A DNA stretch of 64,000 nucleotides, from contig CAVYLP010000001.1 of NCBI GenBank assembly GCA_963769425.1, positions 128,001 through 192,000 of the forward strand, given 5' to 3'. Position numbers and translations under genes: made by a program. This document shows, in pieces, positions 1 to 64,000 of the stretch (positions are counted from its first letter, which is position 1; each line of letters begins with the position of its first letter). Source of the DNA: Candidatus Bathyarchaeota archaeon (lineage in GTDB: Archaea > Thermoproteota > Bathyarchaeia > TCS64). The notes beneath the pieces are model-generated. The model had not been told where the DNA came from and did no database searches. It saw nothing but the letters and a program-made list of their open reading frames with translations.

Positions 1-254
1 ATGCAGTTATCGATGCAGAGGTAGCAGAAGAGGCACTTAAACGGCTGGTACTCCACCCTCTTCTCCTCGGGCACGACCTTAATCGCCATACTAGGGCAGA
101 CGCGCTCGCAGTCCTGACACTGGTCGCACCTATTCATGTCCCACGTCAGCGCCCCTCGTGTGCCGGGCACAGGCGTCGGCTTCTCGAACGGGTACTTAAC
201 CGTCGCTGGCTTGCTGAAGAGGTTCTTCAGTACTTCCTTTACCATTTCCGGCAT
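1..254 (-). CDS. echF: Ech hydrogenase 2x[4Fe-4S] subunit F (NuoI-like), truncated by window edge
   Basis: Manual translation MPEMVKEVLKNLFSKPATVKYPF...CDQCQDCERVCP...CLFCYLCIDNC; ATG directly follows the echE stop. Confidence 0.88.
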   Translation of the reverse strand, partial: MPEMVKEVLKNLFSKPATVKYPFEKPTPVPGTRGALTWDMNRCDQCQDCERVCPSMAIKVVPEEKRVEYQPFKCLFCYLCIDNC

Positions 255-1382
255 TTAGATGGCCTCCTTCTTCACCCGGACGAAGCGCTCCGTGCAGCTT
301 ATGCACGGGTCGATGCTGTGGACGATGGTCGGTATATCCGGGACGTCGTTCCCGATGAGCATTGAGACGAGCGGCGGAATGTTTGCGGCGGTAGGGGTCC
401 TGATCTTGCAGCGGCTCAACTTGTTCGTGCCGTTCCCCTCTACGTAGTAGAATAGCTCGCCCCGTGGCTGCTCAGTCCTCACGAGGGCCGTGCCTACGGG
501 GAACTTTTCGCTCTTGTTGAGCACCGGCCCCTCAGGCATCTCCTTAAGCGCCTTCTCGATGAGGTCTAGGCTCTGGAAGACCTCGTCGTACCTGACAAGC
601 ATCCTCGAGTAGGCATCCTCACCATCGTGGGTCACTGGCTCGAAACCGAGCGCCCCGTATGCCTCGTACCCAGTCATCCTAGCGTCGGTCTTTATACCGC
701 TTCCCCTGATCGTTGGGCCAACGGCTCCGAGGAAAGATGCCTTGCTCTTCGGCAAGATTCCCCTACCCTGCGTCTTGGCCTTAAGGGCGGAGTCCTTGTA
801 GAAGACGGGGCGAAGGTTCTCCATCTTCTGCCTTACTACGCTGAGGTCTTCGACGTATGTCTTCGCGAGGCCCTCGTCGATGTCCTTCCTGCAGCCGCCG
901 ATCACGTTGGTCTCAAGGTGGATGCGGTGGCCGTTCGTCTTCTCGTTGAGGGTAAGTATAACCTCACGGTCGCGCCAGATCTGCATGAATAAGCTCTCGA
1001 AGCCGACGGCGTCGGCAAAGAGGCCGAGCCAGAGCAGGTGGCTCTGGAGGCGCTGTAGCTCGCTCCAGGCGACGCGTATGTACTTTGCTCGTGCGGGGAC
1101 CTCCGTGTCCGTCGTTTTCTCGATCGCCTCGCAGTAAGTCATGCCGTGGATGAAGTTGCAGATGCCGCAGACGCGCTCGCAGAGGTAGATGTTCCTCTTC
1201 AGGTCGTTGATCTCGCACGCGCGCTCTATACCGCGGTGGACGTAGCCTAGGTTGGGCACGACGTCGATTATCTTATCCTCGTCGACCACGAAGCGGAGGT
1301 GTACGGGTTCGGGTAGCACGGGGTGCTGGGGTCCGAAGGGTATTACAGTGTACTTGTTCTGGGACATCTTTGCATCACTCAT
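255..1382 (-). CDS. echE: Ech-type group 4 [NiFe]-hydrogenase large subunit
   Basis: FGPQHP N-terminus, GYVHRGIE, L1 motif ERVCGIC, L2 motif DPCISCTER; start at 1382 or 1367. Confidence 0.93.
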   Translation of the reverse strand: MSDAKMSQNKYTVIPFGPQHPVLPEPVHLRFVVDEDKIIDVVPNLGYVHRGIERACEINDLKRNIYLCERVCGICNFIHGMTYCEAIEKTTDTEVPARAKYIRVAWSELQRLQSHLLWLGLFADAVGFESLFMQIWRDREVILTLNEKTNGHRIHLETNVIGGCRKDIDEGLAKTYVEDLSVVRQKMENLRPVFYKDSALKAKTQGRGILPKSKASFLGAVGPTIRGSGIKTDARMTGYEAYGALGFEPVTHDGEDAYSRMLVRYDEVFQSLDLIEKALKEMPEGPVLNKSEKFPVGTALVRTEQPRGELFYYVEGNGTNKLSRCKIRTPTAANIPPLVSMLIGNDVPDIPTIVHSIDPCISCTERFVRVKKEAI

Positions 1383-3174
1383 TCCAGTCACACTTCCAGC
1401 AGCGCTTAGCCTCGCGAAGCGCCTCGTCCTCGTTGTAGCCGAGCTCGACCTCGCCGAAGCCCTTCACGCGCTCCTCAGCGTTCAGCTCGCGGCAGGTAAC
1501 CATCTCCTGGAACCTGATCTCCTCAATGTTTGGTGGGCGGCCGACGAACTCGTCCGCCTTGAGGTCAGGCGGCGGTAGGCCCTTGCCTCCGAGGCTCATG
1601 TCTATGCTGTGGGCGGCCTTCCTGCCGTCCCTCAGGGCCTCGATTACACTGCTGGGGCCGAAGACGCCGTCGCCACCGGCGTAGACGCCGGGGAGACTCG
1701 TCTGCATAGTCTCCTCGTTGATGACTATCCTGCCCTGCCTGTTGACCTCGACACCGAAGTCGGCGGGAACAACTACTGACTGGCCGATCGCCTTCACTAT
1801 GGTATCAACCTCGATGGTGTACTCGCTCCCCTTCACCGGTACTGGCCTGCGCCTGCCCGAGTCGTCGGGTGCACCGAGCTCCATGTGTTGGAGGGTGAGC
1901 TTCAGTGGCTTACCCGGCTCGATCTTGATGGGTGCGGTTAGGTACTCGAAGCTGACGCCCTCCTGTAGGGCCCCGTGGATCTCGTGGGGCGAGGCGGGCA
2001 TCTCCTTCTCGGTGCGCCTGTAGTACATGACCACCTTGCTGGCGCCTAGGCGCTTCGCTACGCGTGCCGCGTCTATCGAGCTGTTGCCTCCGCCGATGAT
2101 GGCGACGCGGTCGCCGACGGACGGGGTCTTGTCGTGTACGTTGACCTGGTTGAGGAGCTCACGGAAGTCCATGACACCCTCGTTGTCCTCGCCGTCGACG
2201 CCCAGCTTGTAGCTGTCGACCGCCCCGATGGCTACGAAGACGGCGTCGTGTTCCTTCTTAACGATCTTGAGGTTCTTGACCTCCTTCTTCGTCTTGAGGG
2301 TGACACCCGCCTCGGCTAGACGTGCCTGTATCTCCTCCTCAAGGAGGTCCTTAGGCAGCCTGTACTTTGGTATCCCCCAGAGCATGGCCCCGCCGCAGCG
2401 GTCGCCCCTCTCGTAGAGAGTGACCTCATGGCCGAGCAGGCCGAGGAAGTAGGCGCATCCGACGCCCGCGGGTCCCCCACCGACTACAGCGACCTTCTTA
2501 CCTGTGGGCTTCTCCACCTTCATCTTCCGCCTGAGGCTCGGCATCGAGTCCGCGGTGTACCTCTTTATGAGCCTGATCTGTATGGGCTCGTCGTTGCGCT
2601 CCTGGCGGCAGCCTTCCTGACACGGGGCGAAGCAGACCCTCCCGAGTATCGCGGGAAGAGGAGCCCTCTCACAGACGGTGCTGTAACCGCCCTGTGGATC
2701 GCCCGTAGCGACCTGCCTGATGTACTTCGGAGCATTAACGGAACCGGGGCACTGCTCTCTACAGCGGCCATAGAACCTCTTAATGAAAGGCGCGGGACCG
2801 ACCGCCGGCTTTACGAGCGTGGTGTCGTCAGCGCCCTCGATGGTGAGAAGCTTTCCGCCAAAGTCTACGCTGATGTTTGAGACCTGTATCTTGAAGAGGT
2901 CCTGTAGCTCGTTCTCGAAGAGCAGCGCGGATGGGTAGACGCTCGTGATACTCGGCATCGCCTCCTTCCGGGGGATCTTCACATGGAGGTTGACTACGTC
3001 CAAGCCCTTCGCGAAGTTGTATACGTACTCCATCTCCTGGCCGTGGTCGAGGGCCGTGATGGTTATCAGGCGTGCGCCCTGAGCCTTCAGCTCGCCAAGC
3101 CTGTTGAACATCTCCGACTTATCGGCTGAAATGTCCTCTGTCTTTGATTTTAACTCGAACTGCTGTACCGTCAT
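1375..3174 (-). CDS. EchD (NuoC-like) domain fused to a GltD/NfnB-like FAD/[4Fe-4S]/NADPH oxidoreductase
   Basis: N-terminal ~125 aa with PSITSVYPSALLFENELQDLF (EchD/NuoC), then CREQCP...GRVCFAPCQEGC, VVGGGPAG, GIPKYRLP, IIGGGNSSIDAAR/YYRR and C-terminal EAKRCWKC; sits at the echD position. Confidence 0.9.
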   Translation of the reverse strand: MTVQQFELKSKTEDISADKSEMFNRLGELKAQGARLITITALDHGQEMEYVYNFAKGLDVVNLHVKIPRKEAMPSITSVYPSALLFENELQDLFKIQVSNISVDFGGKLLTIEGADDTTLVKPAVGPAPFIKRFYGRCREQCPGSVNAPKYIRQVATGDPQGGYSTVCERAPLPAILGRVCFAPCQEGCRQERNDEPIQIRLIKRYTADSMPSLRRKMKVEKPTGKKVAVVGGGPAGVGCAYFLGLLGHEVTLYERGDRCGGAMLWGIPKYRLPKDLLEEEIQARLAEAGVTLKTKKEVKNLKIVKKEHDAVFVAIGAVDSYKLGVDGEDNEGVMDFRELLNQVNVHDKTPSVGDRVAIIGGGNSSIDAARVAKRLGASKVVMYYRRTEKEMPASPHEIHGALQEGVSFEYLTAPIKIEPGKPLKLTLQHMELGAPDDSGRRRPVPVKGSEYTIEVDTIVKAIGQSVVVPADFGVEVNRQGRIVINEETMQTSLPGVYAGGDGVFGPSSVIEALRDGRKAAHSIDMSLGGKGLPPPDLKADEFVGRPPNIEEIRFQEMVTCRELNAEERVKGFGEVELGYNEDEALREAKRCWKCDWNE

Positions 3175-3175
3175 C

Positions 3176-3619
3176 TTAGTCCACCTTCTCTCCCTCACTC
3201 ACCTTCTGGAGCTTCTGTAATGCGAGCACAACCCCGTCCACGATGGACTCTGGGCGGGCCGCGCAGCCGGGGACGTAGACGTCCACGGGGATGACCTTGT
3301 CGATGCCCCCGAGGGTGTTGGGGCAGTTGTGGAATATCGCACCGCTACACGCGCACTCGCCGATGGCGATGACCGCCTTCGGCTGAGGCATCTGGTCGTA
3401 GAGGTTCTTCAGCACGTGCTGGTTGCGCTTGTTGGCGGGGCCAGTCACGACCAGGACGTCCGCCTGCTTCGGGTCGCCTATGTTGACTATGCCGAAGCGC
3501 TCCACATCGAACTTAGGCGTCAGAGCGGCTAGTATCTCGATGTCGCAGCCGTTGCAGCTGCCGCAGTCAAAGTGTATGACCCACGGCGACTTGAGCCGTG
3601 CCTTAGTCATTGTCTTCAT
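3176..3619 (-). CDS. echC: Ech hydrogenase small subunit C (NuoB-like)
   Basis: SPWVIHFDCGSCNGCDIE, IGECACSG, VYVPGCAARPE; ATGA overlap with echB. Confidence 0.93.
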   Translation of the reverse strand: MKTMTKARLKSPWVIHFDCGSCNGCDIEILAALTPKFDVERFGIVNIGDPKQADVLVVTGPANKRNQHVLKNLYDQMPQPKAVIAIGECACSGAIFHNCPNTLGGIDKVIPVDVYVPGCAARPESIVDGVVLALQKLQKVSEGEKVD

Positions 3620-4524
3620 GATAGTATCACCACACGGGCGATGAGCCCGACGATGTTCGCGATTATTAGGAGGAAACCCACGACCCACGTTGTCTTCAAC
3701 ATGGTCTTCCAGTCGAGCCTCGGGTAGCTGTTGTCGATCACGAGGACGACGAAGAAGAGTGCGAAGGCTATGATTGCCCCAAAAACTATCCACGGGACCG
3801 TGAGTGCACCGAGGACAAGGTCCTTTGCCCAGAATAGGCTCGCGAAGCCTACGAGCAGGGCGACCTTCGTCCAGTGGCCCAACTCAACCAGTGCGAGTGT
3901 GTAGCCGCTGAACTCGGTGTAGACGCCCCTGACGAGCTCCTGGTGGGCGTGGCCCGAACCGGAGACGTCGAAGGGGGACTTCTTCATGTCGATGATGAGT
4001 ACAGGGATGAGGGCGAGGAAGGTCAGTGGTAGGATGGTTAGCAGTGGCTCCTGGACGTCGAAGATCGAGCCGACCATGAAGCTTCCGGAGACGAAGAAGA
4101 TGCTTATCGCGGCGAGTAGCAGGACGGGCTCGTAGCTGAGCATGCCAAGCAGCTCGCGGCGGGCTCCTATGTTGCTGTAGGGGGACTTGGAGTTAAAGGC
4201 CGCCACAATCAGGCATAGGTCAGCTATCGCCATCGTGAAGACGAGCAACAGCATGTCCTGCCCGAAGGCCAGGAGCGCGAAGGCGGCGACGCTGAAGCCG
4301 AAGTAGCCGAAGGCTAGTATCGGCTGGAGGCTGCTCGCGATGAACGGCTCCTTGCCCCAGAGCTTTATCGCGTCGTAGAAGGGCTGCAGTATCGGCGGCC
4401 CCATGCGGCTCTGCATCCTGGCGGTTATCCTCCGGTCTATGCCCATCAGCAGGCCGCCGATTATTGGGGCAAGTATGACTAAGACCACCGGAACGTACGT
4501 GTTGAGGTTGAGGAAGTCTACCAT
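3616..4524 (-). CDS. echB: Ech membrane subunit B (NuoH-like)
   Basis: RRITARMQSRMGPPILQPFYDAIKL, KSPFD, ELVRGVYTEFSG; multiple TM helices. Confidence 0.92.
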   Translation of the reverse strand: MVDFLNLNTYVPVVLVILAPIIGGLLMGIDRRITARMQSRMGPPILQPFYDAIKLWGKEPFIASSLQPILAFGYFGFSVAAFALLAFGQDMLLLVFTMAIADLCLIVAAFNSKSPYSNIGARRELLGMLSYEPVLLLAAISIFFVSGSFMVGSIFDVQEPLLTILPLTFLALIPVLIIDMKKSPFDVSGSGHAHQELVRGVYTEFSGYTLALVELGHWTKVALLVGFASLFWAKDLVLGALTVPWIVFGAIIAFALFFVVLVIDNSYPRLDWKTMLKTTWVVGFLLIIANIVGLIARVVILS

Positions 4525-4525
4525 G

Positions 4526-6448
4526 TCAAAGCACCACCGTTATGAACATTATCATGACGAGAATCGCACCCGCCACTGCTCCGTAGGCCAGCACGTTTGA
4601 TTGGCTGAACTCATTCTCCATGAACAGGGCGGAGACCTCCATCGGGACCTGCGTGTCCGCCGTCGTCCTGAAGGCGTCCGGGTCCGCGACGTTCTCGCCG
4701 CTGACGTATGGGGGCTTCACCACGCCGCCCTTCTTCGTAGCGATCATCCATCCTATAACGAAGATGGCGATTGCACCGACCCAGAAGGGGTATGTGAGGA
4801 AAGTGCCGATGCCGGAGGAGAAACTGAGGGTCCCTGTGGTCACGAATGCGGACCACCCAGTAGGGAGCGCAGGGAGCACAACGGCGCCGATCACCATCGA
4901 TGCGCCGGCTCCCATCACTATGCCGATGGTCAGCAGGGACAGCAGGGATATCGAGTATGGCAACGGGAGCTGCTCCTCGCCGAGCTTCTTCCCGGACTGC
5001 GGGAGCACGAGCATGTGACCCAGCCACTTAGCGTAGTAGAGCGTAGTCGCTGCGCTGCCGATGAGTACGAGTGAGATTATTATGAGGAAACCCAGGGTGG
5101 AAGACGAGATTATCGCGTCTATGGCTATCCACTTACCCAGAAGCATCCCGAAGGGCGGTAGGAACATGCTCAGCATCCCGACGATCATGATGGTCGTCGT
5201 AGTCGGGAGCTTAGCGAGTAGACCCTCCCAGTCCTCGATCGCGCGCGAGTATACGCGGTTCTCGACGACACCCGCGCAGAGGAAGAGTAGACCCTTTGAA
5301 ACGGAGTGGAAGACGAGTAGCGTAAGAGCAGCGACGTAGCCCAGCGGGTTCTGGAAGGAGCTGATGCCCACACAGAGGATGATGAGTCCGAGGTTCCCAA
5401 TTGTTGAGTAGGCAAGTATTCCCTTGGATACCCTCTCATTTAGGGCGAGGACAGCCGTTATCATGAATGTGAACGCCCCGACGAGGGCGACCCCGAAGCT
5501 CAGTGCGGTACCGCTGAAGGCGGGGGCGAACCTCAGGATGAGGAAGATGCCCGCGTTAACCATCGTGCTGGAGTGCAGCAGCGCGGAGACAGGGGTCGGT
5601 GCGACCATAGCGCCTTGCAACCACTTGTTGAACGGAAACTGCGCCGACTTCGTGAAAGCTGCGAAGACGAGCGCAGAGAAGAGGAGTAACAGTGGGCGGC
5701 TAAGGTTCGAGGTTACAAGCGTCTCGATTGAGAGTGTACCAACGAAGGTGAAAGCCAAGTAGATTGCGGCGACGAACCCGACGCCGCCGAGGAGGTTCAT
5801 CCAGAGGGCTGTAAGCGCGTTCTTCACAGCGATATCCGTGCCGTCGTGCCTGATCAGCTCGTAGCTGCACAGGGTCGTGACCTCCCAGAAGAAGTAGACC
5901 CAGTAGAGGCTGTTGCTGAAGACTAGGCCAGCCATGGCGCCGAGGAGGACGAGCATGAAGAAGAAGAAGCGTGGCTGTTTGCTCTTCTCAATGTGCAGGT
6001 GGTGCTCGTGCTCATCCATGTAGCTAAGCGCGTAGACGACGATGAGGGAGCCCACGATGCTGATGATGAGGCTCATAATAAGGGAAAGCTGGTTGACAAC
6101 TATCATAGGCTCAACGGCCATTCCGCCGAGGCCGAACTCAAAATAGGCCACTGGGACGAGTTGCAGAGCAGCGAGCCCGATGACCAGCCAATTATTGTTC
6201 TTCAGTCCAGCGTACAGGAAGTAGACGAGGAGAGCTAGGTCAAGCACGAGTACGATGCTCTCGAATATGGGCGCCGGCTCGTACGTGAAGCCACCCCCCT
6301 GGAATAGCAGCAGGGATGAGCCAATTAGGATAACGGCGGTCAACCCGACGAGGATTCGTCTGGCCGCCTTATTGTTTAGGGCATAACATAGGAGACCCGC
6401 CAATGGTGGGAAACCAACCGTCAGGGCTATGAGAGCATCTCCATTCAT
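4526..6448 (-). CDS. echA: Ech antiporter-like membrane subunit A (NuoL/MrpA-like)
   Basis: FFWEVTT, TKSAQFPF..WL..AMVAPTPVSALLHSSTMV, LAYST, HSVSKGLLFL. Confidence 0.92.
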   Translation of the reverse strand: MNGDALIALTVGFPPLAGLLCYALNNKAARRILVGLTAVILIGSSLLLFQGGGFTYEPAPIFESIVLVLDLALLVYFLYAGLKNNNWLVIGLAALQLVPVAYFEFGLGGMAVEPMIVVNQLSLIMSLIISIVGSLIVVYALSYMDEHEHHLHIEKSKQPRFFFFMLVLLGAMAGLVFSNSLYWVYFFWEVTTLCSYELIRHDGTDIAVKNALTALWMNLLGGVGFVAAIYLAFTFVGTLSIETLVTSNLSRPLLLLFSALVFAAFTKSAQFPFNKWLQGAMVAPTPVSALLHSSTMVNAGIFLILRFAPAFSGTALSFGVALVGAFTFMITAVLALNERVSKGILAYSTIGNLGLIILCVGISSFQNPLGYVAALTLLVFHSVSKGLLFLCAGVVENRVYSRAIEDWEGLLAKLPTTTTIMIVGMLSMFLPPFGMLLGKWIAIDAIISSSTLGFLIIISLVLIGSAATTLYYAKWLGHMLVLPQSGKKLGEEQLPLPYSISLLSLLTIGIVMGAGASMVIGAVVLPALPTGWSAFVTTGTLSFSSGIGTFLTYPFWVGAIAIFVIGWMIATKKGGVVKPPYVSGENVADPDAFRTTADTQVPMEVSALFMENEFSQSNVLAYGAVAGAILVMIMFITVVL

Positions 6449-6539
6449 GAGTTCTCACACAACATTTGTACAGAAAACGGCGGGATAGATGACATAGATT
6501 CAGCGCAAAGGTAAGTATATACCTCCGCCGAAACTGTAC

Positions 6540-6790
6540 ATACCATCCCCTACGCTTCAAAATAAAGAGATTTAAACATATCGTTAAAAAAAGACGTTTT
6601 CTTTATAAAGATATGTCTTTAAAATGACAAAAGATAGAATTACTTAATGTTCTGAACGGCATTTGTCAATAAATTAGAAATATTTACCGTACAAATTCGC
6701 TTATTTAACTTAATTTTATCGATTAATATTTGTAATATTGGTAATTACTATAATTAAAATAAATATAGAATATATATGGGGAAAAATATG
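6540..6790. promoter_or_regulatory. AT-rich divergent promoter region between ech operon and gdhA
   Basis: Very AT-rich intergenic stretch with several TTTAAA/TATA-like boxes between divergent genes; exact boxes not resolved. Confidence 0.5.
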
Positions 6791-6837
6791 GATAGCAATA
6801 TATACCGGATGGCTGGAGTTTATGGGAGGCGCGAAAA

Positions 6838-8187
6838 TTGGATAAGTACATTGAGAGTATCTACAAAGGCCTCGTTGAGAAGGATCCCCTACAGAAGGAG
6901 TTCCATCAGGCAGCTTACGAGGTTCTATCGACCATCGAGCCGGCGATCAAGAAGTTCCCTAAGTACCAGGAGAACGCCATCCTTGAGCGCTTGGTTGAGC
7001 CCGAAAGGATCATTCAGTTCCGTGTTCCTTGGAAGGACAAGGACGGCAAGATCCAAGTCAACCGCGGCTACCGTGTACAGTACAACTCAGCCATCGGCCC
7101 ATACAAGGGCGGATTCAGACTCCATCCCACCGTCAACCTCGGCGTCATGAAGTTCCTCGGGTTCGAGCAGACCTTCAAGAACAGCCTCACAACGCTCCCA
7201 ATGGGAGGCGCAAAGGGCGGCTCCGACTTCGACCCCAAGGGCAAAACGGATGCTGAGGTAGAGACCTTCTGCGAGAGCTTCATGTTCGAGATCTACAGGC
7301 ACATCGGTCAGTTCATCGACGTCCCCGCAGGCGACATCGGTGTCGGCGGGCGAGAGATCGGCTACCTGTACGGTGCCTACCGCAAGATCACCAACAACCA
7401 CGGCACAGGTGTACTCACGGGTAAGGGCCTTACCTTCGGCGGCAGCCTCGCGAGGACCGAGGCGACCGGCTATGGTGCAGTCTACTTCAGTGAGGAGATG
7501 ATGAAGACGAAGAAGGAGTCCCTAAAGGGCAAGGTCGCCGTCGTCTCCGGCTCCGGAAACGTCGCACAGTACGCGGTCCAGAAGCTCATCCAGCTCGGCG
7601 CTAAGCCAGTCACTCTTAGTGACTCCGACGGCTACATCTACGACCCTGCAGGCATCGACGCGAAGAAGCTTGACTACGTGCTCGAGCTCAAGAACGTCAA
7701 GAGGGGCCGCATCAGCGAGTACGCTGAGAAGTTCAAGGGCGTCACCTACGAGGCGAAGAAGACCCCGTGGGCCGTAAAGTGCGACCTAGCATACCCCTGC
7801 GCGACTCAGAACGAGCTAAACGACAAGGACGCTAAGAAGCTCATCGACAACGGAGTCAAGGCGGTCACCGAGGGCGCAAACATGCCGTGCACCCTAGAGG
7901 CCATCAAGGTCCTCATGGACGGGGGCGTGCTATACGCACCAGGCAAGGCCAGCAACGCAGGCGGCGTAGCCACGAGTGGCCTCGAAATGAGCCAGAACAG
8001 CCAGCGCTACTTCTGGAGCTTCGAGGAGGTTGACCAGAAGCTACACGGCATCATGGTCAGCATCCACAAGAACGCGTACGACACGGCGAAGCTCTTCGGT
8101 CAGCCCGGTAACTATGTCATGGGCGCCAACATCGCAGGCTTCCTCAAGGTAGCCGACGCGATGATCGCTCAGGGCATATACGCCTAA
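6838..8187 (+). CDS. gdhA: NADP-type glutamate dehydrogenase
   Basis: EFHQA, GPYKGGFRLHP, PMGGAKGGSDFDPKG, DVPAGDIGVG, SGSGNVA, PCATQNE, PGKASNAGGV. Confidence 0.95.
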   Translation: MDKYIESIYKGLVEKDPLQKEFHQAAYEVLSTIEPAIKKFPKYQENAILERLVEPERIIQFRVPWKDKDGKIQVNRGYRVQYNSAIGPYKGGFRLHPTVNLGVMKFLGFEQTFKNSLTTLPMGGAKGGSDFDPKGKTDAEVETFCESFMFEIYRHIGQFIDVPAGDIGVGGREIGYLYGAYRKITNNHGTGVLTGKGLTFGGSLARTEATGYGAVYFSEEMMKTKKESLKGKVAVVSGSGNVAQYAVQKLIQLGAKPVTLSDSDGYIYDPAGIDAKKLDYVLELKNVKRGRISEYAEKFKGVTYEAKKTPWAVKCDLAYPCATQNELNDKDAKKLIDNGVKAVTEGANMPCTLEAIKVLMDGGVLYAPGKASNAGGVATSGLEMSQNSQRYFWSFEEVDQKLHGIMVSIHKNAYDTAKLFGQPGNYVMGANIAGFLKVADAMIAQGIYA

Positions 8188-8208
8188 ATTTTCCTTTTTC
8201 CCTTTTTA
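8188..8208 (+). terminator. Oligo-T archaeal terminator candidate after gdhA
   Basis: ATTTTCCTTTTTCCCTTTTT immediately after the stop codon. Confidence 0.5.
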
Positions 8209-8340
8209 CATTCTAAATAAAAAATTCATTTTTCATGCATCGGTTTCTTCCCTTTAATTAAGGCTGCAAGTTATGGCTGATATGTAATTACAACATGTAC
8301 AGGTTTTTATAGTATTGACCCTAAGTACTGTGATCCCTTC

Positions 8341-9159
8341 ATGTACGATATAGTGCGGAAGGAGCAGCTTGCACCGAACATCAAGCTCTTTGAGGTCAAC
8401 GCGCCCGCGGTTGCCGCTAAATCGAGGCCTGGGCAGTTTGTAATTCTGCGTGTCCACGAACGGGGTGAGAGATTTCCGATAACGATAGCCGACGCCAGCC
8501 CCAGGAAGGGCACGGTTAACATCATCTTTGCAGAGGTGGGCAAGTCATCGACCCAACTCGGGAAGCTAGAGGTCGGGGAGGGCATACTGAACTTCTCCGG
8601 CCCCCTCGGGAACGCGACTAAGATTCAGAAATACGGCGACGTCCTCTGCGTCGGTGGGGGGGTTATGGCCGGTGCACTGCTATACCAGGTGAAGGCGTTG
8701 AAGAATGCGGGGAACCACATAACAACGATCCTCGGGGCGAGGAGCAAGGAGCACCTGATCCTCGTAGATGAACTAAGGAAGGCCAGCGACGAGTTCCACG
8801 TCGCCACGGACGACGGCTCGGAGGGCCACGAGGGCATAGCCTTCCTCGCGGAGATGCTTAAGGAGAAGAAGTTCGCCCAGGCAATCACCATCGGGCCGAC
8901 GAGCATGCAGATGGTCGTCTCCGAGATGACGAGGCCCTACAGTATACCCACAACGGTGAACCTGTTCCCTATAATGGTGGATGGGACGGGTATGTGCGGG
9001 GCCTGCCGTGTAACTGTCGGCGGGGAGACGAAGTTCGCATGCGTAAACGGCCCAGATTTCGATGGCCACAAGGTAAACTACGACGAGCTGATTAGTCGCA
9101 TGAGGTTCTACAACCCAAACGAGAAGATTGCCATGGTAGTTTTCGACGGAGGCGACTGA
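8341..9159 (+). CDS. nfnA: NfnA/SudB small subunit (FAD, [2Fe-2S])
   Basis: PGQFVILR..ERGERFP, GPLG, MVDGTGMCGACR...CVNGP (Asp+3Cys [2Fe-2S] motif). Confidence 0.92.
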   Translation: MYDIVRKEQLAPNIKLFEVNAPAVAAKSRPGQFVILRVHERGERFPITIADASPRKGTVNIIFAEVGKSSTQLGKLEVGEGILNFSGPLGNATKIQKYGDVLCVGGGVMAGALLYQVKALKNAGNHITTILGARSKEHLILVDELRKASDEFHVATDDGSEGHEGIAFLAEMLKEKKFAQAITIGPTSMQMVVSEMTRPYSIPTTVNLFPIMVDGTGMCGACRVTVGGETKFACVNGPDFDGHKVNYDELISRMRFYNPNEKIAMVVFDGGD

Positions 9160-9160
9160 C

Positions 9161-10564
9161 ATGGCGCAAAAGAACCCCCAGATGGAGATGCCTAAGCAGG
9201 CGGTCGAACAAAGGGTACACAACTTTGATGAGGTCGCGCTAGGTTACATTGAGGAACTCGCTCTGATGGAGGCGGGGAGGTGCCTAAACTGCCCCAAGCC
9301 ACAGTGCAAGAAGGGGTGCCCGGTAGAGGTTCCCATCCCCGAGTTTATACAGCTCATAAAAGAGCACAAGTTCGCGGAGGCGGCTAAAAAACTCAAGGAG
9401 AAGAACGCGCTTCCCGCCGTTTGCGGTAGGGTATGCCCACAGGAGGAGCAGTGCCAGAAGTTCTGCGTCCTCGGCGTCAGGGGCGACCCCGTCGGAATCG
9501 GGCGCCTCGAGAGGTACGCCTCAGACTGGGAGAGGCTTAACACGAAGCTCGAGCCCCAGGCAATAACACAGACGGGGGGCAAGGTCGCGGTCGTGGGCTC
9601 CGGCCCAGCCGGGTTAACCGTAGCCGCTGACCTCGCCAAGATGGGGCACAAGGTCACGATCTTCGAGTCCCTACACACGGCTGGAGGCGTGCTCATGTAT
9701 GGCATCCCCCAGTTCAGGCTCCCGAAGGAGATAGTCCAGACCGAGGTCGAGTACGTGAAGAGCCTCGGCGTCGAGCTACGCCTAGACTCCACCATCGGGC
9801 TACTATCCACCATACAGGAGCTGATGACCGGCGGCTACGATGCGGTTTTCATAGGCTCTGGCGCCGGACTCCCCAACTTCCTCCATGTTCCCGGCGAGAA
9901 CCTAAAGGGCATCTACTCCGCGAACGAATTTCTCATCCGCACGAACCTGATGAAGGCGTACAAGTTCCCAGAGTACGATACGCCGATAAGAGTGGGAAAG
10001 AAAGTCGGGGTCGTCGGGGCCGGCAATGTCGCCATGGACTCCGCCCGCTGCTCCTTGCGACTGGGGGCCGAGCGTGTCTACATCATCTACCGACGGAGCA
10101 GAGATGAGATGCCTGCGAGAGCAGAGGAGGCCGAGAACGCCGAGGAGGAGGGCATAGAGTTCAACCTCCTCACCAACCCAATCCGCTTCATCGGGAACGA
10201 CCGCGGCTTCCTGGAGAAGGTCGAGTGCGTGAAGCAGCGACTCAGCGAGCCGGACCAGTCGGGCAGGCGCAGGCCTGAGCCCATCGAAGGCAGCAACTTC
10301 ACAATCGACATCGACACGGCCGTGATCGCCATCGGGCAGTCACCAAACCCCATCATCCAGCAGACGACAGAGGGGCTACAGACTACCCGCCACGGGACTA
10401 TAGTGGTTAATGAAGAAACCATGCAGACTGCCCTCCCTGGCGTCTATGCCGGAGGCGACGTGGTCAGCGGGGCGGCTACGGTCATCAGCGCTATGGGGGC
10501 TGGCAAGAAGGCCGCGAAGGCGATAAACGCATATATAATCGCTAAGGCCGCTAAAACAGTCTAA
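9161..10564 (+). CDS. nfnB: NfnB/SudA large subunit (bifurcating FAD, 2x[4Fe-4S])
   Basis: EAGRCLNC...CPV, GRVCPQEEQC, GSGPAG, YGIPQFRLP, GAGNVAMD, YRR; paired with nfnA. Confidence 0.92.
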   Translation: MAQKNPQMEMPKQAVEQRVHNFDEVALGYIEELALMEAGRCLNCPKPQCKKGCPVEVPIPEFIQLIKEHKFAEAAKKLKEKNALPAVCGRVCPQEEQCQKFCVLGVRGDPVGIGRLERYASDWERLNTKLEPQAITQTGGKVAVVGSGPAGLTVAADLAKMGHKVTIFESLHTAGGVLMYGIPQFRLPKEIVQTEVEYVKSLGVELRLDSTIGLLSTIQELMTGGYDAVFIGSGAGLPNFLHVPGENLKGIYSANEFLIRTNLMKAYKFPEYDTPIRVGKKVGVVGAGNVAMDSARCSLRLGAERVYIIYRRSRDEMPARAEEAENAEEEGIEFNLLTNPIRFIGNDRGFLEKVECVKQRLSEPDQSGRRRPEPIEGSNFTIDIDTAVIAIGQSPNPIIQQTTEGLQTTRHGTIVVNEETMQTALPGVYAGGDVVSGAATVISAMGAGKKAAKAINAYIIAKAAKTV

Positions 10565-10647
10565 ACCCCGCCTTTTCACATTAATTCACGCCGTTTCGAC
10601 GGGCTGATAGCTTAAATATTTAGTCTCTTTATTAGTATTGATCACAT

Positions 10648-10884
10648 ATGGAAAAAGCTCTGATTCTGCTAAAGGTCGAGTGCCTCGGCGAGGACTGCAT
10701 AGAGGAGGTATTAAACAGGGTCAAGCAGAGGTCGGAGGTTAAGGAGGCGGGGATGACCTTCGGTGAGTACGACGTCTACCTCATCGCTGAGGTAACAAAG
10801 TCCCTCGAGATGACAAAACTCGTTATGGAGCTCCGCGGCTACCCCTCCGTCGTCTCAACGACAACCCTTCTCATCGTAGGCTAA
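10648..10884 (+). CDS. Stand-alone Lrp/AsnC ligand-binding (RAM) domain protein
   Basis: 78 aa; KALILLKV...TFGEYDVYL...VVSTTTLIV; no HTH. Confidence 0.8.
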   Translation: MEKALILLKVECLGEDCIEEVLNRVKQRSEVKEAGMTFGEYDVYLIAEVTKSLEMTKLVMELRGYPSVVSTTTLLIVG

Positions 10885-10933
10885 AAATCACGGTAACCTT
10901 CCAAATTAACCATCTTCAAACCATTTTCCCAGC

Positions 10934-11278
10934 CTAGAAGAATCTAAGGAACTTCCCTAAGCTTTTTTCGCAGATAGGGCATATTGTTGATTCCTTACCC
11001 TCAACGAGGTTATCCAATGCTGATGTGATCAGACATTCATCGACCTTGATGGGGTGAGCGTTTTCAGGTGGCTCGTCGAGTCGTTCAACTCGCCATCGCA
11101 GTACACGATCCTCGCCTGAAACCGAGACCTCACAGATAATTCCAACCCCGCTCGATTGGATCCAGAAGATTTGCCTATCGGGGATCGGCATAACGTTCGT
11201 CATATAGTCGACGTAGTTCTCTGCGGGGAACGACTCGAAGTGGGCCTCTTGCCGCGCGTAATGTACGGTCTCAGTCAT
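10934..11278 (-). CDS. Hypothetical protein with C-terminal CxxC
   Basis: 114-aa ORF filling the gap between RAM genes; CPIC. Confidence 0.55.
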   Translation of the reverse strand: MTETVHYARQEAHFESFPAENYVDYMTNVMPIPDRQIFWIQSSGVGIICEVSVSGEDRVLRWRVERLDEPPENAHPIKVDECLITSALDNLVEGKESTICPICEKSLGKFLRFF

Positions 11279-11355
11279 GCCGAAGTGCTCAATGCATGAT
11301 TAGGTAGGGCGATAATAAGCCTTGAATTAGTGGAAAAGTACCATGCCCAGAAGGG

Positions 11356-11589
11356 TTACGCCTGGGGTATCACGTTGCAGGTGATAGTCGACTTGATGCC
11401 CTCGGTCTCGCGTATCTTCGTCACGGCCGCCCTCATCTCCTCACGCGTGTTCACCTTGATGGTCGCGAAGAGATCGTAGGGCCCGTAGAGCAGGTGGGCG
11501 GATGCGACGCCCGGGATCTTTCGGATCTTATCTAGGGTCTCAGACTTGAAAGACGGTGCCAGGACCACGAGAATGAGTGCCTGTTCCAT
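11356..11589 (-). CDS. Stand-alone Lrp/AsnC ligand-binding (RAM) domain protein
   Basis: MEQALILV...IPGV..AHLLYGPYDL...IRETEGIKSTITC. Confidence 0.82.
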   Translation of the reverse strand: MEQALILVVLAPSFKSETLDKIRKIPGVASAHLLYGPYDLFATIKVNTREEMRAAVTKIRETEGIKSTITCNVIPQA

Positions 11590-11791
11590 GACAATCGTAG
11601 AAGTAATCGCCCACATGTGATTTAAATTTATCCAACTCACGGTAACGCTCTAAATAGCTTGATGTTTGTCCGAGAAGACTGTTCATTAATCGTACATTTC
11701 AAGGAAATTTATGTATATTCGTAGGTATATGTCAATTAACGACTTCCAAACAAGCATTTATATTAATTATTGTATATATTATATGATCCAT

Positions 11792-12019
11792 ATGCAGAGG
11801 GCACTGATCTTAGTGAAGTCGAAATCGCAAGCCGACACGAATCTGTTTAACAAAATTAAGGCATACCCAGGAGTCAAAGAGGCGAATATGATCTACGGGC
11901 CCTATGACATCTACTCGGTCTGTGAGGACCCCAGTACCATGGGGATAAAGAAGACGGTCATGGAGATTAGGAACCTCCCGGGCGTCGTCTCGACGATGAC
12001 TTGCCTCATCTCGGAGTAA
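11792..12019 (+). CDS. Stand-alone Lrp/AsnC ligand-binding (RAM) domain protein
   Basis: MQRALILV...PGVKEANMIYGPYDI...IRNLPGVVSTMTC. Confidence 0.82.
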   Translation: MQRALILVKSKSQADTNLFNKIKAYPGVKEANMIYGPYDIYSVCEDPSTMGIKKTVMEIRNLPGVVSTMTCLISE

Positions 12020-12035
12020 TTCTTTTAAAAAAGGG

Positions 12036-14447
12036 TTAGTCGTGGGTCAGCGTCTCGACTCTCTTGTTAGCATCGTTCATCTTCTTGATACGTTCTGTGA
12101 AGTCGTTGAACATGGTGATGAGCCACGTCGGCATGCAGGCGCTCGTGAAGATAGTCTCAAGCCGCTCCCCTCCGACGCCGAGGACGTCGAGCGTCTTCTT
12201 CATCACGTCGACGCGGTCGATTGCCTCGAGGTTGCCCGTTAGATAGTTGCACTGGGTGGGGAGGCAGCCGCTGATGATCACGCCGTCTGCACCGCTCCTG
12301 AAGGCAGTGAGGACGTGCAGGGCATCTATCCTGCCCGTGCACGGGACCCTGATTATCCTGATGTTGTCCGGGTACTCCATCCCCATGTTGCCCGCGGCGT
12401 CCGCGGCGGCGTAGCTACACCACTGGCAGGCGAATGCGACGATTACAGGCTCGTCCTTCTTCTCCTCGCTCAGCCACTTCGGTGTGAGTATCGCCTTGAT
12501 CTTAGGGATGAGCTGGTCGTCCTTGTAGTGGCGCAGCTGCATGGCGGAGACTGGGCAGACGGCGCTGCATATCCCGCAGCCCTCGCACGCCACCTCGATC
12601 ACCTTCGGCTCACCGAAGGCGCTCCACTCGATGGCGCTGAAGGGGCAGATGCTCGCGCAGGCGCCGCATCCGACGCACTTCTCCTTGTCCACCCAGGCCT
12701 TCGCGAGGTCGATCTCCATCTCACCGCGCATCAGCATCGAGGCGACACGCCCAGTGGCGCCAAGCGCCTGTGTCACGCTCTCCTGAATGTCCTTGGGCCC
12801 ATGTGCTGTACCAGCTATGAATATGCCTTCGACTGCTGTATCTAGAGGCTCCAGCTTCGGGCCGCGCTCCGCGAAGAAGCCGTCAGCCGAGACAGCGACG
12901 CCAAGCTTCTGGGCCAGTTCTAGCGCTCCCTTGGAGGGCTCAAGGCCAGTGGACAGTACGAGCAGGTCCACGTAGAGTGGGACCATTTCACCATACTCGT
13001 CCTTGACGTCGACGTGTATTGAGCCATCTGGCATCGTGGTGACGCCCTCTATCTCCCCCCTGAGGAGGCGGACGCCCTGGTTCTGCGCTTTGTAGTAGTA
13101 GTCCTCGTAGTGCTTCCCTGTGAGGCGGATGTCCTTGTGAATTATCGCAAGACCCGCCTCGGGGTTCCTCTCCATGATCTCTGTGGCGTGCTTGACGGCG
13201 ATGCCGCAGCATATCTTACTGCAGTATTCGTGGGTCTTCGTGTCGCGTGAGCCGACACACTGGATCATTGCTATGCGTTTGGGCTCCTGCCCGTCGCCGG
13301 GGCGTATCACCCGCCCCTTCGTCGGCCCCGACTGGTCGAGCATCCTCGCCAGTTGTAGCTGAGTTATGACGTTCGGGTTTTCACCGTAGCCGTGCATCCC
13401 CTTGGGGTCGAAGGTCTCGAAGCCAGAGGCCACGACGACTGCGCCGATGTCCACCATCATCTCCCTCGGTTGCTCACCAAGATCGATCGCCTTCACCGGG
13501 CAGGCATCGACGCACTTCCCGCACCTCGTGCAGGTGCCGGGGTCGATCGCGTAGACCCTCGGCAGGGCCTGGTCACTGAGGATGTAGATGGCTTTCCGCT
13601 TGTCGAGACCGAAGTTGAACTCGTTCGGAACCTCGACGGGGCACACATCCGCGCACCTGTCGCATCCCATGCATAGTTCGGGGTTGACGAAGCGGGGGTT
13701 GACCCCAATCTTCGCCTTATAGTTGCCGATGTGGCCTGTGAGCGTCTTCAGCTCGGCCGATGTGAGGATGTTGACGTGCTCGTGGTTGGCCACTGTGTTT
13801 CGATAGAAGCAGCGCCGGTGGAGGTCGTTTCCGCATGGGGAGACGCAAGTTCCACAGTCGTCACTCGGGAATACCGAGCCAAGCTGCAGCACCTTGCCCC
13901 CTAGGAAGGGGGTCCTTTCTATGAGGAACACCTCCATGCCTAGGTCGCCGAGCCTCTTCGAGGCCTCGACGCCTGCGACTCCCCCGCCTATGACTAGCAC
14001 AGACTTCTGTACGGGGAAGCTCTTTTTCTCGATGGGCTCTAGTGTCTTCGCCCTCTCCACGGCTGCCTTGACTAGAAATTTGGCCTTCTCTGTCGCTTTT
14101 AGTATCTGCCCCGGGTAGAGGAGGGCACAGTGTTCGCGTATGTTCGCCATCTCGAGCAGGTACTTGTTGAGCCGTACCCTCTCCATCATCCTCTGGAAGG
14201 TGGGCTCGTGGAGCCACGGGGAGCATCCGGCGACGACGACTCTGTTGATCCCGTTTGCCTTGATCGCCTCGCTTATCGTCTTCACGCCAGCGTCGCTGCA
14301 GGCGAAGTCGCTCTCCTCGGCGTAGACTACGCCGGGGAGCTTCGAGGCGTACTCCTTGAGGCTGGTGGTGTCGACGGATTTGGCTACGTTGAGCCCGCAT
14401 CGGCAGACGAAGACGCCGACCCTCGGCTCCTCCTTGTTGTTGCTCAT
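12036..14447 (-). CDS. hdrA: HdrA-like flavoprotein fused to C-terminal MvhD [2Fe-2S] domain
   Basis: GVFVCRCG, GCSP, NIREHC, GGGVAG, QCVGSRD..YCSKICC, two ferredoxin domains, then FACQWCSY..VPCTGR..SGC..QC (MvhD). Confidence 0.92.
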   Translation of the reverse strand: MSNNKEEPRVGVFVCRCGLNVAKSVDTTSLKEYASKLPGVVYAEESDFACSDAGVKTISEAIKANGINRVVVAGCSPWLHEPTFQRMMERVRLNKYLLEMANIREHCALLYPGQILKATEKAKFLVKAAVERAKTLEPIEKKSFPVQKSVLVIGGGVAGVEASKRLGDLGMEVFLIERTPFLGGKVLQLGSVFPSDDCGTCVSPCGNDLHRRCFYRNTVANHEHVNILTSAELKTLTGHIGNYKAKIGVNPRFVNPELCMGCDRCADVCPVEVPNEFNFGLDKRKAIYILSDQALPRVYAIDPGTCTRCGKCVDACPVKAIDLGEQPREMMVDIGAVVVASGFETFDPKGMHGYGENPNVITQLQLARMLDQSGPTKGRVIRPGDGQEPKRIAMIQCVGSRDTKTHEYCSKICCGIAVKHATEIMERNPEAGLAIIHKDIRLTGKHYEDYYYKAQNQGVRLLRGEIEGVTTMPDGSIHVDVKDEYGEMVPLYVDLLVLSTGLEPSKGALELAQKLGVAVSADGFFAERGPKLEPLDTAVEGIFIAGTAHGPKDIQESVTQALGATGRVASMLMRGEMEIDLAKAWVDKEKCVGCGACASICPFSAIEWSAFGEPKVIEVACEGCGICSAVCPVSAMQLRHYKDDQLIPKIKAILTPKWLSEEKKDEPVIVAFACQWCSYAAADAAGNMGMEYPDNIRIIRVPCTGRIDALHVLTAFRSGADGVIISGCLPTQCNYLTGNLEAIDRVDVMKKTLDVLGVGGERLETIFTSACMPTWLITMFNDFTERIKKMNDANKRVETLTHD

Positions 14448-16775
14448 TTCTTAGCCTCCTCGATCTGCTTCACTAGCCCATCCAGCTCCGTGAGGAACTG
14501 TTCGAGCATCGAACCGCAGCTCTTCAAAACCCTTATCGGGGCATTTCCCTCGCCGTAGAGGCGATCCATGAATCTTAGCTGCCCCTCAGCGTGGTCGACG
14601 CCCTTCTCGAAGTGGCAGCGGTCCTTGACGCAGCCTATGAGCATGACGCCGTCCGCACCGTGGTCTAGGGCGCCGACTATGTGGCGGAGGCTGATGGTGC
14701 TCATGCAGGGGACATATACAGGGTATGAAGGAGGGACTGTAGCTCGCTCCCTTCACTCCCGCGATGTCGAGCAGCCTGTACCCGCAGTCGTTGCAAGCAA
14801 AGCCTATGATCTTGGTGGCACCATTTCCACCCTCAAGGCTGCTTTCACCTGAGCATCCACAAGATCAAATCCGAAGTTCGGATTATCGAGTGCCCTCGTT
14901 GGGCAGCTTGTGATGCATAGACCGCAGCTCTGGCAGAGTGTCTCGTCGATACGGACAGGGCCCTCGACGGGCATCGTAATGGCCTGATATGGGCAGACCG
15001 TCGGGCAGACGCCACAGCGTCCGCACCTCGCCGAGTCGACCCTCGGCGTCAGGATAGGCTTCATAGCGTCCACCTCCTTCATCAGGTGAAGGCCCGCCAT
15101 CGCTGCAGCTGCGCTCGCTTGGGATACGGACTCTGGGATGTCCTTGGGTGAGTGGCAAGCGCCCGCGAGATAGACACCGGGGCGTTTCGTTATTGTGCTG
15201 GCAACCTTCGTATCCACCTCCTTAAAGAACCCGTCATTGTCGAGTTCGAGGCCGAGCCTCTCGGCGAGGTCGCGGGTGCCCTTGCTAGGCACCATGCCCG
15301 TACTGAGGACCACCAGGTCACTTGGTGTAGATGTTCTCTGTCCCTTCCCGTCCGTGTACTCGACGATCAGGCCACCGCCCTCGGCCTGCCTGACGGCGTC
15401 GAGGTTCCCGTGGACGAAGTTGATGCCAATCGTCTTTACGCGGTTGTAGAACTCCTCGTAGTACTTCCCGCCGGCGCGTATGTCCTTGAAGAGGATGGTG
15501 ATGTCGATGTCCGCGCCCTGGTGGAGTTTTATCTCCTCGGCGTGTTTCATCGCCGCCATGCAGCAGTATCGGCTGCACCACGGGTTGATCTCCGGGTCCC
15601 TGCTCCCCGCGCACTGGATCATGACTATCTTCTTCGGCTTCTGCCCGTCGCTGGGCTTGGTGAGGATTCCCGCGGTTGGGCCCTCGCCGTCGAGGTAGCG
15701 GGCGAGCTGGAACTGGTCGATGACATCCGCGTTCTCTGCGCCGTACTTGGGGTGCTTCCGGGCGTCCCAGTTGTCGACCCCAGTGGCGACGATTATCGAG
15801 CCGACGTAGAGGTCCTTGAACTTCTCCTCGTCCTTGAAGTTAATTGCCTGATTGGGGCAGACGCGCTCGCAGAGGCGGCAACTTCCCTTTGTGAGGTAGA
15901 GGCACGCCTCCGGGTCGATTACGTGTTTCCTCGGGATCGCGTTCGAGTGTGGGAGGTATATTGCCTTCCGCTTGCTTATCCCCCGGTTTATCTGGTCGGG
16001 GACGCTGACGGGGCACCTCTCCGTGCACTGCCCGCATGCGACGCACTTCTCCTCGTCGACGTATCGGGGCTTCCGCCTCACGTGGACGCGGTATCCGACG
16101 GGCATCCTGATGACGGCCTCGACCTCGCTGTTGTCGAGGACCTCGATGCCCTGTTCGTTTCCGACGTCCATCATCTTGGGGCCGCCGATGCAGATTGCGC
16201 AGCTGTCCTCGGGGAACGTCTTGCCCAGCAGACGGCATCAGGCCACCGATCGTCGGCTCACGCTCAACTAGGTGAACCATCATGCCGAGCTTCGCCAGGT
16301 CAAGGGAGGCCTGGATGCCTGAGACGCCGCCGCCAATCACGAGCACGTCGTTGAATCGCTGCACCACCTTCCTGTCGAGGGGGGTGCTCATCTTCGCCTT
16401 CTCGACGGCGACGCTTATGAGGCTCTTCGCCTTCTCGGTCGCTTCCACCCGGTCGTTGTGCACCAGAGCGCACTGCTCCCGGACGTTCGTTATTATGAGC
16501 TGGTTGGGGTCGAGCCCAGCCCCCTCCATGGCCTTCTGTAGGGGTTTCTCAAGTCTGACGCGGGAGCCTGTGACGGCGACAACGCTCGTGACGTCCTTGC
16601 CACCGTTCTTCTTCACGTCAGTTAGCCGGTCGAGCATGACCTTCTGGTTGAGGATCGGGGTCTGGTAGGCCGCGTAGACGCCGTTCATCCCCCTAGCGTA
16701 CTTCTCTAGGGCGTCGACGTCGAGCCTCTCCTTCAGGGTCTCCCCGAAGGTGTCGAAGATCACAATCGCGCTCAC
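14444..16775 (-). CDS. hdrA: Second HdrA-MvhD fusion, split by three apparent frameshifts (~16232, ~14835, ~14722)
   Basis: Joined frames read GGGVSG...GKTFPEDSCAIC...QCAGSRD..WCSRYCC...GFACNDCGY..VPCMS..IGC..RCHF; 4-bp overlaps with both neighbours. Confidence 0.85.
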
Positions 16776-18172
16776 TGCGGCTCCCTCCTGTTCGTATGCC
16801 TCTCGCCATCCACGGTCACATCCACCTCGACCATGTGGACGCTACAGCTGAGGCACGGGTCGTAGGCCCTGACGATCTTCTCGATCCCCCACATGGCGTC
16901 CTTCCGTGCGTCGGGTTTCGAGAACGCCTCGGCGTGGGCGTCGGCAAAGAGCCTGAGGTTCTTCTCGATGCTCTTGTGGTTGAACGTGGTCGGCGCGACT
17001 ATGTTAGCCGCCTTTATGATGCCCCTGTCGTCGATCTCGTAGCTGTGGAAGAGTAGGCCGCGGGGCGCCTCGACGAAGGCGTAGCCGACGCCGGCCTTCG
17101 CTTTGACTGGTTCCCTCGTCCTCTCCGTCATTATGACGTCGTTCGCTAGGCCGTCTAGCACCTCGTCGACGGAGGCGACGAACTCTACGGTTCTGGCGAG
17201 GTTGTAGGCGGCAGTGTCGTCGGTTGGGCGCTTGAATAGGCGCTCGTATGCCTTCAGGTACTCCGCCGCAGTGCCCCACTGCATCTTATCTATAACGTTC
17301 ATCCTCGCGAGAGGTCCCACCCTCATGTTTCCCCCAATGGGGCCCATGTCCTTTAGGTACTGGATCTTCGTGAAGCTGTGGCCGCTAGTCGTCTCCTCAA
17401 GCTGCTTGTAGTACTCTTGGGCAGGGAACTGGAGCAGCTGTTTGCCCTTCCCGTCCTTGACCCTGATCTCGCCATCGTATAACTCGTACCCACCATCCTT
17501 ATTGACAAGCCCCATGTATGGCGAGTCAAGCCCCATGTACTCATTCGGGTCATTGACGCGCTTCTCGTAAATGCCGAATATCGCGTCGGCTATCTTGCGA
17601 ACATTCGTGAGCGCGACGCGCCCCTCGCGAAGGAGCTTGTACCTAGCCTCACCGTTGAGCCCCTTCGTCTGCCCACCGGGGACGCTCGTGACAACGTGGA
17701 CGAGCCTACCGCCTATCTCGGTGACGACCCTGTTCCCGTACTCGTGGAGCTGCAGGGCTGCTGATGCGAGGTCTGGTGCAGCGTCGGCTACACCTATGAC
17801 GTTACGGTTCTCGATCGGAATGAGGTCTGGGAGGGCTAGGAATGCTAGGTGCAGAGCGTGGCTTGTGATGAAGCTAGCAGCGTTTAGTGTGCGGCGCAGC
17901 AGGGTCGCCACCTCGGGGACCTGGACCCCCCATGCGTCCTCGACCGCCTTCACCGACACGAGGTGGTGGTTGACATAACATATTCCGCAGATGCGCTCGC
18001 TTATCCTCGGCGCGTCCTCCGCTTGCTTGTTCGTGAGGAGGTACTCGAAGAACCTTGGGCCGACGGCGACGCTGAACTGCAGGTCCTTGACGGCCCCGCC
18101 CTCTACCTCTATCTTCACCTTGCCCGTCCCCTCGAGACGGGTGAGTGGGTTGATCATGATTGTCTCGGTCAT
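16772..18172 (-). CDS. mvhA: Group 3c-like cytoplasmic [NiFe]-hydrogenase large subunit
   Basis: PLTRLEG, ERICGIC, RVGPLAR, EAPRG, YDPCLSCSVH plus cleavable C-terminal extension. Confidence 0.9.
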   Translation of the reverse strand: MTETIMINPLTRLEGTGKVKIEVEGGAVKDLQFSVAVGPRFFEYLLTNKQAEDAPRISERICGICYVNHHLVSVKAVEDAWGVQVPEVATLLRRTLNAASFITSHALHLAFLALPDLIPIENRNVIGVADAAPDLASAALQLHEYGNRVVTEIGGRLVHVVTSVPGGQTKGLNGEARYKLLREGRVALTNVRKIADAIFGIYEKRVNDPNEYMGLDSPYMGLVNKDGGYELYDGEIRVKDGKGKQLLQFPAQEYYKQLEETTSGHSFTKIQYLKDMGPIGGNMRVGPLARMNVIDKMQWGTAAEYLKAYERLFKRPTDDTAAYNLARTVEFVASVDEVLDGLANDVIMTERTREPVKAKAGVGYAFVEAPRGLLFHSYEIDDRGIIKAANIVAPTTFNHKSIEKNLRLFADAHAEAFSKPDARKDAMWGIEKIVRAYDPCLSCSVHMVEVDVTVDGERHTNRREPQ

Positions 18173-19042
18173 TTCTTGCGGCCTCCGTTGAGGACCTTGG
18201 CGAGCTGGCTACTCGGGTAGGTGTACCGGTAGATTGTGCCGGCGTACTCGGATAGGCGTGAAGTTCTCGTTCGCCTCCTTGGTGAGGCTCGTCAAGGCGT
18301 CGAGCATCGTTAGGCCCTGGTCGCTGTTGCCCGCGGTGGGTCCGCGGCAGCCGTCGCAGGGCATACCGGCCTTCGGGCACGGTGCGCCGCATCCACCCAT
18401 AGTGGCGGGACCCATGCAGAGGAAGCCCTGCTCAAGCAGGCACCTCTCCGGGTCCGCGACCTCCTCGTATATCCTCTTGAGCTTCTTGCTGTACTCTCCT
18501 ATTCGCTCGCGGGGGCAGAGCTCGCAGACGTCCGTCTTGCTGAGCTCGGGTGTGCCGCCGCTGAGTAGGGTTGTGAGGACACCGGCGATGTCTCCGGTCT
18601 CGGGCGGGCAGCCGGGTATCCTGAAGTCTACCTTCACATAGTCTCCGATTGCCTGCTGCTTCGGGAGGAGCTTGTCGACGGTCGGCATATCGGATGCGAC
18701 TGTGCCCTTCTGCTCCGAGTATATTCTGCTCAGTAGCTCGTCCCCCTCCTTTAGGTTCGCGAGCCCTGGGACGCCACCGAAGCATGCGCATGAGCCGAGC
18801 GTGATGAGGATGCTTGATCTCTCCCGAATCTTCTTCGTGGTCTCTACCTCGTGCTCGGTTCTGACGCCTCCCTCAATTATGGCAACGTCAATCTTCTCCG
18901 GTATCTCCTTCGCATCCATGAGCGTTGGAGCGTAGACCAACTCATTCGCCTTGAGGATGCCGAGGAGCGCCTCGTGTAGCCCCACCGTCGCCACCTGGCA
19001 CCCGGTGTCACCCGAGAGCCCCAGAAGCAGTATCTTCACCAT
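18169..19042 (-). CDS. mvhG: [NiFe]-hydrogenase small subunit; +1 frameshift near 18255
   Basis: SGDTGC, GSCACFGG, IPGCPP, CELCPR, CLLEQGFLCMGPAT..GC...CP....CDGC; corrected end SEYAGTIYRYTYPSSQLAKVLNGGRKK overlaps the mvhA ATG. Confidence 0.88.
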
Positions 19043-19258
19043 GCTATCACCGACCCGGCATCCCACCGGAACCCAAAGTACGGCAAAGGGAATCAGTAAT
19101 TATTCTAATGACTACATATATTGTTTATGTTGGTATAGAGAATAATATCTGTAGGTAAAAATTCCCCATCGAAAAGGGAGGGGCGAATATGGAGATTATT
19201 CCTGAATATTGTAAATAGATGCTGAAAGATGTAAAAATATGTGGAGGCTAAGGGGTTC

Positions 19259-20155
19259 CTAGAAGAACTCCTTGCCGTCCTTGGAGACGAGGCGACCCCA
19301 GTAGGCGGTTACGTCATCCTGGATCTCCTTTATCTCGTCCTCCGTGATGTGGCGGAACCTGCCCTGCATCTTGAGGACGTCCTTCACCGGTTTGAGCTCC
19401 TTCGGCTTGTACGTGATACGGAAGCTCTCGCCGTTGATGACCTCGTAGAGCGGCCACATGCCACTGAGGACCATCTCCTTGGCCACCTTCACTGCTACCT
19501 GTGGCTCGAACCTCCAACCCGTCGGGCAGGGGGCCGAGACCTGGATGTAGCGGAAGCCCTTGATGTTCTTTGCGTACTCGAGCTTTCCGATGAAGTCCTC
19601 GGGGTAGGCGATGCTGGCGGTTGCCATGTATGGTACCCTGTGGAGGGCTACCATGGCGGCGACGTTCTTGCGGCGCTCCTTCTTGCCTCGGCTGAACTCG
19701 CCGACTGGCGTCGTTGTCGTCTCCGCGTACTTCGTCGTGGCGCTGCTGCGCTGGCCACCGGTGTTCATGTAGGCCTCGTTGTCGTAGCAGACCCAGAGAA
19801 CGTTCTCGTTGCGCTCAGCGGCGCCCGAGAGACCCTGGAATCCGATGTCGGTCGTGCCTCCATCACCCACTATCGTGGTGACGATGGCGTCCTCGCGGTT
19901 CAACCTCTTGAACGCGTGGGCGAGTCCTGTCGACATCGCTCCTGCGCCCTCGAAGACCTCACCGTAGATGCTCGGCTGCTCTAGGTTGCCGAACGCTGGG
20001 CCACAGCAGGCGACCTCCTGGCGGACCATCTTGTCCTTCAGGACCTTCGCGACGATCCTCGCGACCGAGGCGCCGGTGCAGCCCTGGCAGGACTGGTTCG
20101 CTGGCTGTATGTACTCCTTCTCGTCTAGCTTCACGAGTGGAACTGGTTTGCTCAT
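19259..20155 (-). CDS. porB: 2-oxoacid:ferredoxin oxidoreductase beta (TPP-binding) subunit
   Basis: CQGC, GDGG..DIGFQ, DNEAYMNTGGQRS, PCPTGW. Confidence 0.9.
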   Translation of the reverse strand: MSKPVPLVKLDEKEYIQPANQSCQGCTGASVARIVAKVLKDKMVRQEVACCGPAFGNLEQPSIYGEVFEGAGAMSTGLAHAFKRLNREDAIVTTIVGDGGTTDIGFQGLSGAAERNENVLWVCYDNEAYMNTGGQRSSATTKYAETTTTPVGEFSRGKKERRKNVAAMVALHRVPYMATASIAYPEDFIGKLEYAKNIKGFRYIQVSAPCPTGWRFEPQVAVKVAKEMVLSGMWPLYEVINGESFRITYKPKELKPVKDVLKMQGRFRHITEDEIKEIQDDVTAYWGRLVSKDGKEFF

Positions 20156-20168
20156 TTCATTATCCTCC

Positions 20169-21347
20169 TTACACCCACTCCACCAGGGGAGCGACCTTCG
20201 CGCCGCCCGCGAACTTGAGGGTCTTCTCTCCTATCTTCATGATGTCCTGTACGCGGACCTCCTTTCCGTTGAGGCCTGCGTGGAACTGGAGTGTCTTCGG
20301 TCTCTCGTCTAGCTCGTACATGGCGTTCCTTATCTCGCCAAATGTCCAGCCGCCGGAGCCGATGCTTATATTGCGGTCGATGATTCCCAAAGCCTTGAAC
20401 TTGGGGCCGAGCTTCACGAACTCCTCTGCGGGGAAGGGTTTGATGGTCTTGAGCTTGATGAGGCCGACCTTCTTGCCCTCTGCCTGGAGCTTGTCGACTG
20501 CGACGCGTGCCGTGCTCGCGATTGTACCCATGGCGACAATTACCGCGTCGACGTCCTTCGTTTTGTACTCCTCGACGAGGCCATTTCCGTAGCCGCGGCC
20601 GAACATCTTCTTGAACTCGGCGTTGACCTCCTTGATGACCTTCTTAGCGTTCTCCATCGCCTGCTGGTCCTCGACGAAAGTGGTCTGAACGTCGCGTCCG
20701 ACGCTCCACTGCTTCATCTGGAAGTCCCGGCTCTCTTTTCCCTGGTCGGGGAGGAGGGGGATCGTCGTCTTGTATGGCGGGAGGAAGGCATCTACCTTCG
20801 CCTCGTCTGGGATGTCGATGGGCTCGTCCGTATAGCTGAGTATGTAGCCGTCTCCCGCGAAGATTATTGGGAGGCGAACGCGCTCGTCCTCGGCGACCTT
20901 GTAGGCCATGAGGCCCGTGTCGAGGATCTCCTGCCCGCTCTCGCACTCCATCATCATCCAGCCGGTCTCGCGTTGCGCCATCATGTCTGTCTGGTCGGGG
21001 TCCATACCCTTGATGCCCCTGTGCATGAGAGCCATGACGAGTGGAACCCTGTTGTTTCTCGTGGCGAGCATCGGGTGGTGCATGTAGAGGAGTCCTGGGC
21101 CGGCAGTCGCCGTGAAGGCTCGTACACCCGCGGCGCCCGCCGTGAAGGCGGATGCTTGGGCGGTTAGTTCGCCCTCAGTTGTGACGTACTCGGCGTCGAT
21201 CTCCCCGTTGGCCACCATGTCGGCGATGTACTGGACTATGGTTGTCTGGGGTGTGATTGGGAAGGCGGAGATGAACTTCGCCCTGGCGAGTCTGACCGCG
21301 TGGGCGACCGCCTTGTTACCGACCATAACCTCGAACTTTTGTGGCAT
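20169..21347 (-). CDS. porA: 2-oxoacid:ferredoxin oxidoreductase alpha subunit
   Basis: GNKAVA, FPITPQT, TATAGPGLLYM, IKPFP. Confidence 0.9.
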   Translation of the reverse strand: MPQKFEVMVGNKAVAHAVRLARAKFISAFPITPQTTIVQYIADMVANGEIDAEYVTTEGELTAQASAFTAGAAGVRAFTATAGPGLLYMHHPMLATRNNRVPLVMALMHRGIKGMDPDQTDMMAQRETGWMMMECESGQEILDTGLMAYKVAEDERVRLPIIFAGDGYILSYTDEPIDIPDEAKVDAFLPPYKTTIPLLPDQGKESRDFQMKQWSVGRDVQTTFVEDQQAMENAKKVIKEVNAEFKKMFGRGYGNGLVEEYKTKDVDAVIVAMGTIASTARVAVDKLQAEGKKVGLIKLKTIKPFPAEEFVKLGPKFKALGIIDRNISIGSGGWTFGEIRNAMYELDERPKTLQFHAGLNGKEVRVQDIMKIGEKTLKFAGGAKVAPLVEWV

Positions 21348-21362
21348 ACTTCATTCTCCTCC

Positions 21363-22211
21363 TTAGATGGTCTCCTGAACCCAGCCGATCGCCTTGGTTG
21401 GGCACTCCTCCATGCAGATGCCGCAGCCCTTGCAGTACTGGTAGTTGACCGCTGCCTTATTGTTCTTCATGCCGATGGCGACCTCTGGGCAGAGGATGAA
21501 GCAACGCTTGCATCCGACACACTTTGCGTCGTTGAAGACGGGGCGGTAGAGCCTCCAGCTGGAGACGTCGCGGTCGTCGGCTTTGCGTGCGCGGCCCTGA
21601 ATCTTTACCTCATCCATCTTTACGTTGGAGACGTCGACAGCGGGTACAGCCATCTCGTAGGCTTTCTGCATCGCCTTTATGTTCATCTCACCGATGCGAC
21701 CGCTCCACTGGTGGTGGGCCGCCTCCTCGAGGCTGCTGAGCTTGACCATACCGGTCACCTTGGCGAATGCGCCGAGGATGGCCGTGTTTGTGATGGGCCT
21801 ACCGATGGTCTCCATGGCGACCTTCGTCGCGTCGACCGTGGCCACCTTGTATGGGCCGCCTATGCCTGTCTCTAGGCCACCATGTGGGTGGTTGACTAGG
21901 ACGAGGCCGCCCTTCTTGAGTCCCTGCGTCACGGGGACCGTCTTGGCGAGGAGAGGGTCTAGTACGACGACCATGTCCGGCTCGTGGACGAGGTCGCGCT
22001 CGTAGATCCTGTCGTCGCTCACCCTTAGGAATGACTGGACCGGTGCTCCGCGCCTCTCGGTCCCGTACATCGGGATGCCGAGGGTGTACTTGCCCTCGTA
22101 GAACATGGCTGTCGAGAGGAGCCTTACTCCGGTGACGGCGCCTTGGCCGCCCCTTCCGTGGAACCTGATCTCCATCAACGTGGTTAACTCCTTGAAGGAA
22201 TCCTTCAACAT
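21363..22211 (-). CDS. 2-oxoacid:ferredoxin oxidoreductase fused gamma-delta subunit
   Basis: EIRFHGRGGQG, YGTERRGAPV, NTAILGA, then WRLYRP..CVGCKRCFILCP..YCKGCGICMEECP. Confidence 0.9.
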   Translation of the reverse strand: MLKDSFKELTTLMEIRFHGRGGQGAVTGVRLLSTAMFYEGKYTLGIPMYGTERRGAPVQSFLRVSDDRIYERDLVHEPDMVVVLDPLLAKTVPVTQGLKKGGLVLVNHPHGGLETGIGGPYKVATVDATKVAMETIGRPITNTAILGAFAKVTGMVKLSSLEEAAHHQWSGRIGEMNIKAMQKAYEMAVPAVDVSNVKMDEVKIQGRARKADDRDVSSWRLYRPVFNDAKCVGCKRCFILCPEVAIGMKNNKAAVNYQYCKGCGICMEECPTKAIGWVQETI

Positions 22212-22331
22212 CTTTTACCGCAGCATATAACCATTCTGCAGCCATGAGACAGGAGAATCGGAAAGTAAATGCAGTAAATAGGGCGACTAGAGGATATAAT
22301 ATTGAAATTATGGCTTGCGTAAGATTGAAAC

Positions 22332-22784
22332 ATGAATACCCTTATCGTCTACATCTCCTACCATCACGGCAACACCGAGAAGATCGCTCAGGCCATGGGT
22401 GAGGTGCTCGAGGCTGAGCTGAGGAGCCCCGAATCAATGAAACCTGAGTCGATCAGTGAGTACGATCTGATCGGCTTCGCTTCTGGGAACTATTTCGGCA
22501 AGTTTGATAAGAGATTAATATCGTTCATCGATTCTCTTCCGAGGGGCATTAATAAACCGGTTTTCATCTTCAGCACTCATGGCGCTGAGGGCAATCAGAA
22601 GGCACATGAAGACTTGAAGAAGCACCTTATGGATAAGGGTCTAAGTGTTGTTGGGGAGTGGCATTGTAGAGCCTATGACTCGTACGGCGTGCTTAAGCTA
22701 ACGGGGGGCATAAACAAGGGTAGACCAAACGACAGCGATATCCAGGACGCGAAGAGATTCGCTGAGGGTCTAAAAGCTAAGTAA
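22332..22784 (+). CDS. Flavodoxin family protein
   Basis: IVYISYHHGNTEKIA, YDLIGFASG, NKGRPN. Confidence 0.85.
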   Translation: MNTLIVYISYHHGNTEKIAQAMGEVLEAELRSPESMKPESISEYDLIGFASGNYFGKFDKRLISFIDSLPRGINKPVFIFSTHGAEGNQKAHEDLKKHLMDKGLSVVGEWHCRAYDSYGVLKLTGGINKGRPNDSDIQDAKRFAEGLKAK

Positions 22785-22838
22785 TGTGGAACGTCATACG
22801 ACGGCTAATAGAATATTAAATGAAGTTACCACAAGGGA

Positions 22839-23609
22839 TTGGTCGAGATGGTCGGAAGTAGAGAGGTAAAAGAGAGGGCAAGGAGCATCGGGTTCTCGGC
22901 GGTGGGTATTTTATCTCTTGAACAGCTTAGCAATTTACCGGTCGGGGATGTGGAGGGGGTTCATACCCTCATATCCGCATCTGATGAGTTGCCTTCCGTC
23001 AGGTCGGCCATAGTCTTAGGATATCACATCTGGGACCCCATCTTCAATGTTCACACCCTAGACCCGCGATGGAGGGGCATTGGCTTCCACAGCCCTAATG
23101 ATAAGTTCGAGTTTCACCAGCTATATTCCGAGGTCGTGGGGAGGAAGGCGTGGCAACTCGCAGGATGGCTTCGTGGGCTTGGATTCGATGCGGTTCCAAC
23201 CAATGGACTCCCCCTGAAGCGAGCCGCACCATTGGCTGGGCTAGGGATGCAGGGAAAGAATACGGTCCTAATATCGAAGGAGTATGGTCCTAACCTTAGG
23301 CTCGGTGCTGTGTTGACGTCTGCTGTTCTCGAATCGGACGCGCCCTTCACGAGAGACCTATGTGGGGACTGTACGCGTTGTATTAGAGCATGCCCAACGG
23401 GGGCGCTGAAGCCACACGAGGTCACGATTAAGAGGTGCATGGTCTACGCCCTCGAAAACCCAGAGTCCAGCGATGTGGACGATGACGTTAGGGCAATAGC
23501 GAATAAGCTGATAATCAGACCGACTAGGGGGAGTTTCATCGAGTGTACTCGTTGCCTTGACGCTTGCCCTTACAGTAAAGGGGCGAGGGAAAAGGCTGCT
23601 CAGACTTAA
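22839..23609 (+). CDS. QueG/reductive-dehalogenase-like 2x[4Fe-4S] (probable cobalamin) protein
   Basis: KRAAPLAGLGMQGKN, YGPNLRLGAVLT, CGDCTRCIRACP, CTRCLDACP. Confidence 0.8.
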   Translation: MVEMVGSREVKERARSIGFSAVGILSLEQLSNLPVGDVEGVHTLISASDELPSVRSAIVLGYHIWDPIFNVHTLDPRWRGIGFHSPNDKFEFHQLYSEVVGRKAWQLAGWLRGLGFDAVPTNGLPLKRAAPLAGLGMQGKNTVLISKEYGPNLRLGAVLTSAVLESDAPFTRDLCGDCTRCIRACPTGALKPHEVTIKRCMVYALENPESSDVDDDVRAIANKLIIRPTRGSFIECTRCLDACPYSKGAREKAAQT

Positions 23610-23642
23610 ATCGGTGGAGCCGCCGATTATTCTCCGACCATT

Positions 23643-24650
23643 ATGAGGCTTGTTGTATTCGGTCCACACAAGAGGCTCGGCGCATGGCTTGAGGACGGCT
23701 CAGTTGTCGACCTCAATCATGCTTACGCGGCGCTTCTGGAGAGCAAGGGCGAGGCGAGGGCCTGCGCTAAGGCGGATGTGGAGGTCCCCTCGTGTCTACT
23801 TGCGTTCATCGAGGAGGGCGACGCTGGGCTTAAGGCCGCCGCTAAGGCCGTCGCCTACGCTAAGAAGGCGAAGGTGTCGGCGAAGGGGGAGCAACTGCTC
23901 TTCAAGGATGTGAAGCTCCACGCTCCTCTTCCGAGCGCGGCGTCTAGGTTAGCCATGGCGGGGGCTAACTTCTACGACCACAGCGCTGACGTCTCCAAGA
24001 TGTTCGGCCGCCCTTCCTCGATCGATGAGATCAAGAAGCAGGTAAAGGAGGGAACATACAACGCTTGGGGCTTCTGGAAGCAGGCTCGCAACGTCGTCGA
24101 TCCCGACGGATCCACGCCTTACCCGGCTAGGACGCAGCGTCTTGACTACGAGGTGGAGATCGGGGCCGTGTTAGGTAAGAAGGGAAAGGACATCAAGGAG
24201 GCTGAGGGAGAGGAATACATCTATGGCTACACAATGGTCAACGATCTTAGCATACGTGATGGCGGCCGTATGGCGGGCCCCGACGGGTTCTTCTTCGCTA
24301 AGAACTTCGACAACTGCGCACCGATGGGTCCGTGCATCGTCACGAAGGACGAGATCGCTGACGTGTACAAGTTAAAACTCAAGCAGACGGTCAATGGTAA
24401 GGTCCGTCAAAATGGCTCGATGGAGAGCATGATCAGGAAGTACCCGTGGTGGATCGCTTGGCTAAGCAGAGACATGTATCTCTACCCCGGTGACATCGTA
24501 TGCGGCGGCACCTGCTCAGGGACCGCACTCGACACCAGCCCAGTCGTCGACGGAAAAACGAAGCCTGACAACTTCCTCAAGGTCGGCGACGTCCTCGAGG
24601 CCGAAGTCCCCGGCTTGGGAAAGCTCCGCACGACCATAGTCACGAAGTGA
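23643..24650 (+). CDS. Fumarylacetoacetate hydrolase family protein
   Basis: GANF, LDYEVE, YGYTMVNDLS.RD, AKNFD, PGD...GT. Confidence 0.88.
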   Translation: MRLVVFGPHKRLGAWLEDGSVVDLNHAYAALLESKGEARACAKADVEVPSCLLAFIEEGDAGLKAAAKAVAYAKKAKVSAKGEQLLFKDVKLHAPLPSAASRLAMAGANFYDHSADVSKMFGRPSSIDEIKKQVKEGTYNAWGFWKQARNVVDPDGSTPYPARTQRLDYEVEIGAVLGKKGKDIKEAEGEEYIYGYTMVNDLSIRDGGRMAGPDGFFFAKNFDNCAPMGPCIVTKDEIADVYKLKLKQTVNGKVRQNGSMESMIRKYPWWIAWLSRDMYLYPGDIVCGGTCSGTALDTSPVVDGKTKPDNFLKVGDVLEAEVPGLGKLRTTIVTK

Positions 24651-24684
24651 CCCTTTTTATCCATCATCCGCCTTTTTCCATGAG

Positions 24685-25623
24685 TTGTCCTACGCGGCGG
24701 TTGACATCGGGGCCACAAACATCAGGGTGGCGGTTGGTGATGAGAAAGGGATTAGGAACAGGTACTCCGAGGCCTCCGATAAGCTAAATGGTCCGGAGGG
24801 TGTTCCGAGACAGATAGCCAGAATGATCAAGGGCTTAGTCTCCGAGCCACTCGCCATCGGTGTTGGTTCAATAGGCCCACTTGATGTAAAGGCGGGGATG
24901 ATTGGGGCTACGCCCAACTTCGGCTTCAAGAATATCCAAGTAGTAGCCCCCCTCGCGGCCGAGTTCGGTGTGCCCGTCCAGATTATGAATGACTGTAACG
25001 CGGGGGTGATTGGGGAGCACGTTTACGGGGCGGGTAGAGGGATCGATGACCTTTTCTACGTTACCCTCAGCACCGGGTTGGGTGGCGGAGCCATCGTTGA
25101 TGGTAGCCCGCTGAGCGGTAAGGACGGAAACGCGCCTGAGATAGGCCACCTCACCCTCGACCCGGACTCGGAGTTGACCTGCGGGTGTGGGTGTAAGGGT
25201 CACTGGGAGGCCTACTGCAGCGGCGCTAACATCCCCAACTTCGCGAGGGTTCTTCTAAGGGACAGGGAGTTGGTAGGGAGTATATTGCAGAAGATGGTGG
25301 GGGGTGACCTCGGCATGCTCTCGTCGGAGATGATTTTCAAGGCGGCTGGTATGGGGGATAAAGACGCTGCATTCGTAGTTGAGGAGATTGGTAAGATGAA
25401 TGCTATCGGATTCGCAAATATTGTCAACGCCTTTGACCCAGAACTTATCACGGTCGGGGGATCAGTCGCCCTGAACAACCCAGGTCCAATTATCGAGCCT
25501 ATCATGAGGGGGATCGGGAAACACCTCATTAACAGGAGACCGGAGATTAAACTCACCCCCCTCGGGTCCGACGTCGTGCTCTACGGCGGCCTCGCTATTG
25601 CCCTACGCCTTCATAAGAAGTAG
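24685..25623 (+). CDS. ROK family sugar kinase
   Basis: VDIGATN, NDCNA...GE, STGLGGG, EIGH, CGCGCKGHWE. Confidence 0.9.
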   Translation: MSYAAVDIGATNIRVAVGDEKGIRNRYSEASDKLNGPEGVPRQIARMIKGLVSEPLAIGVGSIGPLDVKAGMIGATPNFGFKNIQVVAPLAAEFGVPVQIMNDCNAGVIGEHVYGAGRGIDDLFYVTLSTGLGGGAIVDGSPLSGKDGNAPEIGHLTLDPDSELTCGCGCKGHWEAYCSGANIPNFARVLLRDRELVGSILQKMVGGDLGMLSSEMIFKAAGMGDKDAAFVVEEIGKMNAIGFANIVNAFDPELITVGGSVALNNPGPIIEPIMRGIGKHLINRRPEIKLTPLGSDVVLYGGLAIALRLHKK

Positions 25624-25635
25624 TCGAGGATTCGG

Positions 25636-26382
25636 CTAAGGTATCTGCTTAACAATCAGTACGCCGTCTACGTCATTCCTGTACTGTATTAGGTCGCCGT
25701 TGTAGAAGTATAGGGTGATCTCGAAGTTGGGTTCCCTCGCGACCACACACTCGTAGCTCTTAGAGCCGATGTTGACGAATTGGTGTGCGGTGTCTACGCC
25801 GTACTCGAACTGCTGTATAACGCCTCCTTGCGGTACGAAGGCGTTGACGTAGTATTTGCTACCCTCTGAGGCGTTGAAGCTCTTTGAGAGGAGTTCCCAG
25901 TGGGCGGGGTCGTTGTTGTCGATTAGGACCGTGTTCGTGGGGAGCGCTACGGAGAGAGTCTGGTTCTTCCCCTCTGAGTAATTCACGACGTTGACATTGT
26001 CTCCTGCGAAGAGGCAATGTAGTGAGGTCATGGTACCGTTTGAGCTGAAGTCTTCGTTGTAGCTTATGTGTGATACTTCACTTAGGAATTGGTGTGTGGT
26101 GTTTACTTCTAGATGTGTGAACTGGTAGATGATGTCGACCTTGGTTGTGAGTGTGTATTGATTGGAGCCTCCTGATGTCTGGTTGCTGAGGTTGTAGGTG
26201 TAGGTGCCGATTAGGTTGCCATCTTTGTAGTAGTTGAAACTCTGAGGGGCCCCGGTTAGGAGGTTGATGTAGCCTGTGGGTGAGTAGTCTATGAATGGGT
26301 TTGAGAAGTTGCTGTAGAGTTCGACGGCGACCGCCCCCGCTATGATGAGGGCGCCGAGGATGAGGACGTCTCGGTTGTTCAA
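25636..26382 (-). CDS. Hypothetical exported/membrane-anchored protein
   Basis: N-terminal hydrophobic helix; Asn/Thr/Tyr-rich beta-type body. Confidence 0.65.
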   Translation of the reverse strand: MNNRDVLILGALIIAGAVAVELYSNFSNPFIDYSPTGYINLLTGAPQSFNYYKDGNLIGTYTYNLSNQTSGGSNQYTLTTKVDIIYQFTHLEVNTTHQFLSEVSHISYNEDFSSNGTMTSLHCLFAGDNVNVVNYSEGKNQTLSVALPTNTVLIDNNDPAHWELLSKSFNASEGSKYYVNAFVPQGGVIQQFEYGVDTAHQFVNIGSKSYECVVAREPNFEITLYFYNGDLIQYRNDVDGVLIVKQIP

Positions 26383-26426
26383 GGGTGTCAGATAATGGGG
26401 GACGGCGTGTTTAAAGGGGTTTGGGG

Positions 26427-27935
26427 CTAGATCGAGTGGGCCGCGGCGCTCTGGTGGAGATTGTCGAGGGCGGCCTCGACTTTATTTTTCTTCTCTATGA
26501 GCTTGGTTCTCTGCTTCTTGGCCATCGCGCTGTGTTCTTTGAGCATCCGCTTCACTTCTGAGGGGCTCGGGCTTCCTAGGCTGACTCTCCTGTTGAGGCT
26601 TTGTATCGGGTCCGTTGCTTTGTCGATGAGGGCTTGGGTGACTTTGACCTTCTTCTTGTAGAGTTTAGCGGCGCTAGCTTCCACGTCTTCAGGCTTGAGT
26701 CTATCGAGTGTTGCACCTCGGCTGATTGTTAGGTTGACTAGGTCTGCTGCTATCTTGTAGGATTCTCGGAAGCTTAGGTTGGTCTCGTTTGCTAGGGTCT
26801 CGGCGAGCTCCACGGCCATGGCGAAGTTGCCTTGAAGGGGTTTCGCGAGTCTCTCGGGCTTGATCTTCATGGTCGCGACGGCGCCAGTCATTATCTCTAA
26901 GCAGATCTGGGTGTTGTCGATGGTGCGCCAGAGGGTGAGCTTCGTCTCCTGTAGGTCCTGAACGTAGCCTGTGGTCAGCCCCTTCTCCATCGTGAGGAGT
27001 TCGATTAGGGCCCCATAGGATTCGCCTGTTTTTCCTCTGAGGAGCTCGATTGTGCTTGGGTTCTTCTTCTGGGGCATGATGCTGCTGCTTGAGGCGTACT
27101 CGTCTGCGAGCTCTATGTATCCAAACTCTACCGTACTCCACTCAAGTAGGTCTGCTGCGATCCGGCTTAAGTCACCCATGATTATAGCGCACACTGTGGC
27201 GGTCTCCATGGCCCAGTCCCTGCTGCTTGTGGCGTCTATGGAGTTCTCGTGTATGGAGTCGAAGCCGAGGAGTTCGGTGGTTCTCTTGCGGTTGATATTG
27301 ATGCTTGTTCCACCAACGGGCCCGGCGCCTAGTGGATTAGTATTGACTCTGGCATAGAGCTCGGTTAGCCGTTGCTCGTCGCGTATGAGTATGTCCGCGT
27401 AGGCGCTGAGGTACGCGCCCATTGTTCCGACTTGGGCATGTTGACCGTGGGTGTAGAGGATCATGGGTGTGTCGGCGTGTTCGGTTGCGCGTTTCTGTAG
27501 GGCATCGACGAGGTTGAGGGTGGCCTCACCTATCTTGAGGATGTCCTCGCGTAACCTGAGCTTTATGTCTGTTACCACTTGGTCGTTTCTGCTTCGGCCG
27601 GTGTGGATCATTCCGCCAGCCTCGATTCCTATCTGCTTGATAACGGTGGTTTCAATGTATTCGTGGACGTCCTCGTATTCGGCGCCGATTGTTACCTCTC
27701 CTCTTCGCCATTTCTGGCGGATCTCTTCGAGAGCAGTGAGGATTAATCGTAGCTCCTTGGCGGGGATGATGCCCTGTTCATGGAGCATTATATCGTGTGC
27801 GGTTGTGCAGTTTATGTCGTCCTCGAAGATTCGTAGGTCCTCGTTGACGCTTGTGTGGAAGACTGCGGTCTTATTGTCGAACTCCTTCCCCAGGCGTGAC
27901 CGGAATAGGCTACCCTGGGTCACTGGTTTGGCCAT
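26427..27935 (-). CDS. argH: Argininosuccinate lyase
   Basis: EDVH, HTGRSRNDQ, YTHGQHAQ, signature SSSIMPQKKNP. Confidence 0.95.
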   Translation of the reverse strand: MAKPVTQGSLFRSRLGKEFDNKTAVFHTSVNEDLRIFEDDINCTTAHDIMLHEQGIIPAKELRLILTALEEIRQKWRRGEVTIGAEYEDVHEYIETTVIKQIGIEAGGMIHTGRSRNDQVVTDIKLRLREDILKIGEATLNLVDALQKRATEHADTPMILYTHGQHAQVGTMGAYLSAYADILIRDEQRLTELYARVNTNPLGAGPVGGTSININRKRTTELLGFDSIHENSIDATSSRDWAMETATVCAIIMGDLSRIAADLLEWSTVEFGYIELADEYASSSSIMPQKKNPSTIELLRGKTGESYGALIELLTMEKGLTTGYVQDLQETKLTLWRTIDNTQICLEIMTGAVATMKIKPERLAKPLQGNFAMAVELAETLANETNLSFRESYKIAADLVNLTISRGATLDRLKPEDVEASAAKLYKKKVKVTQALIDKATDPIQSLNRRVSLGSPSPSEVKRMLKEHSAMAKKQRTKLIEKKNKVEAALDNLHQSAAAHSI

Positions 27936-28016
27936 TTGGCTAGGGTTTGGGTTGGACCATTTATAGGCGTTGTGACGCGGGTGTTGCGTTTTGGGGGTGT
28001 TTTGTCGTGTTTGATG
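27921..28016. repeat. Copy 1 of ~96-bp imperfect direct repeat (argH start plus promoter)
   Basis: Aligns by eye at roughly 80% identity to 35507-35602. Confidence 0.85.
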
Positions 28017-28681
28017 TCGGTTTGGTTTCTGTATGTAGGGGCGTGTTTGGTGGAGGATTGTTGATCCCTCACTATAGGGGGTGTTTCCCTGCCAGGAATC
28101 ACCTTCCTTCCATCATCGTCCTTCTTGCTCCGTTCACTGAATGAAGGGGCGGGGGGATTTGGGAATTTATTCGATCCAGTTATTTTTAGACTGAAAATAT
28201 GGGAAATTTTTTATATAAAGAGTGACGGAAGATCAACCTATCATATACACTTATCTGGCAGTATAGATTATCCTAGGCAGTTATTACGATTAGCCTCTAA
28301 TTTCGATTAGACTGACAGTTATTGTTAGAAAAACTGAGATGCGATGAGCGGATAAAAAAAGAAATACCCAAACAACTTCAATTCAAAATATCGAGATTGC
28401 TTACCTTATCCTTGTGATGCTGTTGCTCAGTGTTGTCCAGCCTCAAGGGCATGTTACGAATCATCATTTCAACAAGTTTGTTGGATAAGAAAATATGTAA
28501 AACTTTGGATATTTTCAAATAGATGGAAAGATTCGTCTTGCTTTAGATACTAGTTAAAAAGGTTTTAATATTTTAATATCAAAGGTCGATAGTATTTCAT
28601 CTCCAAGCAAAATAGATAAAATGAAAAAGCTGTTTTGAAATGAACTATTATTTATAAAAGAGTGCGAATTCACACATTTTT

Positions 28682-29224
28682 TTATCCAGCAAAAGCACGT
28701 CTGAGGATGAATACAGTGGCTGCTACTGCTACGATGTCTACAACGATGGCCCAGAAAGTCCAGTCAGGGTACACTAGTAAAGCTACGGTCTTTTCGACGG
28801 CGCCGATCTTGATATCGTAATGGACGTGTGAAATAGGATTAACGAAGGGGTCTAGTTTAACCTCGTATTTAACGTCAAGATCACCTTTTTGGAGTGGATT
28901 TATCATCAGGACTGTCGCGCCGGGGAAATCGAAGTTCACAGGCATACTCTTTATGGTCTCATTTGCCAACATGTGAAAATCGACACTCGTCATTGTAGTT
29001 CCGTTAACCACGATGGGGATAGTGAGTGTTTCCTCTTGACCCGCTGGCTTCGAGCACTGTACCTTCAGATCAATGGACCCCCAAGATGGTGAGTTAGAGG
29101 CCACAACGTCAGGGATGATGACGTTATCGACCTTTATTTGCGCGTTAGTGATGGGGGCAATAAGCGTAACCATAAAAACGGTGAAGATAACTAATTGGAT
29201 TAGCTTCTTTTTCTCAATGAACAA
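28682..29224 (-). CDS. Hypothetical surface protein (signal peptide and C-terminal TM anchor)
   Basis: KKK plus hydrophobic N-terminus; C-terminal TM followed by RR. Confidence 0.65.
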   Translation of the reverse strand: MFIEKKKLIQLVIFTVFMVTLIAPITNAQIKVDNVIIPDVVASNSPSWGSIDLKVQCSKPAGQEETLTIPIVVNGTTMTSVDFHMLANETIKSMPVNFDFPGATVLMINPLQKGDLDVKYEVKLDPFVNPISHVHYDIKIGAVEKTVALLVYPDWTFWAIVVDIVAVAATVFILRRAFAG

Positions 29225-29562
29225 TCAACAACGCTCCGCTTCAAAAAACATCTCTCTGTTTGTAGTTATAAAATTTTGTAGATAACTCAAATTTTGATAT
29301 ATCGCTACATAATATAATATGTTTTTTGATGAATGTAAAAGGAAAATCATTCTTGAATTTATTTACAGCCCTAAAGAATTGAAGTCTAGCTAAGTAGTTA
29401 TAAATAATAAGCAATGATTCAGAAGATCACAATGAGGGCATCCTTTACCATCTCGATAGGTACCAGTGGATACCCCGCACAGGACATTTTTCATTAATCT
29501 AATCCATTATTATCGATTAGAAATTTACTATAATAAACTCGGTATAAGAATTAAAAATAAGG

Positions 29563-30697
29563 TTAAGCCTTCCCGACGTTGTGCCTCTCGTAGAGTTTCT
29601 TCAACTTCGCGTCGAGCTCTTTGGCACGTTCCTCGTGTTCGGCTGGCTTGATCTCGGGGCAGTCGTATCCGACAACCTCGCGCATCAAGCTTAACATTCT
29701 CGTCCACAAAGACGACGGTGCCGTCGGGCTTTACCCTCTCGATGCCGTCGATCTTTGCCCCGTCCTCGTTGAGCTTCACCGCCTCCTTGAGGCTGATACC
29801 GGAGAGGGTCACTTTGGCGCCAGAAGCGTCAAGGATGCAGGGGTAGCCGCCGGGCAACCCGTTAGGGGCGGGTAGACACTGGATGATCTCGCCTGTGTTG
29901 TAGTAGATGGCGAGGGTGATCTTGAGGAAGCTACTCGCCGTCTTCATCTGGTCGACTAGCGGGCCGGGGAAGCTGGGCATGTTAGCGTACCCATATTTGT
30001 CGTAGAGTTTCGCGACGGTTTTGACTGGGTACTCTTTGCTCACGTCGTCGCCGGCGGCTATGATCTTGTACCAGCTGGGGCCATCCATCTTCGCTGTGTA
30101 GAACGTGCCGTGGTGCCCTACCGCGAGGACCTGAACATCCCTCACCGGGACTTTCCTCTCAGTCGCAACGATCTTCCTGAGCCTGCTCGCGCCGAGGTCC
30201 ATGTTACCGCCACCACAGACCGGGGGCAGGTTCAGCTTACCCAGAATCACGTTCGTGAGGTCCGGGTAGGCGCCGTTCACCACCTTCGTCTCGATGCCGC
30301 TCTTCTTCACCGCCTGCATGAGCTTATGGGTGAGTGTGAAGTGAAAGGGTATCCATGGACCGATTGGGCTGATCTTCTTATAGACCTCGCTAGGTAGCAG
30401 GCGGGTGACCCACCACGCGCCTAGGCTCGCGAGGCTGCAGACGACGCTGGGCTGCTCCTCCTTGAGCAGCTCCGCCGTCTCGTCGATGTCGAATAGGTTG
30501 ATCTTGCGGAAGCTGAGGTCGGGGTAGAGGCCGAAGTTATGGGCGACGTGTAGACACTCGTCCACCTCGTATTTCCCTTTAGCCTCGTTGTAGTCTGCGC
30601 CGACGACGCTGATCTTATCGGTCATGCTCGCTATCTGGTACATCATGTCGTGGGCCACGCTACCCGCGGAGCCGATGAGGAGAATCTTACCCATCAT
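29563..30697 (-). CDS. Lactate/malate dehydrogenase-fold oxidoreductase of unknown specificity; +1 frameshift near 29687
   Basis: KILLIGSAGSV Rossmann start, VVNGAYPD, VGHH; corrected end LMREVVGYDC...NVGKA*. Confidence 0.65.
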
Positions 30698-30818
30698 TTG
30701 AGGTCAGGGTAACTGTTGTCTGTTTGTGTATAAACGATTTAGGGGAGCCTCCGGCTTTGACCGCAAGAAACAGACGAACCCGTTTTAAGCTGCGGCCTTC
30801 AGGGTGGATCGACGCTGA

Positions 30819-31472
30819 ATGGAAAGGATTTACGCGCCGGGCTGCGCCCTCACGATATACAAGCCACACCTAGCCGAGAAGATGCACGAGTTACTCAGCG
30901 AGAACCTAGGCGAGATGGAGAGGCTCGACACCTGTTGCAGGAACCACCCCGCGCTCCGGGACGGCGTGCAAGTGATAAACACCTGCCCCGGCTGCGACAG
31001 GCGATACAGGAGCAACTACACAGCCTCGACGACAAAGTCGGTCTGGGAGGTAATTGCGGAGGGCGATTGGTTCCACTTCCCCGACTACCACGGCGCGAAA
31101 ATGAGCATACACGACGCCTGCCCGACCCGTGATCAGGTCAGGGTACACAAGGCAATGAGGACACTGCTCAAGAAGATGAACATCGAAGTTGTCGAGCCGG
31201 TGAAGACAGGAACCAACGCCACTTGCTGTGGGGACAGCCTCTACCCCGCACTCCCCGTGGACCAGGTCAACGAGGCCATGAGAAAACGCGCCGCGGAGAT
31301 GCCCGTCGAGGACGTCGTCGTCTACTGTGTCTCCTGTGTCAAATCCATGTTCATAGGCGGTAAGAAACCCCGCTACATGGTGGACCTCCTCTTCGGCGAG
31401 GAGACGCTGCCCCAGACCACAGAAACCGTCGAGTGGCACAGGCAGATCGACGAGTACACGCTGAATCACTAA
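30819..31472 (+). CDS. Cysteine-rich (CCG-domain) Fe-S protein
   Basis: APGC, TCC, CPGC, HDAC, TCCG, YCVSC. Confidence 0.8.
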   Translation: MERIYAPGCALTIYKPHLAEKMHELLSENLGEMERLDTCCRNHPALRDGVQVINTCPGCDRRYRSNYTASTTKSVWEVIAEGDWFHFPDYHGAKMSIHDACPTRDQVRVHKAMRTLLKKMNIEVVEPVKTGTNATCCGDSLYPALPVDQVNEAMRKRAAEMPVEDVVVYCVSCVKSMFIGGKKPRYMVDLLFGEETLPQTTETVEWHRQIDEYTLNH

Positions 31473-31513
31473 GAATATCACCGGGCTCGACGATCATTCG
31501 CGGGGTGGCGTGC

Positions 31514-32140
31514 GTGCACATCGAAGTGCTTGATGAGGGATTACTCCGAAAAGCTGTCGGGGTTTTAGCCGACCGCGACCCCGACCTCGCCGCCATCGTG
31601 CGCCGCCATGGTGCCCCACCCATGTGGTCGAGGCCACCTGGCTACCCGACCCTCATCCGCATTATCTTGGAGCAGCAGGTCTCCCTATCCTCGGCGCGTG
31701 CCGCGTACGAACGGCTAGAAGACGCCCTCGGCGAGATCACGCCCTCTAACTTCCTCAGGCTGAATGACGCTGAGCTGAAAGCCGTAGGCTTCAGCCGCCA
31801 GAAGACGCGCTACGGTCGCATGCTCGCGGAGGAGATACTCGACGGCTCCTTCGACATCGATACCCTGGAGAACCTCCCCGACGAGGAGGTGCGCGCCCGG
31901 CTCATCGAGTTGAAGGGCATCGGGCGGTGGAGCGCCGATATTTACCTCCTCATGGCGCTGAGACGTCCCGACATCTGGCCCCACGGGGACCTCGCCCTAG
32001 TCAGCGCGGTGACGAGGATAAAGGGTCTGGATAAGCCTCAGACACACGAGGACTGGGACGCGATAGGTGAGGCATGGCGCCCTTGGAGGAGCGTCGCCGC
32101 CCGCCTCGCTTGGTTCGACTACCTCGACGGGAATCCCTGA
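31514..32140 (+). CDS. DNA-3-methyladenine glycosylase II (AlkA/HhH-GPD family)
   Basis: IILEQQVS, GFSRQK, LKGIGRWSA, DIWP.GD, WRPWRS. Confidence 0.88.
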   Translation: MHIEVLDEGLLRKAVGVLADRDPDLAAIVRRHGAPPMWSRPPGYPTLIRIILEQQVSLSSARAAYERLEDALGEITPSNFLRLNDAELKAVGFSRQKTRYGRMLAEEILDGSFDIDTLENLPDEEVRARLIELKGIGRWSADIYLLMALRRPDIWPHGDLALVSAVTRIKGLDKPQTHEDWDAIGEAWRPWRSVAARLAWFDYLDGNP

Positions 32141-32644
32141 TCACTTCATCCGTTCATTCTGGTAGACCCCGCTGTATCCCTTCTCCACCTCGTCTGTGGA
32201 GTAGAAGATGAGCTGCGCGACGCGTGCGTCCTGCTTCAACCTTATGCCGTGTGGGTTGTGGACGACGAGTAGGCTGCTGCTCCTACCTTGATACCCGGGG
32301 TCCCACACCGCCGTCTCTATGGCGGCTGCGTTGCGGAGGACTGTGCTCCTGCTCCGCGCAAGGGCGACAACGTTCAGCGGCATCTTCACAGCCTCGTTGT
32401 AGACTATCATATAGCAGCCTTCAGGGAGGGTGTACCACCCGTCCGCCCCGGGCCTCAACTGCCTCGTCGGTGCTAGTTTCCTCTCCTTGTTATCGAAGTC
32501 GACGGCACCAGCGCCCCAGTAGGCGTGGACCTCCTTTAGGCTGAGGTCGAAGCCTGCGGGCTGGAGCTGCTTCTCGAGGTCGACGTAACCCGTTATGAGC
32601 TGCTCTGTCTCGATCAGTTGCTTGAGTGCCTTGGAGTTAAGCAT
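32141..32644 (-). CDS. dut: Archaeal dUTPase / dCTP deaminase family
   Basis: QPAGFDL, RSTVLR, VWDPGYQG, VAQL, YSGVYQ. Confidence 0.8.
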   Translation of the reverse strand: MLNSKALKQLIETEQLITGYVDLEKQLQPAGFDLSLKEVHAYWGAGAVDFDNKERKLAPTRQLRPGADGWYTLPEGCYMIVYNEAVKMPLNVVALARSRSTVLRNAAAIETAVWDPGYQGRSSSLLVVHNPHGIRLKQDARVAQLIFYSTDEVEKGYSGVYQNERMK

Positions 32645-32783
32645 CGCCTATCAGTTCTGCATACTGTTGCCCTGAAAATAAAAAGGTGACCGGGTGAACC
32701 TTTTTTTCAAATGCCCCAGCGATAGTAATGGAAGTACTCGCATATGGATCATCTTGTACTCTGAGAGTAGAAAAATCAAACAT

Positions 32784-33035
32784 TTAGATAATCACCTACT
32801 CGCAATCCTTACCGACCTCCTACCGGCCAAGCTCCAAGGCACCACCTTCAGCTTGAATATGACCGGTTCCAGGCTTGGCTTCATCCTCGGACCCATCATT
32901 ACGAGGCTACTATATCTTGCCCCTGGGTCGTCGATTCCATTCATCGGCGCTGCGGTGATCTATGCCCTCGCCTTCCCAGTCACGTACCTCTTGAATGACG
33001 GGGCTGAAAGGAATACCCAAGAGCATGATTCGTGA
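32784..33035 (+). pseudogene. C-terminal fragment of an MFS transporter
   Basis: AILTDLLP..LQGTTFSL....RLGFILGPII resembles the last MFS helices; no N-terminal part. Confidence 0.55.
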
Positions 33036-33079
33036 TAAATCGCAGGAATTACTTACTCGTGCCAAACGGAGAAGAGATA

Positions 33080-34330
33080 TTAGCTTTCAATCGAAGTCTG
33101 TGGACTTTTCTGATTCATCCATCTCCAAATAAAAACCATCGAGTACGCGAATGCAATTGTATTCGCGATGGCAACTCCGAGTATAATTGGGTCTGTCCAC
33201 GTTATTAGAATGCCTTCGTTCAGGGTCATCATCGCATATACCAAGTTGATTAGCAGTGTCACCGTGATCACCCCGTAGATTGTCCAAACCCTCTTCACGT
33301 ATGGAATCATCAGGGCCAAGAAGCTTAGCGAGGGGAAACTGTACCGCTCGTGAATTCTTGTCGGGAGCATGAAGAATCCGAAGAGGAGTATGAACGCCGC
33401 GAAGAAGACGAGCATCTCCCCCCTTGACTTCAGCCGCTCATCAACAGAGTCTAGGGCGAGGAAGGTCACGACGACGAACATCATCCACCCGATCAGGTAG
33501 GGATTGATGAAAAGGTAGCCTTGGGTGTCAGGCCTCCACATGCCGAAGAGGGCCCAGAGGTTGAAAGCGTTCACGGATGTGTAGGGGTATTTGCCGAAGC
33601 CGAGCAGGTATATGTTGGTCAAGAACGTGATGGGGTTGTCCCACTGGAAGGGCAAGATCATGAGCAGGGTGATGGCAGCGATTATCAGGGTGGATGCGAG
33701 CATCCTACGTAACCCGAACTTCTTGTAGACGAGCAGGGCCATGAGTGGAGCGAGGGCGACGGCCTGGGGCTTTGTAAGGACCGCGAGTGTAAACGTTGAG
33801 ACCGACAGTGTGAACTTCCCCGAGAGAACCAGCACGAAGGATAGCAGGAGGAAGAACGTGTAGATGGAGTCGAACTGGCCCCAGACTGAGGAGTTGAAGA
33901 GGACGGCGGGGTTGAAGGCGTAGGCCGCTGCCGCCAAAAGGGACACCCTTAAACTTGAACGAGACCTCACGAATGAGAATATCAGGTAAACCGTCGCCAT
34001 ATCGAACAACGTCGGAATCAGTTTCACGACATAGGTGATCAGATTCGTCCCGAACAAGGAGAGGCTCTTCGCCGCGCTCCCGAACAGCCAGAAGAGGTAG
34101 ACGTTGAGGGGCGGATAATCACAGTTTGTAACCGAATAGAATGTCTTAAAGCCATAGTCAGCGGCGGCCCTTAACCAGGAAATGTAGAGAGTCAGGTCTC
34201 CCCGAAAGCCTTGCATGGGGAAGAGAAACAGTCTGACCGCGAGGGCACCTAGTATCAGCGCGGCGAGTGGGGTGAACTCCGCCCTCCTGGAAGTTGGGTT
34301 AATCCTGGGGTCCTCCTTCACCACACTCAC
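33080..34330 (-). CDS. GT-C fold membrane glycosyltransferase (ALG6/PMT-like)
   Basis: DYPP, AFNPAVLFNSSVWGQFDSI, TKPQ, IHERY; many TM helices. Confidence 0.82.
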   Translation of the reverse strand: MSVVKEDPRINPTSRRAEFTPLAALILGALAVRLFLFPMQGFRGDLTLYISWLRAAADYGFKTFYSVTNCDYPPLNVYLFWLFGSAAKSLSLFGTNLITYVVKLIPTLFDMATVYLIFSFVRSRSSLRVSLLAAAAYAFNPAVLFNSSVWGQFDSIYTFFLLLSFVLVLSGKFTLSVSTFTLAVLTKPQAVALAPLMALLVYKKFGLRRMLASTLIIAAITLLMILPFQWDNPITFLTNIYLLGFGKYPYTSVNAFNLWALFGMWRPDTQGYLFINPYLIGWMMFVVVTFLALDSVDERLKSRGEMLVFFAAFILLFGFFMLPTRIHERYSFPSLSFLALMIPYVKRVWTIYGVITVTLLINLVYAMMTLNEGILITWTDPIILGVAIANTIAFAYSMVFIWRWMNQKSPQTSIES

Positions 34331-34436
34331 GCCGCAAGCATGAAATATCTTTCCCTAGCAGCTAAAAAATGGGTAATCTACGGGATTCGTCTCCTCTGAT
34401 TTATATCCAAAGTTGAGTCTTATCATGGATCACGGT

Positions 34437-35426
34437 ATGCGCTTCATAGTCTACGGTGCTGGTGCAATAGGCGGCACCATAGGGGGCCACCTCTTCAGGA
34501 CCGGACACGAAGTCGTCCTGGTGGGGAACGGCAGGCACGTGGATCAGATCAACGCCAAAGGTCTCAAGCTGTTAACACCCGACGAGACCTATGTTCTGCG
34601 AGTCCCCGCCTGCAAGAGGGCGGAAGAGCTCGCCCCATTCCAGAACGACGACGTAGTCATACTGGCGGCGAAGTCCCAACACACAGCTCTCTGCCTCGGT
34701 CAGCTCAAGAACGCGGGCGCAGAGAGGAGCCTCCCAATCTTCTGCGCCCAGAACTCAATAACCAACGAACCCGCCGCTACACGCGTCTTCGACAACGTCT
34801 ACGGCGCGATGATCAATCTGCCCGCCATCTTCCTAAACCCAGGCGAAGTGATCAACCCCATCACGGGCAACGCAGGCTTCATCGAGGTGGGACGCTACCC
34901 CCGAGGGGCCGATGAACTTACGAAGAATGTCGCTTCCGCTCTGAATGTAGCGGGGTTCGCTTGCAGTGTGAATGAGTGGGTGATGCGGGCGAAGGCGGCG
35001 AAGTGCATCCTCAACCTCGGCAATTCCCTCGAGGCGATAACGGACGGCAGGGGTGACGGGGAAGAGTTCATACAGTTCGCGAGGAGTGAGGCGGAGAAGG
35101 TCTGGAGGCTCGCGGGCATCGAGTGGGAGGACTTCGAGTTGTACGAGCGACGCGTCAAAGCTATAAGGGGAACGAACAAGATGCCGAAAGGCTACGAAGG
35201 ACAAAACAAGCGCAGTTCCACTTGGCAGAGCCTCACCAAAGGAACAGGGAACATCGAGGCTGAGGCATTAAACGGTGATATAGTTAAGTTGGGCCGATCC
35301 CTCGGGGTCGAGACGCCCTACAACGAGACCCTGTGGAAGGTCGCTGAGAACATGGCCGCCAAGGGCGAGAAACCAGGGAGATACAATGCCGAGGAACTGA
35401 CACAGATGGTAGATACCCGCAGCTGA
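34437..35426 (+). CDS. Ketopantoate reductase (PanE/ApbA) family
   Basis: IVYGAGAIG, AKS, AQNSI, SSTWQ, EAEALNG, TPYN. Confidence 0.85.
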   Translation: MRFIVYGAGAIGGTIGGHLFRTGHEVVLVGNGRHVDQINAKGLKLLTPDETYVLRVPACKRAEELAPFQNDDVVILAAKSQHTALCLGQLKNAGAERSLPIFCAQNSITNEPAATRVFDNVYGAMINLPAIFLNPGEVINPITGNAGFIEVGRYPRGADELTKNVASALNVAGFACSVNEWVMRAKAAKCILNLGNSLEAITDGRGDGEEFIQFARSEAEKVWRLAGIEWEDFELYERRVKAIRGTNKMPKGYEGQNKRSSTWQSLTKGTGNIEAEALNGDIVKLGRSLGVETPYNETLWKVAENMAAKGEKPGRYNAEELTQMVDTRS

Positions 35427-35497
35427 AAATTGAAGTCATTGGATTTTATACTAGGCCAGGAGCGATTCGACCTTAATGGGTTTAGGTCCAATAATTA

Positions 35498-35602
35498 TTG
35501 AGTGACCACTGTTTTGGCCATTTGGCTAGGTTTGGGTTTGACCGTTTATTCGCGTTGTGATGCGAGTGTTGCGTTAATGGGGTGTTTTGTCGAGTTTGAC
35601 GT
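35498..35602. repeat. Copy 2 of argH-start repeat; encodes MAKTVVTQ* on the minus strand
   Basis: Imperfect direct repeat of 27921-28016. Confidence 0.85.
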
Positions 35603-35669
35603 TTGTCTTATACATTGAGTCATAGACCCTCATACGGAGGGGGGAGTGGGTTACTAGTAACAAATAACA

Positions 35670-35994
35670 TGATGTTTCTTCTAGCAACCGACAACCGTTT
35701 ATTTGCAGACATATTTGTCCTCGACGAACTCCTATATATATCAAAAAAGAGATATGGCATATCATACGACATAACTAAGGAATTCATCGACGACGTTATC
35801 CTACCAGTAACAGAGATTTCTTCCTTAGACTTGAAAGATTACAAAACCGTTATAGAGGTGATGAAAGAGACTAAGATGAACCCATCGGATGCAATACACG
35901 TCGCATCGATGAGACGAAACGATATTAAACACATAGCTTCAGAGAATATGGGTTCGACAAGGTCAAAACAATAAAACGGATCTGGCTACCATAA
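35670..35994 (+). pseudogene. PIN-domain (VapC-like) toxin remnant
   Basis: VLDELLY, PSDAIHVASM, then shifted frame FDKVKTIKRIW; N-terminal DxN motif missing. Confidence 0.65.
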
Positions 35995-36692
35995 TCTCTC
36001 TTCTCTTTTCGACCATGTGGTAGTCATGTGTGGTGAAGGTATTTAGAGCTCCTTGGCAGGTAATATAATTGACATTTCATCGAACTTAATTATAATTAAA
36101 TTCGATTTATGGTCAATAATATAGGATTAAAGGCCGCTTATCGACCGAATGATGTGCCAGTTTACGGTTATTACCCTATGATTACGGGCGTATCGTCGCA
36201 GTCGTCTGAGAGCTCTGATTTCCTATGCTTTGGTTATATAATCACGGCGGGTTGGTGCGGATTTTCCCAGTGGGTTTAAAGTCGAGAGTAAGGTGGGTGG
36301 TGAATGTGTTACGGTTTAAAATGGACCTGAAACAGGGTTCTCAACACGTTGAAAACCCCTAAAAAGGTAAGCCGTATTAACCTTGTACATTTGAATGTAC
36401 GGTCGATATTATTGTTCTAACCCGATCTATCGATTTATTATCTATCAACTTTTCTTTCTGTTTGCCTCAGTATGCCTATGATTTTTAGCGTTGTCTTATC
36501 TTGAAGATGTTAGCGGTTACCAGCAGAATGTAAACTCTGCTTAGACGGTGTTTCACGCTCGTTGAGGGTAGATACAGATATACCCGGGAAAAATTCGCTG
36601 AGAGGTATTTTAGCTCAATCCAGTTCGAGTTTACTTGGGGCTAAATCCATGTACATTTTTTCCCCATAATGTACGTTTTATTAACTATTTAT

Positions 36693-37265
36693 TTATGAGA
36701 CGGAGAGTGATGCATAGCCACCCTGATAATCATGTGAAATTACAATATGGAAGTTAATATCGGCCTCTCCAGTGTTGGGATCCACGGATATTTGGAAGAA
36801 TAGTGTTTTGCTGGTATTGGTGGCAACAGAAAGTGGGTACTGATATGTTATTTCCTTTATAATTTTCTTTGAATTCCCAACTAAATGTATCCCAGGAGTT
36901 GAAAGATCTGTAGTGACGAACATCCACATGCTATCTGGAGAAGGTGTCGATTCTAACATCGTATAAGTGACTACAACAGTTTTGGTAGCAGATTTCTGAC
37001 CAGCTTCAACGGTTCCAAAATCTATGCCAAGTGGGTCCACTACCCATAATTCAGTACTCTTACCCTGACCCAGCGATGAAGGCGAAGCTGGAGGAACCGT
37101 GATGTGAACATCGACAACTGCGTTGTATCTGTCGTGAAGAGCTTGGATTGCATTTGAACTATACACATTATAACCGTATCCAGTAATTACTACGAGTACG
37201 ACTCCCACTAAAATTATCATAACCGGTAGAATACGTTCTCTCATCGTTTCATCAGCCTTCTCCAT
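36693..37265 (-). CDS. Hypothetical membrane-anchored protein (Ig-like beta body)
   Basis: N-terminal TM helix; IDFGTV motif; AT-richer coding. Confidence 0.6.
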   Translation of the reverse strand: MEKADETMRERILPVMIILVGVVLVVITGYGYNVYSSNAIQALHDRYNAVVDVHITVPPASPSSLGQGKSTELWVVDPLGIDFGTVEAGQKSATKTVVVTYTMLESTPSPDSMWMFVTTDLSTPGIHLVGNSKKIIKEITYQYPLSVATNTSKTLFFQISVDPNTGEADINFHIVISHDYQGGYASLSVS

Positions 37266-37326
37266 TCTTCATCGAATTCTTCTTTCGAGACATCCTTCTT
37301 GAAAATCATCATCTCACAACGCCCAA

Positions 37327-37445
37327 GTAAACATGTATTAGTTTACATATTTAACGTTAACGTATATTAGTTTACATTGTAAAATATGACTTAAGATATT
37401 TAACCGGATGAGAACTCTTAAAAAGGTAAACTGACACAGGTTAAC
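37327..37445. promoter_or_regulatory. Three operator-like palindromes GT(A/T)AAC-N8-GTT(T/A)AC
   Basis: 37327-37346 GTAAAC-ATGTATTA-GTTTAC; 37356-37375 GTTAAC-GTATATTA-GTTTAC; 37426-37445 GTAAAC-TGACACAG-GTTAAC. Confidence 0.7.
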
Positions 37446-37453
37446 TTGGGACT

Positions 37454-37927
37454 ATGAGCTTCTCGACGGCGTACCTTACTATAAGGGAAATAGGCATCTG
37501 GGACCTTAGAAGACAACATAAGACGCAGGCAGAGATAGGTAGACTCCTAGGTTTCACGCGACAGGCATCGAATAGAGCATTTGATGTCATTGACACCAAG
37601 ATTGATAAGGCTTTCAATGAAGCAGCGGTCTCCAATAGCCTCATGGTGAGGAGCATTAATCTCATCGACGGCATAATGGAAGCTTATAGTCCCATACATA
37701 AGATGCAAGTTTTAGTGAGCATGTCCCGAATAAACGGTCTCAGGATCTGGTACATGCATGAAGGACACTGCGACTCTTGCTCCGAGGAGAAGAGCTGCAG
37801 GAAATTTCTCGAGGCTGAGGCGTCTGAGAGGGGTGTTGAGTTAACAAAGGAGGATTGGGGGTTGCCGCCGACTCTACTTGTGTTAAAAGTCTTCTCAAAG
37901 TACTTAGGAGGTTCGAAGGTTGTTTGA
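37454..37927 (+). CDS. Putative HTH regulator with C-terminal His/Cys cluster
   Basis: TQAEIGRLLGFTRQAS HTH; HEGHCDSC.....C. Confidence 0.7.
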   Translation: MSFSTAYLTIREIGIWDLRRQHKTQAEIGRLLGFTRQASNRAFDVIDTKIDKAFNEAAVSNSLMVRSINLIDGIMEAYSPIHKMQVLVSMSRINGLRIWYMHEGHCDSCSEEKSCRKFLEAEASERGVELTKEDWGLPPTLLVLKVFSKYLGGSKVV

Positions 37928-38687
37928 GAAGTTGATTTGTTTTATCTGGGACGCTTGCCCGTTCCCGCCGGGGCTTGAGCCGCCTCGGAAAGAGGGCCTA
38001 TTTTCAACTATAGTAAATGGTAGGTCAACTAATTCTCTGATATATTATGAAAAATGGTATATTGTCTTTTCTTTGTTAGTGTTCTTTATCACTGTGCATG
38101 TTTTACTCTATAATTCTCCGCTCATACTTTTGCTTTGGATGTTTTCACCTCATTTCCTATTTGGAAGTTACCTTAGCCTGACGTCGAGAGTGCAAAAACC
38201 GAAGTATGTTATGAGCAATGTTGTACTACGTGCAATTTGAAACTAGTGGAATAACTTCTTTTACTAAGCTCAATTGTCGGTTGCACTATTTGCTAGTAGT
38301 ACAAAAGGAGGTTTGCAGACGTTTATAACAGTTGATGTATATAACAATTTTTAAATCTAAACCTATTAATATTATTCTAATTTTAAAATGGATTATTTTT
38401 TAAATAAACATGAATGATAGGTTTTATAACTTAGATAATGAGTGTCAACTTTAGTTTCTTAAAGTCGTATTCAATAGAATTTAGTTATTGTGCACACTTC
38501 AAGGGTAACCCTTTTTAGCATTTATATTAATGGTGAGCAGAAAGATGGGTTGACCGACATAGATACTTCTAGAAAATTGAGAAAATTGCCAAACTCTATA
38601 AGTGCCAATTTATTGTTTACAGGTGTTCTAAAAAGTGGTTTTAATACCGATGAGGGTTCGATCAGCCATTAACACGGATGACGTATC

Positions 38688-41600
38688 TTGAATAGAGCCA
38701 CTAGAACCATCCTCCTATTGACTACAATCTTTCTATCACTGATGTTGTTATCTGAGGCGATCAACTTTGCTCCAAAGGTTCCAGTAATAATTCACATAGC
38801 CGGTCAGAAGGAAAACGATTCCAACTCAACGGATCCCGACTTCGGTGAGACTACGGGTTCCATGACCTCAATTGACTCGGGGAAGAACCTCGGTAGCGCA
38901 AGCCTGTTCGAGTTACTTGGAGCCCCTCAGACACCCTACATCAGGTTGCAGGCCTTAGAAGTCTACGACGGGGGCTTCTGGTTCGCCTTCAATGGAACAT
39001 TGAAGGACTATGATCATCGGCCTATTGAGCATGATAATGCTGGGCTCACTGGGTCACTCGCCTCTTTCTACGTGAATCCCATTTACCCGCTGAAGGGGTT
39101 CATCCCATCAGTAATCTATACATCCGAGATTGGGGGATCTGACCAACTCATCTATTACCCTAATCAGCTAGCGTTTTACTCAAAGACTCCGGTTGGCCCT
39201 TATCCTGTCAGATATTATGAATGGTCTCCTCAGGGCTTCAATCTAGAGAATAGTCGACTATTGACAAGCGGAAAATACGTCGCTATCCCGGAGAATCTCA
39301 CCGAGAGGCTGAAGCCATTAGCTTTAAGCATCACCCAGGGGTCCGTTAATGACTACTCCAAGCTGCAGGCCATTGAGTCCTATCTATTGACTCATTATAC
39401 GTATGATTTGAAGTATAACTCTCCCCCGGAGGGAATCGACCCAGTGGAATGGTTCCTATTCGAGGATATGAGAGGCGTATGCTGGCACTTTAACTCAGCA
39501 TTCGTCCTTCTGGCTAGATCGATTGGTCTCCCAGCGAGGCTCGTCACCGGATACATGGTAGATCCCAGAGCAGAGTATCAGGTTGTTAAAGCGGATCAGC
39601 TTCATGCGTGGGCAGAGGCTGAGTTTGATGGATATGGCTGGGTTATTTTCGATGCGTCCCCTGGACAAGTTCTGGACCATGAAGCTCCTGGAATAATACC
39701 AACAAACACGGCGATTACCAATCAGGACAATGTCTGCCTCAAAGGCAAGACGTTTAGTGTTGAGGGCACGGTCACCTCTCCGGTTGGACCAGTAAATGAT
39801 GTCAAGGTAATCGCTTACATGAAGTTGACGAAATTTGACGAGGGCATCCCCGTGGGATTCTCGCAAGTTGTTAACGGAAGCTACCTGATCACCTGCGAGG
39901 CTCCTAGATACTTGAATGTCGGCGACTATTTCATCGAGGTAAACACGGTCACGAATAGGGTTTATATGGGGTCCTCTAGTGACCCACCGATTATGCTCAA
40001 AGCCGAGACTTTCTTCAACGTGTCCCTCCCATCGATGGTCATAGCCGATAAGCCATTCAATATCGAAGGTGTGCTAAGGGAAAAAGAGAGTTCAACAGTC
40101 GTCCCCAACGTCTTTTATTACCTTGAAGCAGACGAACCAACTCTGAATTGGGACGTCGTCGATGGCGGAATACAAATAATCCTGGGGGGATTTAGTGGAA
40201 CCAACAGCTCAGGATCCGTAGGCACAACCATTTCGTTAGGCAACGTAACTGAAGTGCCGCCGAATCAGTGGACTATTCATAGTAACCTTTACGAATACTA
40301 TTCGGGACAAACGGGTAAAATTATTATTTCAAGGGGCGGATTGCCGCCCGGCAATTACTCATATACACTGAGATGGGATGGTACCGAGTATCTCCTCCCC
40401 GCGTCCGAGAGCAAGGTGATTTGGTCAGTTCCCCTCACGGTGACACCAAAGACGCCTGAGAAGATATTCAGGTCTGAAACAACCCAACTTACCGGAACCA
40501 TACATGCCATGAACCTGACGGGGGGCAATGAGAGAGTGCAAATCATTAAAAACGGCATGTACATGGGAAGCGTGGTAAGTGATGACAATGGAGTCTTCAA
40601 GCTGCCCTTAACTATGGCTCAGGACAGCCCCCTAGGAAATATAACTATAGAATATGTGTTGGAGCGTAACAATTACATTGCAACTAGGAACGCCACAGTT
40701 TACGCAAAGACACAGCTAATTACACTTGACCAAAAACTAGGCTACTGGTATAATCCTTTCAACGTCACAGCTTGGCTAACTGATGATTTCAGTGAACCCA
40801 TGCAGGGGATGAACGTCACATTAAGCTACATCGACGGCGGAGTGTCGACAACTCGTACTTTGACTACTGATGAATCGGGTTCAGCTGTGTTTCCTATAAA
40901 GTTAACCACGAGCCCGGGCTCCGACATAGTTCACTTCAATTTAACGTCGCAGAATTATGGATTCTACTACCCCGCTAGACTTGAAGAAGACATAAGTTTC
41001 ACACCTGTGGTGGATTACATTGGCTCAAGTCTTCAGATCTTCCTTATTGTTGTCTCTCTTGTTACGGTGTTCTTCTTCTCGAGAAGAGCCATAACTTCTC
41101 GAGGCGTGAAGATAAAACAAGAGAGAACAAGGAGTGCATCGGTCATCGAGCCCGAGTTATCGACGTTGGTTCAAACCGATGAACTCGGATTAGGCTACAT
41201 AAAACCAATGGAGAATGACTTCTCAATCGATATAGTTACTCCTCAGATTAGAGCCCCGTACCTGACGGTCTGGGGCGTGGACGATCCATTGATTCTGGAT
41301 ATCACGCTGAGTGATAAGAAAGGTAAACCAGTATCCAATTCCAAGTTGATAATCGATGATGGAGAGAAATCAACTTCACTTGTGACCAGTGAAAAAGGAG
41401 AGTTGGAATTCACCAAATCATACGCTGATCTAGGGATTAAAGAAGTCAAGGTACGATATAATTATGCAAAAGGCCCTGTTGAGTGTATATTCAGAGTTAG
41501 GATCGTGGCGTATAGGAGTGAAGTGATCAAGCTGCTGAACGAGTATCTAGAGAGGGTTAGAAAGGAGAGGGATTTCAGTGATAAGCATACAGTCAGAGAG

Positions 41601-41768
41601 ATCATTGAGGCAATAAAACTTAGAACCCCAAAATCGAAGCACCAAGACCTTGAGACACTCGTCGACCTCTTCGAGGAGGCTGAATATAGCTTACATTCTA
41701 TCAACCGCGAGTATTATGAGCGATTCTATTCCGCTGAGACGCGGAGTCTGGAGGTCTTTAAATTTTGA
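38688..41768 (+). CDS. Large membrane-anchored transglutaminase-like protein with Ig-like repeats and DUF4129-like C-terminus
   Basis: GVCWHF...LARSIGLPARLVTGY, HAWAE, GWVIFD (Cys-His-Asp triad); LFEEAEYS. Confidence 0.85.
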   Translation: MNRATRTILLLTTIFLSLMLLSEAINFAPKVPVIIHIAGQKENDSNSTDPDFGETTGSMTSIDSGKNLGSASLFELLGAPQTPYIRLQALEVYDGGFWFAFNGTLKDYDHRPIEHDNAGLTGSLASFYVNPIYPLKGFIPSVIYTSEIGGSDQLIYYPNQLAFYSKTPVGPYPVRYYEWSPQGFNLENSRLLTSGKYVAIPENLTERLKPLALSITQGSVNDYSKLQAIESYLLTHYTYDLKYNSPPEGIDPVEWFLFEDMRGVCWHFNSAFVLLARSIGLPARLVTGYMVDPRAEYQVVKADQLHAWAEAEFDGYGWVIFDASPGQVLDHEAPGIIPTNTAITNQDNVCLKGKTFSVEGTVTSPVGPVNDVKVIAYMKLTKFDEGIPVGFSQVVNGSYLITCEAPRYLNVGDYFIEVNTVTNRVYMGSSSDPPIMLKAETFFNVSLPSMVIADKPFNIEGVLREKESSTVVPNVFYYLEADEPTLNWDVVDGGIQIILGGFSGTNSSGSVGTTISLGNVTEVPPNQWTIHSNLYEYYSGQTGKIIISRGGLPPGNYSYTLRWDGTEYLLPASESKVIWSVPLTVTPKTPEKIFRSETTQLTGTIHAMNLTGGNERVQIIKNGMYMGSVVSDDNGVFKLPLTMAQDSPLGNITIEYVLERNNYIATRNATVYAKTQLITLDQKLGYWYNPFNVTAWLTDDFSEPMQGMNVTLSYIDGGVSTTRTLTTDESGSAVFPIKLTTSPGSDIVHFNLTSQNYGFYYPARLEEDISFTPVVDYIGSSLQIFLIVVSLVTVFFFSRRAITSRGVKIKQERTRSASVIEPELSTLVQTDELGLGYIKPMENDFSIDIVTPQIRAPYLTVWGVDDPLILDITLSDKKGKPVSNSKLIIDDGEKSTSLVTSEKGELEFTKSYADLGIKEVKVRYNYAKGPVECIFRVRIVAYRSEVIKLLNEYLERVRKERDFSDKHTVREIIEAIKLRTPKSKHQDLETLVDLFEEAEYSLHSINREYYERFYSAETRSLEVFKF

Positions 41769-42896
41769 TTAGGAAGATGACTCGATCCATCTCACTCTTA
41801 ACCTTAATCTCCATATTTCTGGTAGCCACAATTCTTGTACTGGGATATGCAGTAGCCTCATTCATAGCGTTAATAGTTCTACTATACACCTCCATCGTCG
41901 TCTCAAAACTCTATAAGGGACAGCTCGTTTCCGCGTTAACAACCAGCCTTAATCTGCTCTCAGTTCCAACCTTCGTTGCGCTTCTACCATCCTGGGAGGG
42001 AGCCTATCCATATTTTAAGCCGCTTTCCTATTCGATTCTTCTGGGAGTGTTAGCATACTCCTTTTTCTTGATCATTAACTCAGTGTCGGAGAACTATCGG
42101 GAGATCATATACCCTGTTTCAAGAAGTATGCTCCTAGCGTTAGTGGGACTGATTCTCTGGTATCTTATCGAATCAAATCATATCTCCCAAGACTGGGATA
42201 CGGGAGGGAATAGGCTACGTCATTCTAGTCAGCTTCTTAGGTACGGGTTTGTTCTCTCTGTTCGAAGCTATCAGGGAGCTCCCAGGGAGAACCATCTCTT
42301 TTATAGCTACATACCTGAGCAGAAACTTGTGGCGGAGGTCTATTTTCCTCCTGTTGACCTCGGCTTACCTGTTCGTCGGCAGAGGCATTCTAATAAATAG
42401 ATATCCTGATGCTCAGACTTACCTGATAGTAGCTGAATGGATCACTCTTAGCGCATTAGTGCTCCGATCATATTGGCAGTTCAAGGGATTCATTGAGAAC
42501 GAGTACGTTAAGCCGGATCAAATTGAGAATTGGAGCCGCCATGTACAGAGTATCGAATGGGCGACCGACGAGAGGATGAAAGGGATCGCTGATTCGATAC
42601 AGGACTTTCCTTGACCGAGGAGTCAAAGACTCCCTCGTCGTCTGCCTCGTAGGCTTGATGAGGGACGCAGGTGAACTTGAGGACAGCATAACGTCAAGCC
42701 TCTCTCCACTAATTGAATACGAGGACTTGCGCCCCGGTGTCGTATTCCACACGTTGCAAAAGGAGTACATTGAAGAGAAGAATAGGAAACGTCGCATGTC
42801 GATATTCTCCGGGACACTCAGCCAGTTGAGTAAGATAGGATTGAAGATACAGTTGCCAGAAGGCACATTATCTACAGCGAATGAAGGTGACCTAAA

Positions 42897-42906
<10 letters not shown>
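41765..42906 (+). CDS. Multi-pass membrane protein, split by two apparent frameshifts (~42188, ~42607)
   Basis: Three overlapping ORFs join into one continuous hydrophobic protein. Confidence 0.6.
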
Positions 42907-43872
<966 letters not shown>

Positions 43873-43877
43873 CTCCA

Positions 43878-45331
43878 ATGCCTCTCACCCGACTTTCCCT
43901 CAATCTGCTCACAACCTCATTCATCTTCATCGGCCTTGGGATGGCTCTCGGGAGTCTACCCTTAATCTACGCGGGCTTTGCGCCACTCATCTTCTTCGGA
44001 TTATCGCTTACCTTGCCCAGCGTTGAATCTATTGAGATCGAGCCAGTTGATGAACAGTTGGAGGTTTCCAGGGGCGAAGTAATCGAGTTAACGAGAAACG
44101 TCACTTTCAGGGGAGGCGTCGGATACGTTGTACTCTACGAGGAGGTCCCAGAGCCCTTCGAGTTGGTGGAAGGGGACAATCTTCAACTCCACGTTAAGGA
44201 CTCTAAGGATCTCCACGTATGTTTCTCATACAAGTTACGATGTACCCGCAGAGGCGTCTACGACTTCAACGAAATATCTTATAACATCCGACACGTCCTG
44301 GAATCGACTACCTCGAAAAAGGGTACACTGAATCTGAAGCAGAAAATCGTGGTTAAGCCTCCCCGAACGAGTGTTAGGCGCATCCGAGACCAAGCAGCGG
44401 TCGATAGGTTTGCCGCTACCTTCCGACTCCAAGATGCAGCTAGGAATCGTGTCACATGACTTCAAGGACCTAGCAACGTACCAGAGCGGAGACCCCTACA
44501 AGCACATAAACTGGAAGGCAACAGCCAGAACAATACAATCGTCAACCGACCTCCCCATAGTCAACGAATATGAGAGGGAGGGAAACAAGGTGGTGTGGAT
44601 TTTCCTCGACGCCTCGCCGAAGATGGAGCTCGGGAACAATGTCACGAACGTCTTTGAATATGGTGTCCAGGTAGCCCTAGGATTAGCTGAGTACTATGTT
44701 CAGAGACGATGCATGGTAGGCTTTTCACTATACAATAATGATGCGGTTAGTCAACCCAGTGCTTCCCCGGTGATTCAACAAGAAGAAATCGATGAAGAGG
44801 TGAAGAGAACACTTCCCGACCTCTTCCCCGCGGACCCTCTCATTCAGGAGAATAACACTTCAACTAAAACTCGACCCTCATCTACTCTATTCAGCCTCAC
44901 CCCAGAAGCGGGTAGACAGCAGCTCCACAGAATTGAAAGACTCCTCCAGAGCACCGAGGCCGATAGAGTCTCATTCAACCTTAAGCAGACCTTGAGACTC
45001 AACAAGAATCATCTTGAAAGCGCCAACCCGATGACTTTCCTTATCACCAGTGCGAGACGCGATAAAATGGACCTCCTCCACGAGGAACTCCTCGACCTCG
45101 AGGCAACAAATGGAAAAAGCAGGAGAGTAGCAGAAACAGACCTATCTGATCAACATCCAGGGGTACAGCCTATCCTCGAAGACCGATGCTGAGAAAGTGG
45201 CTGCACAGATAATGAAGTACGAGGAGGAGACTCTGCTCAGGAGAGCAATCACCGGAAAGGTGACGCTAATCAACTGGGATCCATCGGAGACTAGCTTCAC
45301 GACCACCCTGATAGCGGAGGCAACGCAGTGA
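43878..45331 (+). CDS. DUF58 (vWA-like) protein, split by apparent frameshifts (~44390, ~45100-45140)
   Basis: YKLRCTRRGVY, YQSGDPYKHINWKATAR, VNEYERE, FLDAS. Confidence 0.8.
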
Positions 45332-46065
45332 TGAGGACCGAACCCCTGTATTTACTCCAGGTGATTCTCGTCGCGTTAAGCACCGCTGTAGCTCTCATCT
45401 CGTTTCTGAGCTCAACCTTATTCTCAAGCTTCTCAAGCTACGCATATCTACTCCTTCAAAATAACACGATTTACAACTCGATACCTCTTGGAAAAACGAT
45501 TCTCGTCGAGTTGGCGTTGACAATATTCTTTGTTGTGATAGTGTCAGTTGACCTGAAGCAGGAGAACTTCAGCTACATTTACATATACAACCTGATTCTC
45601 TTCGCCCCCGAGGTCTTGAGCCACTCACAGGTCAACTACCTGAATCTTCTGGATCTCTCACACCTATTCTCACCCAATAGAAGCCTACAAACAGTAATCG
45701 TCACGGGACTCATCATAGTCTTGTCGTCTTGCATGATCGAGTTCGTTTCAAAGGAACGAGAGATCATGCACAACTACCACACCCGAGGAGTCCCTGGGGA
45801 AGCCGTGCACGGTGGTGAAATAGCATCTCTACAATACACCCTAATGATTGGGGGATCAACGTTCATTATAGTCCTCATCCTATTGGCTGTGAACTTTTTC
45901 CTAGACTATTCTAGTCTCTCAATATTTGCCATGCCTTACCAACCGTTAGTCCTCGGGATAGCATCCATCATCTTTCTCTTGACAGGGCTATTCATATTCA
46001 TGAACTATTTTCCCAATAATAGTAAAAAAAAATGTCTAATTAAAACAACAAGCCGTGCATCTTAA
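45328..46065 (+). CDS. Hypothetical membrane protein closing the MoxR operon
   Basis: About 6 hydrophobic segments; overlaps the DUF58 stop. Confidence 0.65.
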   Translation: MMRTEPLYLLQVILVALSTAVALISFLSSTLFSSFSSYAYLLLQNNTIYNSIPLGKTILVELALTIFFVVIVSVDLKQENFSYIYIYNLILFAPEVLSHSQVNYLNLLDLSHLFSPNRSLQTVIVTGLIIVLSSCMIEFVSKEREIMHNYHTRGVPGEAVHGGEIASLQYTLMIGGSTFIIVLILLAVNFFLDYSSLSIFAMPYQPLVLGIASIIFLLTGLFIFMNYFPNNSKKKCLIKTTSRAS

Positions 46066-46440
46066 GATTATATATTAGGGAATTCGTAAAGGTTGAATAT
46101 GACAAAGTAATTTTTCAAGCTTTAACAGATTTAATAGAAGATATCCTAATTATGCGATCGTGAAAGCCAAATCATGAAAAGTAGACACTTAATCAAAGCT
46201 TTGATCTTAAAGAGACGAATGTTTGGTCGGAGCCGATCTGGATGAGAAGAGAAGTATTGGGGGGATTGGACGCCGTTTCTACTCATTCTTGTGATTGGGT
46301 TAAGCACATTATTTTTACGTCAACGGCGGCATCAACGGACATAGGGCAAACTCTAATTGGTTTTTCTAAGTTACGACCTTCTAGGGATACTCAAAAAATC
46401 ATTAAATACCTTAAGATAATTTATGCTATATTCAGGATTT

Positions 46441-46860
46441 TCATATATTTCGCTTATTTTTCACGGCGTATTCAATACTTCTTGCCAGGTTATGGTAGTG
46501 AGCGAGTGTCTCCTGCTTCCTGATATAGTAGTCTACACCTGCGGCGAGGGCGGCTTTAGCGACCTTCTCGCTCTCCCAACTAGTGTAGATGATGAAGGGG
46601 ATGTTGCTCTTCTTCTTTACTTCGGTACAGAGTTGGATTCCGTTCATCTCCGGCATCTTGTAGTCGGAGACTATGCAGTCAAAGCTCTGGTCGGTGAGGA
46701 GCATCAGGGCTTGTGATGGTGTCGATGTCGTGGTAACTTTCAGTGTTGAGTTCTCAAGGTTGAGACTAACTAGCTCAGCATTGTCTTCTTCATCGTCTAT
46801 TAATAGGACGCGAGTGATGTTCTTCGTATTCCCGGTTTTTTCCTGCACGGATGCCACCAT
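46441..46860 (-). CDS. Stand-alone response-regulator receiver (CheY-like)
   Basis: VLLIDDEE, IVSDYKMPEMNG, IIYT, YIRK. Confidence 0.85.
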   Translation of the reverse strand: MVASVQEKTGNTKNITRVLLIDDEEDNAELVSLNLENSTLKVTTTSTPSQALMLLTDQSFDCIVSDYKMPEMNGIQLCTEVKKKSNIPFIIYTSWESEKVAKAALAAGVDYYIRKQETLAHYHNLARSIEYAVKNKRNI

Positions 46861-47186
46861 GTACGGATACTGAGTTGCTGAATGATGGGGAGCGAGTAGT
46901 TAAAAGAATGATCAATTTAGCCCCCAGGTATTGGGTTTACGCTAAACATTTTTTTTCTAACTGCGTTTTCCAGATACGTAGTTTCACATTACTTGAAAAT
47001 TCTTGAAACAAATATATACCATTCTTGTTCCTAGGCATCTATTATTAATTAATAATAGAGGTTAAAGATGCGGCTAAGAAACAACTTTGCTAGGTTGCAT
47101 AGTATGTAGATGCTTGAATCATACATTACTCATGTGGAAGTTGATAAATAGAATTTTTTACCTAATACAATTAAAAGTGATGTCTT

Positions 47187-48938
47187 TTGGCCAAGTGTCC
47201 GAGGTGTGGAGCTGAAGTCGTCGACCCTGTGAAGTCTTGGTCAATGATCGGAAAGCCTGACAGATCTGGAGAGATGTTCAAGCTGACGATCGGTCTGTAT
47301 AATTGCGTTTGCTCCGATAAGAGTTTTAGAAGCGTTATCGGGAAGGAGAAGATAACCCTGAGGGGGGTTCTAGAAAAAAATAACTCACTGGAAGAACAAC
47401 TGATGGAAGCTACAAATAAAAAATCCGAGTTAGAGTGTATTGTGAAGACTCTCGAGGAGGAGAAAGCCCAGCTCTTCGCCGAGGTTGAGGCGCTTAGAGC
47501 CATACCGGTACTTGAGGAAAAGGTGTCTACGCTCGAATCTGACATAGCGAGACTTCGAGAAGAGAAGGGCACGTTGATGAGCAGGCTCACTAAGCTTGCC
47601 ACTGATGCTGCACCAATTGTTCAGCCAGAACCCGTCGAAAAACCGCTGGAAGCCTACATCTCTGAAGCCGCGAATATTGAGGCACCAGCCCCCATCGAGG
47701 AGAGTATATGCGAATGCAATGAAGCTGGAACCGACGAGACCGTGACCGAGTCACCTGTGATTGATGCCGTCGCTACAGACGCATCGGCGCCGGTAGATCT
47801 GCCCGTCGAGACGTCTATTGAGGAGAAGCCAATGGATGTCTCTCCGATTGAAGTTACCCCTGTTGAGGTTATCTCGGAGGAAGCACTGACCATAACGGAG
47901 GCATCGACAGAGACACTTTTGAGTGATACGTTGACGATTGAGGAGAAGATCATTGAAATTCCTGCCGAAACCGTAGTTTCTGATATTCAACCAGTCGAGG
48001 CTTCTCCCATAGATGAGGCACCATCCGTCATTGATGCATCTCCGATAGACGCAGTAAGTATCGACTATCAGCAGGCCGAGACGCCCGCGATTGAGAACCC
48101 CGTTGTTATCGAAGTGGTTGAGGTAGCCCCGCTGGAGGCAGTCCAAGTCGATGTTTCCCCAAGCCAACCTCAAGTCGTTGCACCAATAATAGATGAAAAA
48201 ACCGTAGCTGCTCCGATGATAGAATCTCATGAAGTACCTGTCGAAGCGAAGCCAGAAACTACCCCGATGACCACAGCTCCGGTTGAAACAGTAACAGAAT
48301 TTGCTGACAAGACTAAGGAGGTATCAAGTGAGCCACTTATTGCTGAGCCCCTCATTGAGGTGAAACCTGTTGAGGTTGCCCCAGCGGTAACCGTCCTAGT
48401 TGAATCACCCACACTTGCAGAGGAAAATTTTGTGGAGATCCCTTCACCCGTAGTTACATCCATCAATGAGCCTTCGATAGGTGAAACGCCTATTGAGGAC
48501 AAATTAACGGAACCAGCCATAGATGTCGTTGATCCGGTTGAAACGCTTGATGAGGTGATATCAGGGATGGCTAAGGAGATAGAGGAAGAGAAGCCAGTCG
48601 AAGAAACTGTCTCTGAATTAACCCCTCAGAGTATTTCCGAGCCCGTTCAGGTAACGCCCGTTGAAACTGCACAACCTGAATCGAATACCAAAGAAACAGA
48701 GGAATTGGCTGAAGCTCAAGTAGTCGAACCTGCACCCACGGAGGCTCAAAAAGTTGAGGCGCCGGTTGTAGAAACAGTCATCGCTGAAACTCCCAAGGTC
48801 GAAGAATTAATCGCTGAGACCCCCGTTGTAGAGAACCACTCATATGTTGCCAATTTGGTAGAAGTTGTCACCGAGGTGAATGCAGGCGAGGCTTCGAAAC
48901 CATCCGAGGAGAAACAAACGGAATTAATTGTAGTTTAA
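47187..48938 (+). CDS. Cren7-like Zn-ribbon domain plus coiled coil plus long acidic E/P/V-rich tail
   Basis: MAKCPRCG..V..PVKSW....PD....LTIGLY.C..DKSFR; heptad region; low-complexity tail. Confidence 0.7.
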   Translation: MAKCPRCGAEVVDPVKSWSMIGKPDRSGEMFKLTIGLYNCVCSDKSFRSVIGKEKITLRGVLEKNNSLEEQLMEATNKKSELECIVKTLEEEKAQLFAEVEALRAIPVLEEKVSTLESDIARLREEKGTLMSRLTKLATDAAPIVQPEPVEKPLEAYISEAANIEAPAPIEESICECNEAGTDETVTESPVIDAVATDASAPVDLPVETSIEEKPMDVSPIEVTPVEVISEEALTITEASTETLLSDTLTIEEKIIEIPAETVVSDIQPVEASPIDEAPSVIDASPIDAVSIDYQQAETPAIENPVVIEVVEVAPLEAVQVDVSPSQPQVVAPIIDEKTVAAPMIESHEVPVEAKPETTPMTTAPVETVTEFADKTKEVSSEPLIAEPLIEVKPVEVAPAVTVLVESPTLAEENFVEIPSPVVTSINEPSIGETPIEDKLTEPAIDVVDPVETLDEVISGMAKEIEEEKPVEETVSELTPQSISEPVQVTPVETAQPESNTKETEELAEAQVVEPAPTEAQKVEAPVVETVIAETPKVEELIAETPVVENHSYVANLVEVVTEVNAGEASKPSEEKQTELIVV

Positions 48939-49144
48939 GGATTAAAGATCTGGAACATCTGGGTTATCTTCCTATTATTCTTAAAATGAATGTAATTTTA
49001 CCAACTCTATGTGAGGAGTTCCGCTCAGGTCGCACACCTGTTTTTGGAGCAAAATGGGAAGATAATTAAATAAAATTATCTATAAAATTAATGCTCGCGT
49101 CAACGTACTAGGTTATTTGAGTTCTTGGTTTTGCTCTCGCGAAC

Positions 49145-49357
49145 CTACAAGATTCTAATCAAACTCGACAAACTCAAAGGATAATCACTGGACAACGATT
49201 CTGCTTCACCCTTAGACAATCCCGATGAGACGAGTATCTTCTTAAAACGCCTCAGGGCAGCCCAACGCCAAAAGGGGAAAACGAGTAAGAAAAGTAAAAC
49301 AGTGATAAGGATCTTCTCCGAAGAAAATAGGATGGAGAAATAACTCGGGAGGCGCAA
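49145..49357 (-). CDS. Small hypothetical membrane protein
   Basis: TM segment then RFKKIL..SGLS..EA..L; co-oriented with two upstream genes. Confidence 0.55.
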   Translation of the reverse strand: MRLPSYFSILFSSEKILITVLLFLLVFPFWRWAALRRFKKILVSSGLSKGEAESLSSDYPLSLSSLIRIL

Positions 49358-49362
49358 TCCGC

Positions 49363-49650
49363 CTACTCATCCCTTCGGCCACGGGCCTCCCTCATGACGT
49401 TCGACCACTTCGTCAACGTCCCAAGGTACTCCCGGGTCATCTCCTGAGCCTCAGCCTCAGGTATCCCACCCTCGATCAGGCTCTTTCTGAAGACTGCGAC
49501 CGACTTACCGATATTGGCAGCCGCCTCGGGGGAGAAGAAGCTGTCCAGCACGCCCTTGATTAGCATAGGGATCTTTTCGCTGACCGACTCCATGATCTCA
49601 GCGATCTCCTTGGGGTCCATTCTCTCATGTTTCGGGTTTTGACTCATCAT
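49363..49650 (-). CDS. Hypothetical protein
   Basis: Helical 95-aa ORF with typical codon use. Confidence 0.7.
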   Translation of the reverse strand: MMSQNPKHERMDPKEIAEIMESVSEKIPMLIKGVLDSFFSPEAAANIGKSVAVFRKSLIEGGIPEAEAQEMTREYLGTLTKWSNVMREARGRRDE

Positions 49651-49723
49651 CTATTCCTCAACTAATAGGTATGTGATCAATCGGTATAGGGTTGGTGCAA
49701 AGAACTGATCAATAACTGATCAG

Positions 49724-50131
49724 TTAAATCAGCTGATATCGCTTTGTCTCAGTTTTGGAGACAATTTTTTCCTTTAGGAGTACATCTATGTGCTTCTTCA
49801 CAGTAACCCTGGATGCTTTCCCTCGTATGCTCGCCATCTCCCTCGTTAACTCCGATATATTCATCGGGCCTTTCAAAGCCAACACGTTGAGGACCTCTCT
49901 CGTTATCTCGTCTTTGCTCTCAGTGTTTCGGTCGAGGTAGTGTTTTACTTCGAGTAGTCTCTGTAGCATTTTTAGTGGCTCGTCGTAGAGTTGTGCGCCG
50001 ATTTTGAGGTCGTGCATTAGGGAGGCGACCTCCGGGTATCTTCGGGTCTCTGTGATCATTGCTTCGAGGCTATTTAACCGGTGGATGACCTCCTCCAGTT
50101 TTTCGTTTACATCTTTGAGGTCTCCAGCCAT
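49724..50131 (-). CDS. Winged-HTH transcriptional regulator
   Basis: GPMNISELTRE...ASRVTVKKHIDVL...IV. Confidence 0.75.
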   Translation of the reverse strand: MAGDLKDVNEKLEEVIHRLNSLEAMITETRRYPEVASLMHDLKIGAQLYDEPLKMLQRLLEVKHYLDRNTESKDEITREVLNVLALKGPMNISELTREMASIRGKASRVTVKKHIDVLLKEKIVSKTETKRYQLI

Positions 50132-50416
50132 GCTAACCACTCTCGTCAATACATGTTCTAGAAATTATATTATCATTGCCAATGTAGGCGCGCGAGATAA
50201 GTTAAAATTGCTATAATTACGAGTTGCGAGAGTCCTAAGAACAGTTAGAATAGTTTAATTCACCAAGATTAAAAGCCACGCGCCGATCTGGACAAAACTC
50301 CGAGACTGCAGACCTGCTTCAGCAACTGCTCAAGTACATCCGATCGTTCTTGTACGCGTGCGCAAAGAACCTTGAAACCATTTAGGTTTGAAAATCGCTA
50401 GACTCGCCTATTTATT

Positions 50417-50647
50417 TCATTTGCTTTCCTCTTTATCCTCGATCCACCAGATCCAAGATTCATCCTCGATGCGTTTTCCTTTAATCGTTCCTCTGACCCT
50501 CATCAGGTTTAACGCGATTATATTGTCAGATATACAGAATGGAACATACTGAACCTCTTGCTGTAGTTGCCTTGTAGTCAAGGGTTTTTTTGCTCCGCTG
50601 AGGATAGAAACAATGAGCTCTGGTCCAACCTTTTTTGATTCACCCAT
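50417..50647 (-). CDS. Small hypothetical (wHTH-like) protein
   Basis: KPLTTRQL...L..MR.RG.IKG....WIWW. Confidence 0.55.
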   Translation of the reverse strand: MGESKKVGPELIVSILSGAKKPLTTRQLQQEVQYVPFCISDNIIALNLMRVRGTIKGKRIEDESWIWWIEDKEESK

Positions 50648-50772
50648 TTGATTCATCTTCAGATAAAATAACGATAGAGAAACTATCATAATCTGATTGA
50701 TTATGCCTTTTACCCCAAACCCAAAATTAACTCTATCTTAATTTTATTTATTTCTTTTCTTCTCTCTTCCTC

Positions 50773-50997
50773 TTATCCAGTCTGTGTCTTTGTCTGTTCT
50801 GGTCTCCTTCTATATACAACTGCGATCAGTACCACAATGCCTAGCACGATGAGGATGGTGCCAAGCCCAGAGCCACGAAACGGCATCCCAGGAACAAACA
50901 CAATCAATGCTCCAACGATCAACAAGATCAGACCTACCAAACCCAGACCCATATCTTGTTGTTTGTTCATCTTTACAGTTGCCACCTTTTCACCCAT
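50773..50997 (-). CDS. Small two-TM membrane protein
   Basis: Two hydrophobic helices followed by YRRR. Confidence 0.6.
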   Translation of the reverse strand: MGEKVATVKMNKQQDMGLGLVGLILLIVGALIVFVPGMPFRGSGLGTILIVLGIVVLIAVVYRRRPEQTKTQTG

Positions 50998-51479
50998 TTC
51001 AAAAACCTTCCATTAGTGGAAATCGTTACTTATCTAATATAACATTATCCAACCGAAACCATAACACTCCCGTGGTTGTTTTGCCCGCGAGTAAAAATTG
51101 TTCTATATTCGCAACCTAAGAAACCAGCTCTTAATCTCTCCTCTAAGATACTTCGATAGAAATGGCTCTTCATTAGTAAGAGTCGCAAGGGTCTGATGCT
51201 TCTCATGTCTGATCCTTTTAACCTCAACCTTCGTCTCGAAGAATCAAGCTTATCAAGAAGGATCTTTGTCCCTGAGTATTGCCAAATATTCCCTCTCACT
51301 CTTTTTCGTGTGACTCCGAGGACTCAGCCTTCACCCTAAAATCCCTTTACTGATACGTTGACAATACAACCAGGAAATCATCGATCAGATATCGGTAGAA
51401 CTCCTGAAAATCGCAGATAAGACTTAGCCATCTGAGTGAAAGCAGTTATCTAAAATAGTTTTAGCCTACAGATTAGACG

Positions 51480-52415
51480 ATGCCTAAAATAACCTGCCTC
51501 GCCGGCGGAGTCGGAGCCGCACGACTCCTCCAAGGCCTCATCAAAGTCGTACCCCCGAAGGACCTAACCATTATAGTCAACACAGGCGACGACTTTGAGC
51601 AACATGGTCTACATATCTCCCCCGATGTCGACATCATCACCTACACACTCGCAGGCATCGTTAACGAGCAGACTGGCTGGGGCATACGCGGCGACTCCTT
51701 CCAATGCCTCAAGGCCCTGGGCATACTTGGACACGAGACATGGTTCAACCTCGGCGACGCAGACATGGCCACCCATATAAGCAGAACCAGACTCCTCAAG
51801 GAGGGCCACACACTATCCGAGGTAACGACTATGCACGCCAAGTCACTCGGCGTAGAGGCCAGAATTATCCCGATGACCGATGATCCATTCGCCACGCATA
51901 TTGCTATTGATACTGGGCTCGTGCACTTCGAGGAGTACCTCGTTCATAGGGGGGCATCCGATGCTGTCAGGGGTGTGAAATATGTGGGAGCGGAGGAGTC
52001 TAGGCCTGCCTCGGGGGTAATTGACTCATTGATGGAGGCGGATTACGTCATTGTGTGTCCTAGTAACCCGATTGTGAGCATCGGCACAATACTTAGAGTC
52101 CCCGGAGTCCGAGATGCATTATGTGAAACCGAGGCGAGGGTTACAGCGATCAGCCCCATCGTAGGCGGTGCACCCGTTAAAGGTCCTGCGGACAAGATCA
52201 TGGCGGGTATAGGGTTAGAAGTGTCATCCCGCGCCGTCGCGGAGCTATACCGGGACTTCCTCGATACCTTCATAATTGATAACCGGGATCAGAGCCACGC
52301 CGAGGCGATCGAGGGATTGGGAATTAATGTAATGGTTACGAACACGATTATGGGTACCCTTGAGGATAAGGTGGCTCTAGCTGAGGCTGCCCTTAGATCA
52401 TTAGGTAACCTGTAG
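51480..52415 (+). CDS. cofD: 2-phospho-L-lactate transferase (F420 biosynthesis)
   Basis: LAGGVGAA, VNTGDD, ISPDVD, WFNLGD.D.ATH, PMTDD, PSNPIVSI, KGPA. Confidence 0.93.
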   Translation: MPKITCLAGGVGAARLLQGLIKVVPPKDLTIIVNTGDDFEQHGLHISPDVDIITYTLAGIVNEQTGWGIRGDSFQCLKALGILGHETWFNLGDADMATHISRTRLLKEGHTLSEVTTMHAKSLGVEARIIPMTDDPFATHIAIDTGLVHFEEYLVHRGASDAVRGVKYVGAEESRPASGVIDSLMEADYVIVCPSNPIVSIGTILRVPGVRDALCETEARVTAISPIVGGAPVKGPADKIMAGIGLEVSSRAVAELYRDFLDTFIIDNRDQSHAEAIEGLGINVMVTNTIMGTLEDKVALAEAALRSLGNL

Positions 52416-52427
52416 GCGACTTAGAGG

Positions 52428-53093
52428 ATGGGAGGGGTATATGCTCTTGTGCCGGTGAAGATGCTTCGGGACTCGAAGTCCAGACTATCAAGCATCCTTG
52501 ACCCTGAAGAGCGTGTGACCCTTACACTTATGATGCTCGAGGATGTGGTTAGGGAGATTCAATCATCGGGACTAGTCTCGAAGATTCTAGTAGTGACACC
52601 TGATGAGAGGGTCATCCGGTTCGCCGAGAGGCTCGGCATCGGGTCTTTCGCGTCGAATTCGGGGGATCTTAACACTGATTTGGAGAACGCGTTAGCCTGG
52701 TGCAGCGGTGACGAAGCTGGATCTGCGTTGATTGTCTTAGCAGACCTGCCTACCCTCTCGGGTGATGATCTAAGACACATAATCGAGCAGGTTTCCCGTG
52801 ACCCAATCGTCGTGATTTCACCTTCGAGAGATGGTGGCACGAATGTGCTCTTTATGCACCCATGTGGATTAATTAGGCCTAGCTTTGGTGTCGGGAGTTA
52901 CGAACGACATATACTTCTATTAAAGTCGATCAGCACTGACGTGAGGATCTATAGATCTTTGGGCACATCTCTGGATATAGATACGCCAGATGACGTTCGT
53001 GAACTCTTAGCGACAAAGGATTCTTCTAATTCTCCGTTAAAATCCTTGGTATATTTACGAACGATTATCAAAATGTCTAACTCATCGATTTAA
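52428..53093 (+). CDS. cofC: 2-phospho-L-lactate/PEP guanylyltransferase (F420 biosynthesis)
   Basis: VPVK....KSRL, ADLP, DGGTN, FG..SY..H, DIDTPDD. Confidence 0.9.
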   Translation: MGGVYALVPVKMLRDSKSRLSSILDPEERVTLTLMMLEDVVREIQSSGLVSKILVVTPDERVIRFAERLGIGSFASNSGDLNTDLENALAWCSGDEAGSALIVLADLPTLSGDDLRHIIEQVSRDPIVVISPSRDGGTNVLFMHPCGLIRPSFGVGSYERHILLLKSISTDVRIYRSLGTSLDIDTPDDVRELLATKDSSNSPLKSLVYLRTIIKMSNSSI

Positions 53094-53187
53094 ATTGCGC
53101 GCGCGATAGAGGACGGCGACAACGTAGCGCAGATACGCGACGGAGTCTCCTACGACTTTAAGCAAGTGAAGAAGCTCGAAGCTGATT

Positions 53188-53493
53188 TTACCTCTTCCAC
53201 TCCCTCAGCAAATCACCGATCTGCTCACCGAGTGGCGTTGCGTGTGCAGTTAGCTGAATGTTCCTGTGTGTATAATGTGTGTCGATCATCACCAAGCCAA
53301 CCTTGCATAAATCATCTAGGACCTTACGAAGGTGCTCATTCTGGTCGACCCCCTCGACCTGGATCGTTAGGACAAGGCCCGCGGGCTCGATGCATCGGGA
53401 TAGAGCATCAGCGTAGGCTGGAAGCTCATCATCGATTCGTTGCTTCTCCTTCTCAACCAGAGCATAGAGTATAGCCTTTAGTCTATCAGACAT
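53188..53493 (-). CDS. Hypothetical protein
   Basis: 101-aa ORF with protein-like composition. Confidence 0.5.
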   Translation of the reverse strand: MSDRLKAILYALVEKEKQRIDDELPAYADALSRCIEPAGLVLTIQVEGVDQNEHLRKVLDDLCKVGLVMIDTHYTHRNIQLTAHATPLGEQIGDLLREWKR

Positions 53494-53963
53494 ATGGAAG
53501 CGTCAGGAATCCATGAATAAGAGCAATGTGGATATACTGCAAAGACGATGGACAAATTTGAACCAGTCACCCTACAACTTTTTGTAGAGTTCCCTACCAT
53601 CTCGATAACTCATGAAAACGTGAATAAGAGTACTCAAGATCGGGTTCTTTAAAATTAACAACCTCCCAAAAAAGGCCGCAGATTATCTTCAGAATATTAT
53701 CAGTAAACTGGTGCACGAAACAATATATACAGCGATGTAAGGTTTCCTCCAAACTCATCGAGGTACTTTTGATGAATAACCCGGATACTGATAAGAAAGT
53801 CAAATGGGGTGGTAATTGCCCAGTATGTGGAGCAATCAGATCGATATACGCTGGCGTCGATTTTTCTCAAAGGAAGCTGGTTTACAAATGTCTAAAGTGT
53901 CATACGGTATTCCCCCACACTTAATTAGCAGAATGAAAATTGCACGCTACGCGCGCATGATAT

Positions 53964-54152
53964 TTACTCTTTCAGAGCTACCTTCACGGACCACTGAATC
54001 TTCTTGGATAGAACCTCAGGTTTAGAGTCAATCCCATTCTTCTTAACATAGTCGGTAACCAGTTTATCGACCTTCTTCCTGATTGACTCGGATTCGAGCT
54101 CATGTACAAGCATCACGCTGACCTCTTTGGTCAGGTCATCACCCTGCTTCAT
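53964..54152 (-). CDS. Small hypothetical protein
   Basis: Amphipathic 62-aa ORF. Confidence 0.45.
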   Translation of the reverse strand: MKQGDDLTKEVSVMLVHELESESIRKKVDKLVTDYVKKNGIDSKPEVLSKKIQWSVKVALKE

Positions 54153-54979
54153 CGTTAAAGCCGGCATTCTCAACCACACCTCAGTTTTCCAATTAAAATA
54201 TTGAATTCAATGCTTTATAAACAGGTGAATAAGAAAAACGGATAATTGGCGATTCAACTTTTTCGTAAGGATTATGTATCAATAAAGTAGTTTCCAAAAA
54301 CGGATCTGGTGCCTGGAAAATGTTGGATAACAATGTTTTCAACCTGATGTGCACAGTAATAAAGAACGAGTATGAGAGGAACGCCGAGGAGTGACGAGCT
54401 GCGCCGGTCCTAAGCACCATTATGCCAAATAAGACACCGAATGCACCCTTCTGACATCGAGATCCTGAACCACCAAAGAGACGACAAAATCAGCGAGGTA
54501 CTTTAAAAATCGGTCTCCCTTCCCCTCACCCGCACCACGTAGATTTCTCACCAAACCCCGCTGCACACTCTTCCACGTATTCAGCTATATATAGCGAAGT
54601 CATCGGGGACGCGTCGCCGGAACCATCTGAAACGTGTCGAAAACCGTTGAATATCGATTGAAAACCGTTGCATTCCGTGTGCCTTCAACATCCATTGAAG
54701 GGCGTGGGACGCGATTCATTGAACGATGTGAATAGAGGTGGGTTGAGTGGACGCCATTCAGTCGAAGGCGTAACTCAGTTTGGATGCGTTTAGTCATCGG
54801 TGTGAAGGGTGTCCCGTGGAAACACCTTATTAGTGGTTACCACTTACAGGGAAACATCATGGCAAGCGGGTTGGCGAGGGGAGGACTCGGGGAAGGCATT
54901 CGGTTGATCCTCTCAGCTGGTGTTGGGGGATATGACCGTTTTAAACCGGTATTATTCAATAAAGGGACAAGGCAGCGCG

Positions 54980-55137
54980 CGATACGTTCAACTCGAAAAG
55001 GTACTCTTCAAGGAACAGAATGAGGGTTTCACTGCAAGGTCTCCAAGACAGTCGAAGAGGTGGTTGAGCTAATCGAGTTTGGCTTCGAATACTTCAACGA
55101 GATAGACTAAGTATTCCCCTACAGGAAGCGCAAGTAG
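54980..55137 (+). pseudogene. C-terminal relic of a tyrosine integrase
   Basis: YVQLEKVLFKEQNE/FHCKVSKTVEEVVELIEFGFEYFNEID*VFPYRKRK*, matching from memory the tail of bathyarchaeal-type integrases; abuts the tRNA 3' end; has a frameshift and a stop. Confidence 0.65.
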
Positions 55138-55160
55138 AAACAGGGCTCGGTTGGATGAGA

Positions 55161-55238
55161 TGGCGGGCCCGGTGGGATTCGAACCCACGACCATCAACTC
55201 CGCAGGCTGATGTCATATCCTGGCTAGACCACGGACCC
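55161..55238 (-). tRNA. tRNA-Arg(GCG), CCA encoded, no intron
   Basis: GGGTCCG acceptor paired with CGGGCCC-G-CCA; anticodon arm TCAGC-CT-GCG-GA-GTTGA; T arm GTGGG-TTCGAAT-CCCAC. Confidence 0.95.
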
Positions 55239-55313
55239 AGCACCCAAACAGACCTGTTTCTCCTAGATAAGCTCTACCCAGAGCTTATAGACGGGGTCCG
55301 CGGGCACATATCC

Positions 55314-56484
55314 ATGGCGGGGGAGGCGGAGGACAGGGCGGGGCTCCTCAGGGTCCTCTACGTCACAATCTTCCTCACCGCCACGGGACTCGGCACCGCC
55401 TCCTTCATGCTCCCCGTCTACGCGACTAGCCTCGGCGCCAACTATATCGACCTCGGCCTAATGGGGGCGCTCCGGAACATCGTCTACACCATCATGACCC
55501 TCACGGTCGGCTACCTCCTCGATAGGTTCGAGAGGATCAGGATATACGTCGGCTTCATGTTCATCGGCGTCGCCGTCGTCGCCCTCTTCGGTATCATGAC
55601 ACAGGTCGCCCTCCTGATAGCGTGGAGCAGCCTGCTCGGCCTCGTCTCCGCGGCGTTCTGGGTGACCGCGAGCACGGTCACAGCGAACATCTCGCCCCCC
55701 GAGAGGCTTAGCCAGTCGATGGGACGCTATAATTTATCGTGGATTATTGGTTTTGTCGTGGGGCCAACCGCCGGCGGCTACATCGTCGACGCCTACGGAT
55801 ACCAGACACTCTTCCTCTGCTTATCCGCCGTCATTGTAACGAGCATCGTAATTATCTTATGGAAGATTAGGCCGGCTAATAACGCTCCGCAATAGCAGTA
55901 GTTCCAAGGGCTCCAGTCTTGCACCACTTAAAGGACTCGCCCTCGCCTACCTCACACTCATCCCCTTCACCTGCATCCTCGGCATCTACATGGCAATAAT
56001 GCCCGGATACCTGAAGCTAGTCGGGCTCACTCCAGCGATCGTTGGGCTTCTCCTCACGATGACGAACGGGGTCCGCGGGGTTGGCTTCTTCAACGCTGAG
56101 AGGTTCATCAATTGGGGAACTAGGAGGTCAGTATCCCTAGCTTCTCTTCTCCTATTCACTGGGATGATCGTCTTCTCATTCGCGTCCTCCACCCTAGAGT
56201 ACGTCATCCCATTAGTCCTGTACGGCATCGCAGCGGGAATAATGACCCCGTTAATGCTCGACTACATCGCAAAGCGATGCGACAAGGGGAGCCTTGGCGC
56301 TGCAATGGGGTTCCATGAGGGAGTATACGGAGTCGGTATGTGCCTCGGCCCACTTGTGGGTGGAGCAATAGCTGACATCTGGGGGCCGCCACTCCTCTAC
56401 AGGCTCCTTGCTGTACTCGCCCTAACAATGCTTCCACTAGCCTACACGCTCTCGAAAAGAGGGGACAAGAAGACCTCGGATTAA
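55314..56484 (+). CDS. MFS transporter; +1 frameshift ~55876
   Basis: GYLLDRFER, MGRYN...GFVVGP..GG; two halves join across CCG-G-CTA. Confidence 0.8.
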
Positions 56485-56585
56485 ACGAAAATGAGGTTAA
56501 ATGATCTTCTTCTCGTGCAGTGACTTGTTATCAGCGTCCAGGTAACCTGCGACTTCACGGAGGACTTCGTCGGTATGAGAATCAC

Positions 56586-56880
56586 CGCTGCTAGGAATAA
56601 CGGCGTGGAAAAAACGTTATACCACCCTACTAGGAATCGGAACCCTGCTACATGGAGTCGGAACCCCGCTAGGTGGAGTCGGAACGCCACAGGTAGGAGT
56701 AAAATCGTGTTTCATGACTCCCGCTACGTGGAAGAGACTCGCCGCTGCAGGAGTTGGAACCCCTGCTACTAGGAATCGGGACGCCGCTGCTAGGAATTGG
56801 GAAACCCTGTGGCTTGGAGTCGGAACGCACCAGCGGGTGTCGGTGCCCTTGCTACTAGGAGTCGGAACGCCGTTGCAGGG
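56586..56880. repeat. Degenerate ~21-bp tandem repeat, about 10 units, consensus CTACTAGGA(A/G)TCGGAAC(C/G)C(C/T)G
   Basis: Units at 56627, 56648, 56669 and further copies to ~56870. Confidence 0.8.
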
Positions 56881-57174
56881 TTTACGGGGAGGAGTGTTCA
56901 TTTGAGGAAATACGTCTTCACGGAGATTGAGCGGAGGAGGCTCGAGGAACTCATCACGAGCTTAAAGAGATAATGAGTGACGTGAGCGGGATAGAGTCGG
57001 CCAAGCTGAGGGAAATGGATGTGATGATCAGGGCCGTAAGAGCTTCGTGAAATTCAGTCGAGTTCTCTAGGGGATGACCTTGCTACGAGCCATCTACTAC
57101 ACTTTGTCTTTCATCCGTGACAGGAGTCACTTCATCGGGGGTGTTCTAGACACGAAGACTGGTAAACTTAATTT

Positions 57175-57540
57175 TTACTTGTTTTCGCTTAGGAGTTTCG
57201 CCTTGATATAGCTACGGTGGCAATGAGTTTCATCCTTCTCGGCGCAGAGGAGGATGACTCGATGATGTGTTTCCACAAGTATGCGGAGTTTCCGGAGACC
57301 CTCTGCTTCATCTACTAACGTCGGGGGCAGTTGACGAGTCTTATTCCCTAGCTCCTTTATCCATGTGTATCGGTCTCCCAGACGGTTGATGAGTCCCCTT
57401 TGAGTGTAGACTCCGAGGAAGGCGTGAAAGGGATCCTCTCGCACGTCGACGACTACGTCGGGGTTTAACGCCTCAAGCTCGGCAAAAAAAACATCGGGCT
57501 TCTTCCCACCGTACCCAATGGTGAACACATCCGCTGCCAT
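57175..57540 (-). CDS. DUF488-family protein
   Basis: VFTIGY, VVDVR, ELGN, LLCAE....CHR. Confidence 0.8.
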   Translation of the reverse strand: MAADVFTIGYGGKKPDVFFAELEALNPDVVVDVREDPFHAFLGVYTQRGLINRLGDRYTWIKELGNKTRQLPPTLVDEAEGLRKLRILVETHHRVILLCAEKDETHCHRSYIKAKLLSENK

Positions 57541-57590
57541 GGTTTGATACCTATAAGAAAGAGTTTATAGTAATTTGTCTCTGTTCATCC

Positions 57591-58391
57591 ATGGAGAGGG
57601 CACATTACCTCTGGTTTCAGATCGGCAACTTCGTGGCTTTCTTAATCGTTCTCGTGATGAACTTCTTAATCGACAAACTTCCCGTGAATGGAGTCTACAC
57701 GGCTCAGGTCTCCGACTCCTACCCGAACCTCTTCACACCCCCGGGGTATGTCTTCGCCATCTGGGGGGTAATCTACCTAATGGCGCTGCTATTCGTGGCT
57801 TACCAAGTTAGGCCAAGCCAGATTTCGTCTCCCTACATCGGTAAAATAGGGTGGCTCTACCTCGGAAGCGCCCTCCTAAACTCCTCGTGGCTGATCGTCT
57901 TCCACTACTCATACGGGATTCCGCTTCTCTACCTTGTCTCCACTGCTCTGCTCATTCTCCTCCTCGTGGACCTCACCACCATCTACCGTAGACTAGACAT
58001 AGGGGGAAGCGAGGTGCCACATAGGGAGTTCAAACTCGCCGTCCACGCCCCGATGAGCCTGTATCTCGGGTGGATATCCGTGGCGACCATAGCAGGCATA
58101 GCGTCCGCGATAAATGCGGTAATACCCGGGATACCCGTGGAGATTCAATCAATAGTGACGGCGATTATGCTGTTCGTCGCCCTGGGGCTTACCCTATACA
58201 TGCTGTGGGACAGGAGGGACCTTGCCTTCGGGGCGGTTGTAATCTGGGCCGTCGCAGGTATATCACTCAAGCAGGCGGATAACCCGATAATCTCCATGGC
58301 GGCCCTGATCGTGCTCGCAGTCGCTGCAGCCGCTGTATTAATCTTCCCCAGCGTCAGAAGGATCAGACTTCTCAGCTACTACACGTCTTAG
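57591..58391 (+). CDS. TspO/MBR-related tryptophan-rich membrane protein
   Basis: VSDSYPNLFTPPGYVFAIWGVIY, LN..W...FH, SLYLGWISVATI. Confidence 0.78.
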   Translation: MERAHYLWFQIGNFVAFLIVLVMNFLIDKLPVNGVYTAQVSDSYPNLFTPPGYVFAIWGVIYLMALLFVAYQVRPSQISSPYIGKIGWLYLGSALLNSSWLIVFHYSYGIPLLYLVSTALLILLLVDLTTIYRRLDIGGSEVPHREFKLAVHAPMSLYLGWISVATIAGIASAINAVIPGIPVEIQSIVTAIMLFVALGLTLYMLWDRRDLAFGAVVIWAVAGISLKQADNPIISMAALIVLAVAAAAVLIFPSVRRIRLLSYYTS

Positions 58392-58915
58392 ACGCGTTTG
58401 ACGCAAGGGGCGACCCACCTCAACGCCAGTGAGGCGACAACATAACCAGACGCTACGAGGGTAGACCACCAGACGAACCATGTGGTCGGGTACATCAGGG
58501 ATAGGCCCAGGGATATGAAGAGGACCGTGCCAATGTGCCTCCCGAGGGGATCCGAGCCCGGTACGGGCTTGGCTGCGACGAACTGAGTGAAGGCTAGTAG
58601 GATCAGCGCCAGAAACCATGGGGAGATGAGACCGACGCTAATTAGGTAGGCGGAGACCCCGGCGACGAGTCCGAAGTCCGCGAAGGCGTCCAGCATAGAG
58701 CCAAGTATAGACTCAGCGTGTAAGCGCCTCGCGATGATACCGTCGAGTAGATCAGTGGCGCAGGCGTAGATGTAAATTGGGACCCCGAGGCTTCCCGACT
58801 GAAGCTGGATGAGGAGCAGGGGGGTCGCCATGAAGCGTGTGCTGGTTAGGATCGAGGGGGCGACCGACGCGACCACGCTCCACCTGAGCCAACCAAGTGT
58901 TCGAGGCGCCCCCAT
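58388..58915 (-). CDS. CDP-alcohol phosphatidyltransferase family
   Basis: TDLLDGIIARR......GSMLD..AD motif. Confidence 0.8.
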   Translation of the reverse strand: MGAPRTLGWLRWSVVASVAPSILTSTRFMATPLLLIQLQSGSLGVPIYIYACATDLLDGIIARRLHAESILGSMLDAFADFGLVAGVSAYLISVGLISPWFLALILLAFTQFVAAKPVPGSDPLGRHIGTVLFISLGLSLMYPTTWFVWWSTLVASGYVVASLALRWVAPCVKRV

Positions 58916-58928
58916 ACAACACCAACTC

Positions 58929-59492
58929 CTATGGCTGAAGCGACTCCGCAGCTGCCTCGGCTATCCCCTGGGCGTCCGAGGAGCCAAACTGGGGTTCATT
59001 AGGCGACATCGAGTAGACCGCGATGGAGAGGACCTCCTCGCCCCCCATTGACACGACCCTGGACTTCATCCATTGGAGAGCCTCGGAGCCGGCCCCGGCA
59101 CCCGTGAGGACGACCGCGACCCGCTTGCCCGCGAGGCTCCCGAGCCTGGTGAGGTAGGACTGCATGGGTACGGAGGGCTCACCCCCGTAGATGGGAGAGA
59201 CGAGGGCCACCAGAGTGTATCCGGTCAGGTCGGTCGGGGTCTGGGAACTCGCTGTGGTGACCTCAACGTGCCAACCGTTTGTGGTAAGGCCACTCGCGAA
59301 TGAGTCGGCGACGCCCTGCTCAAAACCGCTGATACCGGGGTCGCTAATCACCAGTGCCTTTGGACCACTGCTCTGAGGGTTGATTGCTGTGACCGGCGAG
59401 GGGTTCTCCGCCGTAATCGCCCATAGGCTGTAGCCGAGTACGCCGACCAGAACGAGAAAGACGCCGATTAATACTTTGAAGGCGAGTCTCAT
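58929..59492 (-). CDS. Membrane-anchored flavodoxin-like protein
   Basis: N-terminal TM helix; SPIYGG; VVLTGAG. Confidence 0.65.
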   Translation of the reverse strand: MRLAFKVLIGVFLVLVGVLGYSLWAITAENPSPVTAINPQSSGPKALVISDPGISGFEQGVADSFASGLTTNGWHVEVTTASSQTPTDLTGYTLVALVSPIYGGEPSVPMQSYLTRLGSLAGKRVAVVLTGAGAGSEALQWMKSRVVSMGGEEVLSIAVYSMSPNEPQFGSSDAQGIAEAAAESLQP

Positions 59493-59550
59493 ATCCGTCT
59501 CATGGGCTTAGAGGAGGACGTAAAAAAGTATTACCCCCGAATGCAACGGT

Positions 59551-60996
59551 TTACTCGAGGGCAGCATCAACCGGCGAGAGGGGCGCGTGGGCCACCCTCT
59601 TCCCCCTGAGGATAGAGGGGATGATCGCAAGAGTGTTGAAAGCCGCGAGCCATAGGTAGGTCGTCTTCATCGCGTCGAGGAAGAGCAGCTTGTTCGCGTC
59701 GGTCAGCTCAGCCACCTGCTCCGTGATTATCTGACTGAGCAACTGGTATGGCATGACCATCGCCATCAGGAGGATCGCAATGTTGAGGCTTATCGTGAAC
59801 CCGATGCTGAACATGATAGACCTAAAGGCGGAGGCTATGCCCCTGCGCTCGGGGGGGACAGCTCCCATTATGGAGCTCATGTTCGGGGAGCCGAAGAGCC
59901 CCGTGCCGACGCCGAAGATGAGAGTGTACACCAACACGTAGGGGTAGGGCGTATTAATCGAGACGGTTGAGAAGAGGTATAGGGACAGACTCGTTATTAG
60001 AAGCCCACTCGTCGTGAACGGGAGCGGGCCATATTTGTCTGAGAGCCTGCCGCTAGTCAACCCGACGACGAGACCGACGATCTCAAAGGGTATCAGCCTA
60101 ATGCCAGCGTCGAAGGGGGAGAGACCCAGCACGATCTGCAGGTATAGGCTGAGAAGTAGAAGCACCGCTCCCCAAGCAGCGGCGTTGAGCAGTTGGGCGA
60201 TTACACCCCCCGTGAACTCCCTTATTCCGAGAAGCCTTAGGTCGAGGATGGGGTGCTCTATCCGCCTCTCATATCCCACGAAAGCGGCGAGGCTTAACAC
60301 GCACACGAGCATGAGGAGGTAGACAGTGTTCACCTCGGTGAGGCCGTACGCCTGGAAGGTGAGGGCAAGCAGGAAGCTCGTCAGCGTCACCGTGAATGTG
60401 AGCAGGCCAACGATATCGAATGGCTCGTTCTTCTCGGTCTTCCCCACCTCCTTGAGCCTCTTCCAGGCCCACAGTGTGCCGAATACGCCGACGGGGACAT
60501 TAACCCAGAACAGGGCCCTCCAGTCGAAGAGGGCGAGCAGGACACCGCTCAGCGTGAGGCCCGCCATGGCGCCGAACCTGAAGGAACTCATGTTTAGGCC
60601 GAGGCTGAACCCGAGCTCACTGATAGGCGTCGCGTCGACGATCATCGCCACACTATTCGTATTCAATATGCCCGAGCCGATGCCCTGCAGGAACCTGAAG
60701 GCTATGACCTCAGTTGGGCCAAATGAGAAGCTGATGAGGGCGGAACCCAAGGTGAACAGGGCGAAGCCCACGATGTAGATCTTCACCCTGCCGAACATGT
60801 CACTGACGCGCCCGACGAGGAGGAGTACAATAGTACTGCCGAGCGTGTAGGCTTGCGTAAGCCAGATTGCCTGCTCCGCGTCAGCGTGAAGTGCGGCGGC
60901 GACCTGGGGGAGCCCGACTATGAGGATGCGGGAGTCTATCCCGGCCATTAGGACACCTATTGTGGTGACGGTGAGAACTGTCCACTTGTAGTTCAA
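59551..60996 (-). CDS. MFS transporter, DHA2 (EmrB/QacA-like, 14 TM)
   Basis: GRVSDMFGR, WRALFWVNVPVG, PILDLRL, GRLSDKYG. Confidence 0.88.
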   Translation of the reverse strand: MNYKWTVLTVTTIGVLMAGIDSRILIVGLPQVAAALHADAEQAIWLTQAYTLGSTIVLLLVGRVSDMFGRVKIYIVGFALFTLGSALISFSFGPTEVIAFRFLQGIGSGILNTNSVAMIVDATPISELGFSLGLNMSSFRFGAMAGLTLSGVLLALFDWRALFWVNVPVGVFGTLWAWKRLKEVGKTEKNEPFDIVGLLTFTVTLTSFLLALTFQAYGLTEVNTVYLLMLVCVLSLAAFVGYERRIEHPILDLRLLGIREFTGGVIAQLLNAAAWGAVLLLLSLYLQIVLGLSPFDAGIRLIPFEIVGLVVGLTSGRLSDKYGPLPFTTSGLLITSLSLYLFSTVSINTPYPYVLVYTLIFGVGTGLFGSPNMSSIMGAVPPERRGIASAFRSIMFSIGFTISLNIAILLMAMVMPYQLLSQIITEQVAELTDANKLLFLDAMKTTYLWLAAFNTLAIIPSILRGKRVAHAPLSPVDAALE

Positions 60997-61145
60997 CAGA
61001 TCGGCCTTCTGTTTTCAGCGATGAGGCGCTTAGGCTGAACTTAAGGTGATCTATCCCGCCTCCCATAGACTCCATAGAGTAGAATCGTTAGGTGTAACTC
61101 GTTAACCCTCTAGGTTAAATATGGTTCATAACTTGAGTCTAGTCT

Positions 61146-61934
61146 ATGAAGCCAAGCAAGGTTGAACTGATCTACTACTCACCCACAGGCACCTCGAAGA
61201 AGGTACTAGAGGGTGTCGCGAAGGGCCTCGGAATCAAGGGCGTCGAGCACATAGACCTGACCACCACCGAGGCGGCGACTAAGAGCCACTCCGTCCCAGC
61301 GGGGGAACTGGCGGTCATCGCCGTCCCAGTCTACGGCGGGCGCGTCCCAATCGTCGCGGCCCAGAGGCTTAAAACAGTCAAGGGAAACGGCACACCAGCC
61401 GTAATCGTCACACTCTACGGTAACCGGGCATTCGAGGACGCCCTAATCGAACTCAAAGACATCGCTACAGAGCAGGGGTTCAAGCCCGTGGCCGGCGCCG
61501 CGTTCATCGGTGAGCATAGCTTCTCCAACGACTCTACACCAATAGCCGTTGGCCGCCCCGACAAGGAGGACCTTGAGAAGGCGAAGGCCTTCGGCGAGAA
61601 GGTTAAGACTAAGATCGAGGGAATGGAGAAGCCCGTCGAGGTCAATGTCCCAGGAAACAAACCATACAGAGAGAGAAACCCCGTCCCCAGGGCCCCCGAG
61701 ACCACGGCAGAGACTTGCACCCTATGTGGCGCTTGCGCCGAGGTCTGCCCCACGAAGGCGGTCACAGTAACCGATAAGGTCGAGACGGTGAAAGAGAATT
61801 GCTCCGCATGCTCCGCCTGCGTAAAGGCCTGCCCCACTGGTGCTAGGGTCTGGACGAATGAGGGGGTAAAGAAGGCGGCGGTCTGGCTCGTAACTAATTA
61901 TAGCAAGCGCAGGGAACCGGAGTTCTTCCTCTAG
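61146..61934 (+). CDS. Flavodoxin-ferredoxin fusion (EFR1-like)
   Basis: YYSPTGTS, PVYGGRVP, YGNRAFEDAL, CTLCGACAEVCP, CSACSACVKACP. Confidence 0.85.
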   Translation: MKPSKVELIYYSPTGTSKKVLEGVAKGLGIKGVEHIDLTTTEAATKSHSVPAGELAVIAVPVYGGRVPIVAAQRLKTVKGNGTPAVIVTLYGNRAFEDALIELKDIATEQGFKPVAGAAFIGEHSFSNDSTPIAVGRPDKEDLEKAKAFGEKVKTKIEGMEKPVEVNVPGNKPYRERNPVPRAPETTAETCTLCGACAEVCPTKAVTVTDKVETVKENCSACSACVKACPTGARVWTNEGVKKAAVWLVTNYSKRREPEFFL

Positions 61935-63032
61935 CCTCTCCACACTTTTTCGAAAAGTTTCACGAAGTTGAGGCCAAGTATCTTTTTTATCTCCTGGTCG
62001 CTGTAGCCCCGCGCCACGAGGCCCATCGTGAAGTTGGGCATATTCTCCATCCACCCGTAGCCCCACGACTTGTCCATCGGGGTGAAGTAGTCAACGTCGA
62101 CCCTCCCCGGGTTCTTCCAGATGAAGGCGGCGCGTGTGACCGAGTTGGGGAACTCGAGGTCACTGCCGAAGCCCACGTTGTCGACGCCGACAACGTCCAC
62201 GAGCACGTCGAGCTGATCCATGAGGTCGTCAGTCAGGGTGCTCTTCCCCGCCTTCTTCACGAAGAAGGGCGTCACGCCGACAACGCCACCCTTCTCGACG
62301 CACGCCTTCATCATGTCGTCGGGCTTCCCGCGCTGCTTAGAGTAAGCGACAAAGTCTCCCCAGAGGCTAGTGCTCCGGTTCGCCCACTCCGCGTAGCCGC
62401 CGGGCGTCTCTGGGGCCGACTTGCGGGGAATTACGTGTGTGAAGCTGACGGGGTCCTTCGACTGGTTTATCGCGTCCCAGCATGTCTTGTCCCCCGTGTG
62501 ACTGAGGTCGATGAGTATGCCGAGCTTATTCATCCTCTCCACGACCCTCTCACCGAAGGCGCTGAGGCCTGCGTCCTTCTTCTCCCTGCACCCGGCGCCG
62601 ACCTCGCCCTGCCAGTTGTAGGTCAACTGCATAGCGCGCAGCCCGTGCTCGTAGGCGACGTCGAGGAAGTCTACATTTCCTTCGAGGAACATCGAGTCCT
62701 GCGGCCCGTAGATGATGCCGTGTTTCCCCTCCCTCTTCGCTCTCTCGATGTCCGCCCCCTTCCTGACGAGCAGCACCCGATCCTTGTTCTTATCCGCCCA
62801 CTTGTTGTGTTTCATCAACTCGGAGAGGGCCTCGGAGAAGCTCCTCTGCATGCAGACTGTGAGGTTTGAGGCGGTTAGGCCGCCCTTGATGACGTCGTTG
62901 AGCCACATGTTCTCGGCGACGTAGTCGATGACGGCGACTATGCTGCTGTCTATGACTATGCTCTCCCTGTGGAGGGCCTCGGCGTGGGCAAGCTCATCCT
63001 TTGTCAGTGATAGAGTAGCTTCTGGGAGCCAT
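61931..63032 (-). CDS. Membrane dipeptidase (peptidase M19, amidohydrolase); probable +1 frameshift just after the ATG
   Basis: QLTYN, GLSAFG..VV.RMN.LG..IDLSH, GFGSD, KKILG.N; frame extends upstream through LHRESIVID. Confidence 0.82.
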
Positions 63033-63071
63033 GTGGAATCAACGTAGCGTGGGAATAAAAAACGTGGGGGG

Positions 63072-64000
63072 TCAGCAGCCGACGACCCGGGACTCGTAGT
63101 TTGTGAGAGTCGTCGTGACGCCGCCGTGGAGCATCTTCGTCTCCGGGTCCCTCAGGACCCCCACGGGCCTCGCCCAGCTACGAAGCTCCTCGTCGACCCA
63201 GTCGAGGTCGTGACCCATAGCCCTGAGCCTCTCCCTCACCTCGGGCGAGAACCTGCTGTCGATGAAGAGGCGCCCCGTCTCCCGCGTGCAACGCGGGGCC
63301 TCGATTGCCTCCTGTATCCCCATCTTGAAGTCGATGACGTGTAGGATCACCTGCATTACGGCGACCGGTATGTTTCTACCACCTGGTGCGCCGCAGGCGA
63401 GCAGGGGTGATCCGCCCTTCAGAACGACTATCGGGCAGACGTTCTGTATCCTCCTCTTCCTCCCGTCGATGGAGTTGGCGTGCCCCGGCTCGGGGTTTAA
63501 CCCGTACATCGCGTTGTTCATCGTTATCCCAGTCCTGGGGACAACGACGCCGGAGCCGAAGAGGTTGACTAGGGTCTGGTTTATGCAGACCATGTTCCCC
63601 GCCTTGTCCGCGACGGCCAAGGAGGTTGTGTGGTCGGGCTCGAATGGCCAGGGCTTCCCGAACCCGATCTTCGCTGCCCTATTCGGGCTCATCTTCTTCC
63701 TCAACTCCGTTGCGTACTTCTTCGAAACCAGCGCCCTCTGGGGAACCTTCACGTAACCGGGGTCTCCCATATACTCAAACCTGTCAGCGTATGCGAGCCC
63801 TATCGCGTCCCCCACTAGATGTAGGTGCTCAGCCGAGCCGAAGCCGTACCCCGCGAGGTCGTAGCCCTCCAAAATATTGAGCATCTCGACCAGTGTCGTG
63901 CCGCCGTGGGTGGGGTCGTAGATGACCTCGTGGCCCCTGTATTTACCGGGCTCGGGCTCGGAGACTATGGGCTCGTACATGGCGAGGTCCTCGCGGCTGA
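63072..64000 (-). CDS. ggt: Gamma-glutamyltransferase family (5' part outside window)
   Basis: AYADR..Y.GDP, HTTSL.V.D..GN, FGSG, GAPGG..I, AIEAPR. Confidence 0.88.
   Translation of the reverse strand, partial: SREDLAMYEPIVSEPEPGKYRGHEVIYDPTHGGTTLVEMLNILEGYDLAGYGFGSAEHLHLVGDAIGLAYADRFEYMGDPGYVKVPQRALVSKKYATELRKKMSPNRAAKIGFGKPWPFEPDHTTSLAVADKAGNMVCINQTLVNLFGSGVVVPRTGITMNNAMYGLNPEPGHANSIDGRKRRIQNVCPIVVLKGGSPLLACGAPGGRNIPVAVMQVILHVIDFKMGIQEAIEAPRCTRETGRLFIDSRFSPEVRERLRAMGHDLDWVDEELRSWARPVGVLRDPETKMLHGGVTTTLTNYESRVVGC

What the first reader, a model, noticed from the sequence alone, without database searches (positions are those of the whole stretch)
1375..3174. Ech hydrogenase whose EchD subunit is fused to an NfnB/GltD-like NADPH flavo-Fe-S module
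Seen: the operon order is canonical echA-B-C-D-E-F and echE keeps both Ni-binding CxxC motifs. The gene at the echD position is ~600 aa instead of ~120. After the EchD domain it continues, with no stop or frameshift, into a full GltD/NfnB-type domain: Fe-S motifs with the CxxC supplied by the C-terminal RCWKC, an FAD Rossmann fold (GGGPAG), GIPKYRLP, and an NADPH-type second fold (GGGNSSIDAAR, YYRR). Established: Ech normally exchanges electrons only with ferredoxin. NfnB carries the bifurcating FAD, and the Arg of the GIPxxRLP motif is, as I recall, its flavin-N5 partner. GltD-like genes have been noted beside some group 4 hydrogenase clusters, but I do not recognise an EchD fusion. Inference: this complex may link NADPH directly to H+/H2 and an ion gradient, either as a simple NADPH input or output module or as a membrane-bound bifurcating/confurcating hydrogenase. 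The divergent NADP-type GDH is a plausible NADPH source.
Basis: partly seen in the sequence, partly recalled or inferred. Interest (0 to 1): 0.88.

Follow-up and report, generated by a model that had tools for sequence, protein, structure and literature searches.

The report
Ech hydrogenase with fused NADPH module
A membrane-bound, ion-pumping nickel-iron hydrogenase of an uncultured Bathyarchaeia archaeon has an NADPH-binding iron-sulfur flavoprotein fused to one of its small core subunits, which suggests that it trades electrons with NADPH and not only with ferredoxin.

Summary
On the minus strand lie echA-B-C-(D-fusion)-E-F. The echD-position gene (1375-3174) is one 599-aa frame: a NuoC/EchD fold, a conserved linker, then a complete GltD/NfnB-type module with 7 Cys for two [4Fe-4S] clusters, an FAD fold and an NADPH-type fold.

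The fusion is not an assembly error. Contigs from 4 other metagenome runs cross the junction without indels, and 59 public loci carry the same fused gene between echC and echE. Most are Bathyarchaeia; a deep Dehalococcoidia branch has it too.

The flavin module is closest to the NADPH-input domain of StnC and Bfu-type NfnA. It shares their C-terminally permuted CxxC and their Lys ligand, where NfnB has Glu. In those enzymes the FAD does not bifurcate.

Best reading (about 0.6): a non-bifurcating NADP(H) port wired into the Ech Fe-S chain, giving an ion-coupled NADP(H):H+/H2 oxidoreductase. A bifurcating version is disfavoured, not excluded.

New context: hdrCBA-mvhD directly follows echF, but only in close relatives. 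NADP-GDH, NfnAB, Mvh/Hdr and a 2-oxoacid:ferredoxin oxidoreductase lie nearby.

Nine full-text searches found no description. One paper notes an unexplained flavin site in a Dehalococcoides Mbh-Bfu subunit, which I could not check. This scan noted the same fusion twice before, on other genomes.

The parts
4526..6448 (-). echA: NuoL/Mrp-antiporter-like membrane subunit, 640 aa
   Evidence: Pfam Proton_antipo_M 167 bits and Proton_antipo_N. An EchA homolog lies upstream in most related loci.
3616..4524 (-). echB: NuoH-like membrane subunit, 302 aa
   Evidence: Pfam NADHdh 159 bits.
3176..3619 (-). echC: NuoB-like small subunit with one [4Fe-4S] site, 147 aa from the ATG that overlaps the echB stop
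   Evidence: Pfam Oxidored_q6 108 bits; translation. Found directly upstream of the fused gene in 53 of 59 loci. In the other 6 the contig starts inside or at the fused gene.
2845..3174 (-). EchD (NuoC-like) domain of the fused gene, residues 1 to about 110
   Evidence: Pfam Complex1_30kDa 39.1 bits, cut-off 22.5. 573 relatives at E<=1e-3; of the best 150, nearly all are stand-alone proteins of 100-190 aa. The AF2 model of residues 1-137 matches NuoC/Nqo5, MbhK and MbsK.
2770..2844 (-). Linker, residues about 111-135: conserved in sequence, low-confidence in the model
   Evidence: K122, G126, P129 and R133 are invariant in 28 homologs. pLDDT is below 50 for residues 110-132. Contigs of 4 runs cross it without gaps.
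2509..2769 (-). Fe-S domain (Fer4_20 type), residues 136-222: C138, C142, C181, C185, C189 and K204
   Evidence: Pfam Fer4_20 75 bits from profile position 31. The Cys and K204 are invariant. K204 aligns with StnC K170 and with the Glu of NfnB.
1570..2508 (-). FAD and NADPH Rossmann domains, residues 223-535: GGGPAG, GIPKYRLP, GGGN, YYRR
   Evidence: Pfam Pyr_redox_2 109 bits. Colinear alignments to NADPH-using StnC, NfnA, NfnB and NfnL. Fold matches.
1375..1569 (-). C-terminal segment, residues 536-599 plus the stop: carries the permuted helix and RCWKC (C592, C595)
   Evidence: Aligns to the N-terminal residues 8-46 of NfnB/NfnL and colinearly to StnC and C. saccharolyticus NfnA. RCxxC is within the last 15 residues in 53 of 53 full-length homologs.
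255..1391 (-). echE: [NiFe] large subunit, 378 aa; its start overlaps the end of the fused gene
   Evidence: Pfam Complex1_49kDa + NiFeSe_Hases. Motifs L1 and L2 in the translation. L1 in 57 of 57 and L2 in 56 of 57 neighbours of fused genes.
1..254 (-). echF: 2x[4Fe-4S] subunit, cut by the window start; the full gene is 112 aa in the genome
   Evidence: Two CxxCxxCxxxC motifs are conserved in 23 sequences.
6838..8187 (+). Divergently transcribed NADP-type glutamate dehydrogenase (context)
   Evidence: NCBIfam NF006929, 738 bits, cut-off 536. Same position in 11 of 59 loci.
8341..10564 (+). NfnA-like (8341-9159) and NfnB-like (9161-10564) pair (context)
   Evidence: Pfam DHODB_Fe-S_bind / FAD_binding_6, and a full-length Fer4_20 + Pyr_redox_2. 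An NfnA homolog is syntenic in 10 of 59 loci.

Best explanation
The operon encodes a six-subunit, membrane-bound, ion-translocating group 4 [NiFe] hydrogenase. Its NuoC-like subunit (EchD) carries a permanently attached NADP(H) port.

Proposed path (inferred): NADPH gives a hydride to the FAD of the fused module. Electrons then pass one at a time through its Lys-ligated proximal [4Fe-4S] and its distal [4Fe-4S], into the two clusters of EchF, on to the EchC cluster and to the [NiFe] site of EchE. There protons are reduced to H2, or the whole path runs in reverse. EchA and EchB couple this to ion movement.

The FAD acts as an ordinary two-electron to one-electron converter, as in StnC, Bfu-type NfnA and glutamate synthase beta. 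It is not a bifurcating flavin.

Direction would follow the H2 pressure. By my own estimate, not computed here, NADPH to H2 is slightly exergonic at the low H2 of peat or sediment, and H2 to NADP+ is exergonic at high H2. With an NADP-GDH next door in a likely peptide fermenter, NADPH disposal as H2 is my preferred direction.

Shown: the anatomy, conservation, subtype and synteny. Inferred: the wiring to EchF, NADPH as the real substrate, the direction and the ion coupling.
For: 1. One intact frame holds all domains.

2. The junction is crossed without indels by contigs of 4 of 4 runs.

3. Of the 120 best database relatives (51-97% identity), 109 by my count carry PF00329 + PF14691 + PF07992 at about 600 aa.

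4. 59 public loci hold the fused gene. echE lies directly downstream in 57 and echC directly upstream in 53; the remainder are cut by contig ends. After clustering all neighbours, only Ech subunits are conserved everywhere.

5. All cofactor residues are invariant: 7 Cys, K204, R272, GGGPxG, GGGN and YRR. The Cys, Lys and C-terminal CxxC pattern is present in 53 of 53 full-length homologs.

6. The best solved relatives by sequence and by fold are C. saccharolyticus Nfn-ABC NfnA (9bov_A, 360 bits), T. sibiricus NfnA and S. ovata StnC. They are colinear through the C-terminal CxxC and have Lys at the ligand position. In those enzymes this domain is the NADPH input and its FAD does not bifurcate.

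7. The linker is conserved but unstructured in the monomer model, as expected if it packs on partner subunits.

8. The stop/start overlaps echB-echC and fusion-echE fit co-translation.

9. NiFe ligands are kept in the large subunits beside fused genes: L1 in 57 of 57, L2 in 56 of 57.
Against: There is no biochemical or expression evidence; no RNA run holding the locus was listed.

No model of the complex could be made, so contact between the module's distal cluster and EchF is untested.

NADPH rather than NADH specificity rests only on motif likeness to NADPH enzymes.

A GltD-type module can also serve other acceptors. In the monomer model the two halves have no confident mutual orientation (linker pLDDT below 50).

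In 4 loci (L032, L034, L035, L039) the fused cluster has no echA or echB hits upstream. Ion coupling may therefore not be universal.
Confidence: 0.6

Rival explanations
1. Bifurcating or confurcating membrane hydrogenase. The fused FAD splits or merges electron pairs as in NfnB. NADPH and reduced ferredoxin would together drive H2 formation, or H2 would reduce NADP+ and ferredoxin together, on an ion-pumping scaffold.
For: The module is homologous to NfnB/NfnL, whose FAD bifurcates. R272 equals NfnB R201. Both an NADPH source (GDH) and a ferredoxin source (2-oxoacid:ferredoxin oxidoreductase) lie within 22 kb. EchF could act as a ferredoxin site.
Against: The module has the StnC / Bfu-NfnA signature: Lys, not Glu, at the proximal cluster and a C-terminal permuted CxxC. 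In that subtype the FAD was shown not to bifurcate. The Arg is also present in non-bifurcating StnC. There is no NfnA-like second exit subunit in the operon; the NfnA-like gene nearby is paired with its own NfnB.
Confidence: 0.1
2. Ech-Hdr supercomplex. The fused Ech works together with the HdrC, HdrB and HdrA-MvhD proteins encoded directly downstream. This would link H2 or NADPH to a heterodisulfide-type acceptor and ferredoxin.
For: hdrC starts 47 nt after echF on the same strand, and hdrC, hdrB and hdrA-mvhD overlap each other. The same order occurs in 6 related loci: L009, L010, L011, L013, L014 and L016. HdrB-linked group 4 hydrogenases have been proposed in other archaea (PMC9723716 passages).
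Against: The hdr genes are absent downstream in L015 (85% identity) and in all more distant loci with enough flank. The spacer holds a T5 run and a TATA-like TTTTTAAT about 25-30 nt before the hdrC ATG, so hdrC may have its own promoter (my reading). A separate mvhAG and a second hdrA-mvhD lie 10 kb away and could be the real Hdr partners.
Confidence: 0.07
3. The module serves something other than NADP(H):H2 exchange. It could use NADH, reduce a different acceptor as some GltD-type proteins do, or pass ferredoxin-derived electrons to NADP+ with the hydrogenase site as a bystander.
For: GltD-like modules occur in many unrelated enzymes (PMC12018979 passages). Dehalococcoidia genomes hold many such modules in proteins of 500-1500 aa. 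Specificity was not tested.
Against: YRR follows the second Rossmann strand, as in the NADPH enzymes it aligns with. The module is found only between echC and echE, with intact NiFe ligands beside it. That argues for coupling to the hydrogenase itself.
Confidence: 0.15
4. Assembly or annotation artefact: two genes joined by a sequencing error.
For: None found.
Against: The same single frame occurs in 59 loci from independent assemblies and in 44 of 401 sampled genomes of the class. Contigs of 4 runs cross the junction with 0 gaps.
Confidence: 0.01

Closest known systems
Ech, the six-subunit energy-converting [NiFe] hydrogenase (echABCDEF of Methanosarcina barkeri and Thermoanaerobacter kivui; names recalled, not fetched)
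   Same: Same six gene types in the same order: two membrane subunits, a NuoB-like, a NuoC-like, a NiFe large subunit with both CxxC motifs and a 2x[4Fe-4S] subunit.
   Different: EchD is 599 aa, not about 120, and carries FAD, an NADPH site and two more [4Fe-4S] clusters. Canonical Ech is described as ferredoxin-linked only (recalled). HydDB class was not determined.
Mbh of Pyrococcus furiosus (PDB 6CFW)
   Same: MbhL is the closest solved relative of the large subunit (253 bits). MbhK matches the EchD-domain model.
   Different: Mbh has 14 subunits with an Mrp module and no flavoprotein (recalled). Here there are six genes and a fused flavin module.
NfnL-like / GltD-like NADPH domain of StnC (S. 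ovata, 8OH5) and of Bfu-type NfnA (T. sibiricus 9N5U; C. saccharolyticus 9BOV)
   Same: Best sequence and fold matches. Colinear including the C-terminal CxxC. Lys at the proximal-cluster ligand position, the conserved Arg and YRR.
   Different: There the domain is inserted in a NuoG-like subunit and feeds a BfuBC (HydBC-like) bifurcating core. Here it follows a NuoC-like domain in a hydrogenase, and no BfuBC genes are in the operon.
NfnAB / NfnSL transhydrogenase (4YLF, 5JCA)
   Same: Same fold and cofactor set in the large subunit, 37% identity in the fold alignment. A true NfnAB-like pair lies 5 kb away in the window.
   Different: NfnB has the CxxC at its N-terminus and a Glu ligand, and needs NfnA as the second exit for bifurcation. 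The fused module has none of the three.
Mbh-Bfu proposed for Dehalococcoides (Schut et al. 2022, PMC9304861; passages read)
   Same: A group 4 hydrogenase proposed to be linked to pyridine nucleotides. [quoted passage not shown]
   Different: That cluster has BfuABC genes in its middle; this one has none.
GltD-linked [FeFe] hydrogenases, group A2 (HydDB paper PMC5037454; passages read)
   Same: A hydrogenase paired with a GltD-type protein, with the role undetermined.
   Different: A different hydrogenase class, soluble, with GltD as a separate downstream gene rather than a fusion to a complex-I-like subunit.

Membership tests
Group 4 membrane-bound [NiFe] hydrogenase, Ech-type subunit set | Large subunit with L1 (CxxC..H) and L2 (DPCxxCxxR) nickel-iron ligand motifs | tested here: met
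   RVCGICNFIH and DPCISCTER are in the translation. L1 in 57 of 57 and L2 in 56 of 57 large subunits next to fused genes; the one miss is cut by a contig end.
Group 4 membrane-bound [NiFe] hydrogenase, Ech-type subunit set | NuoB-like small subunit, 2x[4Fe-4S] subunit, NuoH-like and NuoL-like membrane subunits in one operon | tested here: met
   Pfam hits for each. Order A-B-C-D-E-F.
Group 4 membrane-bound [NiFe] hydrogenase, Ech-type subunit set | NuoC-like subunit (EchD) | tested here: met
   Complex1_30kDa above cut-off. Relatives are mostly stand-alone proteins of 100-190 aa. Fold matches NuoC, MbhK and MbsK.
Group 4 membrane-bound [NiFe] hydrogenase, Ech-type subunit set | Placement of the large subunit in HydDB subgroup 4e (Ech) rather than 4d or 4g | not testable with these tools
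   No HydDB classifier or reference set was available. The closest solved chain is MbhL. A Bathyarchaeota group 4 enzyme is listed as 4g in PMC5037454, but identity with this cluster is unknown.
Group 4 membrane-bound [NiFe] hydrogenase, Ech-type subunit set | Ferredoxin as electron partner; ion translocation | not testable with these tools
   Needs biochemistry.
NfnB/NfnL (bifurcating large subunit of NfnAB) | Two [4Fe-4S] sites, an FAD fold and an NADPH fold | tested here: met
NfnB/NfnL (bifurcating large subunit of NfnAB) | Glu as fourth ligand of the cluster next to the FAD | tested here: not met
   The position holds Lys204, invariant in 28 of 28 and 53 of 53 homologs. NfnB has Glu in the alignment.
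NfnB/NfnL (bifurcating large subunit of NfnAB) | N-terminal CxxC, and an NfnA/NfnS partner giving a second electron exit | tested here: not met
   The CxxC is at the C-terminus. There is no NfnA-like gene in the ech operon.
StnC / Bfu-type NfnA NADPH-input (NfnL-like) domain | Lys ligand at the proximal cluster, and the CxxC after the flavin domains (colinear) | tested here: met
   K204 equals StnC K170. The alignment is colinear to chain residues 566-567. Significance from PMC10482914 section 9.
StnC / Bfu-type NfnA NADPH-input (NfnL-like) domain | Embedded in a NuoG-like subunit that docks on a BfuBC core | tested here: not met
   No NuoG-like domain in the protein. No NuoE- or NuoF-like genes in the operon.
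StnC / Bfu-type NfnA NADPH-input (NfnL-like) domain | Non-bifurcating FAD (Arg too far from N5) | not testable with these tools

The most novel reading that the evidence does not exclude
This is the first membrane-bound, ion-translocating hydrogenase with two electron ports, ferredoxin at EchF and NADPH at the fused flavoprotein. It energetically couples them, giving confurcation of NADPH and reduced ferredoxin to H2 or the reverse. In this lineage it may also dock HdrABC-MvhD. That would be a complex-I-like machine combining ion pumping with flavin-based or Hdr-based bifurcation.
Probability: 0.1. Interest if true: 0.92.

Novelty: new variant of a known kind. Interest (0 to 1): 0.72.

Why it matters
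Energy-converting group 4 hydrogenases are treated as ferredoxin, formate or CO enzymes. NADP(H)-linked hydrogenases known so far are soluble (recalled). An ion-coupled NADP(H):H2 enzyme would add a coupling site to the energy budgets drawn for Bathyarchaeia, among the most abundant archaea in anoxic sediments and peat. It would also change how their H2 production or uptake is modelled.

It is a natural example of input-module exchange on the complex I scaffold. Here an NADPH module hangs on the NuoC-like subunit, where complex I carries NuoEFG and Fpo carries FpoF (recalled).

The family is large enough to choose a tractable member for expression: more than 100 sequence clusters in each of two branches.

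Tried and rejected
The wiring to EchF is therefore untested.

2. RNA evidence: no RNA holder was listed. All 12 listed runs are DNA metagenomes with small shares of the words.

3. Literature. Nine full-text searches found no paper describing an EchD/NuoC-GltD fusion or an NADPH-linked group 4 hydrogenase (a tenth attempt failed on a term format).
   - Passages of PMC7886697, PMC11697101, PMC9723716, PMC5037454 and PMC4478896 do not mention it.
   - PMC11697101 lists 'ECH: 551-559', nine genes, in a Bathy-6 genome. That could be ech plus hdr, but the one supplement file held had none of my terms.

4. Neighbour mining for a second conserved partner found none beyond the Ech subunits.

5. The idea that hdr linkage is a general feature was rejected. 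It occurs only in 6 close loci.

6. Monophyly of large subunits next to fused genes: the tree has only two outgroups, so it shows the Dehalococcoidia/archaea split but is not a real test of a single origin.

7. The monomer model gives no usable orientation between the two halves.
Full report
**The locus**

The window is G000:C1:128001-192000 of a 2.55-Mb, 6-contig genome, 91% complete. Closest relatives carry Bathyarchaeota/Bathyarchaeia titles.

On the minus strand, ORF listing and Pfam give:
- echA, 4526-6448, Proton_antipo_M
- echB, 3616-4524, NADHdh
- echC, 3176-3619, Oxidored_q6
- a 599-aa gene, 1375-3174
- echE, 255-1391, Complex1_49kDa + NiFeSe_Hases
- echF, cut by the window start

I read the missing end from the genome. 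echF is 112 aa with two CxxCxxCxxxC motifs. The echC ATG overlaps the echB stop, and echE starts inside the last codons of the 599-aa gene.

**The fused gene**

Pfam finds Complex1_30kDa (residues 37-108, 39.1 bits, cut-off 22.5), Fer4_20 (145-219, starting only at profile position 31 of 113) and Pyr_redox_2 (234-525). NCBIfam's best models are GltD-like proteins that extend to the C-terminus: PRK12814 at 426 bits and PRK12771 at 419 bits, both below their cut-offs.

In an alignment of 28 homologs (51-97% identity), the following are invariant:
- seven Cys: 138, 142, 181, 185, 189, 592, 595
- K204 and R272 (the latter in GIPKYRLP)
- both glycine-rich folds and YRR
- four linker residues: K122, G126, P129, R133

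The N-terminal 137 residues on their own find 573 proteins at E<=1e-3 among 1.84 billion representatives. Of the best 150, nearly all are stand-alone proteins of 100-190 aa, and four are 460-604 aa. An AF2 model of this part (pLDDT 75) matches NuoC/Nqo5/30-kDa subunits, MbhK and MbsK. It is therefore a real EchD, and the fusion is the derived state.

**The fusion is not an artefact**

Contigs of four public metagenome runs, 90-99% alike and so from relatives, cross the junction region. These are X1 2265-3219, X2 2265-2909, X4 2164-2841 and 2812-3120, and X7 2555-2965. All have 0 gaps, and the table of inserted or deleted letters is empty.

A scan of one genome per species returned 59 loci with the same single frame. 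In a sample of 401 genomes of the class, 44 have a match that includes the EchD part, and three of them have two copies. Four more are cut at contig ends. They concentrate in the window's own family and one other.

**Context in relatives**

tblastn of the window's proteins on the 59 loci shows echE directly downstream in 57 and echC directly upstream in 53. The remainder are contig ends. echA and echB lie upstream except in L032, L034, L035 and L039.

After clustering all neighbouring ORFs, only Ech subunits are shared by most loci.

Titles are mostly Bathyarchaeia (including two Hecatellales), plus one Methanomethylicota, one Korarchaeum and 10 Dehalococcoidia/Dehalococcoidales. Single 'Patescibacteria', 'Desulfaltia', 'Nitrososphaerales' and 'Bacteroidales' contigs also appear.

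In a quick tree of 57 large subunits, the Dehalococcoidia form one clade (SH-aLRT 91) and the archaea another (86). Three of the odd labels nest inside Bathyarchaeia clades on short branches, which points to binning errors or recent transfer.

The bacterial branch is itself large. The 120 best-scoring relatives listed are mostly fused proteins of about 592 aa, and some are 723 aa with an added receiver domain. It is nevertheless rare per genome: four full-length cases among the listed matches of 301 sampled genomes (the tally there includes one genome flagged unpublished, on which nothing rests).

**Which kind of flavin module**

By sequence, the best solved relatives are:
- 9bov_A, 360 bits; fold search names it C. 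saccharolyticus Nfn-ABC
- 9n5u_A, T. sibiricus NfnA
- 8oh5_C, S. ovata StnC
- then T. maritima NfnB and P. furiosus NfnL

The printed alignments show three things:
1. The match to NfnA (9bov_A) and StnC is colinear right through the C-terminal RCxxC. Against NfnB/NfnL, my residues 558-596 instead align to their residues 8-46.
2. K204 aligns with StnC K170 and with the Lys of the T. sibiricus NfnA, whereas NfnB has Glu there.
3. R272 aligns with StnC R239, which the Stn paper equates with NfnB R201.

The Stn paper (section 9 read) reports that K170 is a ligand of the cluster next to the FAD and is strictly conserved in StnC. It also reports that R239 lies about 6 A from N5 and that this FAD does not bifurcate; it simply passes NADPH electrons down a [4Fe-4S] chain. 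The T. sibiricus paper (passages) says the same of NfnA.

The Lys, the 7-Cys pattern and the C-terminal CxxC are present in 53 of 53 full-length fused homologs.

**Mechanism**

I therefore read the module as a non-bifurcating NADP(H) port.

The whole-protein AF2 model is confident in both halves (mean pLDDT 82.8) but not in the conserved linker (below 50 for 110-132). This fits a linker that becomes ordered only on the assembled peripheral arm.

In complex I the NuoC homolog lies beside NuoD and NuoI (recalled). A module hung on its C-terminus could then reach EchF, much as NuoG reaches NuoI. This step is inferred. The tool that could have tested it was unavailable.

Energetics, by my own estimate: E0' of NADP+/NADPH is -320 mV against -414 mV for H+/H2, so H2 to NADP+ could drive about one ion. 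At 1-10 Pa H2 the H+/H2 couple rises to about -270 to -300 mV, so NADPH to H2 becomes the downhill direction.

**Wider neighbourhood**

Directly after echF, on the same strand, come hdrC, hdrB (two CCG domains) and a 776-aa hdrA-mvhD fusion. This order recurs in 6 close loci only. The 47-nt spacer has a T5 run and a TATA-like box.

Upstream and divergent are an NADP-type GDH and an NfnAB-like pair.

Further on lie a second hdrA-mvhD, an hdrA-like gene in two overlapping frames, mvhA- and mvhG-like genes, and a three-gene 2-oxoacid:ferredoxin oxidoreductase. The region reads as a redox island suited to glutamate or amino-acid fermentation, which yields both NADPH and reduced ferredoxin.

The genome has at least two more group-4-like clusters. 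One of them begins with a separate Pyr_redox_2 flavoprotein and a HycB-like protein.

**Novelty**

Nine full-text searches and passages of the most relevant Bathyarchaeia, HydDB and Bfu papers gave no description of this fusion.

This scan's own notes record the same fusion on two other genomes with the same reading. I re-derived the observation independently. I add the StnC-type assignment, which argues against bifurcation, and the hdr context.

Noticed in passing
L008:6191-9868 (= G000:C1:124191-127868, just before the window start), minus strand: hdrC (161 aa), hdrB (290 aa, two CCG domains) and a 776-aa hdrA-mvhD fusion follow echF after a 47-nt spacer. The same order occurs in 6 close loci only.
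   Followed up: partly
window 12036-19066, minus strand: A second hdrA-mvhD fusion (803 aa, 12036-14447), an mvhA-like NiFe large subunit (16772-18172) and an mvhG-like small subunit (18209-19066).
   Followed up: partly
window 14804-16775, minus strand: An HdrA-like protein appears as two overlapping ORFs: 15840-16775 holds the FAD fold and 14804-16174 the Fer4 part. This could be a frameshift, a sequencing error or two genes.
   Followed up: no
window 19259-22211, minus strand: A three-gene 2-oxoacid:ferredoxin oxidoreductase (TPP_enzyme_C; POR_N + PFOR_II; POR + Fer4). Together with the NADP-GDH it suggests glutamate or 2-oxoglutarate oxidation.
   Followed up: no
L075:5960-12556 (G000:C3:132960-139556), minus strand: A second group 4 hydrogenase cluster in the same genome. 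In order: Pyr_redox_2 flavoprotein (353 aa), HycB-like Fer4_11, an unannotated 477-aa ORF, NuoH-like, a NuoC-NuoD-fused NiFe large subunit (555 aa), HycF-like and HycG-like. This may be another pyridine-nucleotide-linked group 4 enzyme, with the flavoprotein as a separate gene.
   Followed up: partly
L032:7192-7924, L043:5960-6684 and 10-12 further loci: Two small soluble proteins (about 125 and 107-127 aa, no Pfam hit, no predicted membrane helix) sit directly upstream of the fused ech cluster in 12-14 distant Bathyarchaeia loci. They are absent from the window.
   Followed up: partly
L032, L034, L035, L039: A paralogous fused cluster with no echA or echB hits upstream. L032 and L035 come from assemblies that also hold a complete cluster (L045, L041). 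It may be a non-pumping or shared-membrane-arm variant.
   Followed up: no
P0361-P0385: Dehalococcoidia forms of about 723 aa carry a response-regulator receiver domain (PF00072) in addition to EchD + GltD.
   Followed up: no
L060:80-6469: A Dehalococcoidales contig has a second, very divergent Ech-like cluster followed by a separate GltD-like gene, directly upstream of its fused ech cluster.
   Followed up: no
L016:528-2321: One homolog has Lys instead of the conserved Arg in GIPKY(R/K)LP.
   Followed up: no
L022, L052, L055: Contigs titled Patescibacteria, Nitrososphaerales and Desulfaltia nest within Bathyarchaeia clades in the large-subunit tree on short branches. These are probably mis-binned contigs.
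   Followed up: partly
L053:17914-21115: About 4.7 kb downstream of the fused ech cluster in one Dehalococcoidia locus lie a 150-aa ORF (not annotated here) and a 643-aa ORF with a Complex1_51K (NuoF-like) match. These might relate to the Mbh-Bfu idea in the literature.
   Followed up: no
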